Virus record (IMG/VR): IMGVR_UViG_3300021959_006010
Span: 186,001-250,000 of that record
Direction: 5' to 3' (one strand)
Length of the DNA stretch: 64,000 nucleotides
Of this stretch, positions 1 through 64,000 are shown one piece after another. The notes under the pieces are model-generated. The model made no database searches. It was not told the DNA's origin and worked only from the letters and a program-made list of their open reading frames with translations. Position numbers and translations under genes: made by a program. Every line of letters starts with the position of its first letter. The first letter of the stretch is position 1.

Positions 1-205
1 TGCCTCCCGACTACCAAATGCGCTATGTGTATAACATAGCACAACACTACATCTATGTCAACAGTTTATTTGTCAAGTTTTTTCTTTATCCAAAGAACAC
101 TTGCATAAACAGCAAGAGCCCACACTGTTGCGAGTAATATATCGCTCCAGTGTTCTCGCATATTGTAGATAAACTCTATGCCTACTCTTGCTGTATCTGC
201 GTCCA

Positions 206-1945
206 TTAGTGTATACTTGGCAATTTATTATAGTCTACTTGATAGTAGCCTGACTCGTGTATACTCACTGCGTCAGCGTACTCAGTGTCTAATAGCTCTT
301 GTGCCATTACACCCGTATGCTGCTCGTTGCTCCATACATAATTGTATGTGTAAGTGTTAAGTCCTGCAACTACACCTGCAAACTCTACATTCTCTTTTAG
401 ACGCACATCTGAAAACCATTTCTTAGGATTGCTAATGGTTTTCCAGGCTTTGTTAGCCGCGTCTTCAATTGCCTTTTCAGCACTGTTGATTGCATTGTTG
501 CATTGATTAATTGCTGAGTTACAAGCATTGATAGTTGAATTAGCTGCGTTCATCATATTTTGTGCAGACAATGCTTGTTTTGTCCAATTAGCAGCTTCAC
601 TGCCCCAATGTGCTACTGAGTTAGCTGCATTGGTTACTGCGCTAGTTGCATCGTTTACTGCTTTCTCTGTCGCATTTACTGCACTGTTAGCACCTGCTAG
701 TGCTTTTTGTGCGCCTACTTGTGCTTCTTGTGCAACGCCTAGGCTGTAGTTTGCAACTTTAACTGCTTCGTCTTGTGCTGCATCAAGTTGATCAGTCATA
801 TACTTCTGTGCTTTGTCAACTGTGCCGCCTGCATCTAGGATTGCTTGTGCGCCGTCAATGATAGGATTCATATCAATGTCTAGATCAAAGTCTGCGTCTA
901 GTCCAATTAGACAAGCAACCTTACCGTCTACACCAATTGATAGTTTGTTGTCTTCGTATGTTGCGTGAGCACCACCACTTACACCAATTTGTGCACCAGC
1001 ACTTACACCTGCTGAACCACCTGCTTCTACATTACCTACGTGAGCTGAACCACTTGCATCTGCACTAACACTTGCGCCTGCAATGGCACCACCTTCAACA
1101 CTTGCACCGTGTTCGCCAACACTTGCACTTCCGCCTGCTTGTGCATATGCTTCTGCGTGTACACCTGCTTCGCCTTCTGCGCCTGCGTCAACGCTTACAT
1201 CACCAATAGGCGTATCTAGTCCAATGCTTGCATCTGCACTTCCACCTACTGTTGCATCAGCACTTGCACTTGCACCTACTTCTGCGGCTGCACTTGCATC
1301 ACTACCATCCCAGCCGCCACTTGCGTTTGCGTGGGCTTCTACTTCTGCACCTGCTTGAGCGTTTGCTTCTGCACTTGCATCTTCGTGTAGTGTACCAATG
1401 TTACCTAGGTCTTGTTGTGCGTGTGCTTCTGCGCCTGCTTCTGCATCAGCACTAACACCTGCGTGAGCTTCTGCACCTGCTGCAAACGAACTGTCTGTAG
1501 TTTCTACACCAGCACTTGCTCCCGCTTCTGCACTTGCGTGAGCACCTGCACTTGCACTTGCTCCAGCATTTTCGTTGCCTACACTTGTGCTTGTGTCAAC
1601 ACCTGCACTTGCATCTACAACTACTGCGTATTGCGGTTCGCTTACTTTGTCAACATTAGCTTGTGCATCTAGTACAGCAGCGTGAGCAGCATCATATTCT
1701 TCTTGTTTTTTCTTTTGATCTTCAACAGCCGCATCGTGATCTTTTTGCGCTTGATCCAACTGTGCCTGAGCATCTTTTTGTTGTTGCTCTGCTTTTGCTT
1801 TTTCTTGATCAGCGTGTGCTTTATTTGAATCAGCAGTGTTTTTTTGTTGTGTAGCACTGCTTAGTTGATTCTGTGCCTGAGATTTTTCTGCTTCTTTTTG
1901 GTTCTTTTCGTTCTGCGCATTGCGCTTGTCGTCTTCTGCACTCAT
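206..1945 (-). CDS. Putative trimeric fibre-like protein: coiled coil, Ala/Gly-rich repeat region, coiled coil, C-terminal peptidase S74-type chaperone domain
   Basis: 579 aa. C-terminus SDVRLKENV...YTYNY...GVMAQEL...GYYQVDY matches the S74 intramolecular chaperone pattern. Heptad-like A/N/Q-rich segments flank AGASASAG repeats. AGGAGA RBS upstream. Confidence 0.65.
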   Translation of the reverse strand: MSAEDDKRNAQNEKNQKEAEKSQAQNQLSSATQQKNTADSNKAHADQEKAKAEQQQKDAQAQLDQAQKDHDAAVEDQKKKQEEYDAAHAAVLDAQANVDKVSEPQYAVVVDASAGVDTSTSVGNENAGASASAGAHASAEAGASAGVETTDSSFAAGAEAHAGVSADAEAGAEAHAQQDLGNIGTLHEDASAEANAQAGAEVEAHANASGGWDGSDASAAAEVGASASADATVGGSADASIGLDTPIGDVSVDAGAEGEAGVHAEAYAQAGGSASVGEHGASVEGGAIAGASVSADASGSAHVGNVEAGGSAGVSAGAQIGVSGGAHATYEDNKLSIGVDGKVACLIGLDADFDLDIDMNPIIDGAQAILDAGGTVDKAQKYMTDQLDAAQDEAVKVANYSLGVAQEAQVGAQKALAGANSAVNATEKAVNDATSAVTNAANSVAHWGSEAANWTKQALSAQNMMNAANSTINACNSAINQCNNAINSAEKAIEDAANKAWKTISNPKKWFSDVRLKENVEFAGVVAGLNTYTYNYVWSNEQHTGVMAQELLDTEYADAVSIHESGYYQVDYNKLPSIH

Positions 1946-2010
1946 TGAGTATCTCCTATTGGTTACATAATAGTTATTAAAAAAGGACCCTTTCGGATCC
2001 TTTTAATGGT

Positions 2011-2496
2011 TTATTTGCCTTCCATTAGTGCAACAGCTTCGTCATATTCTTCTTGACTTACTACACCTTCGCGAAGTAGCTTCATTCTGTTGGCCATATG
2101 TTTAGTTTGGATTTCTTCTTTTGATCCACCAAAGTATGCAACACAATGTCCTTCTTCAATCATTATGTCTGTTACCTTTTCACGCTTGCCTTCGTAACGC
2201 TCTACCCAAAAGTCGCCTAGGATACGTCCGAACTTGCCTTTCATATCTTCACCGTCTTTATTTTCAGTAGTGATTAGTTTGCCGCCTTCTGCTAGAAGCT
2301 CTTTTAATCTATTCTTTGCTGCTGTGCCAAAGACTTTTTCTACTTTGTCGCTAGTGCGTGACTCTGGTGTGTCAATGCCCATAATGCGTACACGTTCGTC
2401 TTTTAACCATACGCCAAATCCTAAGTCAATGTCTACATCAACTGTATCGCCGTCTACACATTTCAGTAGAACTACGTCATATTCGTTTTGTTGCAT
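2011..2496 (-). CDS. Thermonuclease (SNase-like) family nuclease
   Basis: VDGDTVDV...VRIMGIDTPES...GKFGRILG motifs. Confidence 0.85.
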   Translation of the reverse strand: MQQNEYDVVLLKCVDGDTVDVDIDLGFGVWLKDERVRIMGIDTPESRTSDKVEKVFGTAAKNRLKELLAEGGKLITTENKDGEDMKGKFGRILGDFWVERYEGKREKVTDIMIEEGHCVAYFGGSKEEIQTKHMANRMKLLREGVVSQEEYDEAVALMEGK

Positions 2497-2518
2497 TTTT
2501 ACCCTCTCCTGTTAATGC

Positions 2519-2860
2519 TTATTGTTGTGGGTTTTTTGTCCCCCATTTGCGTTCGTATGTGTCATCTGTTCCATACGTGTCTGCCCATTTGTTTTCTGTA
2601 AACTTTGCGAAATCAATTAACATTAAAATTTCTGTATAGTTTTCTTCAATCCATTGTTCGTGATCTTGTAGACGTGCTTTCATTTCTGTTATATCACGTG
2701 CCATATTAACTTCGTTCTCTAAAGCCATACGACTTGTTAGTTCACTTACTTCGCCCTTGAGTGTTTCTATTGTTTGTGCTTGTTGTGCTGTCCACCAAAC
2801 AAATGCACTTACTTGCATAACGATTGCTATAACAACACCTATTCCAAATTTTGCGTTCAT
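2519..2860 (-). CDS. Hypothetical membrane-anchored coiled-coil protein
   Basis: N-terminal hydrophobic helix followed by a heptad region; AGGA RBS. Confidence 0.6.
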   Translation of the reverse strand: MNAKFGIGVVIAIVMQVSAFVWWTAQQAQTIETLKGEVSELTSRMALENEVNMARDITEMKARLQDHEQWIEENYTEILMLIDFAKFTENKWADTYGTDDTYERKWGTKNPQQ

Positions 2861-2956
2861 AGGAATTCCTTTAAAGTTATATACTATGTTTATTTAGTCA
2901 CAAAAAAGGGCAATGTTGCCACTGCCCTTTTATACTGTTTCTTCTATATGTTTTTA

Positions 2957-3757
2957 TTAGAATGAGAAGCTGATGCCTGCTGTTGGAGCAAAATCTTCTG
3001 CGTCGATGTTGTAGTTAGCACCTGCTGTAAGTTCTGCACCACCGATGTTGTATGTGTACTCGCCACCAATGTTTTGGAACGTATCGTCTGTATCACCATT
3101 TAGATATGCTGTTACGCCCATTACAGATGCAACACCTTCGAAGCCTAATCTTTCAGCATCTACGTCATAAGTAACTGTCTTTGATAGACCAACGCCTGCA
3201 ATTTCAATTCCTCCAGCAGTTGCGCCAAGAACAAAGTTTTCACTGTCCATGTTATAGTCGCCTGCTAGTGTAATGTTTGCTAGACCTGCAACGTTACCCA
3301 TTGTGTAAGCACCTTGAATGTTGCTGATGTCTGTTACGTCTGCTGTCCAGTCAGTAAAACCAACTGCTACGGCTGCATCACCTACAGTTACTTTAATTGA
3401 TTCAGTCATTGCTGGTGCTGCAAGTGTTTGCTCGCCTTCTGCTCCAACAAATACACCATTGTCGTTGCCTAGTGCTACGCCAAGGCTGCCAATTGCTGTT
3501 CCGACAGTCCAAGTATCAAGTTCAATTTGATCAGTGTCGTTTGCAATAAAACCTAAGTCAACAGTTCCAAGTGTTCCTGCTGAAAGTCCTAGGTCTAAGC
3601 CAAGTTCTCCGCCCCAGTCGCCTGATGCTTGTTCGCTGAATGTTAGTTCAACCTCACCAGAAAGAACAGGAGTTGGAACTGCTACGTTTTCCGAGTCAGC
3701 AAATGCTGTTGTACCAACAAGCATTGTTGCTGCAAAAACAGATAATAGTTTACGCAT
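2957..3757 (-). CDS. Outer-membrane porin-like beta-barrel protein
   Basis: Signal peptide MRKLL...TTAFA, alternating amphipathic beta-strands, acidic composition, C-terminal ...GISFSF (terminal Phe, BAM-type signal). Confidence 0.7.
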   Translation of the reverse strand: MRKLLSVFAATMLVGTTAFADSENVAVPTPVLSGEVELTFSEQASGDWGGELGLDLGLSAGTLGTVDLGFIANDTDQIELDTWTVGTAIGSLGVALGNDNGVFVGAEGEQTLAAPAMTESIKVTVGDAAVAVGFTDWTADVTDISNIQGAYTMGNVAGLANITLAGDYNMDSENFVLGATAGGIEIAGVGLSKTVTYDVDAERLGFEGVASVMGVTAYLNGDTDDTFQNIGGEYTYNIGGAELTAGANYNIDAEDFAPTAGISFSF

Positions 3758-3901
3758 TAATAGTTTCCTTTTTTATTTCATTAATTAATAGTAAAGACAA
3801 AGTAACGGGACTACCTTATCACGATTATATTTATAATTGTTTTTCGCTGCATTGCAATATCTGGATGCTGAAAGTAAAGATGTGTTGCAAGAAAAGCACA
3901 G

Positions 3902-4786
3902 TTATTTGGTTGCTCTATCTCTAGCAAAACTAATAATTTCTTTTGCTACATTTATTCCTGTATACTTTTCAAATCCTTTAAAACCAGGAGCACTGTTTGC
4001 TTCGCATACTTTAAAGTCATCACCATCAAACAACAAATCAATACCGCCAATGTCAAGGCCAAGTGCAGATGTTGTTGCTAGTGCAATTTCTTCTATGCGT
4101 TCGTTCATAGGAAAATTTTCTCCTACTCCTCCCCTAGTAATATTTGCTTTAAAACTTCCGTCTTTGCTACTGCGTTTCATAGCACCTAAAACTTTATCGC
4201 CAACTACATATACTCTAATATCTTCGCCAGGCTTACTATCAATGTATTCTTGTACAATAATTGCTTCGTCGCTTTTGATACCGTGTGCAAACTCTATAAA
4301 GTCTTGTAGTTCTTGTTTGTTGTGTACTAGATAAACACCTTTACCATACGAACCTGCAAAAATTTTAACTACACAAGGAAATCCTAACTCGCTTGCGATT
4401 AGTTTTGGATTCACTGGATCTTTTACTAGTACTGTTTTAGGCGCAGGTAATCCTTTTTCGGCAAACACTTGGGTTGCCCAGAGTTTGTCTTTGGTTACTT
4501 CAATAGCATGTGCATTATTAAGTAACGGAACATTCAACTTTTCTAAATGTCTTAAAACACTAAGACCAAAATATCCTGTGCCGCTGCCTGTTCTAGGAAT
4601 AACAACATCAGGTAAACTTACAATTTTATTTTTATATCTTATACTACGTCTATCATCTCGAGAAACACATATATCTAAATCAGGATGCATTACCAATTCA
4701 AAGTTGCCATTACCTTCTTCAATAAGTCTTTTGTTTTCGTAATTAGTTGTAGGTTGTTTCTTTTGTAAAACTATCCATCCCTTCAC
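3902..4786 (-). CDS. rimK: RimK-family ATP-grasp ligase
   Basis: KDKLWATQ, VVKIFAGSYGKGV, IVQEYI...DIRVYVVG, FKANITRGG, GGIDLL, VCEANSAPG motifs; GTG start. Confidence 0.85.
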   Translation of the reverse strand: MKGWIVLQKKQPTTNYENKRLIEEGNGNFELVMHPDLDICVSRDDRRSIRYKNKIVSLPDVVIPRTGSGTGYFGLSVLRHLEKLNVPLLNNAHAIEVTKDKLWATQVFAEKGLPAPKTVLVKDPVNPKLIASELGFPCVVKIFAGSYGKGVYLVHNKQELQDFIEFAHGIKSDEAIIVQEYIDSKPGEDIRVYVVGDKVLGAMKRSSKDGSFKANITRGGVGENFPMNERIEEIALATTSALGLDIGGIDLLFDGDDFKVCEANSAPGFKGFEKYTGINVAKEIISFARDRATK

Positions 4787-4807
4787 CTGGGTGCCCTCTC
4801 AATAAAA

Positions 4808-5128
4808 AGTGGAGAGCATTCTGTTGCCCGGGGCTCTCCATAACCGCGAAGGTGCAGATGTTTAGGCTGCGATTGCTACCTCGTCAAAGTTAGCAAAAAC
4901 TTCAGGTTTAAAATTGCTGTTTGCAATTATTGAATTTGGCTGAATAACGTAGGCCAACACGGTTAACTCCACTTCACTTTCACACCTGTCGATCCTATTT
5001 CGACCCCATCAAAAGCATACCCATATATTATATATTGACCTAGGCTATCTGCCTAGCGGGATATGCTTTTGGTGGAGTCGCCGGGTACCGCCCCCGGGTC
5101 CAGAATGTGTCTACGTTGCTTCAACGCT
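4808..5128 (-). ncRNA. ssrA: Circularly permuted (two-piece) tmRNA
   Basis: Acceptor piece ...GACCCGGGGGCGGTACCCGGCGACTCCACCA ends at 5070. A hairpin-forming intervening segment follows. The coding piece starts GGGGTCGAAATAGGATCGAC at 5007. The tag ORF 4924-4862 reads ANSNFKPEVFANFDEVAIAA*. The 3' end has GGCAACAGAA. The 5' and 3' limits are approximate. Confidence 0.92.
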
Positions 5129-5159
5129 AACAGTATTATTTATACACTATATTTGTGCA

Positions 5160-5744
5160 TTAGTCAACTTGTTTTGTAATAATTTCGTAAATCTTTTTCC
5201 AATTCCAAACACAGATTGCATTTCCTGTATAATCTTGGTTATGGTCATGATTAATTAGAATACCGTTAAGGCCTAACTCAATACCAGTATCTACGTTTTG
5301 CGGTTTATCTTCAACCCAATAGCATCCGGTACCTTTATACTCTAACAAAACTTCGTCTTTGTCGGCTCCAGTATCTAAATAAACATATTTTTCAAACACG
5401 GTATCGCCAAACATTTCTCTTAAGTTTTTAGTACGCAAATGCTGTGCATACTGATCGTTGCTTAGGCTTGTAATAGCATGGAAAATATAACCGTGTTCGG
5501 TATGTAACTTTTTAACATAATGCATTGCATCACGTAGTGGAGGTAGTTTGCGGATCCAAGCACTCTCATTAAACATACGTACTAAACGCATTGTTTCGTT
5601 TTTTTCTAATCCGTACTTGATATCCATTTTATAATCACCAGTTACTTTAATTGTGTAACCATGGCGTTTCATCCACTGATCAAAGGCGTACTCCCAATCT
5701 AAAAGTACACCATCGCAATCTGTTAAAATAACTTTATTCTTCAT
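5160..5744 (-). CDS. HAD-family 5'(3')-deoxyribonucleotidase
   Basis: LTDCDGVLLDW (DxDG) and WVEDKP motifs. Confidence 0.8.
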   Translation of the reverse strand: MKNKVILTDCDGVLLDWEYAFDQWMKRHGYTIKVTGDYKMDIKYGLEKNETMRLVRMFNESAWIRKLPPLRDAMHYVKKLHTEHGYIFHAITSLSNDQYAQHLRTKNLREMFGDTVFEKYVYLDTGADKDEVLLEYKGTGCYWVEDKPQNVDTGIELGLNGILINHDHNQDYTGNAICVWNWKKIYEIITKQVD

Positions 5745-5805
5745 TTGAGCCTCTTGTTGCCTATTGTGTTAGTATAATAACATATAGTAAAGAGGCTGTC
5801 AACCT

Positions 5806-6600
5806 TTAAGTTCTATAACCTGCACTTGCCATTGTTGATGTTGCCCAACTAGGATGAGGAACATTCCATGTACGCTTTGGTCCAAGATCTATGTGCATAA
5901 AACTATTATACAGTCCTATACCTTGAGCACCGCTTTCGATTGCAGCAACTAACATACGTTGTCTATCAGCAGTATTTGAACCGATATACGCTAAATCCAT
6001 TGCTTTTCCGTACATATGTTTGCTTGAAGAGGCGCCACCTACACTAGCATTGTAGTTTCTATCTCTATATCCGCTATTTACTGTAATTGTAGTTCCTAGA
6101 CTGCGAGCCATTCTATCTGCAATAGTTTTAATAGCAGGATCAACTCTAGTCCTGTCACTTGGAACTCCCCAGTTTAAAAGTTCGTTGCTTTCGTTCACAG
6201 GATAGTTATTAAAGTCCGGACCTGCTCCTGTACCTCCATTCGGTGGAGCAGCAATTTCTCCTATAGGAGGAGCAGTAGATGATCCAGAACCTCCTGTTGT
6301 ACTTGGTGTTCCTCCGGGAGTATAACTGTATCCTTGGTTTTCTATATATTCGTTTTGTTCTACTTGTTGACCAGCAAGTCTTTCTTGTGTAATCAAAGCA
6401 GTAACGGCTGCTGGGTCAGGTCCCTGAAGTCCTGTAAATCCAGTTACTGCATCTACTTGCACTGCGGCAACTGCACCTGATGCTCCGTCAATCCAAACAG
6501 TTGCATCGTTTTCAATCATTGCGTTTGGTCCTGGATCAGGCCCGTGTAGTCCATGAGACTGATCACTATCTAAATCACCAACACGAATTGCTCTAGGCAT
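5806..6600 (-). CDS. PAAR-like N-terminus fused to a peptidase M15 domain (virion-associated cell-wall hydrolase)
   Basis: MPRAIRVGDLD..SH start. C-terminus SGYRD..YNASVGGASSSKHMYGKAMDL...GIGLYNSFMHIDLG carries the M15 Zn-ligand pattern. Confidence 0.7.
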   Translation of the reverse strand: MPRAIRVGDLDSDQSHGLHGPDPGPNAMIENDATVWIDGASGAVAAVQVDAVTGFTGLQGPDPAAVTALITQERLAGQQVEQNEYIENQGYSYTPGGTPSTTGGSGSSTAPPIGEIAAPPNGGTGAGPDFNNYPVNESNELLNWGVPSDRTRVDPAIKTIADRMARSLGTTITVNSGYRDRNYNASVGGASSSKHMYGKAMDLAYIGSNTADRQRMLVAAIESGAQGIGLYNSFMHIDLGPKRTWNVPHPSWATSTMASAGYRT

Positions 6601-6609
6601 ATTTTCTCC

Positions 6610-8589
6610 TTAGTTGTCACCGTAGCCGTCACCTAAGTTCCTTCTTAAGGAAGTTAGATAAGCATTTATTCTATTCAAACTTCTAGCTCTAATCTGTGAT
6701 TGTATTGCAGGATCTATATCAACATTATCATTATCAATTACTTTTTGTAAATAATCATCGCTAATGTTTGTATTGAGTATTCCGCCTTGTTCGATATATA
6801 ACTGCCACAAAATTGCACTTTCAACATCTCTATATTTGTCAGTCATGCGTATTCCGGCACCGTCTCGTTCACCGTCGCCAAGGTCTCGAAGTCTTGCAAT
6901 ATTTTCTCTTATTAGTTTAATATCGCCCTTGATTACTTTAAGTGTTTCGTCCATGCTATTTAGGCTTTCTGCCATCTGCCCAGTATGTCCTGCAATCTTA
7001 GATTGGTTTATAGCAATAGTGTCTAATGCCTCGATTGCTCTATTGAAATGCTCACTGTAATCATATGCAATGTTTTGAGTCTGTGACGTTAATGCTGCGG
7101 CTCCGATGCCGTATGACGAAAGATTAGTTGTACCTATCGCAGAACTTACACTTAAAGGTAAGTCTGTAGTTATGCCATAACCAATAGGCGATGCAACACT
7201 GTCAGGATTTGGGTCAGGTTCGTTTGGATCAATCCTTGACGGTCTTCTATAGTTGTCACTTTCTAAAACAAACACAGTAGTTGACAAGGTGCCTGCTTGA
7301 ACTGTTAACGTACTATCTACTGTTATATCATCGATAATTGAAGCTGTAATAGTTGCAGTGTTACTATAAAGCTGAAAATCGTCTACATCAAACTCTATTA
7401 AATTTGAAGCAATGCCGCTAAAAGTATACGGTTGTACTGTTCCGTCTGGAAATCCTTGCGAAGTAAGTGTAAATGTAACTTGTGACTTACCGCCGCTACG
7501 TCTGTCATTACGTGCTTCTGAAATTATATTAGTACTACTTTCTAAACTAACTAGTTGCTGTTGAGCAGCTAACACATCAGTTACTTCAAATAAGAATCTC
7601 TTGGCTTCAAGTTTTCTGTAAACTGAAAAATTATCTTGCTTGCCTGAAAGATTCCCTGCATCTTTTGCAGCATCTGCGGTTCGCTCGTTATAAAACAATA
7701 CAGGTGTAACTCTAATAAAATTGTCTTCTTGATTAAACAATAAATCAACATCATCATTATATTCTGAAGACGGTGCTCCGTTATTAAAATTGACATTTTG
7801 GAAAAAAGTATCAAGATTTAAAGTTGCTCTAATAGGTTTATAATAATATCCATCAGGATATTCTATTTTAAGAGCTCCAGTTTCGGCAAAGTCAACTGCA
7901 TTTGTAACATTTATTGTTGTTGTATATCTACTTAATGTTTCAGCAGTTGGTATATTAACTTGTACTGAATTTCCTAGTCCTTCTAATATTGTAACACCAT
8001 TTATATCAATAGTGTCTTGCACTTCTGGAAAATCAAGAGTTTCAACATCTAAATTATAAAAGTATGTTTCGTTTTCTACAATCGAAGTTGCTTCGATATT
8101 GTCAATATCTGAAACATCAATAGTAACAGATCCGTAAGTACCTGTAACTCGTATATCACCAAACGATTGTTTGTATCCATCAGGATTACTTAATATTAGA
8201 TCTCTTGTTGCATTGTCTGGAAATTCAAGTATCTCTGCACGGAGTCTTCCTGTTAATAATTCTGCGCCCGACAATACCATAGAATATTCGCCTGCATTTT
8301 CTAAAGCTAGGTAGTAATATTGTTTTACAAATGACGTTCCAGCTGAATTTAGAGGATATACTCGTAGTGCAAATCTATCTGTTGTATAAGATTTTACTAT
8401 ATTAATTTTAAGGACAAATAATTTAGATGACTGATTTAAAATATCAAAAGGATAATAAACTACAGGAACAGGGTCGCCGTCTATAACATCTTGTTCAGTT
8501 ATAAGTGGTACTGGTGATGATACATACTTTTCAAATTCATTAGGTGTTGCGTATTCAAGTGTTGGTATACCGCTTATACTGTAGCTCAT
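6610..8589 (-). CDS. Probable virion structural (tail/baseplate) protein
   Basis: 659-aa beta-rich ORF co-oriented with the PAAR-like gene; no catalytic motif recognised. Confidence 0.5.
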   Translation of the reverse strand: MSYSISGIPTLEYATPNEFEKYVSSPVPLITEQDVIDGDPVPVVYYPFDILNQSSKLFVLKINIVKSYTTDRFALRVYPLNSAGTSFVKQYYYLALENAGEYSMVLSGAELLTGRLRAEILEFPDNATRDLILSNPDGYKQSFGDIRVTGTYGSVTIDVSDIDNIEATSIVENETYFYNLDVETLDFPEVQDTIDINGVTILEGLGNSVQVNIPTAETLSRYTTTINVTNAVDFAETGALKIEYPDGYYYKPIRATLNLDTFFQNVNFNNGAPSSEYNDDVDLLFNQEDNFIRVTPVLFYNERTADAAKDAGNLSGKQDNFSVYRKLEAKRFLFEVTDVLAAQQQLVSLESSTNIISEARNDRRSGGKSQVTFTLTSQGFPDGTVQPYTFSGIASNLIEFDVDDFQLYSNTATITASIIDDITVDSTLTVQAGTLSTTVFVLESDNYRRPSRIDPNEPDPNPDSVASPIGYGITTDLPLSVSSAIGTTNLSSYGIGAAALTSQTQNIAYDYSEHFNRAIEALDTIAINQSKIAGHTGQMAESLNSMDETLKVIKGDIKLIRENIARLRDLGDGERDGAGIRMTDKYRDVESAILWQLYIEQGGILNTNISDDYLQKVIDNDNVDIDPAIQSQIRARSLNRINAYLTSLRRNLGDGYGDN

Positions 8590-8598
8590 TTATATTCC

Positions 8599-8892
8599 TT
8601 ACATAGTCATCTGTATCCCTGTTGTGCTTGACATATACTGCTTTGCCATCTCACTGTCTGTTTTATGCACAAAAAGGACTGCACTTTTATTTATTGGAAT
8701 TTCACTATCAGGATGTACAGTTACAGCAAACGGTCCTAGTCCGACACCTTGTTGACTCATCATAAGTGCCATTGGTTTCTTAAGAGTAATTGCTTTGTCA
8801 TCTTCTTTTACAAACCGACCAATTACTTCTTCTCCTGCTGTAGTTTTTAATGTAACTACGTCTTGTGCTTTGTATGGGGTTTCAATCAACAT
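8599..8892 (-). CDS. Small Sm-like fold phage protein
   Basis: VVTLKTTAGEEVIGRF...ITLKKPM pattern; overlaps the grx stop codon. Confidence 0.5.
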   Translation of the reverse strand: MLIETPYKAQDVVTLKTTAGEEVIGRFVKEDDKAITLKKPMALMMSQQGVGLGPFAVTVHPDSEIPINKSAVLFVHKTDSEMAKQYMSSTTGIQMTM

Positions 8893-9149
8893 TATAGTGT
8901 ATGTCCTGTTCCAGTATAACCAGTATCTTCTAAGTATGATGTAAACTGCTCATAGCCGCCTACTTTCAATCCATTAACAACAATCTGCGGTACAGATCTT
9001 GCACCCGGGAATGTTTCTAATAGCTCTTCCTTTGTATAGTCAACGTCTAATGTTTTGTATTCGAAGTTAAAACCTCTTTGTTCGCAGAGTGCCTTTGCTC
9101 GATCGCAAAAAGGACACATAGGCTTTCCATAAATTGTAATCATTGGCAT
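8892..9149 (-). CDS. grx: Glutaredoxin
   Basis: CPFC active site, SVPQI and VGGY motifs; adjacent to nrdB. Confidence 0.9.
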   Translation of the reverse strand: MPMITIYGKPMCPFCDRAKALCEQRGFNFEYKTLDVDYTKEELLETFPGARSVPQIVVNGLKVGGYEQFTSYLEDTGYTGTGHTL

Positions 9150-9240
9150 AAATCCTCATATTTTGTTGTGTGTGCTCTGTGTAATACGCCATTTGGCACA
9201 TCCTGAGACATGCCAAACAACTTTTTTAAAAAGTTAATAA

Positions 9241-10374
9241 TCATAAACTGAATCCTTTGAATGTATCTTCAGACACATCTTGTTTAGTGCCGCCAATTAC
9301 ATAACTACTTATTTCAGTTTCTTGCGGAGCAACTTGAACGTCTGCTCCACTAATCCATTTCTGTGTCCAAGGCAAAGGATTATTTTTTACATTGTAAGGA
9401 CTCTTTAAATTTACATTTGTCATACGACGAGTTGCAATCCATTCAATGTAATCGCTCAATAGTTGTGTATTAAGACCGATCATTGATCCGTCTTTAAACA
9501 AATAGTCTGCCCAAACTTTTTCTTGATCAACTGCATCAACAAACATTTGAATACATTCTGCTTCTGTTTCTTCTGCAATCTTAGCAAAGTCTGGATCGTC
9601 TTTTTTAAGAATTTTTAATAGCATTTGTGTACTTGCTAGATGCAAGTTTTCGTCACGGGCAATAAGTTTAATAATCTTAGCATTACCTTCCATCTTTTTA
9701 AGTTCTGCGAATGCCCACGAGCAAGCAAAACTCACATAGAAACGGACACCTTCAAGAATATTAACACTCATAAGAGTTAACCATAATTTTTTCTTAAGCT
9801 CGTACAAATCAACAGTTACGTTTTTCTCACCATTGATTTGGTGTTTGCCTTCTCCTAGTAAATTATACCACGCAGACAATTCAATTAGCTCATCGTAATA
9901 TTTTGAAATGTCTTCTGCACAATCAATAATTTCTGCAATGTCCATTAATTCGTCAAACACTTTGCTAGGATTGCTATACACATTTCTAATGATGTGTGTA
10001 TAACTACGACTATGGATTGTTTCAGAGAACGTCCAAGTTTGAATCCAGTTTTCAATTTCTGGCAAACTTACAATAGGTGCAAATGCTTCTACTGGAGCAC
10101 GGCCTTGTACACTATCAAGCAGAATTTGACGCTTTAGATTACTTGTAAAAATATGACGCTCGTGCTCTGTTAGACTCTTAAAGTCTTTTGCATCTTGATA
10201 GATATCTACTTCTTCAGGACGCCAAAAGAATCCTAATTGTTTGTCAGTTAGCCCATCAAACTGTTTATATTTCAACGTATCATAACGCTGAATAGTTGGT
10301 CCACCGGTTGGATCAAGAAAAGCCTTTACAGATGTATGATCGGCACGGTTGTTAATGTCAAAAACGCTTGTCAT
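9241..10374 (-). CDS. nrdB: Ribonucleotide reductase class Ia beta subunit
   Basis: FFWRPEE, ETIHSRSY, EGVRFYVSF, RDENLH motifs; C-terminal QVAPQETEISSY. Confidence 0.97.
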   Translation of the reverse strand: MTSVFDINNRADHTSVKAFLDPTGGPTIQRYDTLKYKQFDGLTDKQLGFFWRPEEVDIYQDAKDFKSLTEHERHIFTSNLKRQILLDSVQGRAPVEAFAPIVSLPEIENWIQTWTFSETIHSRSYTHIIRNVYSNPSKVFDELMDIAEIIDCAEDISKYYDELIELSAWYNLLGEGKHQINGEKNVTVDLYELKKKLWLTLMSVNILEGVRFYVSFACSWAFAELKKMEGNAKIIKLIARDENLHLASTQMLLKILKKDDPDFAKIAEETEAECIQMFVDAVDQEKVWADYLFKDGSMIGLNTQLLSDYIEWIATRRMTNVNLKSPYNVKNNPLPWTQKWISGADVQVAPQETEISSYVIGGTKQDVSEDTFKGFSL

Positions 10375-10434
10375 TTATAATCCTCTATTATATTACTTAG
10401 ATGAGTATAACACACTCTTTCGAGTGTGTCAACT

Positions 10435-12744
10435 TTATATTGTGCAACTTTCGCAAGCTTCGTCGTCTATTGGAGGTAACTCTTCAAGAGGTTCTTTGTC
10501 TTCGCCGACCATCTTGCTTACATCTAACTCGCCTTGACCGTCATAGGTATTGAAATAGTACAACTGCTTACCACCGTATTTATAAAACATCACAAGGTGT
10601 TGCATCATTACGCTCATCGGAATCTTTTCGTCATCAAAGAACTGAGGATTGTAACTTGTGTTTACACTTATACCTTGATCGATATACTTTTGTAACACTG
10701 CCATAATTTTGATATAGCCTTCTGGACTACGCTGGTCCCAAAGCAAATCATATTTGTTTTTTAATCTACGATATTCTGGAACTACTTGTTTTAGAACACC
10801 GTGCTTTGATTGTTTTACGCTGATATAAGCACGAGGTGGCTCAATACCATTTGTTGCGTTAGCAATCTGTGCTGAAGTTTCGCTTGGCATAAGTGCCATT
10901 AGTGTTGAGTTACGGATACCTGTAGTCTTTAATTGCTCACGCAAACCTTTCCAGTCCATACGCTCTTGATGTGGAACTAATTCGTCTAAGTCCTTTTTGT
11001 ATGTTTGGTTAGGTGTAATGCCGTGTCCGTATTTTGTTTCCATAAGACCTGGAATAGCACCTTGCTCTGCTGCTAGGTCGGCACTTGCTTTGATTAGATA
11101 GTAGCTCCACGCTTCTGCATATTCGTCAACAATAGCAAGTCCGTCAGCATCAATATTTTGATAAGAAAGGCCATGTTTTGCCATCCAGTAAGCAAAGTTA
11201 ATAATACCAACACCAATAGGACGGCGTTTTTCTGTAGACAATTGCGCTGCTAAGATTGGATAATTTTGATAACTTAGTAGAGCATCAAGTCCTCTTACTG
11301 CTAACATGCAGATTCTTTCAAAATCTGCAGGAGTTCTTACATTGCCCCAATTGATTGCGCTTAGAGTACATAAACTAATCTCGCCTTCGGGATCGTTAAT
11401 ATCCTTTAATGGTTTAGTTGGCAAATCGATTTCTGCACAAAGATTAGACTGACGAATTGGAGCAACTTCTGGAAGGAATGCACCGTGATCGTTTGCATTG
11501 TCTACGTTCTGTAGGTAGATGCGTCCTGTGTTCTTACGTTCTTCCATAAAGCTAGAAAATAACTCTAGTGCTTTTACAGTTTTTTTACGTAGTCGTGTAT
11601 TGCGTTCTGCTGTTTCGTATAGTTCTTTAAACTTGTCTTGATCTGCATAAAACGCATCGTAAAGTCCTGGCACATCACTAGGCGAGAAAAGAGTTATATC
11701 TCCGCCTGTAATTAGACGCTCGTACATCAATTTATTAAACTGCACACCGTAGTCCATATGACGAACACGATTCTCTTCTGTGCCTTTGTTGTTCTTTAGC
11801 ACTAGCATTTCTTCTGCTTCTAAGTGCCAAATCGGATAGTAGATTGTTGCAGCACCGCCGCGTACACCACCTTGAGAACAAGATTTAGTAGCAGCTTGGA
11901 ACATTTTGTAGAACGGAATAATGCCTGTGTGATATGCATCGCCCTTGCGGATTGGAGATCCGATAGCACGGATATTTCCTCCGCCAATACCAATACCGGC
12001 TTTCTGACTTACATATTTTACTATAGATGAGCTAGTAGCGTTAATGCTGTCAAGGCTGTCGTCAGACTCAATAAGAACACAAGAACTAAACTGTCTTTGC
12101 GGTGTTCGTACACCAGCCATAACAGGAGTAGGTAAGCTAATGTCATGTAAAGATATTGCATCGTAGTATTCCTTTACCCAGCGTAGTCTTTCTTCTTTTG
12201 GGTACTCGGAAAATAATGTAGCGGCAATAAGAACATAACACATTTGCGGTGTTTCAAAAATCTCACCAGTAACTCTGTTCTGTACAAGATACTTGCCACG
12301 TAATTGTTCCATAGCAACATAAGTAAGATTCTCATCTCTTTCATGTTTTACAAAACTATTAATTCTTTCCCACTCTTCGTCGTCGTAACAATTAATTAGT
12401 TCTGGATCATAAAACCCAGCTTCGGTGTTTCGTTCTACTAATTCTCTAACAGTTAAAGGATGATAGTCACCATAAACTTCCTTTCTTAAACCGTAATTGA
12501 TTAGCCTACCGCCTACATACTGATAATTTGGAGTCTCTTCAGTAATTAGATCACTTGCTGCTTTAATAAGTGTTTCTTGAATTTCTTTAGTTGTCATACC
12601 ATTGTAAAACTGGATCTGACTTTTGATTTCTACTTCGCTAGGTGATACACCGGTAATACCTTCACATGCATAAAACACTACTTTGTGCAGTTTATCAATA
12701 TCTAAGGCTTCCTTAGACCCGTTTCTTTTGGTGACTTGAATCAT
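10435..12744 (-). CDS. nrdA: Ribonucleotide reductase class Ia alpha subunit with ATP cone
   Basis: VTKRNG ATP cone, PTPVMAG, FSSC, SNLCAEI, MPSETS, NGIEP, C-terminal CESC. Confidence 0.97.
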   Translation of the reverse strand: MIQVTKRNGSKEALDIDKLHKVVFYACEGITGVSPSEVEIKSQIQFYNGMTTKEIQETLIKAASDLITEETPNYQYVGGRLINYGLRKEVYGDYHPLTVRELVERNTEAGFYDPELINCYDDEEWERINSFVKHERDENLTYVAMEQLRGKYLVQNRVTGEIFETPQMCYVLIAATLFSEYPKEERLRWVKEYYDAISLHDISLPTPVMAGVRTPQRQFSSCVLIESDDSLDSINATSSSIVKYVSQKAGIGIGGGNIRAIGSPIRKGDAYHTGIIPFYKMFQAATKSCSQGGVRGGAATIYYPIWHLEAEEMLVLKNNKGTEENRVRHMDYGVQFNKLMYERLITGGDITLFSPSDVPGLYDAFYADQDKFKELYETAERNTRLRKKTVKALELFSSFMEERKNTGRIYLQNVDNANDHGAFLPEVAPIRQSNLCAEIDLPTKPLKDINDPEGEISLCTLSAINWGNVRTPADFERICMLAVRGLDALLSYQNYPILAAQLSTEKRRPIGVGIINFAYWMAKHGLSYQNIDADGLAIVDEYAEAWSYYLIKASADLAAEQGAIPGLMETKYGHGITPNQTYKKDLDELVPHQERMDWKGLREQLKTTGIRNSTLMALMPSETSAQIANATNGIEPPRAYISVKQSKHGVLKQVVPEYRRLKNKYDLLWDQRSPEGYIKIMAVLQKYIDQGISVNTSYNPQFFDDEKIPMSVMMQHLVMFYKYGGKQLYYFNTYDGQGELDVSKMVGEDKEPLEELPPIDDEACESCTI

Positions 12745-12784
12745 TATCTTTTCCTTATTTCTCTTCTTATCAGTAATAGAATAT

Positions 12785-13210
12785 TTATTGAAGGCTATTC
12801 ATAGTATAAGCTTTTTCGACTGTTACAGAATTAGGTAAGTCTTTTCGAAAAATAGGTTTATCTATGTCGTAGCCTAAACACCATTCGTTAACGAACAGCA
12901 AGTAATTTGTTTGTGATTTTTCTCTATCCTGTGTAATATATATTTCAAAATCTTGACCAGAAAAGCGATCAGTTAATTGCAAAGAATAACACATTCCTAA
13001 CAATATACAAAAATCACAATAGATATTTTCGTTGATTAATTCCCAAGGATCCGGCCAAGTTTCTCTATCGTACGGATCTGTTTGTATCAAAACTCTTGGA
13101 ATTTCTTTGTAAAAATTAAAGACATCAAAAATAGGATCGCTAGAATGTTCTAACGATTCTCTAAAGTCATGCCAATTTTTGAGTCTCTCTTCGTAAGAAC
13201 AGTTACGCAT
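12785..13210 (-). CDS. Hypothetical protein
   Basis: 141-aa ORF with AGAGGA RBS, packed between co-oriented genes. Confidence 0.7.
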   Translation of the reverse strand: MRNCSYEERLKNWHDFRESLEHSSDPIFDVFNFYKEIPRVLIQTDPYDRETWPDPWELINENIYCDFCILLGMCYSLQLTDRFSGQDFEIYITQDREKSQTNYLLFVNEWCLGYDIDKPIFRKDLPNSVTVEKAYTMNSLQ

Positions 13211-13218
13211 GTTTCCTC

Positions 13219-14862
13219 TTATGATTTAACATTAGATGTAAACATGAGTGTTCCTGTGTCTCCCGGATTGGTACTAGATATAACAACAGTGTCATTATTT
13301 GCAAAACTAGATGCCCATACAATATTTTCAGCATAGTTTGAATCGCCAGTAATGTCATAGTCATCGATAATATTCACTTGTTGTGTTGTCGGTTGTATAC
13401 TAATTGTTAATTTACCAAATCTGTAAAACGTTCTTGTTTGCGACTTATAAGAATATTCGATCTCATATGTCTTATCAGTATCAGCAGCAAATCTAAGAAT
13501 GTTAACTGGCGATGTTGTATCCTGTATAGTTAGTGAGTTCGTAAATCCTTCTTTGTACATAACCGGACCTTCGATACTAGGAATAAACACTGTGCTAGTT
13601 AAACTTACTTGTTCTAGGTTATCTCTGCTTCTACCTGTACTTAAAATATACTGTCTTTCTATCCAATCGTCAACCGAAAAGTTTCCAGTATAGTCAAATC
13701 TAATATTAGAAAAGAAGTCTGGAGTATTAACTGCTGTCCATGCTGCTGGACCTGCATATCTATTTCCTACATTATAAAACTTATTGTGTTTTGAAATGTT
13801 GTCAACACCATAGAGCACTGCTAATCCATTAGCATAAATTTCATCAAACTTGTTATCGAGTATAGTGTTATTGTTAGGATAAGGGTTAGATGCTTCGTAA
13901 GAAGGAACGTTTAATCCAAAACCTATTCCGTAAATGCAGTTTTCAAAATTATTTGATTCTATTAAATTGTTCAGTGTAAATGCATCACTATAAACACCAG
14001 CAAAAAGATTTTCAAATACACAGTTTGAAATAGTGTTAGATGATGTGTAAACTACTCTACTATCGCTTGATATTTGTATTCCGAATACTTCTGATACAAT
14101 TGGATCATTGAATCCGTCAACGTTTGAAAATAATTTATCAGTATTATAATTTCCACTAAATTTAATAGAATCAAATACACTGTCTTTACAGTTCCAAAGA
14201 TGTATCATTGGTCTATCGTTTTCTGTTTCGATATTTTCAATAGTCATTCCACTCATGTAAATATTACTTGGTTGGTTTGATGTTGAAACTGTTGTAGTCC
14301 AAACAGGTACTTCGGCTGTTGATAAATCACTAACTGTAATAAATCCTATCGTAGTTCCTTGTATCTTAATAACAGTTTTATCTATGCCTGCTCCTACAAT
14401 TCTTGTATTTTTCGGAAGGTATATTGTTCCTGTTATAAGGTATTCACCAGGCTCTATGTAAAGTATAGCACGATCTTGTACTGTAGTATTAAGGAAAAGC
14501 TGATAAATGGCAGTCTGTAATGCTACAGTGTCGTCTGTAACCCCGTCTCCTACTACACCGAACGCTCTTACACTTACTCTGTCATCTAGTCTGTCTTGTA
14601 AATTACGAGTTACTGTGCCTGCAATACTTGAGCCGGTTCTATAAGTATAAATGTTAGGTAAATCAAATAGGTTATCGTTTTCTGTTAAAATCTTTGTGTT
14701 ACCTACTGCCGGTGCACCTTCTGATACACTACCATTACCTATGTACAAGTTCTGTGTGTCAATTGCCCATCCTAGCTCACCTGAAGCTAATTGGGGCAAG
14801 CCACTTCCTGACTGTTCTTTACCTCTTCGGATTTGTATTCTTGATATCGATACGACTGCCAC
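13219..14862 (-). CDS. Tail fibre/spike-like protein with a pectin-lyase-like beta-helix
   Basis: N-terminal RIQIRRG...LPQLASGELGW..DT..LYIGNG anchor motif, VSVRAFGVVGDGVTDDT, then repeated N/I-rich beta-helix rungs. Confidence 0.75.
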   Translation of the reverse strand: MAVVSISRIQIRRGKEQSGSGLPQLASGELGWAIDTQNLYIGNGSVSEGAPAVGNTKILTENDNLFDLPNIYTYRTGSSIAGTVTRNLQDRLDDRVSVRAFGVVGDGVTDDTVALQTAIYQLFLNTTVQDRAILYIEPGEYLITGTIYLPKNTRIVGAGIDKTVIKIQGTTIGFITVSDLSTAEVPVWTTTVSTSNQPSNIYMSGMTIENIETENDRPMIHLWNCKDSVFDSIKFSGNYNTDKLFSNVDGFNDPIVSEVFGIQISSDSRVVYTSSNTISNCVFENLFAGVYSDAFTLNNLIESNNFENCIYGIGFGLNVPSYEASNPYPNNNTILDNKFDEIYANGLAVLYGVDNISKHNKFYNVGNRYAGPAAWTAVNTPDFFSNIRFDYTGNFSVDDWIERQYILSTGRSRDNLEQVSLTSTVFIPSIEGPVMYKEGFTNSLTIQDTTSPVNILRFAADTDKTYEIEYSYKSQTRTFYRFGKLTISIQPTTQQVNIIDDYDITGDSNYAENIVWASSFANNDTVVISSTNPGDTGTLMFTSNVKS

Positions 14863-14893
14863 GTCATTCTCCTACGCATTTAATTTATAGTAT

Positions 14894-15598
14894 TTATGCG
14901 TAGTTCTCGTAATAGTTGTAGACACGTTCCCACCATTCGTTTTCCCAATCAGCAAACTCATCAGGCCAAATATCAAACTGTTGATATTCTCCTGCACGAC
15001 TACACATAAACACATGTCCTTCGCGGATGTTTGTGCCGTGTACTTCGTTGTGTGCTATTGCATATGCTGTTAATTGTAGGAAATAATCATAAACCCATTC
15101 TTCTTTTTTAGGCTTATTAGTTTGCTTGAAATCCATAATACAGGGTTGACCTTTGTAGGTACCAACTAAGTCAGTAGTACCTGCATAAATGTTAGGAACA
15201 TACAAAGGTACTTCGCTCCCCCAAATTTCATCAACATCTACCATGGCTTGCTCTTTAATTTGTGTAGCCATCATATGTGCTTGTTGAGCATAAGGGTTGC
15301 TGCCTGGTTCTGGCCATTCACCTGTTTCAATGTAGTCTTCTAGATACTTGTGCATACGGGTACCTACACCAGCAGCTTCAGTTACAATTTCTTGTGCTTT
15401 CTTTTCGCCTACACGTTTCTTCCAGGCAATAAGATGTGATTTATCTTTAGTAGCGTCAAGGATAGTTGTTACACTAGCAACAGGAGCGCCGCCGGGAGCA
15501 GCGTATCTACGCTTGCCTTCAACTTCTACTCTAGTAAGTTTTTCGTATTTAAATTTAGGAGTTATCAGAGTCAAAATCTGCTTCCTCGTAAGTGTCAA
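14894..15598 (-). CDS. PD-(D/E)XK-family exonuclease
   Basis: SVTTIL, GTRMHKYLE, EVPL..YAGTTDLVG, IMDFKQT, QLTAYA motifs; start codon uncertain. Confidence 0.8.
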   Translation of the reverse strand: MTLTRKQILTLITPKFKYEKLTRVEVEGKRRYAAPGGAPVASVTTILDATKDKSHLIAWKKRVGEKKAQEIVTEAAGVGTRMHKYLEDYIETGEWPEPGSNPYAQQAHMMATQIKEQAMVDVDEIWGSEVPLYVPNIYAGTTDLVGTYKGQPCIMDFKQTNKPKKEEWVYDYFLQLTAYAIAHNEVHGTNIREGHVFMCSRAGEYQQFDIWPDEFADWENEWWERVYNYYENYA

Positions 15599-15902
15599 TC
15601 ATATCCCAGTCATGGAATGGTTGTGTATAAAAAGGATTTACAGAACTAAATGGATCGTCAAAACCTTCTACTACTTGTACTTCGGGAATCATTTGGGTTA
15701 GTAAATTCTCTACTCCCATTTTCAACGTCATGGTACTGCCAGCACATCCAGAACAGGCGCCGCTCATTTCTAGCATTACAACACCATCTGAGTAACTGTG
15801 GAAGTTAACTTCGCCACCATGTGCTGCCACTGACGGTGCAACATGTGTTTCTAATAATTCTTTAATTTCTTTTTCAATTGTTTCTTGAGATCGATTAGTC
15901 AT
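15555..15902 (-). CDS. NifU C-terminal (NfuA-like) Fe-S cluster carrier
   Basis: VAPSVAAHGG...MSGACSGCAGSTMTLKMGVE (CxxC). Confidence 0.85.
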   Translation of the reverse strand: MTNRSQETIEKEIKELLETHVAPSVAAHGGEVNFHSYSDGVVMLEMSGACSGCAGSTMTLKMGVENLLTQMIPEVQVVEGFDDPFSSVNPFYTQPFHDWDMIDTYEEADFDSDNS

Positions 15903-15960
15903 AAAAACTCCTATAATTTATTATATGTTAGCAGACTTTTCTGTATTTGTCAAGAAAAAA

Positions 15961-16293
15961 TTATAAATCAGATAGATCAGTAGCACGTTTTGCCATGTCA
16001 CCGACTGTATCTTTTTTACTTGGATTAGGAGAATCTACTTTGTCTTTTGATTCTATTCCTACAGTAACGCCGTCAGGATCAAACTGAACTAGATTCTGTA
16101 AATCAATACTAGAATCGTAAGACACTTTGAAACTGTCGTAATCAAACTGAGGGACTCCAGCCTTCTTCATATAAGAATTTAGCTTATCCCAAGAGACTTT
16201 TGTTTTTTTAGGAAGAGTTTTTAAAATTTGAAGAAGTAAGGCAGTTTCTTCTACTGCCTCACTTACTTTTTTTTTGAACTGCGTTCGATTGAC
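15961..16293 (-). CDS. Start-less open frame, probably translated as a -1 frameshift extension of the upstream gene (or from an internal ATG at 16170)
   Basis: Frame is open 16293-15961 with no ATG until 16170; it overlaps the A AAA AAG heptamer at 16272-16266. Confidence 0.55.
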   Translation of the reverse strand, partial: VNRTQFKKKVSEAVEETALLLQILKTLPKKTKVSWDKLNSYMKKAGVPQFDYDSFKVSYDSSIDLQNLVQFDPDGVTVGIESKDKVDSPNPSKKDTVGDMAKRATDLSDL

Positions 16294-16988
16294 TCACGCT
16301 TTTCGCGACCAGCTTCTTCTTCGCCGCCTGCTGCTGCATCATCTGCACCAAAGTCATCCCCGGCGTCTACATCCATATCCATTGCTGCATCATCTTCTGC
16401 GTCAACGGTAGGCTCCATCCCCATGTCGTCATCGCCCATTGGCTCTTCCATGCCGTCGCCTTCCCCAGTTAGCATCCCTACTCCGTTTGTAAGTGTTGCT
16501 CGTGTGCTTTCCATTGCAGCATACATACTATCCAATGCTGGTTTAATAGTATTAACAAATGCTTCTGACTGCTCTGAGCCCATCTCATCGCGGATAGCAT
16601 CTGCTAGTTCTAACATAGAATCGGACTGCATTTCTGCTGTGTCTTCCATCCAACCAGTAACACGGTCAACCATGTCTTTAGCTGCCATAACTAATTCTGC
16701 TTCGTCTTCTTTGCCTTCACGAACACTTACACGTTCTTCCTCACGCTCAATAATAGCGGCATTTAGAACATCTAAGAACAATTTATCTTTGTTATACTTT
16801 TCAGAATGCACTGAACTAAAACTCTCATTTGTTTCTACTTGCGATAGTTTTGTACGTAGTTTATTGCGAGCATCTTCTAATTGCTCAAACGTAAACTTGT
16901 CTAGGTTAATTCTAGAACCAAACTTTTTAGCTAGGCTTTCGTTAAGTGCCTTAGCTGTAATCGGTTTTGATATCTCTCTAATGTTCAT
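16263..16988 (-). CDS. Probable head-assembly/scaffold-like acidic protein ending in SKKK
   Basis: 241 aa, helical and acidic, MNIREI N-terminus, GGAAGAGA RBS, late-type promoter upstream. Confidence 0.6.
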   Translation of the reverse strand: MNIREISKPITAKALNESLAKKFGSRINLDKFTFEQLEDARNKLRTKLSQVETNESFSSVHSEKYNKDKLFLDVLNAAIIEREEERVSVREGKEDEAELVMAAKDMVDRVTGWMEDTAEMQSDSMLELADAIRDEMGSEQSEAFVNTIKPALDSMYAAMESTRATLTNGVGMLTGEGDGMEEPMGDDDMGMEPTVDAEDDAAMDMDVDAGDDFGADDAAAGGEEEAGREKRESIERSSKKK

Positions 16989-17032
16989 TTATCTCTTCCC
17001 TTAACGGTTATGCTTTAAGTTATTTATCATTA

Positions 17033-17446
17033 TTACGAAAAGATTATTGTATCTAGATTTTGTTTAGCATATTCAGTCCGATACTTAGCGTCTTCGAATC
17101 TAACTTCAATTATATCTTTTTTAAATTCGTCTTTGGTTTTCTTCATTGTATTTTTATAAAAGATACTATCGTTATAATTCTTTTCAATTATTTGATCCCA
17201 AATCATAACTTGATCTATTACATCAAATCCTTTAGCCATACTTTTTGCAATAGCAACTGCACTTGATTTGCAAAAAGTTTTTGCTACTTGCTTATTTTCT
17301 TTTGTATCATAAACTAGATAACCATTACGTGATTTACGTATAACCATATTTTTGATGCGAATACTATTTCCCTTAACATAAGGAAAATCAATTTCGTTTA
17401 CATTTTGGTTGATTATATCTTCTAATACTTTAACAATATCTTTCAT
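17033..17446 (-). CDS. Hypothetical protein
   Basis: 137-aa ORF overlapping the upstream gene in a tight operon. Confidence 0.65.
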   Translation of the reverse strand: MKDIVKVLEDIINQNVNEIDFPYVKGNSIRIKNMVIRKSRNGYLVYDTKENKQVAKTFCKSSAVAIAKSMAKGFDVIDQVMIWDQIIEKNYNDSIFYKNTMKKTKDEFKKDIIEVRFEDAKYRTEYAKQNLDTIIFS

Positions 17447-17639
17447 TCTTAACTACCCAAGTTTGATGATTGCGTTGTACTTTACTTACTAAACTTTTCC
17501 GTATTAGGTTGTCTAATGTGGTTTGATCTCTTTCAGTAAAATTGTCGTATGGTGCTACTCCTTGCATTCTTTCTAGCAGGTCTTTTTCTTCGTTTGAAGT
17601 TGCAATTTCAAAACTTGTTATTAATTCGTTAAGCTTCAT
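17430..17639 (-). CDS. Small protein with an MKLNEL N-terminal motif
   Basis: ATGA overlap with the upstream gene. Confidence 0.65.
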   Translation of the reverse strand: MKLNELITSFEIATSNEEKDLLERMQGVAPYDNFTERDQTTLDNLIRKSLVSKVQRNHQTWVVKNERYC

Positions 17640-17893
17640 TTCTTTGGCATTGTTAATGTAATATTAGAATTTGGTTTAATTTTATTTGGTCCTGCGGGTG
17701 TCTTAGCAGTTAGGTCTACGTTAGTATTTCCTTTATCATCAGTACTTACGTTTGCTTTTTTAAGATCAACTTTAGTAGTTACACCTGGTTTCTTAGGATC
17801 TTCTATTTCAATTTCGGCTCCGGACACACGTTTTACTTTACCTGTTTGCTGTATAGCATTTGGATTAGGTTTTACTATCTCATTAATCTTCAT
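17636..17893 (-). CDS. Small Lys-rich protein with an MKINEI N-terminal motif
   Basis: ATGA overlap; basic composition. Confidence 0.65.
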   Translation of the reverse strand: MKINEIVKPNPNAIQQTGKVKRVSGAEIEIEDPKKPGVTTKVDLKKANVSTDDKGNTNVDLTAKTPAGPNKIKPNSNITLTMPKK

Positions 17894-18204
17894 ATTCTTT
17901 TCGCCTTGCTCGATCTTTTTCTAATTCTAGAACCAGTATTAATTTTTCCTAGTCTACGTGACGCTGGATTATTTGACTTTGTGCGTTTTGTTTTTATTTT
18001 AATTGCACTGCGTTTCCTTGCTTTTGTTTGTTGAAACGCTTTTCTTTTCTTTGCACTTAAAGGAGCAGTACAGGTACTTGCTTTAGCAACAATACGTCCT
18101 TTTCGCGGTCCGCTATTACAACGATACTTTCGAACGTTAGTGTTTCCCTTACGTCCATAAATACTTTGTGCGCCTTCTTCTATCTCAAATTCAGACGCTC
18201 TCAT
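17890..18204 (-). CDS. Highly basic protein, paralog of 18201-18503
   Basis: VRKYRC.SG.RK.R.V...C.AP...KKR and NPASRR shared with the neighbouring ORF. Confidence 0.7.
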   Translation of the reverse strand: MRASEFEIEEGAQSIYGRKGNTNVRKYRCNSGPRKGRIVAKASTCTAPLSAKKRKAFQQTKARKRSAIKIKTKRTKSNNPASRRLGKINTGSRIRKRSSKAKRI

Positions 18205-18503
18205 CTTCTCATTCCTTTTTTACTACTGATACGATTAAGTGATTGTACTCTTCTACTTGCTGGATTTACTCTTTTAGTTCTTTTTGCTTTTCTTGCCATT
18301 TTTGCACCTAGACGAGCTCTTGTTCTTTTAAATTGAACTCTCTTTTTTATATCTGGTGCAGCAAAACATTGTCCAATATTAGAAACTATTCTATTTTTTC
18401 TAATACCGCTAGAACATCTGTACTTCCGTACGACTTTTTTACCTGAACGAGCCCAGGTTTGTTTTTCGATTAAAAGGTCATTAAAAAACTCACGTAGTAA
18501 CAT
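18201..18503 (-). CDS. Highly basic protein, paralog of 17890-18204
   Basis: Same shared motifs; MLLREFF N-terminus; ATAAATA promoter just upstream. Confidence 0.7.
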   Translation of the reverse strand: MLLREFFNDLLIEKQTWARSGKKVVRKYRCSSGIRKNRIVSNIGQCFAAPDIKKRVQFKRTRARLGAKMARKAKRTKRVNPASRRVQSLNRISSKKGMRR

Positions 18504-18508
18504 ATAGT

Positions 18509-18515
18509 TATTTAT
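18509..18515 (-). promoter_or_regulatory. T4-type late promoter core (ATAAATA), representative copy
   Basis: TAAATA cores sit just upstream of many structural genes (near 2890, 12782, 14891, 17021, 18851, 19676, 21537, 31234, 32023, 62334 on minus). A perfect TATAAATA lies at 24689-24696 on plus. Confidence 0.65.
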
Positions 18516-18525
18516 CGCGAGTGAT

Positions 18526-18765
18526 TTATAAGTTCATTAAAATTACAATAATGGTCGATAACAAGCCTGCTACAATAGTTCCTGCGGAACCGATCAAAAC
18601 CTTTGTCATTGATTTCTGGCCATCAACTACGTCTGTATGGAGTTTATCAACTTTTTCTTCAAGTCCGGTTAAACGACGATCAAGCTGCTCATAACGAAGA
18701 GCGCATAGATCTACGTGTGCTTCTAAACTTTCTTTTTCTAACGCTGTTGACGGTAATGTCGACAT
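18526..18765 (-). CDS. Coiled-coil protein with a C-terminal transmembrane helix (holin/haemolysin-like topology)
   Basis: Heptad region followed by VLIGSAGTIVAGLLSTIIVILM. Confidence 0.55.
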   Translation of the reverse strand: MSTLPSTALEKESLEAHVDLCALRYEQLDRRLTGLEEKVDKLHTDVVDGQKSMTKVLIGSAGTIVAGLLSTIIVILMNL

Positions 18766-18853
18766 ACAATAATCTCCAATTGATAAAGTAAACTCGTAGT
18801 TGGCCTTTTGTGTGGTTTTTTGTATGCCTTAATAAATGTTGTTATAGTATTAT

Positions 18854-19246
18854 TTATTCGATTTCTTTTAAAAATATGTTTTTATGTTTGCTATTGGTTG
18901 ATAAAAATGTATTATTTTTAAATGTTGCCGTCTCTTCTAAGCCTACTATTATAGGAACAAAATCAAAATCTTTTTCTAATGTTGCTAATGGTACAGCTAT
19001 CTCTCTTTCTATTTCAAAATCGACAATCCATACATTTTGTTCTCCAGTAAATGACGATCCAAACTCTAAATTATCAATGTGTATAGATTTCTTTTGCGGA
19101 GGTTTAGGAATTATTGGATTATATCTTAAACTTAAAGTTTGTAAAAAACTCATATAATTTTGATGCTGACGGTATAGCTTGCTATCGTCTTCTCTTCTAG
19201 CATTTGTTTCTGTTATATCTACTAAAGAATAAAATTTATAATTCAT
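18854..19246 (-). CDS. Hypothetical protein
   Basis: 130-aa ORF immediately after a TAAATA promoter. Confidence 0.65.
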   Translation of the reverse strand: MNYKFYSLVDITETNARREDDSKLYRQHQNYMSFLQTLSLRYNPIIPKPPQKKSIHIDNLEFGSSFTGEQNVWIVDFEIEREIAVPLATLEKDFDFVPIIVGLEETATFKNNTFLSTNSKHKNIFLKEIE

Positions 19247-19265
19247 ACTGTATTTACAGAGATAA

Positions 19266-19293
19266 AAAAAGCGTCACTTAAAAAGTGACGCTT
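19266..19293 (-). terminator. Intrinsic terminator
   Basis: AAGCGTCACT-TTTT-AGTGACGCTT hairpin followed by a T-run on the minus strand. Confidence 0.75.
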
Positions 19294-19340
19294 CTGTGTG
19301 ACACCTTCCGTATCACGGTCCCTAAGGTAGTTAGGAATTA

Positions 19341-19616
19341 TTACTCAGTAAAGTCTGCTACTAGTGATACAGCTTGACCGATTGTTTCGCCGTCTGCATC
19401 GTCACCGCCTTGTAGAGCAACGTGCATTACTCCGCCGATTGCGCCTGCAATACCTGCGATTGTCCAACCGCCTGCGCCGGCTGCTGTTACAAGTGCTTGT
19501 AGAGCTGCTTCGTCAGCTACAACTGCGTCTGTAGCTACGATTTGTGTACGTGGACCTAAGCCAGAACCTGCGCGAGCTAGGTGGTTTTGTCCGATTGTTG
19601 CATATAAGTCTGCCAT
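19341..19616 (-). CDS. Small Ala/Gly-rich protein, probably an abundant virion component
   Basis: Strong AGGAGA RBS, own late-type promoter and terminator, biased codon use. Confidence 0.55.
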   Translation of the reverse strand: MADLYATIGQNHLARAGSGLGPRTQIVATDAVVADEAALQALVTAAGAGGWTIAGIAGAIGGVMHVALQGGDDADGETIGQAVSLVADFTE

Positions 19617-19710
19617 TTTCTTTCTCCTGTTTCTCTAATGACTAAGTTTACTACTCTGTAAACTGTTATACTATTATTTATATAAAAATATAAAAAAACT
19701 TTCTAATAGA

Positions 19711-20064
19711 TTATTTTTTGGCTCTTTTTCTTAAAGCCTTTAAAAGTTGTACAAACCCAGGTCCTGCTGTAACTATATCGTCAATTAATTCTATAACAGG
19801 CTGATATGCTTTAACCATAGAACTAGGAATACTTTTGCCTTCTTGTGCTAGATCTAGAAACTTTTTAATTAGCATTAGGTCTTTGCTGCCAGTAAGTAAT
19901 CTATAAAGTGCTAGATCTCTTGCTTCAACACGTTTAATTACCCTGTCAAGAGCTGCTTCGTCTAGTTGATCAATGTCAACTGACTCTAGCTCTTCTAAGA
20001 ACTGATCCATATCGTGATCAGTAATTAAATCCTCATCGTTAACAATAGATCTAATAAAGTCCAT
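19711..20064 (-). CDS. Hypothetical protein
   Basis: 117-aa ORF in an operon. Confidence 0.65.
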   Translation of the reverse strand: MDFIRSIVNDEDLITDHDMDQFLEELESVDIDQLDEAALDRVIKRVEARDLALYRLLTGSKDLMLIKKFLDLAQEGKSIPSSMVKAYQPVIELIDDIVTAGPGFVQLLKALRKRAKK

Positions 20065-20065
20065 A

Positions 20066-20455
20066 TTAGTTGCGTCTTGCTCTCATGTCTGCTTGACGTG
20101 CAATATCGTCATCGCTTGGTGCTCTATCCATATCGTCATCGTCATCTTCTGGTTCAGGATCTGCTACGCCAGCGCCTACTTCAGCATTTTGTACTTTGCC
20201 AATCAGTGCTTTAAATTCTTCTACGTCATAACCTGCATTTTTAAGTGCTTCTGCAGGACTTTTAGGTCCAAAGTTTGCACCTAGTCTCACAAGCTGGGTT
20301 GTAAGTTCGGCTGCTTTATTAAACTCTTCGTCATCCCATTTAATGCCACTCTTAGGTTCTAATGCTGAACGAATTTTGTGTGCCATTTGGATAAACGGAC
20401 GATGTTTTGGATCGATCTCCATTGATGCTTCAACGATTACTTCATTAATTTTCAT
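20066..20455 (-). CDS. Hypothetical protein with an MKINEV N-terminal motif
   Basis: ATGA overlap; acidic C-terminus. Confidence 0.65.
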   Translation of the reverse strand: MKINEVIVEASMEIDPKHRPFIQMAHKIRSALEPKSGIKWDDEEFNKAAELTTQLVRLGANFGPKSPAEALKNAGYDVEEFKALIGKVQNAEVGAGVADPEPEDDDDDMDRAPSDDDIARQADMRARRN

Positions 20456-21267
20456 TGTACTATCCTTTGTGTAAGTTCTTTAATTCTGTTTAAGTGTTTG
20501 TCTGCTAAACTTTCATTAGGTAGGCCTTTGCCTTCTTTTTCCATAGTGTCTAACCAAGGTTGGATTAATTCTTTGAAGTTAGGATCTTTCCTAAGTATTG
20601 CAATCATACTTTCTACTGTGTGCGTATCTGATTCTTTTGCATTTGGATCGCCTAATAAAATTTTAGCAATTTCATTCCAGTCTTTGGTAACTACAGCATC
20701 ACCATTATTAGGATCAACAAGTCCAAACTTAGGACTCATTTTATATCCTCTACCTCTTGCTAAACTAGAAAGCAATACTGCTCTGTCTGCGCCACTATAG
20801 TTTTTTGTACCTCCACGCTTTGCACCACGTTGGTAATCAGGATCATCTGTAAGCATAAAGTCTACTTGTACGTAACCGTCATAGCCAACAATAGGCATGC
20901 GGAAGTGTACTTGATCACCGGCACTATGTATCCAGCCCCCTTTAAACTTACGACCTACATTCATTATTTCGTTATCTGGGATGCCTTGTTTTTTGCACCA
21001 TGCAGTAAGTTTTGCAATCAACTCGTCTTTACTTATTTTGTTTAGATCAGTGTTTAAATCTAAGTCGCCGGACGAGTTTAGTTCAAATGATCCGTCTGGA
21101 TCTACCTTCTTGCCTGTTGTACCTAGCATGTCATCGTCAACAAATTCTAAACCTATAATCTTTTCAATCGCAGCGACCGTAGGTCTTACCTTTGGAGTAG
21201 CAATGCGAGTAGTTAAAGGATTTGCATCTTTGTCCTTAAAAACATTTCCACCTTCTTTAAGAATCAT
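20452..21267 (-). CDS. Nucleotidyltransferase-like fold protein
   Basis: LGTTGKK...SSGDLDLNTD (G-x-DxD) and VQVDFM resemble the pol-beta NTase pattern. Confidence 0.5.
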   Translation of the reverse strand: MILKEGGNVFKDKDANPLTTRIATPKVRPTVAAIEKIIGLEFVDDDMLGTTGKKVDPDGSFELNSSGDLDLNTDLNKISKDELIAKLTAWCKKQGIPDNEIMNVGRKFKGGWIHSAGDQVHFRMPIVGYDGYVQVDFMLTDDPDYQRGAKRGGTKNYSGADRAVLLSSLARGRGYKMSPKFGLVDPNNGDAVVTKDWNEIAKILLGDPNAKESDTHTVESMIAILRKDPNFKELIQPWLDTMEKEGKGLPNESLADKHLNRIKELTQRIVQ

Positions 21268-21517
21268 TTTTCTTACTCTCTATTACTTTTTGCATCGAAC
21301 GGCGGAATTTTTTAGGGTCGCCGTTTTTAATTGAATTAATAAATCTTCTTTCGAGTTCAAGAGCAGTTGTATCATCATAAACATCATTGATACGATTGAG
21401 TAGATTTATTGCACTCTCAATAATATTATTAGCTGTTGCTTCGATTAATAAATCGTTGTCGCGAGCTTTGTTCAGACTGTTTAGTTCTTCTAAAATACTT
21501 CTTGTACGTTTTCTCAT
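21257..21517 (-). CDS. Hypothetical protein
   Basis: 86-aa ORF after a late-type promoter. Confidence 0.65.
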   Translation of the reverse strand: MRKRTRSILEELNSLNKARDNDLLIEATANNIIESAINLLNRINDVYDDTTALELERRFINSIKNGDPKKFRRSMQKVIESKKNDS

Positions 21518-21634
21518 GGTTTAATTTCCTTACATGTATTTAGTGTAGAAAAACCAAAGGTGGGATAAAAAAATAGGAGGCTAACCGTGGCCTCCTGCGT
21601 GTGTGTTACGGCACAACCCGGTAGTATCTACTTC

Positions 21635-22183
21635 TTAATCTATCATTACTTCTTCTTTATCAAGATAAGCGATACAATTTTCTGGAGTTGATTCGATATA
21701 GGGATCTTCATCTAGTCCGTCGTTGTTGATGCCAGGTTCCTGCCACCACTTCTCCACAACACCGTCGTTGATGATAGCCATAAAGCGCCAACTTCGATTT
21801 CCAAACCCTAAATGGTTCTTACCGATCAACATGCCCAAGTAACGAGTCATGTTTCCCGAACCGTCTGGAATAACTTTAACACGTTCGATACACTGTGCTT
21901 TAGCCCATGCATTCATAACAAACGCATCGTTAACACTCATGCAGTAAACTTCGTCAATATTAAAGCCTTTAATCTTATTATAATTTTCTTCAAAGCCTGG
22001 AAGTTGATAAGTTGAACAAGTAGGCGTAAATGCACCTGGCAAGCTAAACAATACAACTCTTTTACCTTTAAAGTAATCATCAGTAGTCTTGTCTTCCCAA
22101 CGGAAAGGATTTGGACCTTCGATACTATCGTCACGTACTCGTGTTTTAAATGTTACCTGAGGTAACTTAAATCCTTCAATCAT
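21635..22183 (-). CDS. Peroxiredoxin (PRX5-like/Redoxin)
   Basis: FSLPGAFTPTCS, SVNDAFVMNAW and RSWR motifs. Confidence 0.92.
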   Translation of the reverse strand: MIEGFKLPQVTFKTRVRDDSIEGPNPFRWEDKTTDDYFKGKRVVLFSLPGAFTPTCSTYQLPGFEENYNKIKGFNIDEVYCMSVNDAFVMNAWAKAQCIERVKVIPDGSGNMTRYLGMLIGKNHLGFGNRSWRFMAIINDGVVEKWWQEPGINNDGLDEDPYIESTPENCIAYLDKEEVMID

Positions 22184-22221
22184 AAATTTCTCCTGTGTCT
22201 GACTGTGTTTTAGATTTTTAT

Positions 22222-23181
22222 TTATACAAACAAACTGCTAACAGATTCTTCGTTTGTAATTCTTCGTATTGCTTCTCCAACTAAAGGAGCAATACTAACT
22301 TGTCTTGTCTTCTTGCAATTCTTAGGACAACGATCGGCAATACTGTCTGTTACTACAAGTTCGTCAAGAACACTTTTTTCTACTTTTTGACATGCTTCTC
22401 CTGACAATACACCGTGTGTAATATAAGCACGAACACTAAGAGCACCTGCATCCATAATTGCTTGTGCTGCCTTACATAGTGTACCTCCAGAGTCAACAAT
22501 ATCATCAACTAGAATTGCATGTTTTCCTTTGACATCTCCGATAAGATTCATTACTTCTGATTTACCTGCTTCAGGACGCATTTTATCTACGATAGCAATG
22601 TCTCCGTTGAACATATCTGCAAACTTTCTAGCACGTACTGCGCCACCTGCATCGGGTGATACAAATACTGTACTTTGTTGATTGATATCTGGATCGTCAA
22701 GAATACCAATTGATCGCTTGATGTCTTTTGCAAACACCACACGACTTGTTAAATCGTCTACTGGTATGTCAAAGAAACCTTGTATCTGACCTGCGTGTAG
22801 ATCCATTGTAAGAATCCTATCAGCGCCTGCTGTTGTGATTAAGTTAGCAACCAACTTTGCTGTAATAGGTGTACGACTTGCACTTTTGCGGTCTTGTCGT
22901 GCATATCCAAAGTATGGGATTACTGCTGTAATACGACTTGCACTGCTGCGTTTAGCAGCGTCGATCATAATCATTAGTTCCATTAGACTATCATTAACAG
23001 GAGTAGCCGTTGGCTGTATAATAAAAACATCTTCGCCGCGGATGTTTTCTAAAAACTCAACACTAGTTTCGCCGTCAGCAAATGTACTTACTTTTGCCGG
23101 AACTAGAGATGCAAAAGTGTGTTCTGCAATACTCTCTGCTAATTTCGGGTTAGCATTGCCCGCGATAATCTTCATTTTCAA
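22222..23181 (-). CDS. prs: Ribose-phosphate pyrophosphokinase
   Basis: [43 protein letters not shown] motifs. Confidence 0.95.
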
Positions 23182-23278
23182 TTGGTTTCCTCTCTGTCAG
23201 ATATCAAGTGTTTATATTAAAACATACTTTAGTTTAAAAGTCAAGAAAAAAGGGGCTCGTCGTTGCCCCTTTAGCTTA

Positions 23279-24235
23279 TTAAAGTCCGTTAGGAACAATA
23301 ATCCAATGTATTGCTAGAACCAGTGCAACTGATGCACCCAAGCCTACCATCATTTTACCAAAGTCTTTTGCTACTAGCGGAAACACTGCTTTTGTTTTCT
23401 TCTTGCCTGAGAACTGTGCAATAGCAAGTTCGCGTCCTGCAAGTAAACCTACGAACACCCAAGTTGTACTCATTGGAATGTCGTTTAGTTCTTTGAAGAA
23501 ATAAAGTGTTAACCAATAGAACAAGTCAATCAGTGTAGCACTTCTTACATAACGAGTGTTGTGTTTTTCAAGAACAATCTTTTGTATCTTGCCACCGTTC
23601 TCTCTAAACATAAAGAACAAACCTGCCACAAACACGACACTAATAAACAGCATCAAGTCTATGCTAAGTTCTCTTGGAAGGAACACTGCAATGTTTGCCA
23701 TATCGTGACTCAACCAAGTCCACCATAGTCCGGCAGTTGCTACCCATTGTGCTATTCGCCAATACGATTTATGTTCTTCCTTTACAGGCTTTGCTTCGTC
23801 TAGCCATTTGCTAACAAAGTACCATACTCCGTAAGCAAATAATGCCGCAATGCCGTAACCCATGATAGATTTCATCAACATCTTTTCCAGCACAAAGGTA
23901 CTTGCAAAAGCACTAAGCACTAGGAACGATGTCGATACCGGCACACCTACCCTTGTAAGTATAACAAGTATAAGTGGTGCCATTGCGTGATACCATTGCA
24001 CTTCTACAAACGGAATACGATTTAACCGTCCGTAAGAAATGTCACCATAGACAAAGTAGCCATACCACAATGCCCATAATAAAACCGCACTAGCTGCGGC
24101 CCAAAGTATTTTATAGTTGAATCTCTCATTGTTTGATGCAATCCAAGTACCGAGAGTTTGTACTGAATCGTTTGCTATAACCGCATAGGCGGCCAGTAAG
24201 AAGCCAACAAGACTCCATAGTGTAAAAGCGTCCAT
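23279..24235 (-). CDS. PiT-like (phosphate/anion) inner-membrane transporter
   Basis: About 8-10 TM helices; two PiT-like signatures (IANDSVQTLG and SHDMANIA); PVSTS and PMSTT repeats. Confidence 0.65.
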   Translation of the reverse strand: MDAFTLWSLVGFLLAAYAVIANDSVQTLGTWIASNNERFNYKILWAAASAVLLWALWYGYFVYGDISYGRLNRIPFVEVQWYHAMAPLILVILTRVGVPVSTSFLVLSAFASTFVLEKMLMKSIMGYGIAALFAYGVWYFVSKWLDEAKPVKEEHKSYWRIAQWVATAGLWWTWLSHDMANIAVFLPRELSIDLMLFISVVFVAGLFFMFRENGGKIQKIVLEKHNTRYVRSATLIDLFYWLTLYFFKELNDIPMSTTWVFVGLLAGRELAIAQFSGKKKTKAVFPLVAKDFGKMMVGLGASVALVLAIHWIIVPNGL

Positions 24236-24444
24236 TTTTTATCTCCTCGCTTGACGGCTTTACCCCGTCGCTCACTATTAAGACCGAGCTCGACGTCTGC
24301 TCGGCATTGTTATTTACATAATAATTTATAAATTAGTAGTTGTCAAGAACTAAATACTCTCGGCAAGATAAGTTCTCGACCTGAGTAGTTGGTAGCACAA
24401 CTCGCGCTCGCGTCACAAAGCATCATTACATTACGGAGAAAACA

Positions 24445-24618
24445 ATGACTAATTTAGCAAACCTAATAGGTCGTGTAATGATGACTGCGGTCAATATTCC
24501 ACGATCAAAAAAAGAAACAGTATCTGAACTACGCAAGTGGGCAGAAACAGAATACCGCAACGACAAGAGCTATGCTCTTGAATGTTTATTATCGGGTAAA
24601 AAAGTAGATATACAATAA
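24445..24618 (+). CDS. Hypothetical 57-aa protein
   Basis: GGAGA RBS, ATG at 24445 (MTNLANLIGRVMM...); below the ORF-track size cutoff. Confidence 0.6.
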   Translation: MTNLANLIGRVMMTAVNIPRSKKETVSELRKWAETEYRNDKSYALECLLSGKKVDIQ

Positions 24619-24865
24619 ATGCATAACGGCAATGCACAAATTAGTTGACTAAAATGGTTGATTTTTGTGCATTGCAATGCTACTTTAGTATAAATACTTT
24701 CGAAATAGGACAGTGATCCTGCACTATTTCAAATCTCCAAGAGCGTCTTCAGCTCTATAAAAATGACGAAGGGCATTTCCTATGCCTTAAAAAGGTAGCG
24801 CCGGGAGAGACCGGGGTCGTAACACCTACATTACACATACACATATAGAAACAGGAGAATGTAGC

Positions 24866-25114
24866 ATGACTACACTAATAATGACGGCTGACAAAATCGG
24901 CTTACACTCACTTGCAGAGTGGTTCAAAGACTTGCAAGAAAATCTAAGACGTGCAAAACTTGCTCGTCAAACAATCAAAGAACTTTCAGCTCTAAACGAT
25001 CGCGAACTAAAAGACATTGGTATTGCTCGTGGAGAGATTTGGAGTATTGCTCACGACTTTAGACATCTTAAAGATGCTGCTGAAGCAAATGTTAATCTAA
25101 GGGGGTGGGTATAA
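24866..25114 (+). CDS. DUF1127 (YjiS-like) small protein
   Basis: RQTIKELSALNDRELKDIGIARGEI matches the DUF1127 L..L.D..L.DIG..R pattern; AGGAGA RBS. Confidence 0.85.
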   Translation: MTTLIMTADKIGLHSLAEWFKDLQENLRRAKLARQTIKELSALNDRELKDIGIARGEIWSIAHDFRHLKDAAEANVNLRGWV

Positions 25115-25323
25115 TGGCTGTAGCATATAGACAACCAACTTTTAAAAATCCTCTTCCGTACATCTTCAAATGGATTAGTTCAGTTGCAATAGGTATCTTT
25201 GTAGGTATGATTGCAATAGGCGAAAATGCTGGTCGTGCAAGAGCGGCTGCTGAACTTGCTCGTTTAGGTTATATGGAAGAAGCAAAGCGTATTATGTTAA
25301 GACAGGACCAAGACAATGTCTAA
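25114..25323 (+). CDS. Small membrane protein
   Basis: TAATG overlap with the DUF1127 gene; one TM helix then RARAAAEL. Confidence 0.6.
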   Translation: MAVAYRQPTFKNPLPYIFKWISSVAIGIFVGMIAIGENAGRARAAAELARLGYMEEAKRIMLRQDQDNV

Positions 25324-25417
25324 TTTTATCAGAGGCACACTAACAATGTTAGGCGTATTCAGTATCCTTGCAGCATTACTTCTCGTAAACGGATTACATT
25401 ACGCAGGTGTATTATAA
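25316..25417 (+). CDS. 33-aa hydrophobic peptide
   Basis: AGGA RBS; MSNFIRGTLTMLGVFSILAALLLVNGLHYAGVL*. Confidence 0.45.
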   Translation: MSNFIRGTLTMLGVFSILAALLLVNGLHYAGVL

Positions 25418-25425
25418 GTATTGCT

Positions 25426-25608
25426 ATGGCAAAACCTAATACAAAATTTAATCTAAACGTAAGAGACTTAGAGCTGATTGAGTCAGCTCTATTCCTATTT
25501 CAAACAAATGCAGATGATGCGAGCAAACGTGAGATACAAGAACTTCGAGCAAAACTGCATCATCAAAAAGTTTGGTATAGACCAAAAAAAGATTATGTTA
25601 GTGGTTGA
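25426..25608 (+). CDS. Hypothetical protein
   Basis: 60-aa ORF continuing the operon. Confidence 0.6.
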   Translation: MAKPNTKFNLNVRDLELIESALFLFQTNADDASKREIQELRAKLHHQKVWYRPKKDYVSG

Positions 25609-25675
25609 CAAACACTAAATAATACGTTACATTAATAATGTAGCCAACTACACACATACACAGAAGGAGAATATT

Positions 25676-25990
25676 ATGAGCGTAGAAACAAAGTACGGCG
25701 AAACTATCTTGAAACAAACACAAGAGATTGCAGATATGTTCAAGCAAGCAATGCCAAAAGTCACAACAAATAAAAATGGATACGAAATCCGCACCAAGGT
25801 GCTAGAAATGGCACAAAACAATGTATGGCAAGATTACCACGCCAAACTAGGTGCGTTTGAAACTGCTGTTACTAAGGAAGGTGACGAAGTTGTAACTAAA
25901 GTGTCAATGCCAGAAGTACCAGGCGTTGATGCTGTAATGGAAGCAGCTGAGAAGTTTTACGATTTTGTAAACGGCAAAACTAATAAATAA
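25676..25990 (+). CDS. Hypothetical phage protein
   Basis: AAGGAGA RBS after a CA-rich leader; TAAATA promoter at ~25617. Confidence 0.7.
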   Translation: MSVETKYGETILKQTQEIADMFKQAMPKVTTNKNGYEIRTKVLEMAQNNVWQDYHAKLGAFETAVTKEGDEVVTKVSMPEVPGVDAVMEAAEKFYDFVNGKTNK

Positions 25991-26093
25991 AAGTACAATA
26001 ATAACTATTACCTTTTTAGGGCATAGCCCTTTATTATAATAATTTACAACAAGCAGCCCCTCGTTTAGTTCTACTAGGCGGGGGGTTAATCTT

Positions 26094-26855
26094 TTAAGGG
26101 CCGAGATTGTTAAGTTGGGTTTGATTGTCTTTTTCGTGTAGGATGCCTTCACAAAACACACCAATAAACTGTGTGCCTGCTGATCCTTTTAGTTGGAACT
26201 CAATGTCTGTGCATTCATCATATACAAACGGTAACTGTCTGTCAATGATCATCTGCTCAAGGAACTCTGTTTGAGCAACACGAAGGACAACACCAGTCTT
26301 TAGTCTAGCAACATTGCGGAAGGCCAGTGTTCTATTGTTGAGTGAGGCGCTGGCACAGAACGCTGATATACGAAGCAGAGCAAACTGATAGCCTCTTGGC
26401 ACGGTGTAGATACTTGCTTGATTCTTGCCTGTGCCTGCTAACATTTTAGCATAGGTAACAGTGTTGCCTGCGTTGGTTAATGTAATGTCATTGTTTGGAT
26501 CACCAAACGCTCCTCCTGGTGTAGCAATCGTAACCAAGTCATTTATTCTCAAGTATTGATTAGTTGTTGTCTGTGTCACAGGAGTTGCTGTTAGTGTGAT
26601 AGTTTCTTGTATCTCATCATAGTTCTCATCCAACCCTTTGATGAGGACGGTGTAGCCTGCGTCTGCTGTGTTCCAGCGTAGCGTCATTGTTTCAGCGGCT
26701 GTGGGATAGGTGTAGGCTGTTGCGTTCTCCCAGGCTGGGATAAAGGTTGTGCCTATAGAAGCATTGTAACCAAAGATGTTGCGTACTGAATTACCTTTGC
26801 TTTTGCCTAATGCAACAGCACTGTGCCAATCTATATAATTACGATTACTTGCCAA
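26094..26855 (-). CDS. Probable virion structural protein
   Basis: 253-aa Thr/Asn-rich beta protein in a minus-strand structural block. Confidence 0.55.
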   Translation of the reverse strand: MASNRNYIDWHSAVALGKSKGNSVRNIFGYNASIGTTFIPAWENATAYTYPTAAETMTLRWNTADAGYTVLIKGLDENYDEIQETITLTATPVTQTTTNQYLRINDLVTIATPGGAFGDPNNDITLTNAGNTVTYAKMLAGTGKNQASIYTVPRGYQFALLRISAFCASASLNNRTLAFRNVARLKTGVVLRVAQTEFLEQMIIDRQLPFVYDECTDIEFQLKGSAGTQFIGVFCEGILHEKDNQTQLNNLGP

Positions 26856-26858
26856 AGG

Positions 26859-27848
26859 TTATAGCCCCCATTTGTTTGATAGATAGTTTTCAACGTTAGC
26901 ATATTCTGTTGCACCAAGTACCCTACTAAACATGATAACTTCACCTACAAATCCTGTTAAGTTGCTTGTGCTTGGATCTCTTGCACCAATATAATAAGTG
27001 TCTGCTGTTGCTTGAGTTGATCCGCCTGCTACTGCTGTTGCTTCTTGCGTTTTATCTAATCTATAAGTTAAACTAGTATTAGCACCGTCGTATACTAGAG
27101 TATGGATGTGCCAGTTAGTATCAATCGGTGTCGTACCTGTAGCAGTGCCACCTGATACGTTTGCTGCAAAGTTAGTACCATTAGAGTAAATGCTTAACCC
27201 GCCTTCGTTAGTTGATCCAAAGTATTGTGTTCCTGTGGTTGTTACAAGAGCGCCTACAATAAAGATTGTAAATGCGTCAGCACTTGTTATTGCTGTAAAT
27301 GGATTGATGCTTAGATTGTCGTTGCCGTCAAACTCTAAATAGCCGTAGCCATTTTGCAGTACTGTATTTTCGTAACTAGGTTTGGCACTGCCGCCATTAG
27401 GATTGGCATTGTGGGCAAAGTTTGATTTATCAGTCCATTGTGTAATCTGTCCTTCGTCTGTAGCATTAGGTATATAGGTACTTAGGTCAGCACCGTCATA
27501 CCAAATCTGTAGGTCAGCAATACTTCCACCGTCAACTGATTCTTCAATACTTGTAGGCTCTGCAATAGCACCAACTGCAATCCAAGGACGCTTAGGTAGT
27601 AGTCCGCCTGTGTTTGGATTGTCATCTGCACCTGGAACATTTACATTATAGATATCCGGTAAACTTGTTATATCATATGTATTGTTTGGACGATATGCAA
27701 TAGCAGTATCATCATCAATTCCATTGTCACTCCAAGTGCCGCCACCTTCAGTAATAACTCTGCCTTTGCGTTTTGCCGCAGCAAGATCGAGTTTAGCAAG
27801 TTGTCTTGCATCTTTAGTTGGGATTGTTGATATACCGTTGGCTGCCAT
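26859..27848 (-). CDS. LamG/concanavalin-A-like domain virion protein
   Basis: LQIWYDGAD, QWTDKS, WHIHTLVYDG, GFVGEVIMFSRVL...VENYLSNKWG. Confidence 0.7.
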   Translation of the reverse strand: MAANGISTIPTKDARQLAKLDLAAAKRKGRVITEGGGTWSDNGIDDDTAIAYRPNNTYDITSLPDIYNVNVPGADDNPNTGGLLPKRPWIAVGAIAEPTSIEESVDGGSIADLQIWYDGADLSTYIPNATDEGQITQWTDKSNFAHNANPNGGSAKPSYENTVLQNGYGYLEFDGNDNLSINPFTAITSADAFTIFIVGALVTTTGTQYFGSTNEGGLSIYSNGTNFAANVSGGTATGTTPIDTNWHIHTLVYDGANTSLTYRLDKTQEATAVAGGSTQATADTYYIGARDPSTSNLTGFVGEVIMFSRVLGATEYANVENYLSNKWGL

Positions 27849-27923
27849 TGTCTATTCCTTAGCACTTGCAGTTTGAACCGCAGTTGCAATTTTCACATTT
27901 ACAATTTGTGTTATTACATTTCA

Positions 27924-28205
27924 TTATTCATATCCTCTCGGGTCTTTAATTCTAATATCTGCAGGGTCCTTAGGACCGTTTACTCCGCCGCCTGCAAGTG
28001 TTGTAACTGCGTCAACTGGAGCAACAACCTCATTTGGTGTGTTTGAATACTCGCCAAAACTATTTGCATCTAGCATTGCTAAGATTTGACGGAATCTATC
28101 GTTTGGTTCGTCATTTTGATGTATATGGACATCTGCCTTTACCTTTTGCTCATCTTCAGCATCAAGTATATCTAGAACAGCTCTTAATAGGTCTCTTGCA
28201 CTCAT
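27924..28205 (-). CDS. Hypothetical protein
   Basis: 93-aa ORF with GGAG RBS, divergent from hemA. Confidence 0.65.
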   Translation of the reverse strand: MSARDLLRAVLDILDAEDEQKVKADVHIHQNDEPNDRFRQILAMLDANSFGEYSNTPNEVVAPVDAVTTLAGGGVNGPKDPADIRIKDPRGYE

Positions 28206-28245
28206 ATGTTAAACTCCATTGTTACGTATTTAGTTAAATAGGATT

Positions 28246-29445
28246 ATGATAGATAAAGAACCTTTTGAACAAGTAATAGAAACTCTAAAACAAGAAGGCA
28301 AATATCGAGTGTTTAACGATATACTTCGAGAAAGAGGAGATTTTCCAAAAAGTATATGGTATGGTCCGTATGCTATTAAAAATATTACTAATTGGTGTTC
28401 AAATGACTATCTCGGCATGGGTCAAAACAAAGTTGTTATTGATGCTATGCACACTGCACTTGACCAAACAGGAAGTGGGTCAGGTGGAACTAGAAACATT
28501 GGCGGCACATCACATTATCATGTAGCGTTGGAAAGAGAACTAGCGTCTTTGCATAGCAAGGATGGTGCGCTTTTATACTCGTCAGCGTATGTTGCCAATG
28601 AGTGGTCACTAATCGCTTTAAGCAAGATCATTCCCAACATTGTGTTCTTGAGTGATTCAAAAAATCACGCAAGCCTCATACAGGGTATCCGGCACAGTGG
28701 TGCTGACAAGTTAATTTGGCAGCACAATGATATGAGCGATTTAGAGGAGAAATTGGTACAGGTTGCCGCCAGGAATCAAGTCCCCTGCATTGTATTCGAG
28801 TCCGTATATAGTATGGATGGCGATGTGAGTCCAATTTCTTCGATCTGCGATCTAGCAGACGCTTATGGTGCTATAACCTATATTGACGAAGTCCACGCTG
28901 TAGGGTTGTATGGAACAGGTGGAGCAGGGTATCTAGAACATCTAGGTATTCAATCAAGAGTTGATATAGTTAATGGTACATTAGGTAAGGCCTTTGGTGT
29001 TCAGGGCGGTTATATTGCAAGTAACGGGACCGTCGTAGACGCAATTCGCAGTATAGCAAGTGGATTTATTTTTACTACCAGTATGAGTCCTGTGATTTGT
29101 GCTGGCGCCCTAGCATCAATTAAATATTTACGAGACCATAACGAACTAAGAGAACAACACCAAGAAAGAGCAGCTACACTAACACGTATGTTAAAAGAAG
29201 CTGATATCGAAATACATGCAGATGCATGTACCCATATTGTTCCTGTTATGGTGCGTGATGCTGTACGTTGTAAAGCCATGAGTGACTCGTTGCTTAACGA
29301 CTATGGTATATACATACAACCGATCAACTATCCGACAGTTGCGGTTGGAGAAGAGCGTCTTCGCATCGCGCCTACTCCGTTACATACTGATGCGATGATG
29401 AGCGACCTAGTTGTCGCACTAAGAAAGGTCTTTAATGCAAATTAA
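28246..29445 (+). CDS. hemA: 5-aminolevulinate synthase
   Basis: [57 protein letters not shown] (PLP Lys), IQPINYPTV. Confidence 0.95.
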
Positions 29446-29851
29446 AAAATACGCTTACATTGCACTCGGTTTATTTTGTGTAGGGATGGCTTACGTAGGA
29501 TTCGTAGTGCCTGGCATACCTTTTAGTATTTTCCTTGTTATTGCTGCTTGGGCATTTGCAAAGAGTTCTCCGAGACTACACGCATGGTTGTACAACCATC
29601 CTTGGTTTGGAGAGTTCCTTACAAACTGGACACACAAAAAAGTATTTCCTACCAAAGGAAAATACCTAATGCTGTTAGTAATGAGTAGCAGTTTAGCATT
29701 TCTTTGGTTCTCTACAGGCAACATCAAGGCTGTAGCATGGAGCGGCGGGTTTATGGTATTAGTTGCTATATGGGCTTGGCGTTACCCGGGTTCAGTTGAA
29801 GAACAAGAACGCAGAGTCAAAGAAGGTAAAAAAATTGCATGGCTCAAGTAA
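29435..29851 (+). CDS. DUF454/YbaN-family inner-membrane protein
   Basis: [38 protein letters not shown] motif. Confidence 0.85.
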
Positions 29852-30356
29852 GCCATGTACTCCAACTAGGATGTCTTATCTCAAATTCAATCTGCTTACG
29901 ATTATTTGCTAATTCGTAATAGGTTGGACGATAAGGCATCATTTTTGGTCTTATGTTTGTTTTGTTACCTTTTCGTGAGTTACAAGGGTTACAAGCACTG
30001 ACAATATTTTCCCATGCAGTTTTTCCTCCCTTTGAAATAGGGTGTACATGATCAAGTGTTAGTTCTTTTTGGGAAAATTTAGAGTTGCAGTATTGGCAGA
30101 CGAACATATCTCTTAGGTGGACGTTGTATTTGGAAAAACGTGGATTCCGTCGCCGCTTGTACATGTCTTTCAACATAATTACTGCGGGAACCCGTGTCTC
30201 CCAACTGCTACTTCGTACTATCCAATCATCGTACCATTCTAGTACGTGTACTTTCTCTAGCCAAAGATATGTGATTGCTTCTTTCCACTGAATAGTGGAG
30301 GGTGGTAGTAGTGATACAGGCTGTCCGTCTGCATTGAGTACAAGTGTGTCTGCCAT
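29844..30356 (-). CDS. HNH endonuclease (McrA-like)
   Basis: TLVLNAD, RDMFVCQYC, LTLDHVHP..GG, WENIVSACNPCNSRKG. Confidence 0.9.
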   Translation of the reverse strand: MADTLVLNADGQPVSLLPPSTIQWKEAITYLWLEKVHVLEWYDDWIVRSSSWETRVPAVIMLKDMYKRRRNPRFSKYNVHLRDMFVCQYCNSKFSQKELTLDHVHPISKGGKTAWENIVSACNPCNSRKGNKTNIRPKMMPYRPTYYELANNRKQIEFEIRHPSWSTWLT

Positions 30357-30385
30357 TGTGATCCTCTTGCGCTTTATACTATTAT

Positions 30386-30592
30386 TTATAAATCAATCGA
30401 ATCGACTGGTATGCAAACGGCCTGTTGATTGGTGTGGAAGTATCCGTCGCCTCGTCCGACTTGTAATGAAAGAGCTTCTCGTGCAGAAAAGCATTCGTAC
30501 ATATCTACAAAGGTAACTCCAGGACCCATAGCATTGATTGCTAGCGGTTCGTTTCCACTCACTATTATATAAACCAACATCCATTTGATCAT
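30386..30592 (-). CDS. Small exported Cys-containing protein
   Basis: Hydrophobic N-terminus; C..AR...AVC pattern; ATGA overlap. Confidence 0.55.
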   Translation of the reverse strand: MIKWMLVYIIVSGNEPLAINAMGPGVTFVDMYECFSAREALSLQVGRGDGYFHTNQQAVCIPVDSIDL

Positions 30593-30843
30593 GTTTCTTG
30601 CGCTCCGTCATTGAGCAACAAGAAACGTTTGAGTTTGTCTTCTCTCATGCAGTACACACGGTCAATGGACTTTCCGCCAAATTGCACCATCATGTCACGA
30701 CGAATTCCACTTGCATTAGATTGTACCCACGACTGACAAGTTTCTAAACTTTCGTGTGAGGGTTCAGTGTAAAGATAAGTGTCTTGTGTTCCGTCTGCAT
30801 ACAAACCTATGAGCAGTACAAACACATACCAGCTGCCTGTCAT
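30589..30843 (-). CDS. Small exported Cys-containing protein
   Basis: ATG overlaps the upstream TGA; hydrophobic N-terminus; two Cys. Confidence 0.55.
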   Translation of the reverse strand: MTGSWYVFVLLIGLYADGTQDTYLYTEPSHESLETCQSWVQSNASGIRRDMMVQFGGKSIDRVYCMREDKLKRFLLLNDGAQET

Positions 30844-31211
30844 CTTTCCGGCTCCCACAGCATTGGACCTGAGTAGGGTTCAAAACGATTTCCTACTGCT
30901 TGCATGCATGCTGTTCCGTCTGGGTATAGCACAACAAAACTAAAAGTGCCTGTGTCCGGATTAACAAACATCATACCACGTCCTTGAAACCATTCTCCAC
31001 TCACATGCTGACTTATTACTGTGCTTTCGAACAAAGGATTTTCTGTGTACTTTGCAATGTTAGTCATCAGTTGTTGAACACTGTCACACTGCTGTTGTAC
31101 ATAAAACAATCTAGGACCAGTCAAGGGCTGTTGGGGTTGTGGTTCTTCTTGGGCTGAGGCGGGCGCAACAATGCTGAGCAACACCAGACCAAGTGCAAGT
31201 TGCTTCCACAT
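30840..31211 (-). CDS. Exported protein with a signal peptide
   Basis: AGGAGA RBS; MWKQLALGLVLLSIVAPASA signal peptide; two Cys. Confidence 0.65.
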   Translation of the reverse strand: MWKQLALGLVLLSIVAPASAQEEPQPQQPLTGPRLFYVQQQCDSVQQLMTNIAKYTENPLFESTVISQHVSGEWFQGRGMMFVNPDTGTFSFVVLYPDGTACMQAVGNRFEPYSGPMLWEPER

Positions 31212-31242
31212 TGTAATCTCCTGTTGTAACAAGTATTTATGT

Positions 31243-31800
31243 TTAGGCTAGATAATTGTCAAACACTCTTGAGCTGTGAGTTTGTACTGCTGCGCTCCAT
31301 TGACTGAGACTGTTGGTTTCAAACACTATACTGTCTGTGGCAGCTGTGGGCAACCAAAGTCCCATGTCTATTTCTTGTTCAAGTTGTCCTGGGCGCCAAG
31401 TTGCACAACCTATGATCATTTTCCAATACACAGGTTCTACTTGTGTGGCCATGCGTTCCAACATCCAACGATCCGAAGTTATCGAATAGTGTTCGCCAAC
31501 TCGGCGTGTGTTTGCGCTTGACCATTCTGATGAGTGCAGTAGAAATGCTGCTCTAGGATTTGTTGGACCTCCGCGATAGACCGATCGATTCTCCAGTAGA
31601 TCAACAAACTCTCCTGGAAAGCCTTCGTGCAGTGTAGCATTAGGCAATGGTGCGTTTACTATGAGTCCTTGGGTGACATTTGGTGCGTGTTCGAATACGT
31701 ATACACATGTTCTCGCAAACTCACTGCCGTCCAGTCGGGGTGTTGCAATAAGTGCAGTGTCAGCCCAGTCATTAACTCCAATCGGGAAGTGGTCCGCCAT
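31243..31800 (-). CDS. YqgE/AlgH (DUF179) family protein
   Basis: LIATP..D..F.R.CVYVFEH...QGLIVN, YRGGP, GCATWRPGQLEQEI..G.W. Confidence 0.85.
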   Translation of the reverse strand: MADHFPIGVNDWADTALIATPRLDGSEFARTCVYVFEHAPNVTQGLIVNAPLPNATLHEGFPGEFVDLLENRSVYRGGPTNPRAAFLLHSSEWSSANTRRVGEHYSITSDRWMLERMATQVEPVYWKMIIGCATWRPGQLEQEIDMGLWLPTAATDSIVFETNSLSQWSAAVQTHSSRVFDNYLA

Positions 31801-32017
31801 ACTTCTTTCCCTTGATTTTCTTACCACCTACTTTGACACGTTTTTTGCCCAGTTTGTGACTTTTGTTTCCGTCACGTCGACGATAGCCTTGCGATTTGCA
31901 TGATGCGAGTGCGCTGGCACCCAGCGCCGAGTCCGGCTTTGATGATGTGCAAAGGCTGCGGCTAGCTTGCCAATCCTCTAGATCTTGTTCGCTTGTGAAT
32001 ACTTCTTCTACTCTCAT
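31772..32017 (-). CDS. Small basic protein with an MRVEEV N-terminal motif
   Basis: Follows a TAAATA promoter; Lys/Gly-rich C-terminus. Confidence 0.65.
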   Translation of the reverse strand: MRVEEVFTSEQDLEDWQASRSLCTSSKPDSALGASALASCKSQGYRRRDGNKSHKLGKKRVKVGGKKIKGKKYGGPLPDWS

Positions 32018-32031
32018 ACAGTTATTTAGTC

Positions 32032-32247
32032 TCAGCGATAGCGATCCGCAGGATTTTCCAACTGGTGATCATCATCCGAACTGAGACAGAATGTGAGTGC
32101 CTTTCTCGGACCCCTTGTGGTATTGATATTGATCTCCCCTGAACGCTCGTGAAATTCTATTTTGGTTATTTCTGCGGGCTCTCGATTCTTGCCTACAAGA
32201 ATGGTTTGGCCTAGTTCTAGATTTAGGCTGATATTGCGTAATGTCAT
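32032..32247 (-). CDS. Hypothetical protein
   Basis: AGGAGA RBS; 71 aa. Confidence 0.65.
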   Translation of the reverse strand: MTLRNISLNLELGQTILVGKNREPAEITKIEFHERSGEININTTRGPRKALTFCLSSDDDHQLENPADRYR

Positions 32248-32299
32248 GGGAGTTCTCCTTGATCAGTTTTTGAAACGTGTACAAATATTTATACTAAGT

Positions 32300-32617
32300 A
32301 TGAGTATGAATATGAAAAGCGAACCCACTGTGGGCAAACTAGAAACAGTCAACAAATACACACCCGAAACCATCACCTCAGGGCAATCATACGCATGTCT
32401 CTACTCAACACGCATACAGTTAACTGAAGATGGTCGCATACCAGAACCAGGCGAAGCTGCACCAAGATCAGAACCTCTAACTGGCTTTGCTGTGATACAT
32501 CAGAGAGATTTAAACAATCGTCGTCTTACAGTAGTAGATGTTAACCTTGCTATTGAACTAGTGGTAGATTTTGATGATGTGTGGGACATTGACGAAGCTG
32601 TATTCCAAGACGCCTGA
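32300..32617 (+). CDS. Hypothetical protein
   Basis: Open frame; start chosen among clustered ATGs at 32300-32312. Confidence 0.5.
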   Translation: MSMNMKSEPTVGKLETVNKYTPETITSGQSYACLYSTRIQLTEDGRIPEPGEAAPRSEPLTGFAVIHQRDLNNRRLTVVDVNLAIELVVDFDDVWDIDEAVFQDA

Positions 32618-32666
32618 AAGGCTTTAGCCCAAAACAAAAGACCCCGCTGTACGTGTAAATACTAGT

Positions 32667-32873
32667 ATGAAACTACTACTACACAGAGAACTCACATGGC
32701 GAGAAGAATGCTTTGTACACGCTCTTACAGGCGGTGACTATGACATCACACCTAGAGTTACTCATGACGAAATCTCACAGTACGAAATGCACATACCAAG
32801 TGATGCGCTTAATAGTAGAGACACTACACTACTGTTATTAGCACTAAGTGAATGTGTTACACGTGGCGAGTAG
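32667..32873 (+). CDS. Hypothetical protein
   Basis: ATG just after a TAAATA promoter at ~32657. Confidence 0.55.
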   Translation: MKLLLHRELTWREECFVHALTGGDYDITPRVTHDEISQYEMHIPSDALNSRDTTLLLLALSECVTRGE

Positions 32874-33189
32874 TAGAGGCCCCGCTGCTAATGCACGTAT
32901 AAAGGAAGAAAGCTCAAACCAACCTGAGTCTTATAGTAGTAGTATAGCTATAGAGGCAGGTTGAACACTGTGTAGTAACCCGTTGATGTGTATAGAGAAT
33001 ATAGTAGAGAAATATGAAAAAGTATTTGAACTATGCCTCCATCGTCCTCAGCCAACGGTTTAGAAATCCTATATAAATTCTTGAAAAAAGTGAAGAAAAA
33101 CCATGAACTACCACAATAGGCCCCGCTGCTATGCGTGTGTAAGCGGTCTAAGACGCCATTTTACCAGGATGGGACTGATTCTGCCCAAA

Positions 33190-33398
33190 GATCAATGACT
33201 TATATAGAGAACCTCAACCAGCCCCGCAGGGGCCCCTACACTACTACTACGCATAGACTCTACTACTACACTACTAACACTATAGATATCAATGACTTAG
33301 ACTACTACACTACTATAGTAGTTCAACACTACACTATAAGTCATTGATATTACTACACTACTATACACTACACTACTACTATACAAATCAATCGCTTA
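33190..33398. promoter_or_regulatory. Cluster of four IHF-consensus sites within ACTAC-rich repeats
   Basis: WATCAANNNNTTR matches at 33287-33299 (+), 33337-33349 (-), 33386-33398 (+); one-mismatch copy at 33190-33202; 14-bp palindrome ACTACTATAGTAGT at 33309-33322. Confidence 0.7.
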
Positions 33399-33514
33399 GT
33401 GTAGGGTGTTCAAGTTCTGGCGTCTTTTGGTTTCTTTTAAAAAAATGGTTGACAGGTTGTGGTTTTGATCATATACTATAAAGACAGTTAGGGTAACACA
33501 CAGAGGGAAATCAC

Positions 33515-33799
33515 ATGTTGAAATATCAGAATCTTGCACAGGTAGGCGACCGTATCAGAGCGTATGACTTCCGCGGTGGTCGTGACTACTACATAGAAGG
33601 GGTCGTTACTGCCAAAGGTCGTATTGAAACTCCTCGAGGGGTGTTGATGTATACAGGCTACACCGTTGACATAGATGTGGACACAATGCCTGGTGCTGGC
33701 CGTGTGGGAGATGTTGGTTATGTGCCGTTTGAAACAAGCTTGGACTACGATGAGAGAATTGAACTGGTGGACACGGAGTTTGCATACTGGGGCAGCTGA
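33515..33799 (+). CDS. Early hypothetical protein
   Basis: Own promoter and GAGGGA RBS. Confidence 0.75.
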   Translation: MLKYQNLAQVGDRIRAYDFRGGRDYYIEGVVTAKGRIETPRGVLMYTGYTVDIDVDTMPGAGRVGDVGYVPFETSLDYDERIELVDTEFAYWGS

Positions 33800-33896
33800 T
33801 GAAAAGAACACGCGAACACGAGAACAAAAAAACGGTTGACAGGCGTGTGTGTTGAGGCTATACTGTGTGTATAGTTAAAAACATAGAGGGCACACT

Positions 33897-34064
33897 ATGC
33901 AAACGAACACAAACGAATGGACAACACAGCAGAAGCGCAGGTTAGCGGATGCAGTATTTGAAGCAATTGCACTAGCAGAAGCACTGCGTTTAGACTACAG
34001 GGTGGATGCTGTAGCAGAATTTGCAGAGGACTTGTATGCTGCTGTAGAAGAAGACGCAGTATAA
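33897..34064 (+). CDS. Early hypothetical protein (55 aa)
   Basis: Promoter and GAGGGC RBS; MQTNTNEW... Confidence 0.7.
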   Translation: MQTNTNEWTTQQKRRLADAVFEAIALAEALRLDYRVDAVAEFAEDLYAAVEEDAV

Positions 34065-34148
34065 AAAGTTTAAAAAAACACTTGACAGTGTGCGTGTACT
34101 GTGTTATAGTATACGCATACTAAACATTGCAACAAAAGTGAGGGCTTT

Positions 34149-34598
34149 ATGCAAACAATTAACTACAGCACTACAGTAGCGGACTACTACGAGCACTTAA
34201 CAAATGAGTGTGCGGATGAGACACGTTTTACTATGGATGAACAGTGCTTTGTGCTTGAGTTTTTAGCAGACACACTAAACGCACTTACACAGCTAAACAG
34301 TGAAACACTACGTGAGGAGGGCAACTTTGCACGTATGCAAGACTGTGCGGAAGTAGCGGACAACTACGTAATGCTATTAAACAAGTGCAACAGTGAGTAT
34401 GATGGCGAGGACTGCTATACGTTTACGCTAGAAGATGCGGGTGCTGCTATTTGCAGTTATGACACAGAGTACAGGGAGTGCATATGCGAGCAGTTTGAAG
34501 ATGCGCTAAACGAGTACTTTGCACTTGTACAGCAAAACAAACTGCAAAAACTTGACATTGCAAACTGTTTAGCATGGCGTGTGTTTAACAGTTACTAG
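34149..34598 (+). CDS. Early acidic hypothetical protein
   Basis: Promoter and GAGGGC RBS; no Pro; no TC or CC in the coding strand. Confidence 0.75.
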   Translation: MQTINYSTTVADYYEHLTNECADETRFTMDEQCFVLEFLADTLNALTQLNSETLREEGNFARMQDCAEVADNYVMLLNKCNSEYDGEDCYTFTLEDAGAAICSYDTEYRECICEQFEDALNEYFALVQQNKLQKLDIANCLAWRVFNSY

Positions 34599-34672
34599 AA
34601 ACAAAACACTTGACAAGTACTGTAGCACATGCTATAGTACTTGTACACATTAAATGCATTAGAGGGCAAACT

Positions 34673-34885
34673 ATGCAAGTACACATACTACAACTACAAG
34701 GCACTGGCGACGACGAGTACGCATGGGAAAACGCAAGCGTTTTTGCAAGCTGGGAAGAAGCACAGGAACGTGCTGCGCAAATGAGCAAAGAAGACATAGC
34801 GGAGTACGGCGAAGCGTTTTGGATAATGGGCGAGAACATGCGCATTGAAACGCACGACTTAGTAGACAACAACTGGGGCTACTAA
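34673..34885 (+). CDS. Early acidic hypothetical protein
   Basis: Promoter and GAGGGC RBS; start revised to MQVHIL. Confidence 0.75.
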   Translation: MQVHILQLQGTGDDEYAWENASVFASWEEAQERAAQMSKEDIAEYGEAFWIMGENMRIETHDLVDNNWGY

Positions 34886-35009
34886 TACGCAGGCCCCGCT
34901 GCTATAAGGGCTGCTATACTACAGTATAGGCAAACTATACACAGTTGCACTTGCATTTTGGTGCAACTGTGTTATATTGTTAGCATAACGCATATAGGAG
35001 GGCAAACAT

Positions 35010-35324
35010 ATGCAAGCAACTGTAATTAAAACACTAGACAGTGCAGTGCGTGTAACACTAGTAGAAGATGACGCGGAGTGGCGTGCAGAGTTTGAAGAAT
35101 ACGGATACGACACAGACATGTGGGCTGCATACGGAGACGGAGATGTGTGGCGAGACAACGTACAAGTTACGCATACACTAAACGATGAAGAGTACGGCTT
35201 TATTTGCGGCAATAGTAGTGACAGACGTGTGTACGGCTTTACAGTAGATGTACACAGAGCAGAAGAAGCAGATGGCAACTTTAGCTTTTGGGTAACAGAA
35301 GAACAATACGAACAAATAGGATAA
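35010..35324 (+). CDS. Early acidic hypothetical protein
   Basis: GGAGGGC RBS; no Pro. Confidence 0.75.
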   Translation: MQATVIKTLDSAVRVTLVEDDAEWRAEFEEYGYDTDMWAAYGDGDVWRDNVQVTHTLNDEEYGFICGNSSDRRVYGFTVDVHRAEEADGNFSFWVTEEQYEQIG

Positions 35325-35395
35325 AAAGAGGTTGACAACGTGTGTATGCTATGCTATAGTGTACACACACTAACACAGCATAGAGAGGGCTTTTT

Positions 35396-35665
35396 ATGCA
35401 AAACACAAATACAAAAACTGCACGTAGTATTGTACGCAACATCCTAAAGCAAAACAATGTTATGTATTCCTCGCAAAGTTATACCGACAAATGTGCTAAT
35501 CCTGCATTACGTAACTTGTGCTTCCTAACAAAAAACTTAACGCCTGCAGTTGTGCAACAAATTTCCTCTGCGCTTAACGTTACAAAAGTGCATGCAACAA
35601 AGCCTATGTTTTACAATGTGCATCCGGATGCACGTTATTTGCGCATAGTGCATTGCGCAAAATAA
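35396..35665 (+). CDS. Early basic hypothetical protein
   Basis: Promoter and GAGGGC RBS; no Gly, Glu or Trp. Confidence 0.7.
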   Translation: MQNTNTKTARSIVRNILKQNNVMYSSQSYTDKCANPALRNLCFLTKNLTPAVVQQISSALNVTKVHATKPMFYNVHPDARYLRIVHCAK

Positions 35666-35672
35666 AACTCAA

Positions 35673-35716
35673 TAAAAACAAGCACTTAGCAGAAAAATTA
35701 TAAGTGCTTGTTTTTA
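35673..35716. repeat. 16-bp perfect inverted repeat with a 12-bp spacer
   Basis: TAAAAACAAGCACTTA (35673-35688) / TAAGTGCTTGTTTTTA (35701-35716); an 18-bp direct copy of the left arm lies at 45042-45059. Confidence 0.85.
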
Positions 35717-35801
35717 AACAAAACTTTTTGCTTTACAAATGCATAAACTTGTAGTATATTGTTTGTATAAGTTAACAAGCATACATGCAGAGGAGCACAT
35801 T

Positions 35802-36050
35802 ATGCAAAACACAAACTACGTATTTTTAAACGCACAAAACGCTGCAATTGTTGTAACAGTAAACAATGTAGTTGTTGCTACAGACGTACAAACAGCAGAC
35901 GCACTTGTACAAGTGTTTTTAACACACAACATTAATGTGCTTACAGACACTATTATGTGCAGCAGCAGCATAGATTTTGCTGAAGAGGAGGGCTTTGCTA
36001 CAGACGCTTGTGCGCATAATATTATAGAGGACGCTTTAGCACAGTTGTAA
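35802..36050 (+). CDS. Early hypothetical protein
   Basis: GAGGAG RBS; start revised to MQNTNY. Confidence 0.7.
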   Translation: MQNTNYVFLNAQNAAIVVTVNNVVVATDVQTADALVQVFLTHNINVLTDTIMCSSSIDFAEEEGFATDACAHNIIEDALAQL

Positions 36051-36152
36051 TATACTAAAGTATTGCAAGCACTATACTACGTAGTGCTTGCTTTTTTTGT
36101 AACTTGTGTTATATTGTTTGTATAACGTAACAGCAAATGCGAGGGCCGCAAC

Positions 36153-36503
36153 ATGCAAAACAACATTAAGCGTAACAGCGTAGTAGTAGTAAACTATAAA
36201 AACACACAGCGTTTAGCACTTGTTAAAAGTGTACGTGCTAACAACATGCTAAACGTAACTATGTATTTGTTTGCTAATGCAAGCATAGCTAGCGACTACT
36301 TAGTGCATGCAAGTACAGTAACGCTAACAAGTGTTAGTGCTAAACAGTTTACGCATTTAGCTAAAAGCTATCCCAACTATGCGTGTACTAGTGCTAACAG
36401 CAAACTATTGTTTAAGCTACAGCAACAAGCAGACGCAGCTTATCCGCAGTATGCAGCACTACGCAACAACTATGCAAAGTATACTAGTGCGTTTGCTGCA
36501 TAG
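36153..36503 (+). CDS. Early basic hypothetical protein
   Basis: GAGGGC RBS; 116 aa with no Gly, Glu or Trp. Confidence 0.7.
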   Translation: MQNNIKRNSVVVVNYKNTQRLALVKSVRANNMLNVTMYLFANASIASDYLVHASTVTLTSVSAKQFTHLAKSYPNYACTSANSKLLFKLQQQADAAYPQYAALRNNYAKYTSAFAA

Positions 36504-36583
36504 TACGCTTAAAAAACACTTGACAACTGTGTGTATGTGTGCTACTATGTACACATACACTAAAGCATAACGGAGGGCAGTTT

Positions 36584-36832
36584 ATGCAAAACACACAGTA
36601 CGAAAACGCAGTTATTGCTGCAATTGAAAATTTTGCAAACAGCATTGCAAATTGTGCGCACGACAGCGTAGTAGAAAACAACGACTACGCAATTACAGAC
36701 AGCATAGACAGCATTAACTTTTTGTTTAGCAACTACACAAAATACGACAGTGTACAAGCACTTGCAAACGCTGCACTAGACAGCACACTAGACACTGTAG
36801 TACGTGAAAGCATACATGCACAATTAACGTAA
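36584..36832 (+). CDS. Early hypothetical protein
   Basis: Promoter and GGAGGGC RBS; start revised to MQNTQY. Confidence 0.7.
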   Translation: MQNTQYENAVIAAIENFANSIANCAHDSVVENNDYAITDSIDSINFLFSNYTKYDSVQALANAALDSTLDTVVRESIHAQLT

Positions 36833-36903
36833 AAAAGTAGTTGACAACTGCGTGTACATATGCTATAGTGTATGTACACGTTAACAATGTAAGAGGGCAT
36901 CTT

Positions 36904-37236
36904 ATGTATTACATTTACGAGAACAGCACAACCTACATTATTGGCAAGCCGGACCGCAATGGTGTAGCCCGTCCGGATCATCGCCAGTCGTATAAGACTA
37001 TGGCCGCAGCGAAAGCAGCACTCACACGCATCTGCAAGGCAGAAGGCTTGTTGCCAACCGATCCCAACTATGCACTGTATCGCTATTCGATTGCAGAGGC
37101 CAGCTACTTCCACAGCATGATTGAAAAGAAAGTACTGCGTAAAGTACTAGAAGGCTTTGGTGGCAAGGAGTATTACGAACCTGTTAACACTCCTGCCTAT
37201 ATGTCACCTGCAAGCGAAACCTACTGGAGCATGTAA
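36904..37236 (+). CDS. Early hypothetical protein
   Basis: Promoter and GAGGGC RBS; start revised to MYYIYE. Confidence 0.7.
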   Translation: MYYIYENSTTYIIGKPDRNGVARPDHRQSYKTMAAAKAALTRICKAEGLLPTDPNYALYRYSIAEASYFHSMIEKKVLRKVLEGFGGKEYYEPVNTPAYMSPASETYWSM

Positions 37237-37364
37237 GATGGATCTACTCCAACGATACCCGAACGCACTCGAGCAGCTAGAAATCCTCAAAAAAGATTAT
37301 TTAGGGGTTGACAATTCTGTAGAGGAGTGCTATATTAGTAGTATAACAAATGGAGGGCAATCCA

Positions 37365-37529
37365 ATGCAAGTAGACCGCGAAAGACTGGAACGCATCGTC
37401 AAGATGGCAGAGAATCTCTACTCTGACGGTGAGTACCGCGATATGGTGTTCGATATACTGCGCACAGAACCTGAGCGTAGTGACAGCGACATTGCAAATG
37501 AATTAGCTATGCGTTGGTACGCTCCGTAA
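37365..37529 (+). CDS. Early hypothetical protein (54 aa)
   Basis: Promoter and GGAGGGC RBS; MQVDRERL... Confidence 0.7.
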   Translation: MQVDRERLERIVKMAENLYSDGEYRDMVFDILRTEPERSDSDIANELAMRWYAP

Positions 37530-37597
37530 AAAAGAGGTTGACACTGTAGCACTTCGGTGCTATAGTGTATGTATAAGTTAACAAAGAGGGCTACACA

Positions 37598-37810
37598 ATG
37601 ACAGATTATTTGTACAACACTGCTTACAAGCTAGGCTGTTACCAAGCTATTGCAGATATGATGCGCCGCGAGATCCGCAACCTTGACGCTGCACAAGCAG
37701 CAGACGACGAGTTTATGGCTGACTGGGCTATGCGCAACCTGCGCTCGCTTGCTACACAGCTTGACGAAGCAGAAGAAAAAATGAAAAAAGAGGTTGACAC
37801 TGTAGCATAG
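37598..37810 (+). CDS. Early hypothetical protein
   Basis: Promoter and GAGGGC RBS. Confidence 0.7.
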   Translation: MTDYLYNTAYKLGCYQAIADMMRREIRNLDAAQAADDEFMADWAMRNLRSLATQLDEAEEKMKKEVDTVA

Positions 37811-37859
37811 TGGTGCTATAGTATATACATAACGTAACAAAAGCAAGAGGGCTTACAAA

Positions 37860-38303
37860 ATGGGTACACGTTCAGCAATCGGTTACAAAACACCAGAAGG
37901 CAAAGTTCGCGCAAAATACAGCCACTACGATGGCTACCCTGCCTACACTGGCAAGATGCTGCAAGAGCACTACCAGGAGGCACGTAAGATTGCACAGATG
38001 GTAGAGCTAGGCGACCAGTCGTTTATCGCTCCAAACGTATTTCCAACAGACAAGTCGCACAGTTTTAACACGCCGCAAGAAGATGTGATTGTGTTTTACG
38101 GACGCGACAGAGGCGAGTCTAATGTAGACGCAAAAGACTTTGACACTGTGCAGGAGTTTGTAGACTACTACGAAGGCGCAGGCTGCGAGTACTTCTACTT
38201 GCACACAGCAAACGGTTGGATCGTACACGACCGCTATGGCGTAGGCAACGATGCTAACGGCTATCCTGTGTTTGACATGCTAGAAAATAAATTGCCTGCA
38301 TAG
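37860..38303 (+). CDS. Early conserved phage protein
   Basis: MGTRSAIG...YSHYDGYP..TGKMLQEHY...FYGRDRGE; promoter and GAGGGC RBS. Confidence 0.75.
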   Translation: MGTRSAIGYKTPEGKVRAKYSHYDGYPAYTGKMLQEHYQEARKIAQMVELGDQSFIAPNVFPTDKSHSFNTPQEDVIVFYGRDRGESNVDAKDFDTVQEFVDYYEGAGCEYFYLHTANGWIVHDRYGVGNDANGYPVFDMLENKLPA

Positions 38304-38371
38304 GAAAAAAGATGTTGACAGTATGCGCTTTTGAGTGCATACTGTTTATATAAGTTAGCAAAGAGGGAACA

Positions 38372-38545
38372 ATGAACGAACTGCTAGAAATGATTGAGGA
38401 CTTGGAAACAATCCAAACACTCACTATGCACCCGGCGCTAGACGAGACTGTTGAGCGCATCCTTGCAAAATACGAAGAGCGCCGCGAAGCATGGGAAGCA
38501 GAGCTTGAGCGCCAATACGAAATGTTCAAAGAGGAACTTGTATAA
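38372..38545 (+). CDS. Early acidic helical protein (57 aa)
   Basis: Promoter and GAGGGA RBS. Confidence 0.65.
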   Translation: MNELLEMIEDLETIQTLTMHPALDETVERILAKYEERREAWEAELERQYEMFKEELV

Positions 38546-38552
38546 ATGAATA

Positions 38553-38629
38553 GGGCCTTTAGCTCAATCGGTTAGAGCACCGGACTCATAATCCGTAGGT
38601 TGCGAGTTCGAGTCTCGCAGGGCCCACCA
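38553..38629 (+). tRNA. tRNA-Ile2 (CAU, lysidine type), reads AUA
   Basis: Cloverleaf with CAT anticodon, paired G1-C72, encoded CCA; resembles ileX-type rather than initiator tRNA. Confidence 0.8.
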
Positions 38630-38634
38630 AGTAA

Positions 38635-38711
38635 CTGCCCTTAGCTCAGCTGGATAGAGCAACAGCCTTCTAAGCTGTGGGTCGTAGGTTCGAATCCTAC
38701 AGGGCAGGCCA
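38635..38711 (+). tRNA. tRNA-Arg (UCU)
   Basis: Cloverleaf with TCT anticodon, GTTCGAATC T-loop, encoded CCA. Confidence 0.93.
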
Positions 38712-38715
38712 ATTA

Positions 38716-38799
38716 GCCCGCGTGGTGGAATAGGTAGACACAAGGGACTTAAAATCCCTCGCTTATGGCGTGCCAGTTCGAGTCTGGCCGCGGGCACCA
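38716..38799 (+). tRNA. tRNA-Leu (UAA)
   Basis: Class II cloverleaf with a long variable arm, TAA anticodon, encoded CCA. Confidence 0.93.
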
Positions 38800-38818
38800 A
38801 ACAAAGAGGAACAGGACA

Positions 38819-38974
38819 ATGATGTGTCCAGAATGTAACATGTCGAAACCTTGGACAAGCTCACGCTGTCCTAACTGCAACCAGAGTGTTGGCATTGTGT
38901 TCGGACTATGGTGGAACACACTTCGAGTGGTACTGACTCTTGCACTGTTCGTTTTTATTGTAAGTTTATTTTAA
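38819..38974 (+). CDS. Zinc-ribbon plus TM small protein
   Basis: CPEC...CPNC followed by a hydrophobic helix; GAGGA RBS. Confidence 0.6.
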   Translation: MMCPECNMSKPWTSSRCPNCNQSVGIVFGLWWNTLRVVLTLALFVFIVSLF

Positions 38975-39046
38975 AAAAGTGGTTGACAAAGGCAACAAAG
39001 GCTGTATACTGTACACAGTTAGATAGAAAACACAGAGGGCAACTAG

Positions 39047-40045
39047 ATGAATATCACTATCGTAGAAGGCACATATAAAATTCGAGGCAACGACACTTCA
39101 GTAGCAGGTCAAACGTTTCCTCTAGTAGAAGAGTTTAGAATGGGTAAGAATGGCGGGTACGTAACTGTTGATGGATCAGCAGTAGCAGGCTTCCCGGATC
39201 GTAATATCAAGATCAAGGTTGTAAGCGCCGACAGTTACGTACCCGCGGGGGAAGGCCCCGCTGATAGACAGCGCGAAGAAAGCGATGAAGAGATCATCGA
39301 ACGAATTCGCACTCGCTTTGACATGCTAAAAGAAATGACCAAGGCTGTCAAGAAGCAAGATGTCAAAGCAATGATCGTAAGTGGCCCTCCAGGTGTTGGT
39401 AAGAGCCACGGCGTAGAAGAAGTACTTGATCGCTATAACACTATGCAGATGTTAGGCGGAGGCAAGCAGTTCGAAGTTATCAAAGGTGCTATGTCGCCCA
39501 TTGGTTTGTACTGCAAGCTTTTCAAGATGGCAGACAAAGGTAAGGTTGTAGTGTTTGACGACTGTGACTCGATCTTCCAGGACGAGCTAAGCCTTAACAT
39601 CCTAAAGGCTGCTCTGGATTCAAAGAAAGATCGTTGGATCCACTGGAACACTGATTCGTTCAAGTTGCGCAACGAAGGTGTGCCAGACAAGTTCAAGTTC
39701 GAAGCAAGTGCGATCTTTATCACGAACCTAAAGTTTGACAAAGTCAAAGGTAAGATGCGTGAGCACTTGGAAGCACTAGAGTCACGCTGTCACTACATGG
39801 ACCTTACCATTGACACAGAACGAGACAAGATGCTCAGAATCAAGCAGGTCATTCGTGACGGTATGCTAGATAGCTATAAGCTGAGTGATGAGATCAAAGA
39901 AGAGATTGTAGACTTCTGCGATATTAATAAGAAGCGACTACGTGAATTGTCCCTAAGAACAGTTTTGAAAGTCGCCGATTTGGCACTTGCCTTTCCAGAT
40001 CGTTGGGAAGCATTTGCCGAAAATACCGTGATGCGTCGAGCCTAG
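39047..40045 (+). CDS. AAA+ family ATPase (early)
   Basis: Walker A GPPGVGKS, Walker B VVFDDCD, IFITN, ALESRC; promoter and GAGGGC RBS. Confidence 0.85.
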   Translation: MNITIVEGTYKIRGNDTSVAGQTFPLVEEFRMGKNGGYVTVDGSAVAGFPDRNIKIKVVSADSYVPAGEGPADRQREESDEEIIERIRTRFDMLKEMTKAVKKQDVKAMIVSGPPGVGKSHGVEEVLDRYNTMQMLGGGKQFEVIKGAMSPIGLYCKLFKMADKGKVVVFDDCDSIFQDELSLNILKAALDSKKDRWIHWNTDSFKLRNEGVPDKFKFEASAIFITNLKFDKVKGKMREHLEALESRCHYMDLTIDTERDKMLRIKQVIRDGMLDSYKLSDEIKEEIVDFCDINKKRLRELSLRTVLKVADLALAFPDRWEAFAENTVMRRA

Positions 40046-40063
40046 CTCCGCTGATTGGTAGAC

Positions 40064-40212
40064 ACTGTGAGCGGGTCCGCCCTCAACTTGCTCACAGTAC
40101 ATTGTGGTTGGACCGCCCTCATCCAACTACAGTAGAGTAGACGAACGCCCTCACGCTCTACTCTAATAGTGCCCTCGCAGTGTATGCCCTCACACTGCGG
40201 GGGCTTTTTTTT
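40064..40212 (+). ncRNA. Four-hairpin RNA with GCCCUC loops, ending in an intrinsic terminator
   Basis: Stems 40064-72/40090-98, 40103-12/40122-31, 40133-41/40157-65 and 40171-83/40192-204. Each loop carries GCCCTC. T8 run at 40205-40212. Confidence 0.8.
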
Positions 40213-40289
40213 GAAAAAAATGGTTGACAAGCTATAGGTTCGGTGTTATATTATTAGTATAAGTTGAAACACTGTAAGAGGGCAAACAG

Positions 40290-40484
40290 ATGATTAAGGT
40301 ACACAACAGAGGTTACGGAACTGGCGAAGCACGTTACATTCCGTTGAGCGAAGTAAACATCCACACACAAAAGATCTGTGAGTTTACAGGCGCTCCGTAC
40401 ATTATCTTCGAGCACAAAGACTATCCGTTGGGTTCTTTGAGTGCTACATTTGATGGCACCTACTGGGACTGTGATTTAGACTAA
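40290..40484 (+). CDS. Early hypothetical protein
   Basis: Promoter and GAGGGC RBS. Confidence 0.7.
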   Translation: MIKVHNRGYGTGEARYIPLSEVNIHTQKICEFTGAPYIIFEHKDYPLGSLSATFDGTYWDCDLD

Positions 40485-40495
40485 GGGAGAATACG

Positions 40496-40666
40496 ATGTA
40501 CGAAGATGAGAACGAAGATTTGATCATTGCTGTACTGGAGCAGATCCGCGAGGATGTCAGCAACGGAGACCTCACAGCAATCGAACAGTTGATTGAAATG
40601 CAGGCACCTTACGCACTGCTGAACTTCCTACCTGAAGAGAAACAGAAACAATTTATGGAAGATTAG
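40496..40666 (+). CDS. Early acidic hypothetical protein (56 aa)
   Basis: GGGAGA RBS; MYEDENEDL... Confidence 0.65.
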   Translation: MYEDENEDLIIAVLEQIREDVSNGDLTAIEQLIEMQAPYALLNFLPEEKQKQFMED

Positions 40667-40671
40667 GAGAC

Positions 40672-40805
40672 TATTTTCCGGATGCGTCCGTGTAGAGGAC
40701 CCGGCCGGCTAAAAGCACCATTGTTAGTTTCAGTCAAGCTAGAGCGGCAACGTCAATAAGGCCGTGCGGTGCGATTGGAGATACTAGGGGCGTATTCGGA
40801 AAATA
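40672..40805 (+). ncRNA. Unidentified structured RNA candidate
   Basis: 18-bp closing stem 40672-89/40788-805 with 3 G:U pairs; internal crossing pairings CGGCC/GGCCG and GCACC/GGTGC. Confidence 0.6.
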
Positions 40806-40885
40806 GTTTCAAATTAGGGGTTGACAAATCCCACAGTAGATCATATACTGTATATAACAGTTAGGAAATAGCAAGAGGGCAAATC

Positions 40886-41194
40886 ATGCAATTCGTAATT
40901 ACTACACAGTTCCTGGAAAACTACGGCGCACACTGCGAGGACGGTAAGTTCAAGTCCGGCAATGCATATTGGAAGATGAAGGGAGGCACAGACTACTGTG
41001 TGTCAGGTCTTGATCGCATCCAAGATGCGGTTGCGTTCGTGGCAGCCAAGGAGATGCATAATAGCATCGGCGCTAAGGAGTTTCCAGTAGAGTGGAAGAC
41101 CTATGCAGAGTGGGAGCGTGATCTTCCGGAAGACGAGGACTACAGAGAGTTCTTGCTCGAGCAACTGAAACACGTAGACCCGAGGGAGGTGTAA
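40886..41194 (+). CDS. Early hypothetical protein
   Basis: Promoter and GAGGGC RBS. Confidence 0.75.
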   Translation: MQFVITTQFLENYGAHCEDGKFKSGNAYWKMKGGTDYCVSGLDRIQDAVAFVAAKEMHNSIGAKEFPVEWKTYAEWERDLPEDEDYREFLLEQLKHVDPREV

Positions 41195-41195
41195 T

Positions 41196-41357
41196 ATGTT
41201 TCGTCAATATTTCGTATACTACGATGGTCGGTTCCAAGGAACTGTAATGGCACTTTCAGAACAGAGTGCGCTGGACAAAGGTTGCCAGATGGTAGGTGTG
41301 AGTGCTAGTGCCTACTCGGGTCGAGCACGCCGTTTGGTAGAAGTAATTCGCAAATAG
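41196..41357 (+). CDS. Early hypothetical protein (53 aa)
   Basis: GGAGGT RBS; MFRQYFVYYDG... Confidence 0.6.
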   Translation: MFRQYFVYYDGRFQGTVMALSEQSALDKGCQMVGVSASAYSGRARRLVEVIRK

Positions 41358-41422
41358 AGGTTGACAAACCGTCAATCCTTTGTTATAGTGTATGTATAAG
41401 TTAAACAAACGAGGGCAAAGAT

Positions 41423-41650
41423 ATGTTTAATGCACGAGACGAAGCACTAGAATTGGTAGAGAACGGCGTAGTGTCAGCAGAGTATTTGCTAACAGCCTGC
41501 CTCAAGTATATGTCAACAGACGATGTTGCAGACATGCTAGATGCTAACGAACTTTCCGATCGCTTCCTAGAAGATGACGAGCCAGACGTAGACGAGGCTC
41601 AGGAGTGGGAAGACTTTGGCGAAGTTGGTTACGAACCGGAGTATATCTAA
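41423..41650 (+). CDS. Early acidic hypothetical protein
   Basis: Promoter and GAGGGC RBS. Confidence 0.7.
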   Translation: MFNARDEALELVENGVVSAEYLLTACLKYMSTDDVADMLDANELSDRFLEDDEPDVDEAQEWEDFGEVGYEPEYI

Positions 41651-41811
41651 TGGCAGGAGCAGACAACACTCGTCGCATTTACATCACAGTCGCGCTGGAG
41701 ATACTGCGTGACGCAAACGAACAGGAAGTAATCGCAGAGTGCGATTACACCTTTGAACATCCCGACATTGTCGATACGGAAATTATGGGAGAGGACGAAT
41801 ACTATGCCTAA
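41650..41811 (+). CDS. Early acidic hypothetical protein (53 aa)
   Basis: TAATG overlap; MAGADNTRR... Confidence 0.55.
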   Translation: MAGADNTRRIYITVALEILRDANEQEVIAECDYTFEHPDIVDTEIMGEDEYYA

Positions 41812-42355
41812 TTGGTGCAATAACTCATTTTCAATCACCGGCTCTACTGAGTCAATCAAAGAACTGTGGGACACAGCACAGACTGCCGACAACGGTGAAT
41901 TCGGCTTGCTCAATGCTATTATGCCAATGCCCAAAGAGCTAGAAGGCACAACGGCTCCTAGCGAAGGTGGCGACAACTGGTATAACTGGCGAGTAGAGAA
42001 CTGGGGCACCAAGTGGGAGGTCTCAGACGAAGGACTCGAGTATACGGATCACGGAGATGGCACTGCATCAATCGATGGTTGGTTTGACAGTGCATGGGCT
42101 CCACCCATTGGTGTGTATGAGCAATTGGCTGCCGACTTTGACTCGTGTGTGATCGAGTGCTCTTACTACGAGCCCGGCATGGACTTCGGAGGCTTTTGGT
42201 CAAGTGAGAAAGGAGACATCTACTTTGAAAGCCTAGACGATATGCTAAAAGAAGATCCGGACACTTGGAGCGACGAGTTCCGAGAATTTGAAGCAGAGTA
42301 TGATCTGCTGTCAGAAGAGTGGCGCTTCGAAGACGAAGAAGTAGAATTAGATTAA
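41804..42355 (+). CDS. DUF1281/YubB ferredoxin-like-domain protein
   Basis: MPNWCNN start, WYNWRVENWGTKW, FDSAWAPP, YYEPGMDFGG. Confidence 0.75.
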   Translation: MPNWCNNSFSITGSTESIKELWDTAQTADNGEFGLLNAIMPMPKELEGTTAPSEGGDNWYNWRVENWGTKWEVSDEGLEYTDHGDGTASIDGWFDSAWAPPIGVYEQLAADFDSCVIECSYYEPGMDFGGFWSSEKGDIYFESLDDMLKEDPDTWSDEFREFEAEYDLLSEEWRFEDEEVELD

Positions 42356-42418
42356 AAAAAGAGGTTGACACAGTGAGCCATTGGTGCTATAGTATAGATA
42401 ACAGTTAGGAGGGCACCT

Positions 42419-42679
42419 ATGGCTTACTGGACACACACCGTCAAACCAATTGGTTGTTTCGTAGAGAAAGAGGTAGGCAACTACTTCGAGTATAGCGTCA
42501 ACGACGATCCACTCACAGGCTTCAACGAAGACTTCCCACACAAGATTTGGGTAGGAGACGGCTACCGTTATGGAAATGTCAAGAAGACGGTTGCTGTGAT
42601 CTGTGTAGACGAAGACGAATACGGCTTGCCTGTAGTAGAGAAGTGGTTCTTGAAAAAGAATACAGCTTATGCAAATTAG
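42419..42679 (+). CDS. Early hypothetical protein
   Basis: Promoter and GGAGGGC RBS. Confidence 0.75.
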   Translation: MAYWTHTVKPIGCFVEKEVGNYFEYSVNDDPLTGFNEDFPHKIWVGDGYRYGNVKKTVAVICVDEDEYGLPVVEKWFLKKNTAYAN

Positions 42680-42745
42680 GGGTTGACAAAACACTAGACT
42701 GAGTGCATACTGTATATATAGTTAGAAATTAGGAGGGCTCCTACA

Positions 42746-42961
42746 ATGGCAACAGAATTAAAAAGCACAACAGAAGATGTTAGCTTGACACGCTTTTGGG
42801 GCGGCGAAGCTCGCGGCACTTGTGTACAGGTTACAACAACCTACACAGCAGATCCAAAAGACTTCTTTAAGCATATAAGTTTGACACGCGAAGAGGCTGC
42901 AAGTGTAGCAGCCGACTTGATGAAGTTTGCACAAGGCACAGAAGAGGAGCACTGGGCATGA
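42746..42961 (+). CDS. Early hypothetical protein
   Basis: Promoter and GGAGGGC RBS. Confidence 0.75.
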   Translation: MATELKSTTEDVSLTRFWGGEARGTCVQVTTTYTADPKDFFKHISLTREEAASVAADLMKFAQGTEEEHWA

Positions 42962-43164
42962 TTAAGTCACTATTGGTTGGATTGTTTGTAGGCGGCGCAT
43001 TGTTTGTTCTTGCAGACTATGCGCTTTCGATTCCAGACGTAAAGATGAGCTATGCTACAAACACCTGCGTAGAAGTTATCAATTATCCTAGTACGCTGTT
43101 TGGCACTACCAACTTCAGCTGTGAGTTGATGCCAACAAAATTTAATCACATTTGGGTAAAATAG
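42958..43164 (+). CDS. Small membrane-anchored Cys-containing protein
   Basis: ATGA overlap; N-terminal TM helix; two Cys. Confidence 0.6.
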   Translation: MIKSLLVGLFVGGALFVLADYALSIPDVKMSYATNTCVEVINYPSTLFGTTNFSCELMPTKFNHIWVK

Positions 43165-43228
43165 GGGTTGACAAAACCCCTAGCTGGTGGTATACTGTAT
43201 ATAACAGTTAGGAAACGAGGGTTAGAAA

Positions 43229-43579
43229 ATGAAAAAATTCGCAATCAACACAGCAAGCAATCTAATGTCAGCAGCCGTAATTGGCGGCGTATTGTTGTTC
43301 GCGGCGGCACCAGCACACGCTTGGGGCGAACGTGAGCAAGGCATTCTTACTGGAGTGATTGGCACACTGATCATCCAAGACATCAATCGTGGCAACAACG
43401 GTCACACCACACACGGTCATCAGCATCCGCAACAGCCTGTAGTCATCCAGCACACCACTCGCAACTGCGGCGTTGAAGTTCGCACAGTATACACAGACGG
43501 TGGCACACGTTCGATTACCGATACTGTTGATGCGTGTACTGGTCGATTGATTCAACGTGTAGAACGCAAGAGCTGGTAA
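43229..43579 (+). CDS. Exported early protein
   Basis: Signal-like N-terminus ...APAHA-WGEREQG; promoter and GAGGGT RBS. Confidence 0.7.
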   Translation: MKKFAINTASNLMSAAVIGGVLLFAAAPAHAWGEREQGILTGVIGTLIIQDINRGNNGHTTHGHQHPQQPVVIQHTTRNCGVEVRTVYTDGGTRSITDTVDACTGRLIQRVERKSW

Positions 43580-43699
43580 TATGTATATAGTCGAAGACAA
43601 CGACGGTCGTACGATTGCAATATGCAGTCGGCTAGAAGATGCTCGTGCATACACGGCAACCAACCTTGATAATGTAACCTATACCATAAAGGAAAACAC

Positions 43700-43969
43700 A
43701 TGCAATTCTTCGAAGCAACAGAACAGCAACGAAAGCTCGCAGACATCGGCCGACAAATGATGGACTGGAGCGAGAACTACGGTCGCACCCAAGGCCTACG
43801 AGACGTAACGGACAACGGCCTGCGAACACTGAACGAAATGAGTCACGTGGGCAACATGCTCACTCACTACGGTGCTCCTTATGGAACTAGTTCCAAAGAC
43901 TTCTCAGAAGCAGACCGCAAATTAATTGCTCAGTTCCTACAGAAAGAGGTTGACATCGAGCGCAAGTGA
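43700..43969 (+). CDS. Early hypothetical protein
   Basis: AAGGA RBS; MQFFEA... Confidence 0.65.
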   Translation: MQFFEATEQQRKLADIGRQMMDWSENYGRTQGLRDVTDNGLRTLNEMSHVGNMLTHYGAPYGTSSKDFSEADRKLIAQFLQKEVDIERK

Positions 43970-44011
43970 TGGTATACTGTATATAACAGTTAAGCAATAG
44001 AGGGCAAAACT

Positions 44012-44287
44012 ATGCGTAAACTACAGCAATTCGTCGACGATCAGAACGTGTGGAGATCACTCTTCAACACTGCAGAGATCACTTTCCCACTAAGCCAAGC
44101 ACATGTAAACGACTTAGGCAAGAGCATTGACTCAAAGCTTTCGCCAGAAAACCTACATCAAGACGGAGAGCGCGACTACAAAGAAGCGATCCGCATTGGC
44201 AACTACCTTAACGATGTACTGGACGAGCTGAATGCATACTGCAAACAGAACAGTCTAGTAGAACCAACTGTATGGGAGGCATGGTAA
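44012..44287 (+). CDS. Early hypothetical protein
   Basis: Promoter and GAGGGC RBS. Confidence 0.7.
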   Translation: MRKLQQFVDDQNVWRSLFNTAEITFPLSQAHVNDLGKSIDSKLSPENLHQDGERDYKEAIRIGNYLNDVLDELNAYCKQNSLVEPTVWEAW

Positions 44288-44532
44288 TGAACCTAGCACA
44301 AACATTCTTCCAGGCTGTTAACAAACCTGAGAACTGGTACAAAGAAGACGGCATGAGCCGCATCAATTGGAACTTCGTAGACGCTGACTGCTACATGGCA
44401 TGCGGCAGAGAGTATCCAACAACAGATGCATTCTACGACGAGTGGAACGCATTGTGCGACATCTATGTTGCAAGCTATAACAGCCACAGTCTACAAATGA
44501 ACCAAATACTGGTTGACACAGTACCGGCTTGA
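44287..44532 (+). CDS. Early hypothetical protein
   Basis: TAATG overlap; GGAGG RBS. Confidence 0.65.
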   Translation: MNLAQTFFQAVNKPENWYKEDGMSRINWNFVDADCYMACGREYPTTDAFYDEWNALCDIYVASYNSHSLQMNQILVDTVPA

Positions 44533-44577
44533 AGCTATACTGTAAGAGTAAGTTAAACAAAGCAAGAGGGCATTGCA

Positions 44578-44922
44578 ATGAACTACACTGTAAACGAAAT
44601 CCAAAACATCCTAGCAGAAGCAACTGAAGCAGCCTACACTGCCGCGGACGCATTTGAACAGGAATACTTTCCGGACAACGGCTGGGGAGCATGTGGCTTT
44701 GCTTGGGTAGACATATTCGGCATTAAAGGCAACACCAAGCTGGGCCGTGCGCTTAAGGCAGCAGGCATTACTAAGAGCTACAACGGCGCACACCAAATAT
44801 GGAACCCGTCAAAGTATCCTACACAGAATGTAGACACACTAGAAGCAGGTGCACGAGCGGCAGCAGATGTGTTCCGCAAGTATGGCTTTGACAAAACATA
44901 CGCAGGCAGTCGACTAGACTAA
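44578..44922 (+). CDS. Early conserved phage protein
   Basis: GACGFAWV motif; promoter and GAGGGC RBS; last gene of the cassette. Confidence 0.75.
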   Translation: MNYTVNEIQNILAEATEAAYTAADAFEQEYFPDNGWGACGFAWVDIFGIKGNTKLGRALKAAGITKSYNGAHQIWNPSKYPTQNVDTLEAGARAAADVFRKYGFDKTYAGSRLD

Positions 44923-44946
44923 TACGATCAAACAGTAGAGAGACTA

Positions 44947-44980
44947 GGGGCAAGTTCTAACGCTTGCCTTTTTTCTTTTC
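44947..44980 (+). terminator. Intrinsic terminator closing the early cassette
   Basis: GGGGCAAG-TTCTAACG-CTTGCCTT hairpin followed by a T-run. Confidence 0.7.
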
Positions 44981-45192
44981 AAAATAAAAAAATAAAAAAA
45001 TTTTTTCTCGAGGGGGGCCGGGGCTTATATAAAAAGTCTTGTAAAAACAAGCACTTAGCTTAATGAGCAGTTTTAAAAATGGTGTGATGCAAAATCACCA
45101 CCTCACTTCTATAAGTACTCCACCACAATTTTTTGCGCAGCAGATTTTTTTACCCTGTAGACCCATTTCGGACAATGTATATAAAAGCCTCT

Positions 45193-45802
45193 ACACAATA
45201 AGCGTATACTCGCGCAACACAATAAGCGTAGGGAGCTCTTGTGTAACAAAGCGAGCTCTGCGTAACACACACGTGAGTGCAAGAGTCGCTTCCTGAAAGG
45301 AAAGACTCTCCAACGAGCGTGTTAGTTGTCGCTTTGCGAAGCAAAAGACGACTTTGAGTTTGCTCATATATAGCGTGTACTACAGAACCTCTACAGTGTG
45401 CGCTATACAGTGATAAGTAATATGGACATTATGTACGAAATAAAACTTATATATACTCCTGAGCCATACTCGCTAACTCTAAAAGAGTCAATCACATACT
45501 GTGCTACAGTAGAGTTATTCTTGCGCGGCATACACACATCACAGTGCAGTGCCAGTAGAATAGCTTTTGAGTCAGATAGAGATCGCATGCTAGGTTTGCT
45601 TATACTATCAGAGAGTACAAGCTTTACTCCTGTAATTATATAGGTGTCTGTGCGCTAATATAAGCGTCATACAGCAGGTTTAGGATTGTTTGGCATCGTG
45701 TGCAACTAAACGCTGATTTTCTTGCGCAAAAGCGTTTACCGCTTCGCGGCTTGTAGGTTTACCGCAGCGGCTTCGCCGTTTTTTGGGCTTAAACGCTTCG
45801 CG
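45193..45802. repeat. Non-coding block with direct repeats and GCGAAGC mini-hairpins
   Basis: ACACAATAAGCGTA x2 (45193, 45217); TTTGCGAAGCAAA at 45333-45345 (+); three GCGAAGC-core hairpins on minus at 45739-49, 45768-78 and 45794-802. Confidence 0.7.
45421..45643 (+). CDS. Possible hypothetical protein
   Basis: Open frame with FESDRDRMLGLLILSE, similar to the C-terminus of 32667-32873; start uncertain. Confidence 0.4.
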
Positions 45803-45807
45803 CTTGT

Positions 45808-46245
45808 TTAGAACTTGTACTCGAAGTTTTGGCAGGTCTTGCCCTTGCGTAGCAACTGTGCTCCGTTGCGTGTGTGGAAACGTTCTGCCATTTCTGTTAG
45901 GGGACTCAGTGTGCAGTAGCGTTGTATGTGTGGATGATCACGCTGTATAACTTCTGCTGTAGAGAATATGATGTCTCGTCCTGCGCCTCGCGCATAACTC
46001 CATACTGTATAGAACATTGCAGTGTCGGGCCGGGTGTTGTGCGCAAGTTCTTCTTCAGTTAGTGCCGTGCCCTGTGTATATGCTACACACAGTACAGCAG
46101 CTACCACACCGTCCCATTCCAGCGCATATACTTCTCTGCCGTCTCGAAGTCTCCATTCTAGATCAATGTGTGGACGAACAGGATCGTCCAGTATATAACT
46201 CTTTTTCCAATCTCTAGTGTCAAACTGTACCAGTTGCGTTTCCAT
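45808..46245 (-). CDS. Hypothetical protein, possibly GNAT-like fold
   Basis: AGGAGA RBS; FYTVWSYARGAGRDII resembles an acetyl-CoA-binding loop. Confidence 0.5.
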   Translation of the reverse strand: METQLVQFDTRDWKKSYILDDPVRPHIDLEWRLRDGREVYALEWDGVVAAVLCVAYTQGTALTEEELAHNTRPDTAMFYTVWSYARGAGRDIIFSTAEVIQRDHPHIQRYCTLSPLTEMAERFHTRNGAQLLRKGKTCQNFEYKF

Positions 46246-47658
46246 TTATTCTCCTAGGTTATTAAGAAATGCTTTGAGTTTTGAACTGTCTGTTTCAGCT
46301 CGTATCTTTCCTACACTTGCGCCTTCGCTTGGATCTTCCTGCGGCTGTGCTTGTGTGCGTTTGATGTTTGCTACAATTGAACTTGCAGTTGTGTTGCCTG
46401 TGCTGGTAGCAGCTTCGTCATCTTCTCCAATGTCAAATATGCGCAGTGTGTCTACATCAAAACCTAGATCTACTTTTTGTCCTACGCCCGAACTTGATCG
46501 TGTCTTCATCAGCTGTATTTGATAGCGTCCACGCTCACGCATTGCTCTACTAGTAAAGATACCAATTAGATTGTCTGCTGTGTTAATCTTTGAAATACCA
46601 CCCGAGATGTGGCTGTGATCAAACTCAATCTCTTCAACACTAGAACGATTCAACTGACTTGCTGTTACAAAGATACAGTTTAGTTCCATTGCCAAGTTGC
46701 GTAGTTCTTCTGACACATACTTGTCTTTAACAAACAAGTTCTCTGCTGAAATCTTTTGTCCAATTGGATGCATAAGATCTAGATAGTCTATGAGCAGTAC
46801 ATCCACTTTGCGTCCTGTCTTGATCTCATACTCCTTGAGGTACGCTCTAACATCGTTTGCGTTCTTGCCTGTGGGCATGTACTTGACTTGAAACGCACCA
46901 CTCTTCTTGCCAATCATCTTGACTTTCATTTCAACATCATCAAGACTCTTAAAGATATCACGACTTGGAATCTCTGAAGTCATAGCATCAAGACGCATGC
47001 TCACTAGATTCTCTGAAAGCTCAAATGTCAAGTACATCACGTTCATGCCTGCAAGACACCAGTTAACACCTAGGTTAGCCATAAACAAACTCTTGCCCGA
47101 ACCCGAACCACCTGCAAAGATGTTAAGCTCGCCTCTGTTGAATCCGCCAAACAGTTTCTTGTCTAGTGCGGGCCAGCCTGTGCTTACTTGTCCGTTCTTG
47201 TCTTTGATTGCTTCTAGTCGACTGCGCGGATCAGCAAAGTAGTCTGTGCCTAGATCCTTTTGCAGTCCAATCTGTACTGCTCGCTTAACCAAATCCTCAA
47301 CCGGGCCGTACTCGCCTTTCTCAAGCAAGTCTGCTGAGTCAAGTATTGCTTTCTCAAGTGCCTTGTGTCTACTGAACGTTTCGAACTCCTGTAGCAGCCA
47401 GTCATAGTGATTCTCCTGTAGGTCACCTGGATCTTTTAGTTGTGCGTCTGTAGCTGCATTGATCATATCAAATGTAGGCAATGCATTATGTTCTTCTACA
47501 TAGTCCTTTAAAAACTTTGCTGGTTCTACCAAACGTCTGTCAAATGTCTTTGGATCAAACACACCCTGACAGCGTACAAAGCTCTCAGCGTCTGTCATAA
47601 ACATTTCTAAATATACTTTTTGGATATCATATCCATAGTCGGTGTTTTGTCTTGTCAT
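46246..47658 (-). CDS. Replicative DnaB/gp41-like helicase
   Basis: TGWPALDKKLFGG, Walker A GGSGSGKS, LLIDYLDLM, TASQLNR, SKINTADN. Confidence 0.92.
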   Translation of the reverse strand: MTRQNTDYGYDIQKVYLEMFMTDAESFVRCQGVFDPKTFDRRLVEPAKFLKDYVEEHNALPTFDMINAATDAQLKDPGDLQENHYDWLLQEFETFSRHKALEKAILDSADLLEKGEYGPVEDLVKRAVQIGLQKDLGTDYFADPRSRLEAIKDKNGQVSTGWPALDKKLFGGFNRGELNIFAGGSGSGKSLFMANLGVNWCLAGMNVMYLTFELSENLVSMRLDAMTSEIPSRDIFKSLDDVEMKVKMIGKKSGAFQVKYMPTGKNANDVRAYLKEYEIKTGRKVDVLLIDYLDLMHPIGQKISAENLFVKDKYVSEELRNLAMELNCIFVTASQLNRSSVEEIEFDHSHISGGISKINTADNLIGIFTSRAMRERGRYQIQLMKTRSSSGVGQKVDLGFDVDTLRIFDIGEDDEAATSTGNTTASSIVANIKRTQAQPQEDPSEGASVGKIRAETDSSKLKAFLNNLGE

Positions 47659-47776
47659 TCTTTTGTGTGCCTTACGTTAGTTCTTGCTTTTACACTACCA
47701 CAGTTTTTACAATAAACTATTGTAACATAAAATTTATGTTTGTCAACTTCAAGAGTCTGATTGTGTTCTGTTATTT

Positions 47777-49246
47777 CTACTTGTTTGCAGCAGCCGTCCA
47801 AACCTTAACTCCATATTGTTTTTCAAATGCTTGTGCATCTTCTACAGTGTTAACAATGGGTTTACCCTTGATGTTAAGTGAGGTATTTAGTAGCACAGGA
47901 CAGCCTGTAGCTTCGTACCAACGTTCTAGCAGTTTTCTAAAGCCCACGCTTTGCGTTGAAGAAACTGTCTGTACCCGAGAGGTGCCGTCCCTGTGCGTGA
48001 TTGCAGGTAGTCCAGGATCCTTGCAAGTTGCAGTGTATTGCATGTAGGGGTTTGCATATCCGTCGAAATAGGTAGACGCATGTTCCTCCAATACTGCTGG
48101 CGCAAAAGGTCTAAACTTCTGTCGTTGTTTGATTTCGTTAACTCTATCTTTAATGTCTGGCCTTCTGGGGTCTGCAAGGAGGGAGCGGTGTCCAAAAGCT
48201 CTGGGCCCGAACTCTGCCCTGCCGTTGGCCACGCCAACAATACCAGTAGTAAGCAACTCGTTAAGTACTTCTTCAACAGGATAATCTCCTTCTATGTTAT
48301 AACCTGTGTACACATGATCCATTTCCATGTGTTGTTTTTTATGGGCTAGTACACAACCTATTGCACTGCCTGCATCACCCGGGTTAGGCATGATCCATAC
48401 GTTATCGAAAAACTTGTATGCTAAATGGTTAGCACTGCAATTTAACGCACATCCTCCCATTAACACAAGGTTTTTGCTAGGCGCCATTATGCGGGCTACA
48501 TTCAAAATACCTTGAAAAATCTTTTCATACAGGTTCTGGGCTGCTGCCGCTATGTCAAAATAGTCTTGTTCAGTGGTCAAATCCTTGCGCCAGTCTAAGC
48601 ACCCTCTATGTAAATTGCGTTTAAAAGTAATAGGGTGTCCATAAGGGTCAACAAAATCTTCAACCATAGCTTGGTACAAACGATCTGGGTCACCGTATGC
48701 AGCCATACCCATAAGAATGTATTCGTCTTCTTGAGGTTTTAATCCAACCCTTTGCGTGATTGCCGAGTACCATAGTCCCACGGAATGTGGATATTTTTGG
48801 GAATAGACCTTTTTGAGTCTTCCTTCTTTACCATGCCAGATAGTAAGTGTATCAAACTCTCCAATGCTGTCGATACTAATAACGCAGGCTTCTGTAAAAG
48901 GACTAGTATAATAACCGGCAGCAGCATGGGAAAGATGATGATCAGTATACCTAATAGGAGCATGTATCCCATAAGATCCAAGATACTTACGAATATTGTT
49001 TTCACCCAACCGTATTCCTTGCCCTGCTCTAAATTGTCTAACAGTTTTGACAAGGGGTCTTTCATACCAAATAATTTCATCTGGTTCTCCCCATTTCCTT
49101 GCATATTCAATTAACTCGTTATTTAAGTCGGGGTCGTTTTTTATACCGCTAAAACGTTCGCTATGACTCGCAAACTCTAGTCCGTCTTCTGAAAAAACAG
49201 CTAGAGCAGCATCATGACTGTTAGCACTTATACCCCATGTAATCAT
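47777..49246 (-). CDS. Carbamoyltransferase (NodU/CmcH/TobZ family)
   Basis: SHDAALA, HHLSHAAAGY, GGCALNC, GDAGSAIG, GRAEFGPRAFGHRS, RQKFRPFAP, LNTSLN. Confidence 0.92.
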   Translation of the reverse strand: MITWGISANSHDAALAVFSEDGLEFASHSERFSGIKNDPDLNNELIEYARKWGEPDEIIWYERPLVKTVRQFRAGQGIRLGENNIRKYLGSYGIHAPIRYTDHHLSHAAAGYYTSPFTEACVISIDSIGEFDTLTIWHGKEGRLKKVYSQKYPHSVGLWYSAITQRVGLKPQEDEYILMGMAAYGDPDRLYQAMVEDFVDPYGHPITFKRNLHRGCLDWRKDLTTEQDYFDIAAAAQNLYEKIFQGILNVARIMAPSKNLVLMGGCALNCSANHLAYKFFDNVWIMPNPGDAGSAIGCVLAHKKQHMEMDHVYTGYNIEGDYPVEEVLNELLTTGIVGVANGRAEFGPRAFGHRSLLADPRRPDIKDRVNEIKQRQKFRPFAPAVLEEHASTYFDGYANPYMQYTATCKDPGLPAITHRDGTSRVQTVSSTQSVGFRKLLERWYEATGCPVLLNTSLNIKGKPIVNTVEDAQAFEKQYGVKVWTAAANK

Positions 49247-49455
49247 ACAGTTATATCTACTTTACTTCCTTGCTGTACAGGATACACAACTTCTCCTTTT
49301 GCATTATAAGTTGTATAAACTACTTCGGATATTTTTGACGAGCCGCCGTCTTTTTGTGTATGTTGAACGTGCGTTACAGTTTCAACAGGTCCAGATGTTT
49401 GAACTCTAGTATAAGCACTTATTACGTTAATTGGGCTAATAGGATCGATACTCAT
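49243..49455 (-). CDS. Hypothetical protein
   Basis: ATGA overlaps on both sides. Confidence 0.6.
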   Translation of the reverse strand: MSIDPISPINVISAYTRVQTSGPVETVTHVQHTQKDGGSSKISEVVYTTYNAKGEVVYPVQQGSKVDITV

Positions 49456-49574
49456 TTGTAAATAAAAGGGTCCTTTTCTCTAAGTTCTTTTAATCGTTTC
49501 CTTATTTTAATTTCTTCTTTAATTTTATCATATGGCCAGCGTATCCAAGACCAAATCGTTTTTAACCAAACCAT
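49452..49574 (-). CDS. 40-aa basic peptide
   Basis: MVWLKTIW...KRLKELREKDPFIYK*; bridges primase and the next gene by overlaps. Confidence 0.55.
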   Translation of the reverse strand: MVWLKTIWSWIRWPYDKIKEEIKIRKRLKELREKDPFIYK

Positions 49575-50545
49575 TTTTTTGCTCCTAGTCTAATTTTAAG
49601 AGGTGACTCTTCTGCACTTGTTGCAATACTATGCAATGTGTATAGTCTACCGTACTTATCTACTGCATCACCTATGTCATTAATGTCTTGTGTCCAGTTT
49701 GGCATACTAACGCTAAATCCTAGTTCAATTGCACGTTCAACAAGTTTGCTACCAGCCTTGTCTCTATCTGGTACAACAATAATCTGCTTCTGCAATCTAT
49801 TCAACAGCATTGCTTGTTGATCGCTTATTTCTGATCCGCCTAATGCACAACCTTCTACATGTATAGCATCAATCTGTCCTTCGCACACAATAGCAAATAC
49901 TTTGTTATAACCTTGTTCGTCTAATCCGTATACAAAGCCAGGCTGTACTTCTGTAAGGTATTTTGGCTTTTTATCTGGTACAACACTTCGAGCAGTCCAG
50001 CCTACGATGCGTCCTTCAAAGTAGAAGGGAATAATAAGACGATCACGATAACCTAAACTAGGTGACCAGTAGTAGTCTGTATCATCTACGTTTAGATTAC
50101 GTGACGCCATATATTCAAGTACAGACATACTAAACTTGTTAAAATCTGTAATGTCTGTAATTTTAACAGCATCATCTGGTAACGGAACAGTATTGAAGGT
50201 AGGCAACTCTGCTATGCGAGTTTTAGCCTCAACACCCTCGTTTTCTCTCATTACTTCTAGTGCTACCTTGTTGATTATATCGTCAGGTGCTCCTGTCCAC
50301 TGTAAGAGCTTACGCAGTTTATGAGAAAAGTTTCTGCCCGGTTGCCAGGATGCTTTGAAGCCGCAGTTAAAGCAATGATAACTTACGCCTCCATCGGGGT
50401 TGCTTATTAAGCCACCGCGTCCACGAGTGTCTGCCGTATGTCCATTATGATGGCAACACGGCGCATTAAAGGATAGCCAGCCACTAGGAGTTTGTTTCCT
50501 TTTAGCAGGCAAGTATGTCAGAACTGTATCGTTAACTACACTCAT
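49562..50545 (-). CDS. DNA primase (gp61-like)
   Basis: Zn finger CCHH...YHCFNCG, IIPF..EG.IVGWTAR, TOPRIM VCEGQIDA and VPDRD. Confidence 0.9.
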   Translation of the reverse strand: MSVVNDTVLTYLPAKRKQTPSGWLSFNAPCCHHNGHTADTRGRGGLISNPDGGVSYHCFNCGFKASWQPGRNFSHKLRKLLQWTGAPDDIINKVALEVMRENEGVEAKTRIAELPTFNTVPLPDDAVKITDITDFNKFSMSVLEYMASRNLNVDDTDYYWSPSLGYRDRLIIPFYFEGRIVGWTARSVVPDKKPKYLTEVQPGFVYGLDEQGYNKVFAIVCEGQIDAIHVEGCALGGSEISDQQAMLLNRLQKQIIVVPDRDKAGSKLVERAIELGFSVSMPNWTQDINDIGDAVDKYGRLYTLHSIATSAEESPLKIRLGAKKWFG

Positions 50546-50580
50546 ACTATTATTATAGCGTGGTTAGTTTAAAATGTCAA

Positions 50581-51357
50581 TCAGTTTCTAACTAAAATTT
50601 TCTCAATTGTGTTAACAGGAGTTACACTTGTTCTAAATCTCAAGTAACTAAAAACACCATTAAAGTTTACAGCAACTGGTTCAGTTTCTGCACCAGTAAA
50701 TGTTACAGTACTAATGTCAGTCCAAATGTCTGTATTATTTCCTGTTATTTGATTTTGTAACGTTGCTTGTACTGTAACCGTTCCTGCGTAACCACTAGAA
50801 TAAATGGCAGCAGTATGTAGTGCTTCGTTTCCATTAATACCGGGCTGTGCTTCAAGTGTTTCTGAAATAAATTCAGGTTCGTTAATTGTTTCTCTTTGAA
50901 ATTGCGATACTTGATATGTATCTCTAGGTCCAGGAAATGCTTCGCTGCTAACAAATATCGATCCTGAATTTCCATAATGTACATCTGTGTATGTTAACTT
51001 TTTATCATTGTTACTGTCAACTAGATAAATGTTATAACTAAGATACTGTTGTTTTACATTTAGTAAATCATTATCTCCAACAATTACTTTACAAAGACCT
51101 TTATTAGAAATAAGAACTTCAGCGTCCTTTTCTAAAATAAGATTTTTATCTTCGTCGAACGCAATAAACTTAATTTCGTATCCACTAAGACTTACAGGTT
51201 TTTGATCTCTATTTAATATTTGAAATTCAAGGTCATTATCAATGCCTTTATAAACGGAAATTGTTCTTTTATACACAGGTCTATACTCCACGGCGAAACC
51301 AACATCATTAGCAATGATGGCAGTTCTGTTTGAGACTAAATATCTAGCAGTTAACAT
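50581..51357 (-). CDS. Probable virion/baseplate-type beta protein
   Basis: VYKGIDNDLEFQILNRDQKPV; late-type promoter upstream. Confidence 0.5.
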   Translation of the reverse strand: MLTARYLVSNRTAIIANDVGFAVEYRPVYKRTISVYKGIDNDLEFQILNRDQKPVSLSGYEIKFIAFDEDKNLILEKDAEVLISNKGLCKVIVGDNDLLNVKQQYLSYNIYLVDSNNDKKLTYTDVHYGNSGSIFVSSEAFPGPRDTYQVSQFQRETINEPEFISETLEAQPGINGNEALHTAAIYSSGYAGTVTVQATLQNQITGNNTDIWTDISTVTFTGAETEPVAVNFNGVFSYLRFRTSVTPVNTIEKILVRN

Positions 51358-51391
51358 AGTAATTGTATTTATTGGATTTATTAAATAAAAA

Positions 51392-51763
51392 ATGTTATTA
51401 AAAGATATACAAGAGAACTTTCCTTTTATTAGTGTTATAAGTTACGGCGGCGCAGAGTATGTCGGGATTATAATTAATCAAGACCAATGGGTAACTTCTA
51501 TGTACATCTATACAGATTTGAGATCCGAAATCGATAAGATCGAATTTTTAGAACTAGGAGATGTATGGTGGTGGGAGTCAAATAGGATGTTACCTATTAA
51601 TATTTTTCTTAAAGAAGAAATGGAAAAATTTGTTTATGCAATTACAACAATGAACTCAAAAAACGTAGTTGTAAAAGCAGGGCCGTGTGTTAATTTAAAC
51701 AATCTTAACATTAAGAGAGTTAAAAGAAAAAATGTACAACTTGTAAGAAAGCCTAAGGACTAA
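51392..51763 (+). CDS. Hypothetical protein
   Basis: Lone plus-strand ORF with a divergent TAAATA promoter. Confidence 0.65.
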   Translation: MLLKDIQENFPFISVISYGGAEYVGIIINQDQWVTSMYIYTDLRSEIDKIEFLELGDVWWWESNRMLPINIFLKEEMEKFVYAITTMNSKNVVVKAGPCVNLNNLNIKRVKRKNVQLVRKPKD

Positions 51764-52313
51764 ACTGTTCGCATAGTAAGTTTATATGTACTACTACTGC
51801 GAAAGCATAACTCATAGCATGTGCTTTTTTAAAGTAGTACTCATCACCTTCGGGTTTTAACCAAACTTCTTTTTCTATCGTTTGCCAAGTTTCGTTGACA
51901 AGATGCCTCTTTGCAGGCCGTATTATCGCCAGTACTGCTGCTAACTGCTCCACTGACTTTGGCTGCAACTTCCGCAATATGTCTCCATGTCCGCTGACGT
52001 GGAATAGTAAGTTGCTGAAGTCTTCGTGCTCCAATAGTTCCCATTGTGGTTCCCTTTCCATTAGTTGTTGTAGGTGAGCTTCGTCTTTAACATCTTTATA
52101 GATACTTACATTAAGAAAATCTAATTTAAAATATCCTCTGTCTTCTGCTGTTTTGTGATCAATAGTAGATAGGTTATCTATTGGGTTATGAGGTATTTCA
52201 GTTGTGTAAACTCCAGTATTATGTTTTTTGCCCGTTTCGAGTTTAGCTACACGATGCCGTAACTTTGACAAAAGAATATCTCGATCTGCAAAATCTATAT
52301 CAATATCAGGCAT
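51753..52313 (-). CDS. Short DNA polymerase III alpha (DnaE)-like catalytic fragment
   Basis: MPDIDIDF, KHNTGVY, YFKLDFLN, LAAVLAIIRP, YYFKKAHA. Confidence 0.8.
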   Translation of the reverse strand: MPDIDIDFADRDILLSKLRHRVAKLETGKKHNTGVYTTEIPHNPIDNLSTIDHKTAEDRGYFKLDFLNVSIYKDVKDEAHLQQLMEREPQWELLEHEDFSNLLFHVSGHGDILRKLQPKSVEQLAAVLAIIRPAKRHLVNETWQTIEKEVWLKPEGDEYYFKKAHAMSYAFAVVVHINLLCEQFSP

Positions 52314-52711
52314 TACAGTTTACCTTCTTCTCTCATTTTTGCTCTAATCTTAGTTGCACTAATGTCGTGTACATCTTCGCCTAGGTCATGCTCAGTAAAA
52401 GTATACCCGACACCCCTACCATAACTAATGTCCACAATGTTAGGCACTTCCAAAATAATATATTTCTCGCCATATAAAAATCCCTCTCTAAACAGTGCTA
52501 CTCTAATATTCTTCTTTACTTCGTATACATCAAACGGATTATCATTATTGCCCATGCCTGCGTCAACACCCTGAACGTCACGTATCATTATACATACTTG
52601 TCCAGTTTCTGCAAGTGCCTTTTTAAATAATGCAGTGTGGCCATCATGCCACGGTTGCCACCGTCCTAGCATTTGTGCTGTAGGTTTTTTTGAATCAAAC
52701 TTTATTTCCAT
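52313..52711 (-). CDS. Cytidylyltransferase-like (HxGH) protein
   Basis: LGRWQPWHDGH and ISATKIR motifs. Confidence 0.75.
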   Translation of the reverse strand: MEIKFDSKKPTAQMLGRWQPWHDGHTALFKKALAETGQVCIMIRDVQGVDAGMGNNDNPFDVYEVKKNIRVALFREGFLYGEKYIILEVPNIVDISYGRGVGYTFTEHDLGEDVHDISATKIRAKMREEGKL

Positions 52712-52968
52712 TATTCGAATCCTAATGATGATAAAAACAAAATAACTAATACTACTATTATTTTTGTTAATAACATTTTTCCTGCTTCTTTGCCAACTTC
52801 TTTAGGTGCAGGTTTCCAAGTTTCCCACTTACCTAGTTTGGCCCATTCTTCTTTACTTGTCCACAAACTGCCAACATGTTTTAACCATTCTTTAAAAGAT
52901 TTGTCACTATGACGTTTACGTTCTCTTCGCCATTCTGATAATATATCAAATATATCTTTAAACGTCAT
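52711..52968 (-). CDS. Hypothetical Trp/Lys-rich protein with a C-terminal TM helix
   Basis: Start revised to MTFKDIF, overlapping the upstream stop. Confidence 0.55.
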   Translation of the reverse strand: MTFKDIFDILSEWRRERKRHSDKSFKEWLKHVGSLWTSKEEWAKLGKWETWKPAPKEVGKEAGKMLLTKIIVVLVILFLSSLGFE

Positions 52969-53392
52969 CTTTAAATTCCATATAGCGTTGTACAACTTTA
53001 AACAATTGCTGGTGTGTATCATCAAACCACTGTGCTACATGATAATTAACATATGCCTTATAAGGACGTTCAAATATTTTATTTGTATCATCATACTCGC
53101 TTTTGTTAACAGTATCCATCCAGATAGCAAAATCAGCATCAAATACTTTGCGTATTTCGTCCGTTGGTGCTACAAAGTCTGCTATGGCAATTTTGCCTGC
53201 CATAGTAACACCGTCGGCTAAATGCCGCATTCGTTCTGCTTGACGCATTCGCCCGGACGGGCTAAAATCCCAATCGTTATATTGTTCTCTTATATTGTCA
53301 GCATTAAGATGCACTCCGCCAAGTAACTCTGCAAACGGTTTAGCAAGAGTTGTTTTTCCTGATCCTGGCAATCCAAAAATTAATATTCTCAT
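52958..53392 (-). CDS. Adenylylsulfate-kinase-like P-loop kinase
   Basis: IFGLPGSGKTT, LNADNIR, DWDFS..GR.RQAERM, IADFVAP. Confidence 0.75.
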   Translation of the reverse strand: MRILIFGLPGSGKTTLAKPFAELLGGVHLNADNIREQYNDWDFSPSGRMRQAERMRHLADGVTMAGKIAIADFVAPTDEIRKVFDADFAIWMDTVNKSEYDDTNKIFERPYKAYVNYHVAQWFDDTHQQLFKVVQRYMEFKDDV

Positions 53393-54087
53393 AGTTTAGA
53401 TTCCTTTGCAACTTCTTTAACTAGTTGCACATCGCTCGTTTGTCTATTAAAACGCATTGCCCAGTGTTGAGGATTAATAACATGATACACCATACTCAAC
53501 TGCTCGTCGTTAAACTTGCCTAACATTTCTTTACCAGACTTACAATTAAGAATGAGCCAAGGACTAATCTTTCCATCTTTAATATCCCATACTGCTCGAT
53601 TAAGACTTACATAAAGAAAGTAATGATTCCACGGAGCACTTTTATCTTCTGCCCAACTAACCATATTATTAATACTACGTTCTAATGCTGTATGCACATC
53701 TTCTTTAAGAATTAATTCTAATGCATACTTTTCGTACAATTCTTCTTTGCACCAGTGGTCTAGTTTAACTCCGCTAGTAACTACATAGTCGATATATTTT
53801 TCTGGGTATAAAGGTTTAACATTGCTAAGAAAACTACCAAACTTTACAAAAGCATTATAATATTGACTGTTACAAAAATCTTCGTAGGTCTTTTCCTTTT
53901 TAGTGCCTGCACTTAATTTGTAAAATCTTTGGAATGCATAAAAGCCATGCCGTACACGTTTTTCGTCTTTTTGTAATGCTCTACGTTTTTTCTCACACAT
54001 ATGAGCAGCAAGAGTTTTTTCTCTTACATAACCACTACCACAGTATTCGCAAACATATGGTTTATTAGAGTTTGACGTCGACGCCAT
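53389..54087 (-). CDS. Zn-finger-containing conserved phage protein
   Basis: YVCEYCG...LAAHMCE; start revised to MASTS. Confidence 0.65.
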   Translation of the reverse strand: MASTSNSNKPYVCEYCGSGYVREKTLAAHMCEKKRRALQKDEKRVRHGFYAFQRFYKLSAGTKKEKTYEDFCNSQYYNAFVKFGSFLSNVKPLYPEKYIDYVVTSGVKLDHWCKEELYEKYALELILKEDVHTALERSINNMVSWAEDKSAPWNHYFLYVSLNRAVWDIKDGKISPWLILNCKSGKEMLGKFNDEQLSMVYHVINPQHWAMRFNRQTSDVQLVKEVAKESKL

Positions 54088-54529
54088 GTTCTTCAGCCAA
54101 TTCTCTGAGTTCTTTTTTTGTAGATAATCTAGCAAGTAACTCTACCTCGTCTTGTTTCATATTCGGATAAACTTCTTGTAAAAGCTTAATTGCTTTTGAA
54201 TTAGAATCACCTTTTTTCTTAAATCCTATATATGGGTGGAATTCTATTTTACCTGTATTACTACTCATACATAAAAGTTGCCACATCAGTTCTTGATGTC
54301 CGTTTTCTTTGCCGACACCAATAGTATTGAAATGTTTATTGTAATATTCGTTAGTTTTAAAAACAGCAAGTTCTTGTTTTTCTCTCGATCCTTGAACATT
54401 ACTAACATACCTATTTAGTAACCAAAAGCCGACTTGCTTTTTTTGGTCAGAACTAAGTTCTTTCCAAACACTCTTTGCTCCCATATCTACAGCAGCTAAT
54501 ATATCTTTAAGTGGAATTTTATCTGTCAT
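54065..54529 (-). CDS. Probable clamp-loader small subunit (gp62-like)
   Basis: LKDILAAVD...FWLLNRYVS...YPNMKQDEVELL; replication-module context. Confidence 0.55.
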   Translation of the reverse strand: MTDKIPLKDILAAVDMGAKSVWKELSSDQKKQVGFWLLNRYVSNVQGSREKQELAVFKTNEYYNKHFNTIGVGKENGHQELMWQLLCMSSNTGKIEFHPYIGFKKKGDSNSKAIKLLQEVYPNMKQDEVELLARLSTKKELRELAEEHGVDVKL

Positions 54530-54794
54530 CTTTAATAATATAATATGTTTGAACTAATCTGTCAAGTTGTTTTTTAAGAGTAGAGTTAACTTGTGCAAGT
54601 TCGCATAATGTCTTCCACTCTCCGTAATCGAGTAATTCGCCTTGTGCTCTTGCTACACTAGCCGGGTCCCCGCCTATTATCCATCTTGGTTTACTACTAT
54701 GCGGAGGATCTCGATAACGAGCATAAACAACACCATCGCTACGTTCGTATATTAATGCTTCGCCTGGAATAAGTTTATCTTGCATCTGTTTCAT
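54519..54794 (-). CDS. Hypothetical protein
   Basis: 91-aa ORF in an operon. Confidence 0.65.
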   Translation of the reverse strand: MKQMQDKLIPGEALIYERSDGVVYARYRDPPHSSKPRWIIGGDPASVARAQGELLDYGEWKTLCELAQVNSTLKKQLDRLVQTYYIIKDDR

Positions 54795-55406
54795 TTAGAT
54801 TACCTTTAAATTTCCTGATACCGACAAACGTGTAGTATCTGTTTTGAATGGATTAGTGTAATGATCTAAATTAGCTGGAAAAATTATAAAATCTCTATTA
54901 GACGGATAATATGCTAGATAATCTGTTGACTTAAAAATATCCTTGTGTTGGTCTGTACTAAAATATCTAAACACAATATTTCCCGGACAATATTGCATGT
55001 CTACATCTTTTAAATTATTAATTTCTTTAGATAGATCAGGAATGTCAAGATAAAGTACAAACGAAGCATCGCAATCACTATGATAGTGGGGCGGTCTCCA
55101 TTCGTTTTGTTTTTGTATATTAATCCATGCATTAACTAATGTTAATTTTTTGTTGCCGATATTATTAGAACTCCAGTTTCTTTCGTATACATTAACATAC
55201 ATATCAAAATAAGGCTGAAGTGCAGTTTTTAAAAAATTTACACTGTCGTCATCAAAATTATACTCTTCTTCAAGATTTGATAATCTATGATCTAACGGTT
55301 GATTAAGACCTTTAGATCTTTCTAATATATTCAATCTTAAATCTTCCGTTATTTCTGTTTTTAACAGCAACGGTCCCCATTGGGCAAGTGTATAATTTAA
55401 ATTCAT
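54795..55406 (-). CDS. 2OG-Fe(II) oxygenase-family protein
   Basis: AWINIQ...PPHYH, SFVLYL, IIFPANLDHY, RLSVSGN. Confidence 0.75.
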   Translation of the reverse strand: MNLNYTLAQWGPLLLKTEITEDLRLNILERSKGLNQPLDHRLSNLEEEYNFDDDSVNFLKTALQPYFDMYVNVYERNWSSNNIGNKKLTLVNAWINIQKQNEWRPPHYHSDCDASFVLYLDIPDLSKEINNLKDVDMQYCPGNIVFRYFSTDQHKDIFKSTDYLAYYPSNRDFIIFPANLDHYTNPFKTDTTRLSVSGNLKVI

Positions 55407-55913
55407 TTACAACAACTTATCATATTCTATAACTTCGCATTGTCTGCTGATATCTTTTACAAAGTAAGCACACAACGGTTTTTCACCTTCTGTAATAGGA
55501 ACACTTAACAACTGTCCGTTTTTCATTTTAGGAAAATACCATTTGACATCATTGTAAAAATTAACAATCTCAATATCAGCAAATTCAGTCTTATAACTAC
55601 TCAAAGGATTAAACAAAAATGCTTCGAAGCCTCTATTGTTTAAACTTGTAAGTGGAAGTATTTCTAAGTCGTTTCCGCTTTCAGAACAACCTACTGCAAT
55701 ACTCCAATCAACCGGCATTGTAATCTCATGCCCACCTATTCTTAAAACCATTGCCGGAGCACTAAAGGATTCTAAAAAAATTAAAGGTATAAAAAAGAAA
55801 TCTGGTTCTTTTGGGTCACTATTGTCTAATACGCTAAATCGTATATCTTCGTCTATTTCTTCAGGCAATTTATCTAATAAAAAGCACTCATTATCTAATG
55901 TTAATATTCTCAT
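55407..55913 (-). CDS. Conserved hypothetical protein
   Basis: 168-aa ORF directly after the UvsW-like gene. Confidence 0.65.
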   Translation of the reverse strand: MRILTLDNECFLLDKLPEEIDEDIRFSVLDNSDPKEPDFFFIPLIFLESFSAPAMVLRIGGHEITMPVDWSIAVGCSESGNDLEILPLTSLNNRGFEAFLFNPLSSYKTEFADIEIVNFYNDVKWYFPKMKNGQLLSVPITEGEKPLCAYFVKDISRQCEVIEYDKLL

Positions 55914-57377
55914 TTATTTCCAATCCACTTTTTCTATTGTAAAGGGATATTGGGCTTCCTTGTAAAATTTCTTTCTTTGGGTAAGGTGCCGCTTCGCAAA
56001 CTTACAAGTACTTGTAAGATCCCATATTTGAACGAAGTCTTTGTCCTTTGCCTTTCTTACGCCTCTACCAATACTTTGAATAACCCTAACAAAAGACTTG
56101 CCAGGCTCAATAAGAACAAGATTAAAGATACGCGGTATATTAATCCCAACGGCTGCGACTCCATAGGTTGCGATAACAACATGATTAGTCCCTTCATTAA
56201 TTTCATCGTAAGCTTCCTTCCTGTCTTTTAATTTAACATCGCCTTTGACAAAGGTCGATCCTGGTATAAGTTCTTGTAGCATTTCGCCTGCACTAATACG
56301 GTCTACAAGTATTAGAGTATTGCCTGATTCTTTTACATTGTTTAATATTTTGCCTAAGTATTCTACTCGTTCTTTATTTGTAACTAGATATTTTAATTCT
56401 TCTTGATAATTAGTATGTGCTACTGTATCCATTAACTGTACAATATTAACATGGCATTGAGATAACACACCTTTGTCTTGTAATTCCTTAGCACTAATCT
56501 GTCCTATAACAGGACCTAAACTAGCATGTATACTTTCAAATTCAAACTTTTCTTTAGGTACTGTGCCAGTTAGTCCCCAACGTATAGGAGCGTTGCGTAG
56601 GTTGCGTGTAAGCAGATTCTTTAGCACCTCTGCCTTTGCTTGGTGTACTTCGTCGACAATAATAGTGCTGACACCGTCTAAGAACTCTGCGAGACTTAGT
56701 ACTGCACTGCCGTCTTTGAACTTCTTGTCTAGAATGTTCAAGCTCTGCCATGTACAGATAGTGTGAGTCTTACCTAACTCTTTTCTGTCTCCGAAGTACA
56801 CCCCTACGTCTAACCCACAATTGATGTAGTCTTCTTCTGTTTGTGTAACAAGTGACTTGTTAGGCACAATTACAAGACTACGTCCGTACGGCTCACTTAT
56901 GTGTGACAGTGTGGCTGTGGTAATTGTTTTACCTGCACCTGTTGCAATCTCTTGCAAGCTCTGTGGGTTTTGTAAAAAGTTGTTGATTGCTGTAACTTGA
57001 TAGTCACGCAACATGATCAGTTCACCCTCTGCCGGGTGTCCTTTGGGCCAACGCACATCCATGTCAGCCCAATAGCTTTCTGTAATAGGCTGAAAGTCTA
57101 ATTTAATAGGATGTCGTCTGTCTTCAATGTCTACAATATTTACTTTGTTCTTTTCAAGAACATCAACAATGACATCAAGATGATTAACGTAGCCTGTGCC
57201 GCCAATACCAAAGAAAGCAACTTTACCGTCCCATCTTCCCAATTTATACTGGGGCATGTATCGAGCATAAGGCACTTCAAACTTAAGAGCATTGGAGAGT
57301 TTTCGTCTGACATCTACATCTAATCCTTCTAGTTTGATGTTTACTTCATCTTCGATTATTAGTTTGCAACTACTCAT
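55914..57377 (-). CDS. uvsW: UvsW-like SF2 DNA helicase
   Basis: LRDYQ, IATGAGKT, IVDEVH, GLTGT, IATYGVAAVGINIP, QSIGRGVR. Confidence 0.88.
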   Translation of the reverse strand: MSSCKLIIEDEVNIKLEGLDVDVRRKLSNALKFEVPYARYMPQYKLGRWDGKVAFFGIGGTGYVNHLDVIVDVLEKNKVNIVDIEDRRHPIKLDFQPITESYWADMDVRWPKGHPAEGELIMLRDYQVTAINNFLQNPQSLQEIATGAGKTITTATLSHISEPYGRSLVIVPNKSLVTQTEEDYINCGLDVGVYFGDRKELGKTHTICTWQSLNILDKKFKDGSAVLSLAEFLDGVSTIIVDEVHQAKAEVLKNLLTRNLRNAPIRWGLTGTVPKEKFEFESIHASLGPVIGQISAKELQDKGVLSQCHVNIVQLMDTVAHTNYQEELKYLVTNKERVEYLGKILNNVKESGNTLILVDRISAGEMLQELIPGSTFVKGDVKLKDRKEAYDEINEGTNHVVIATYGVAAVGINIPRIFNLVLIEPGKSFVRVIQSIGRGVRKAKDKDFVQIWDLTSTCKFAKRHLTQRKKFYKEAQYPFTIEKVDWK

Positions 57378-58648
57378 ACAATTTTATCCATTGAATAATA
57401 TGGCTTTCTTAAAAAAGAAAAATTTGATTCTTTTTCGTCGTGTATCAAAACTAAGTCAGTTCCTTCTAGCCAAGATTCAAATTTCGAACTAGTTCTATAA
57501 CTCGAAAGTAATAATACAGACTTAAAATTCCAGTCTGCTTTTAAAAGAGGCTTTGACATTTTACTTTTACTAGTATAAACTACTTTAGTATTTTTGTCAA
57601 CATAATTGTTTAATTGCTTGTCTTTAACATAATAATTAAAATCGGTTTCGCCGTCTAATCTAAACATTACGCTTATTTCTTGAGACATTAGTCTATTACG
57701 TAATATCTCGTAAGTGTTTAATAATTGAGATTCTGCTTGATACTCATCGCATACTATTAAAAGAGGAAACCGTTCTAATTCAAAAAACGAATCTAATACT
57801 GATTGTAAATTTCTAGAATTACGATCAACAAACACAGAACCTGTTGATCTATTTGCGATTCTAACTGAAAGGTCACTAAACTTTTTAGAACTTTTGTTTA
57901 AGGCGTCTTCGTCAAAATATCGAAGTCCATACATTAAACTCCTGTCTTTATAAAGTAGTAAATTATCTTCGTCTGGTTTTCCTAATTCAGAATTTAATGT
58001 GTTATTTGCATTTTCTGAAATGTTACATAAATTATAATTATAAACTCCGGGTATGTACGAATCTCTATTATCGTTAAAAGTTTCTATTTCTTTGTAAATG
58101 TCTAATACTTCTTGAGAAATTACAAAGTTAGAATTAGAAAATAGTTTAACTAAATTATAAAGATTATTTTCTTTTAATAAAAAGAAATGTTCATGAGATC
58201 CTTTTTCGTGATGATAGGACCTATCCATTCTTGCTTTATTCACTATGATTTGTAATTTAGATATATCCTTTTTCGAGAACGGAAAACGAACTTTAATCCA
58301 TTTCCAATTTTGCTTGTATGATTCGTATACGTTGTTAGGACCTACCATTTCTGCATGACTAACAATTTTAATATATTTGCTACGATCTATTTCTCGCAAT
58401 GGCTGTCTTAGATTATCGATTGCTGAATCAAAATCATAACCGTTTTCGATAAATTGATCGCGATAATCTAAAAGCTTTGATTGCATTAACGCATGTTGTC
58501 TATCAGTTAATGCTGTGCCTCTAAACGATTGCCTTGCTATGCTTTGCATAATAGTTGCATCGTTTTGATTAAGTTTTAGATTGTTGCTTCTATGCAATCC
58601 AGCAATTAATTCTAAGAGATCTTCAATTGTAGTAATATCATTTTTCAT
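57374..58648 (-). CDS. Hypothetical protein
   Basis: 424-aa ORF after a sigma70-like promoter (~58680). Confidence 0.7.
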   Translation of the reverse strand: MKNDITTIEDLLELIAGLHRSNNLKLNQNDATIMQSIARQSFRGTALTDRQHALMQSKLLDYRDQFIENGYDFDSAIDNLRQPLREIDRSKYIKIVSHAEMVGPNNVYESYKQNWKWIKVRFPFSKKDISKLQIIVNKARMDRSYHHEKGSHEHFFLLKENNLYNLVKLFSNSNFVISQEVLDIYKEIETFNDNRDSYIPGVYNYNLCNISENANNTLNSELGKPDEDNLLLYKDRSLMYGLRYFDEDALNKSSKKFSDLSVRIANRSTGSVFVDRNSRNLQSVLDSFFELERFPLLIVCDEYQAESQLLNTYEILRNRLMSQEISVMFRLDGETDFNYYVKDKQLNNYVDKNTKVVYTSKSKMSKPLLKADWNFKSVLLLSSYRTSSKFESWLEGTDLVLIHDEKESNFSFLRKPYYSMDKIV

Positions 58649-58679
58649 AAGTTAATTATAACTTAAGATTAAGAAAAAG

Positions 58680-59438
58680 TCAAGATCTTTCTATATCTTC
58701 TTCAGTGCAGTCAGTACCATATTGAATTTCTACTAACTTTAAAGGTTCAGAAGATTCGTTAGCAAGCTGATGCCATGTGTTTGCAGGAATATGCAAATTT
58801 TGGTGCTTTGTGTAAACGCCGTAAAGTTCTACATCAGTTGCAGTATTTAAAGTATAAACTGTTGCAGTTCCTTGATCAACAAACCAGTGCTCGCTTCGTT
58901 TTTGATGGCGTTGCATTGATAGATGTTGTCCTGGTTCTACTGTTAATTCTTTCACTTTTACTTCCTTTCCTGATCTATGCAAGACTCGATAATATCCCCA
59001 CGGCCTTTCAGTCTTGTCAGTTTTCCAGTCTTCTAATAACCAACTGCTTGAATTCTTTTTATTTTCGCCGCCGACGCCAAACACAAACTCTACATCTGTA
59101 AATTTCATTTCCGGTATATTAGAGCGTGATCGATCACCGCCATTTGCGAATACAACTTTTGTCCGACTGCCCTTTGTAGATAGTACTTGAAATATTGCAT
59201 TATTAGCAGTATCATCTTCGTCTCGAAAACCAATAACTTCGTCTACACATGCAAGTTCTTTTATAATTGCACAACGTTCTTCAAAGGGCATAAAAGGCCT
59301 GCCTTTTTTACGAGCAAGCCATTCGTCTGAATTAACACCTACCACAAGATGATCGCCTAATTCTTTTGCTGATTTAAAATATTCTATATGTCCACTATGC
59401 AGTGGATCAAAACCACCAGTAACTAAAACTACCTTCAT
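58680..59438 (-). CDS. Cytidylyltransferase (RfaE/TagD-like) fused to a type II mannose-6-phosphate isomerase cupin
   Basis: GGFDPLHSGH, VFANGGDR, NSSSW; ERPWGYY, LSMQRH..RSEHW, LVEIQYG..C.EEDIER. Confidence 0.85.
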   Translation of the reverse strand: MKVVLVTGGFDPLHSGHIEYFKSAKELGDHLVVGVNSDEWLARKKGRPFMPFEERCAIIKELACVDEVIGFRDEDDTANNAIFQVLSTKGSRTKVVFANGGDRSRSNIPEMKFTDVEFVFGVGGENKKNSSSWLLEDWKTDKTERPWGYYRVLHRSGKEVKVKELTVEPGQHLSMQRHQKRSEHWFVDQGTATVYTLNTATDVELYGVYTKHQNLHIPANTWHQLANESSEPLKLVEIQYGTDCTEEDIERS

Positions 59439-59893
59439 TATAGAGTTGCATCTTCCATTCCTGCTACACGTAGTTTAACTACGTTAGTAATTTGCCATTG
59501 TTTTTGATCAAGTGCTTTGAGTACACCTAACCATTTGTTACGCATTAGTGCAAATTCGTTGATAATCTTTTCATAGTCAACAACGTCTGCCTCACCGTCG
59601 ACATATTTTTCAACGTCACGGCTTGACAGAGCTCGTTGATAATTTTCAAGATATTTTTTGAAATACGAGCTACGCAATCTACGTAGCTCGATATTTAGAT
59701 AATTTAGGATTGCTTCAATTTCTTGAAGCTGATTAAATCGATGTTCGACAATACCAGGCATAGCGGCTGCACTTTTTTCAACATTGCCCACAAGTTTGCA
59801 TTCTGCTTTAGCTTGTGTAAGTTCAGTTTCGTAATATGCAACAGCTTGTGGTATTTTACTAACATCACGAGAAATCTCGCTATACCAGCCCAT
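59438..59893 (-). CDS. uvsY: UvsY-like recombination mediator
   Basis: Helical protein with ...SSRDVEKYVDGE... and KALDQKQWQI; adjacent to RecA/UvsX. Confidence 0.7.
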   Translation of the reverse strand: MGWYSEISRDVSKIPQAVAYYETELTQAKAECKLVGNVEKSAAAMPGIVEHRFNQLQEIEAILNYLNIELRRLRSSYFKKYLENYQRALSSRDVEKYVDGEADVVDYEKIINEFALMRNKWLGVLKALDQKQWQITNVVKLRVAGMEDATL

Positions 59894-60135
59894 TACTCAT
59901 CCCATTCGTTATAATCATCGTCGCTTTCGTCATCCATATAAGATCCAACATCTAGATAATAATTAATTGCTACATCTAAAAATGCATCGTGACCGAGTAA
60001 ACTTAAAAATGTTTCGTCGTCAACACCATAGTCAGCAAGCAAATCAATATATTTTTCAGTAATTATATCAATTTGCTTTTTATCTAAATATTCTTTAAAA
60101 AGACTCCATACATCCAGGATTTGTTCTTCATTCAT
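59893..60135 (-). CDS. Acidic hypothetical protein
   Basis: 80-aa ORF with overlaps on both sides. Confidence 0.65.
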   Translation of the reverse strand: MNEEQILDVWSLFKEYLDKKQIDIITEKYIDLLADYGVDDETFLSLLGHDAFLDVAINYYLDVGSYMDDESDDDYNEWDE

Positions 60136-61219
60136 TAGTTAGTGCTTCCTCAACAAAGGTATCAGTTGCTTCTTCGTCAACTTCAGGGGTATTTACCACA
60201 GAAGCTTCTCTAATTAAGTAATCTGACATTACCTTGTCAAGTAAATCACCATTCCAATTTTTACGGTATTCAAGTAGTTCTTCGCCTTCTACAGTTTCAT
60301 ACTTTAGACGATTGCCTTGCTTAACAATAACGCCTTTTGCTTCAAACAGTTCGAGCAAGCCGCTATATGGATTCATACCTGTTTCATATGGAATCTTAAC
60401 TTGTACACCTTCAAACGGTTTAGCATAACGTGTTTTCATAACCTTACAGGCTGCACGAATACCACGTACTTCACTAATCTTGTTACCGTCTTCATCTTCT
60501 TTTAGTTTCAACTTCTTCATTGCAACTACAATAGATGATGCATAGATAAAGCCTTGACCGCCGCTAATCTTATCGTCTGGGTCAAACATATCTTGCGATG
60601 CATAAGTGTGGTTAGTTGCTACAAGTCCTACATTATGCGAACCAAACATATTAACAGTGTTACGAACAAGTGATGTTAGTGCTTTAGGCTTACGACCCAT
60701 ATCACCTTTCATATCACCCTTGTTAAACTGGTCTACGTCTGTAGGTGTTAGTAACATACCTAGTGAGTCAACTACAAACAGTACCTTAGGGCGATCTTCT
60801 TCCGCCATTACTTTGTAGTCTGCCATAAACGTACTAATAGTCTTAGCAACATCATCAATCATTGACATATTAAGTTTTAGTAGTTTATCTTCTGATGTAT
60901 CTACATCAAGTGCTTGTAGCCAAGCTTCGTCAAGTGCGTTCTCTGAGTCAATAAGAACTACAAAGATACCTTGGTCTTGTGCTGACTTTACAATGTTACC
61001 AGAACAGATATATGATTTACCTGCACCTGATTCGCCAGCAAACACACTAACTTTACCTAGTGGAATACCTTTATTCCAATCACCTGAAATAAGATAGTTG
61101 AGTGCATAATTGCCTGTACTAATCCAATCAGTGGGATCATTAAATCCTGCACTCATACCTGAAATAGATTTAGTTAAAGAAGTTCGAAACTTAGTAGGAT
61201 CGAATGCTTTATTAGCCAT
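60128..61219 (-). CDS. uvsX: RecA/UvsX recombinase
   Basis: ISTGNYALN, GESGAGKS, IDSENA, VVDSLG, TNHTY, ISGG, KTRY. Confidence 0.92.
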   Translation of the reverse strand: MANKAFDPTKFRTSLTKSISGMSAGFNDPTDWISTGNYALNYLISGDWNKGIPLGKVSVFAGESGAGKSYICSGNIVKSAQDQGIFVVLIDSENALDEAWLQALDVDTSEDKLLKLNMSMIDDVAKTISTFMADYKVMAEEDRPKVLFVVDSLGMLLTPTDVDQFNKGDMKGDMGRKPKALTSLVRNTVNMFGSHNVGLVATNHTYASQDMFDPDDKISGGQGFIYASSIVVAMKKLKLKEDEDGNKISEVRGIRAACKVMKTRYAKPFEGVQVKIPYETGMNPYSGLLELFEAKGVIVKQGNRLKYETVEGEELLEYRKNWNGDLLDKVMSDYLIREASVVNTPEVDEEATDTFVEEALTNE

Positions 61220-61242
61220 ATTAATCTCCTAATCTAAAAAGC

Positions 61243-61279
61243 AAAATGGGTTGCAATCTTCAGACTGCAACCCTTTTAG
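61243..61279 (-). terminator. Intrinsic terminator after the SSB gene
   Basis: AAAAGGGTTGCAG-TCTGAAGA-TTGCAACCCATTTT hairpin on the minus strand. Confidence 0.65.
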
Positions 61280-61281
61280 TA

Positions 61282-62259
61282 TTACTGTCCTTGACGAGCA
61301 CGGATCATTGCAAGAATGTCTTGTGCGCCGCCTGCATCACCTGCTGGTGCAGATTCTTGCGCAGGCGCTGCTACTGGAGCAGGTTCTTGCGCAACTTCCT
61401 GCGCAGGTGCGCTCTGGCTAGTAGCAGTTGCTTGTGCGCTAGGTGCTGTGTTTGGATCACCTGTACGTGCTTGCATACCTGCTGGACGGAAGTAATTACT
61501 CCAACGATCTGCATCATATGCTTCGCCGTCTACTGACGCTTCAAACATTTCCTGCATCACCTTAACAGCCGTTTCGTCTGGCTTTTTAGGTAGGAAGTCA
61601 TTTAGATTAAACAATCCATGTGTGTTGACTGCATTCATCTCTGCATCACCGAGTGGACGATCTCTACGTGCCCAGTTAGATGTTGAATAGTCTGCATATC
61701 CGCCTTTTGAAGTTTTATTAAGACGGAAGTCTACACCTGCTGTGTAATCTGTTGGCAATTCTTCCATATCGGGATCCATAAGAGCCTGTTTAATGATCTG
61801 GAAGATTTGAGGACCAATAATAAATCTACGGATTGGATTTTCCGGAGTAGTGTCCTCTGCTAGTGGATTATCCACAACAAAGCCTTGGAAGATATACGAA
61901 CGCTTTTTCCAATACTTACGACCCATATCTTCTAGACTTGGATCTTTAAACCAGCCACGTACTTCGTTAAGAATGTTACATGTCTCGCCGTACATTTCCA
62001 TACACGGAATTTGTACTTGTACTGGACGTGAGTCAGTTTCACCTTTGATGCCAGCAAATGGAAGTTTAATAACAAGACGCTCTGTCCAGAAAAAAGTATT
62101 GTCTGGATTGCCGTCAGGAAGGAAACGAAGTGTTGCACTTTCGCCTTCTTTCATATTCCAAAATGGGTAAATTCCGTTATCGCCACCGCCGCTATTGTTG
62201 CCGCTTGTACGATTTTCTTGTTCTTTGAGCTTTGCTCGGATTTCTGCTAATGATGCCAT
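61282..62259 (-). CDS. Single-stranded DNA-binding protein (gp32-like)
   Basis: LRFLPDG, Zn-type C..C...C segment, YWKKRSY, KTSKGGYADYSTS; GGAGG RBS. Confidence 0.85.
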   Translation of the reverse strand: MASLAEIRAKLKEQENRTSGNNSGGGDNGIYPFWNMKEGESATLRFLPDGNPDNTFFWTERLVIKLPFAGIKGETDSRPVQVQIPCMEMYGETCNILNEVRGWFKDPSLEDMGRKYWKKRSYIFQGFVVDNPLAEDTTPENPIRRFIIGPQIFQIIKQALMDPDMEELPTDYTAGVDFRLNKTSKGGYADYSTSNWARRDRPLGDAEMNAVNTHGLFNLNDFLPKKPDETAVKVMQEMFEASVDGEAYDADRWSNYFRPAGMQARTGDPNTAPSAQATATSQSAPAQEVAQEPAPVAAPAQESAPAGDAGGAQDILAMIRARQGQ

Positions 62260-62386
62260 AGTTAGTGCCTCCTAAATGTTATGCCTATGTGCTTGTGCCT
62301 AATTCGTATAGCACAGTTAATACTATACGATAGTATTTATCAAAAGTCAACCACTTTTTAATAAATTTTTTCAAAGAATTAGCGGA

Positions 62387-64000
62387 TTATCTTAAACCCG
62401 CTAACTCTCTCATTCTGTTGTATTCAAAGTCTTGTTCTGGTTCTTTATAACCAAATTTTTCTGAGACTAGGTTATTAATTTGTTCAATAAACGCCTTAGC
62501 TGGTTCTATAAACTCTTCGCCATAATCTTTCTCTACCATGGTAAGAACTGCTGTTTCTCCCTTAGGGAATTGTCCGGTGTGCCTATCAAAGTAACTTAGT
62601 ATAAACTCGCCTAATGGAGTCTTTTGATCCTTTTCTAGTGTAATTTCATCACCGTCTGGACCTTGTACCTTGTCGCCTTTTTTCTTGCCATCCATTTTAG
62701 CCTTGCGTATTGCGTGTGCATATGCATTGCCTTCACCCATGCCGTAATCGTCTATAATGTGGTCGTGCATACGTTGTTCGATTTCGTCGTGATCATCATC
62801 TGGATGCCATCCATTATCAACGGCTACATCATCATACATATCTTGTAGATAGTTTTGTATGTCCGGACCCATTTTGCCTCTTAATGCATCTGATAGAAGC
62901 TCTCCACTGTCATCAGCTGCAATCTTTTCCATTGCTTGGATAAGCTGATCTTTCATTGAGCCTTCAGCAAACTGTCCTAATGATTGATCAAATAGCTCTT
63001 CTAAATCATCTTCTTCTTTTACACATGAGCCTTTTTCGCCACGCTTTTTACCAGGAACTTTTTTGTATCCATCCCAGCACTTGTCATACATTTTATCGTT
63101 ACCGTGACGTTCGCCTTCGTCTACTAAATCCTCTGGACCTAGTTCTTTTGCTTTATTTGCTTCGCCTACTAGATTGTAAATGTATGGAAATACATCTTTT
63201 AATTCTTCGTTAAACTGACGAATTGTAAGTTGGTCAACCCAAGAATCTTGTATGTCTTGTGGTACGTCTTCAAATACTGGAGATTCAAAATTTGCAATAG
63301 CATCTTCATAAAAACTTTTCTTTTGGAGACTTTCAATAGTTTTCTTTACAGTGCTAATGCGTTCTTTAACTACATCCATATATTCGCTTAGACTTTCTGC
63401 CATTACAGCAGAACGACCCATATAAGTTTTAAACTTACGTAGTTTGCTCATTTCTTCTGACATGCTTACAATATGTTTGCCAAAATCATCGTAAGCATTT
63501 CCGCCTTCGCTTACATGACGAGCCATTGCTCTTGCACCACTTAAATGTTTAAACGGATATTTAAAACGTTCACCTTCGGCACTTTCGATGTAAATAGCGC
63601 CTACTTTTTGTGTACGTCCAGTAGCACTTTCTTGGTTAATATTTTCTGTGTGCTTAATAATTAAACGTGCATTGTCTATATCTTGATAACTTACACGGCC
63701 TGTTCCGTATAGCTTCGACTCGTTCATTTGTTCGTCTCCAAAAGTATTTTTTGCAAGGTATTGATAATCTCTTTTTTCTAAATTTGATTTATTAATATTT
63801 CTTGTATTAAAATTTAACATACGTTTTTTACTAAATTTACGCAATTCTTTTAAGAAGTTATACCAATCTTTTTTTGATAATTCAGTTTCTCCTTCAACAA
63901 CGTCGGTGGAGTACATAACTGTAATACCATTTTTTTCATCTAAACTTACACTAATTTTTCCTAAGTCAGCATCTTTGCCTTTATAAGGAAATTCAAAAAA
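62387..64000 (-). CDS. Large modular protein (5' truncated by the window edge), probably a head/core protein
   Basis: Frame is open to the window end; acidic modules; CWDGYKKV...GSCVK and EGNAYAHA segments. Confidence 0.6.
   Translation of the reverse strand, partial: FFEFPYKGKDADLGKISVSLDEKNGITVMYSTDVVEGETELSKKDWYNFLKELRKFSKKRMLNFNTRNINKSNLEKRDYQYLAKNTFGDEQMNESKLYGTGRVSYQDIDNARLIIKHTENINQESATGRTQKVGAIYIESAEGERFKYPFKHLSGARAMARHVSEGGNAYDDFGKHIVSMSEEMSKLRKFKTYMGRSAVMAESLSEYMDVVKERISTVKKTIESLQKKSFYEDAIANFESPVFEDVPQDIQDSWVDQLTIRQFNEELKDVFPYIYNLVGEANKAKELGPEDLVDEGERHGNDKMYDKCWDGYKKVPGKKRGEKGSCVKEEDDLEELFDQSLGQFAEGSMKDQLIQAMEKIAADDSGELLSDALRGKMGPDIQNYLQDMYDDVAVDNGWHPDDDHDEIEQRMHDHIIDDYGMGEGNAYAHAIRKAKMDGKKKGDKVQGPDGDEITLEKDQKTPLGEFILSYFDRHTGQFPKGETAVLTMVEKDYGEEFIEPAKAFIEQINNLVSEKFGYKEPEQDFEYNRMRELAGLR

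What the first reader, a model, noticed from the sequence alone, without database searches (positions are those of the whole stretch)
44980..45805. Right boundary with four GCGAAGC mini-hairpins and direct repeats: ssDNA origin or injection-stop-like element
Seen: A/T tracts and a G-run at ~44980-45025, ACACAATAAGCGTA twice, TTTGC-GAA-GCAAA on plus (45333-45345), and CCGC-GAA-GCGG, CGGC-GAA-GCCG and CGC-GAA-GCG on minus within 65 bp just after the helicase operon. Established: d(GCGAAGC) is an unusually stable mini-hairpin, and GNA-triloop hairpins occur in ssDNA phage origins and N4 virion-RNAP promoters. T5 ends its first-step-transfer DNA with a repeat/palindrome-rich stop signal. Inference: the ~12-kb cassette may be a terminal repeat or first-transferred segment bounded by this block.
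Basis: partly seen in the sequence, partly recalled or inferred. Interest (0 to 1): 0.62.

Follow-up and report, generated by a model that had tools for sequence, protein, structure and literature searches.

The report
Hairpin array beside jumbo-phage early cassette
The four GCGAAGC mini-hairpins are real and conserved across many uncultured marine jumbo phages, as part of a non-coding module at the right edge of an early-gene/tRNA cassette that is probably a long terminal repeat; what the hairpins do is not settled.

Summary
Every listed feature sits at the stated coordinates. The three minus-strand C-GAA-G hairpins (45739-45802) are the only such cluster in the 275-kb phage record.

They are conserved. 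About two dozen related marine jumbo-phage contigs carry 1-4 hairpins with the invariant heptamer GCGAAGC and varying, complementary outer stems. Wherever both are on the contig, the array lies 730-910 bp right of a conserved A/T-tract plus G-run motif.

The region is a module, not one element:
- the terminator of an ~11.5-kb early cassette (19 sigma70-like promoters, 3 tRNAs);
- the G-run and invariant sequence blocks;
- the hairpin array, in the gap where that gene converges with the primase-helicase operon.

The terminal-repeat idea is partly supported. The nearest named relatives (PA5oct, XacN1) have long terminal repeats of early genes and tRNAs. Exact contigs in two metagenomes drop about 1.9-fold within 44823-45113. 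That is at the G-run, about 750 bp left of the hairpins. Contig depth is weak evidence, and the left edge is untested.

Hairpin function is unresolved. My best guess is transcript-end/insulator hairpins; single-stranded-DNA priming or barrier signals are a live rival. N4-type promoters are contradicted, and a T5-type injection stop has no support.

The parts
33448..44922 (+). Early cassette: small genes, each with its own sigma70-like promoter, plus three tRNA genes (38553-38799). Candidate long terminal repeat.
   Evidence: Nineteen + strand promoter matches lie at 33448-44512, out of 72 in 275 kb. tRNAs. The same promoter-dense cassette with the same three tRNAs is found in relatives G001 and G002. 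It is single-copy in the record.
44578..44922 (+). Last cassette gene (114 aa, PHROG 22149, function unknown).
   Evidence: Homologues lie next to the module in L003, L012, L014, L017, L025, L048, L062, L063, L071, L072 and L074.
44946..44981 (+). Canonical intrinsic terminator of the cassette: a 10-pair stem followed by a T-run.
   Evidence: An equivalent hairpin plus T-run is present in relatives.
44981..45035 (.). A/T tract (44981-45006), conserved G-run motif CTCGAGGGGGGYCGGGGC (45007-45024) and a TATA(T)AAA box. The contig-depth step falls in or next to this stretch. Candidate end of the terminal repeat and terminase processing site.
   Evidence: Alignment A3. Eight further relatives. Unique in the genome. 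Depth step within 44823-45113.
45072..45175 (.). Conserved non-coding block with invariant words AATCACC (45093-45099), TCTRTAAGTACTYC (45108-45121) and ACCCATTTCGG (45161-45171), spaced by A/T runs.
   Evidence: Nineteen distinct relatives. No consensus RNA structure on either strand. Unique in the genome. The unit is duplicated in tandem in L098 and L138.
45193..45230 (.). Two exact 14-nt direct repeats, ACACAATAAGCGTA, in a stretch that varies between relatives.
   Evidence: Not conserved in alignment A3.
45282..45353 (+). Two paralogous hairpins with GAA loops on the + strand (45282-45309 and 45324-45353). The second holds TTTGC-GAA-GCAAA.
   Evidence: Direct repeat D1 with compensated inner stems. 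DNA fold z = -2.0. Only L003 shares it at 85% identity; GNA hairpins on + are not consistently conserved elsewhere.
45431..45643 (+). Conserved small gene (70 aa; FESDRDR motif) with a ferredoxin-like beta-alpha-beta-beta-alpha-beta fold. Function unknown.
   Evidence: Homologues at the same place in 10 other contigs, 24-76% identical. AlphaFold pLDDT 95.8. Only generic ferredoxin/RRM-like fold matches, none at E <= 0.001. No Pfam or PHROG family.
45708..45737 (.). 7-bp stem AAACGCT/AGCGTTT around a 16-nt loop, directly beside the hairpin array.
   Evidence: Kept in L014 and L018. L025 has one pair changed on both sides (G-C to A-T).
45738..45805 (-). Tandem array of three C-GAA-G mini-hairpins (GCGAAGC cores at 45741-45747, 45770-45776 and 45795-45801), with the flank word TTTACCGC twice.
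   Evidence: TTTACCGC occurs only here in the genome. Conserved in relatives with invariant GCGAAGC and varying outer stems.
45808..50545 (-). Replication operon converging on the module: DnaG-like primase (49562-50545), carbamoyltransferase (47777-49246), DnaB-like helicase (46246-47658) and a 145-aa GNAT-like protein (45808-46245).
   Evidence: PHROG and Pfam hits. The '145-aa GNAT-like' label rests on a sub-threshold Pfam match to the malonyl-CoA decarboxylase C-terminal domain and on the look of its C-terminal motif, so it is a lead only.

Best explanation
The interval is the conserved right-edge module of an ~11.5-kb early-gene/tRNA cassette in an uncultured marine jumbo phage of the PA5oct/XacN1 kind.

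Shown. The module consists, left to right, of:
1. the cassette's own terminator;
2. an A/T tract plus G-run motif and three invariant sequence words;
3. a variable repeat-rich stretch;
4. a small conserved gene;
5. a tandem array of GCGAAGC hairpins, in the 164-nt gap where that gene converges with the primase-helicase operon.

Inferred, step 1. The cassette is a long direct terminal repeat, and the A/T-tract/G-run/invariant-word stretch (about 44.95-45.17 kb) is its inner right edge, recognised or cut by terminase.

Inferred, step 2. The hairpins act on transcripts. They sit directly behind the stop codon of whichever gene ends an operon that points at the cassette. There they stop or cap that RNA, with GAA on the RNA. 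Read on the other strand, they stop the small gene's RNA. The effect would be that middle and late transcription does not run into the early cassette.
For: Module and cassette:
- Gene map and families.
- Terminator.
- Promoter density. tRNAs.
- The same cassette is present in G001 and G002.
- The G-run and invariant words are conserved in 19 distinct relatives and unique in the genome.
- The array lies 730-910 bp from the G-run in the window and in all six further contigs that hold both.

Terminal repeat:
- Exact contigs fall from ~29 to ~15 (X1) and from ~46 to ~25 (X2) within 44823-45113.
- No extra related contigs are summed in 45164-46345.
- PA5oct's DTR of early genes shows double coverage. 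XacN1's DTR carries tRNAs.
- TerL is 54% identical to PA5oct's.

Transcript-end role:
- The first hairpin starts 3 nt after the stop codon. It lies 2-3 nt after it in L025 and L014 and about 25 nt in L018, although the upstream genes differ between relatives.
- In G001 a single copy of the same hairpin follows the stop codon of another gene, on the left side of the cassette. GAA is again on that gene's sense strand, pointing at the cassette.
- The 5th stem pair is most often G.U on the GAA strand, which would be an A.C mismatch on the other strand.
- On the TTC strand, T is the commonest base at positions +2 to +5 after the stems, in 41-65% of units.
- The phage uses host-type and T4-late-type promoter words.
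Against: - The consensus terminator scan calls none of the three hairpins. Stems are only 4-6 bp, and the GAA strand has an A-run rather than a U-run after the first hairpin.
- A terminator needs structure, not an invariant loop. Yet GCGAAGC is identical in 40 units from diverged phages, and that heptamer is known for exceptional stability as DNA (PMC13037366).
- Ordinary terminators elsewhere in this genome do not use it.
- Nearest-neighbour folding energies are no better than shuffles.
- No RNA run holds the phage.
- The depth step comes from contig averages, which the tool says not to rank. It could instead reflect a second strain or phage sharing the cassette exactly.
- The left edge was not tested, and the record is only 77% complete.
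Confidence: 0.4

Rival explanations
1. The hairpins work as single-stranded DNA. When the minus strand is exposed, the very stable d(GCGAAGC) mini-hairpins form and mark a site at the inner edge of the terminal repeat. Exposure could come as lagging-strand template for a fork moving into the cassette, as the displaced strand of an R-loop, or after end resection. The site would be a priming signal for the adjacent DnaG-like primase and DnaB-like helicase, or a barrier that stops replication or resection from crossing the repeat boundary.
For: - The heptamer and its C-G closing pair are invariant while the outer stems vary. That fits the DNA mini-hairpin rule (GCGNAGC, sheared G.A) described for the G4 and St-1 origins and for ssiA of RSF1010 (PMC13037366).
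- Loop choice is extreme: 18 C-TTC-G hairpins against at most 3 of any other loop class in 11 phages.
- The locus is unique per genome.
- In G001 the two sites flank the cassette in inverted orientation. That is the geometry expected for forks entering from either side.
- An A/T tract, a G+C block, short direct repeats and replication genes lie nearby.
Against: - The DNA state was not tested in any way.
- The inverted geometry fits transcription equally well.
- A dsDNA phage with its own helicase-primase needs no special priming hairpins.
- In relatives the array lies 1.5-7 kb from the helicase.
- GNA hairpins on the + strand are not consistently conserved, so a two-strand ssiA/ssiB-like pair is not supported.
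Confidence: 0.25
2. The array and its flanks (TTTACCGC, AGCGGTA-type words, AAACGC words) are double-stranded binding sites for a protein. They would serve as iterons of an origin, as a terminase small-subunit (pac-like) site, or as operators of the adjacent 70-aa protein.
For: - Flank words recur: TTTACCGC occurs twice here and nowhere else in the genome, and TACCGC/GCGGTA words recur in the relatives' arrays.
- The small gene and the array are always neighbours.
- The locus is unique, and the number of units varies between phages.
Against: - The outer stem bases change while staying complementary: CCGC, GCGC, CGGC, CTGC, GTGC, ACGC, TCGC. That fits a folded strand better than a fixed duplex site.
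- The small protein's fold is generic, with no DNA-binding family match.
Confidence: 0.15
3. A T5-like injection-stop signal: the cassette is a first-step-transfer segment, and the repeat/palindrome block halts DNA entry until pre-early proteins are made.
For: By analogy only: a promoter-dense cassette of small early genes, followed by a repeat- and palindrome-rich non-coding block.
Against: No two-step transfer is known for this myovirus-type clade (my own knowledge). The block's parts have simpler readings, and none of these tools addresses DNA entry.
Confidence: 0.04
4. N4-type hairpin promoters read by a virion RNA polymerase.
For: Stem length (4-6 bp) and the 3-nt purine loop resemble N4 early promoters (PMC13037366).
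Against: - The hairpins lie after stop codons in a convergent gap, with no gene downstream on the GAA strand before the cassette terminator.
- The words enriched upstream of genes are sigma70-like and T4-late-like.
- There is only one locus per genome.
Confidence: 0.02

Closest known systems
Long direct terminal repeats of jumbo myoviruses (PA5oct 39 kb; XacN1 66 kb) and the SPO1 13-kb host-takeover repeat
   Same: - A block of many small, early-transcribed genes with host-type promoters, plus tRNAs.
- The terminase and helicase are closest to PA5oct's (54-55% identity).
- A non-coding, repeat-rich stretch sits at the inner boundary. PA5oct has 12-nt direct repeats right after position 39,080.
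- An apparent ~2-fold depth step.
   Different: - The repeat is not proven here: the evidence is contig depth only, at one edge only.
- The cassette is shorter, about 11.5 kb.
- The boundary sequences are unrelated to PA5oct's.
- PA5oct has no GCGAAGC hairpin array: only two imperfect matches in 287 kb.
d(GCGAAGC)/GCGNAGC DNA mini-hairpins at ssDNA initiation sites (G4, St-1, alpha3 complementary-strand origins; ssiA of RSF1010)
   Same: The exact heptamer, the C-G closing pair, the GNA loop, extension to 4-6 bp stems, clustering, and proximity to primase and helicase genes.
   Different: - A large dsDNA phage, not an ssDNA replicon.
- The hairpins follow stop codons in a convergent gap.
- No assay of priming.
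- The opposite-strand partner hairpins are not conserved.
Structured 3'-end elements: intrinsic terminators, T4 C(UUCG)G intercistronic hairpins, enterobacterial REP/BIME arrays
   Same: Tandem short G+C hairpins directly after stop codons between convergent genes, and a T-rich 3' flank on one strand.
   Different: - A triloop with invariant sequence.
- No canonical U-run on the GAA strand.
- One or two loci per genome rather than genome-wide.
- Not called by the consensus terminator scan.
T5 injection-stop signal at the inner end of the left terminal repeat
   Same: A repeat- and palindrome-rich non-coding block at the inner end of a (probable) terminal repeat of early genes.
   Different: No evidence of two-step DNA transfer. 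A different virus lineage.

Membership tests
Long direct terminal repeat (PA5oct/XacN1 type) | About 2-fold read depth over the whole repeated segment, with sharp edges. | tested here: inconclusive
   Exact contigs fall 28.7-29.3 to 15.2-16 (X1) and 44.7-46.4 to 19-25 (X2) inside 44823-45113. These are contig averages, not reads. A shared-strain explanation is not excluded.
Long direct terminal repeat (PA5oct/XacN1 type) | Fixed physical termini: read-start pile-ups, or long reads ending at the edges. | not testable with these tools
   Only Logan contigs were available. No contig of a relative ends at the G-run.
Long direct terminal repeat (PA5oct/XacN1 type) | Content of early, host-promoter-driven small genes and tRNAs; terminase akin to that of DTR-packaging relatives. 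| tested here: met
   Nineteen sigma70-like promoters and 3 tRNAs. TerL is 54% identical to PA5oct's.
Canonical intrinsic (Rho-independent) terminator | Stem of at least 5 pairs followed by a U-run. | tested here: not met
   The scan finds 44946-44971 (+) and 45101-45084 (-), but none of the three array hairpins. The middle one comes closest, with a 6-pair stem including G.U followed by four T's on +.
DNA mini-hairpin GCGNAGC | Heptamer G-C-G-N-A-G-C with a closing C-G pair and a sheared G.A pair. | tested here: met
   Met at the sequence level: four copies here, and the heptamer is invariant in 40 units from relatives.
DNA mini-hairpin GCGNAGC | Actually forms in single-stranded DNA in vivo. 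| not testable with these tools
   Nearest-neighbour folding does not model its special stability: z = -1.5 and -1.0.
N4-type hairpin promoter | The hairpin lies upstream of early genes and is read by a virion RNA polymerase. | tested here: not met
   The hairpins lie downstream of genes in a convergent gap. Promoter words are sigma70-like and T4-late-like. Whether a vRNAP gene is present was not tested.
Iteron-type origin | Three or more direct repeats of 17-22 bp beside an A/T-rich unwinding element and an initiator gene. | tested here: inconclusive
   Only two-copy repeats were found: a 14-nt repeat x2, TTTACCGC x2, and 22-nt hairpin paralogues. An A/T tract is present. No initiator was recognised.
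Known RNA families (Rfam 15) | A match at or near the gathering score. | tested here: not met
   No match in 44850-45900 better than E = 3, and all are far below gathering.
T5 injection-stop signal | DNA entry pauses at the site until pre-early proteins are made. | not testable with these tools
   Needs infection experiments.

The most novel reading that the evidence does not exclude
A large clade of marine jumbo phages uses tandem d(GCGAAGC) DNA mini-hairpins as cis-acting single-strand signals that flank and define the long terminal repeat. Together with the invariant G-run module 0.8 kb away, they would act as priming sites or as replication/resection barriers. That would be the first sequence-defined boundary and processing apparatus for long-DTR jumbo phages.
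Probability: 0.22. Interest if true: 0.75.

Novelty: new variant of a known kind. Interest (0 to 1): 0.5.

Why it matters
How jumbo phages with 10-66-kb terminal repeats mark, cut and duplicate those repeats is unknown. This module gives a conserved, sequence-defined candidate for the inner repeat boundary in a clade with hundreds of environmental members. It also ties the boundary to an unusually constrained hairpin motif whose only known natural roles are at ssDNA initiation sites and N4 promoters. If the hairpins are merely transcript-end elements, they are still a distinct, easily recognised class of phage 3' signal and a handy marker for annotating this clade.

Tried and rejected
- Coding reading of the array. 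One minus frame is open through it (KREAFKPKK...), but it has no start codon and is out of frame with the upstream gene. In relatives the array follows different genes. Rejected.
- Rfam at gathering and at E <= 10: nothing credible.
- Consensus RNA structure of the conserved block 45060-45179: 0 pairs on + and 9 weak pairs without covariation on -. It is therefore read as a primary-sequence (DNA-level) element. A minus-strand terminator-like hairpin at 45101-45084 is present in only about 11 of 19 relatives by eye.
- Folding energies of the array and of the + hairpins against shuffles: unremarkable.
- Similarity to the PA5oct repeat boundary: none by sequence, and PA5oct lacks the hairpins.
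- Inverted repeat between the candidate left edge (32.4-33.5 kb) and the right module: only a 9-mer, not significant.
- Contigs of relatives ending at the G-run, as a sign of a physical end: none.
- GNA hairpins on + as a conserved partner of the array (an ssiA/ssiB-like pair): present in about half the modules and equally often on the other strand, close to chance.
- Small protein: no Pfam or PHROG family, only unnamed viral clusters in the Atlas, and fold searches giving only generic ferredoxin/RRM/Mesd-like matches.
- The phage collection holds no close relative of the region or of the small protein.
- No RNA runs hold the phage.
- Read laying was given 5,901 letters.

Full report
**What the window is.** The window is bases 186001-250000 of a single 275,366-bp virus record, estimated 77% complete.
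- Its DnaB-like helicase and large terminase are only 54-55% identical to the nearest named phages, the Pseudomonas jumbo phage PA5oct group. Atu_ph07, XacN1-like and Rak2-like phages follow.
- More than 600 environmental relatives exist in IMG/VR.
- The runs that hold the sequence are marine and estuary metagenomes.
- Words enriched upstream of genes are GGTTGACA-type -35 boxes and GATAAATA/TATAAATA, which resembles the T4 late promoter box. This suggests the phage uses host-type RNA polymerase.

**Observation.**
- GCGAAGC occurs 29 times in the record, nearly always as GGC-GAA-GCA codons. Only the four copies at 45336-45801 have complementary flanks.
- The three copies within 62 bp are the only such cluster. 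About 0.0006 such clusters are expected by chance.

**Anatomy.** The 885 bp between the plus-strand cassette (last gene ends 44922) and the minus-strand replication operon (last gene ends 45808) is not one block. From left to right:
1. A canonical terminator at 44946-44981.
2. A 26-nt pure A/T tract, the motif CTCGAGGGGGGYCGGGGC and a TATA(T)AAA box (44981-45035).
3. A ~100-nt block with three invariant words (45072-45175).
4. A variable stretch holding the two exact 14-nt repeats and two paralogous GAA-loop hairpins on + (45193-45353). The inner stems of the two hairpins differ but are compensated.
5. A real gene, 45431-45643 (+). Its 70-aa product has homologues at the same position in ten other contigs. 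It folds with pLDDT 95.8 into a beta-alpha-beta-beta-alpha-beta domain. No specific family is assignable.
6. The 164-nt convergent gap. It holds a 7-bp stem (45708-45737) and the three C-GAA-G hairpins on the minus strand (45738-45805). The first hairpin starts 3 nt after the operon's stop codon.

**Conservation of the hairpin array.**
- The word ACCGCTTCGCGG, with at most one mismatch, occurs in 20 of the first 80 related loci. It is always on the locus strand opposite the helicase gene, so GAA reads on the helicase coding strand.
- G+C-rich stems closed by C-GAA-G occur 1.5-7 kb downstream of the helicase in about two dozen loci.
- In an unbiased scan of the 330 nt after the small gene in 11 phages, C-TTC-G triloop hairpins appear 18 times. 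Every other loop class appears at most 3 times.
- Forty distinct units align without gaps. GCGAAGC is invariant, while the two outer pairs take the forms CCGC, GCGC, CGGC, CTGC, GTGC, ACGC and TCGC with their complements. These units were selected for complementarity, so the diversity of pairs is the information, not the pairing itself.
- The unselected fifth pair is most often G.U on the GAA strand.
- Flanks are also constrained (TTTA before and C/T-TTT after on the TTC strand). TTTACCGC occurs only here in the genome.
- Four close relatives keep TTTACCGCTTCGCGGC identical, although neighbouring proteins are only 25-76% identical.

**The array belongs to a larger module.** Wherever enough sequence is available, the array lies 730-910 bp to the right of the G-run motif.
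- The G-run and the invariant words are conserved in 19 distinct relatives and unique in this genome.
- They show no consensus RNA structure on either strand. I therefore read them as a DNA-level (protein-read) element.
- The unit is duplicated in tandem in two relatives.

**The cassette.** Nineteen of the record's 72 sigma70-like promoter matches lie on the + strand between 33448 and 44512. About three would be expected.
- The cassette carries tRNA-Met, tRNA-Arg and tRNA-Leu and is single-copy in the record.
- Relatives G001 and G002 have the same promoter-dense cassette with the same three tRNAs, ending in the same module.
- To its left, 32.6-33.43 kb is non-coding and full of ACTAC-type short repeats.

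**Is it a terminal repeat?** Three lines point that way.
1. PA5oct has a 39,080-bp direct terminal repeat recognised by double coverage. It holds 105 mostly early genes and two abundant non-coding RNAs (PMC7318152). XacN1 has a 66-kb repeat carrying its tRNAs, and SPO1's 13-kb repeat is a host-takeover module (PMC5852040).
2. The terminase is closest to PA5oct's.
3. The depths of exact-match Logan contigs step down, as tabulated here.

| Run | Contig span | Depth |
|---|---|---|
| X1 | 42800-43970 | 28.7 |
| X1 | 43977-44564 | 29.1 |
| X1 | 44542-44838 | 29.3 |
| X1 | 44823-45113 | 24.1 |
| X1 | 45109-46022 | 15.2 |
| X1 | 45997-46542 | 16 |
| X1 | 47588-47953 | 19.3 |
| X1 | 48335-48700 | 10.8 |
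| X2 | 42800-43970 | 46.4 |
| X2 | 43979-44563 | 44.7 |
| X2 | 44829-45113 | 29.6 |
| X2 | 45178-46026 | 24.8 |
| X2 | 45997-46542 | 19 |
| X2 | 47605-47940 | 25.3 |
| X2 | 48188-48700 | 23.4 |

That is a ~1.9-fold step inside 44823-45113 in both runs. The summed depth of everything at least 85% alike in 45164-46345 is hardly above that of the exact contigs.

*Caveats.*
- The tool states that contig depth should not be ranked.
- The two samples may not be independent.
- A second strain or phage sharing the cassette exactly would give the same picture.
- The left edge could not be examined.

I put the terminal-repeat reading at about 0.6. If it is right, the edge is at the terminator / A/T-tract / G-run stretch, about 750 bp left of the hairpins. 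The PA5oct boundary is likewise a non-coding stretch with short direct repeats, but it is unrelated in sequence and has no GCGAAGC hairpins.

**What the hairpins do: for a transcript-level role.**
- They directly follow the stop codon of whatever gene ends the operon facing the cassette.
- In G001 a lone copy of the first hairpin follows the stop codon of a different gene on the left side of the cassette. GAA is again on the sense strand, pointing at the cassette. Homologues of that gene sit between helicase and array in L025 and L018.
- The fifth pair is G.U on the GAA strand.
- The other strand has T-rich 3' flanks.

**What the hairpins do: against it, and for a DNA-level role.**
- The consensus terminator scan calls none of the three.
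- Loop and closing pair are invariant, which a terminator does not need.
- The heptamer is the classic ultra-stable DNA mini-hairpin found at ssDNA priming sites and N4 promoters (PMC13037366).
- The motif is confined to one or two loci per genome.
- The inverted placement in G001 fits replication forks entering the cassette as well as it fits transcription.

**Where I land.**

| Reading | Confidence |
|---|---|
| Transcript-end / insulator hairpins | about 0.4 |
| ssDNA priming or barrier signals | 0.25 |
| Duplex protein-binding repeats | 0.15 |
| T5-like injection stop | 0.04 |
| N4-type promoters | 0.02 |

**Verdict.** The kind of thing, a structured non-coding module at the inner edge of a jumbo-phage early cassette or terminal repeat, is known in outline from PA5oct. 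The invariant GCGAAGC array and the G-run module are a new, clade-wide variant.

Noticed in passing
window 4771-5164 (-): The phage record carries a complete two-piece (permuted) alphaproteobacterial-type tmRNA gene (Rfam alpha_tmRNA, 127.8 bits; ARAGORN tag peptide ANSNFKPEVFANFDEVAIAA). This hints at an alphaproteobacterial host.
   Followed up: no
window 32618-33440: A non-coding stretch left of the first cassette promoter. It is dense in ACTAC/ACTACACTA short repeats and has GGCCCCGCTGCTA twice. This is the candidate left edge of the putative terminal repeat. G001 has similar GGCCCCGC repeats right after its left-side hairpin.
   Followed up: partly
window 32622-32634 (+) and 45781-45793 (-): The word TTTA(A)GCCCAAAA follows a stop codon on each outer flank of the cassette, in inverted orientation. 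These are the only two non-coding copies in the genome. As an inverted repeat it is too short to be significant.
   Followed up: partly
window 45093-45107: The invariant block reads AATCACCACCTCAC on +, and GAGGTGGTGATT on -. This closely resembles the 3' end of 16S rRNA, or its complement (a very strong Shine-Dalgarno-like word). I judged the resemblance from memory of the 16S 3' end. Whether it is transcribed is unknown.
   Followed up: no
L098 and L138 (relatives), right of the G-run: The unit TCTGTAAGTACTTC ... CCCTTTTCG of the conserved block is duplicated in tandem in these two phages.
   Followed up: no
window 45199, 45223, 45660: TAAGCGT occurs three times in the module: inside both 14-nt repeats and just after the small gene. 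The third copy sits in a word, AAGCGTCATACAGC, that is conserved after the small gene in L098, L138, L153 and L157.
   Followed up: no
window 47777-49246 (-): A NodU/CmcH-type carbamoyltransferase gene sits between the primase and helicase genes (PHROG 1601, E = 3e-100; Pfam Carbam_trans_N and _C).
   Followed up: no
L082 (G001 59072-60382): A 436-aa repeat-rich protein is followed by the lone hairpin, on the left of the cassette in G001. Its homologues in L025 and L018 sit on the right, between helicase and array. The cassette's neighbours have therefore been rearranged while the hairpin stayed at the gene's 3' end.
   Followed up: partly
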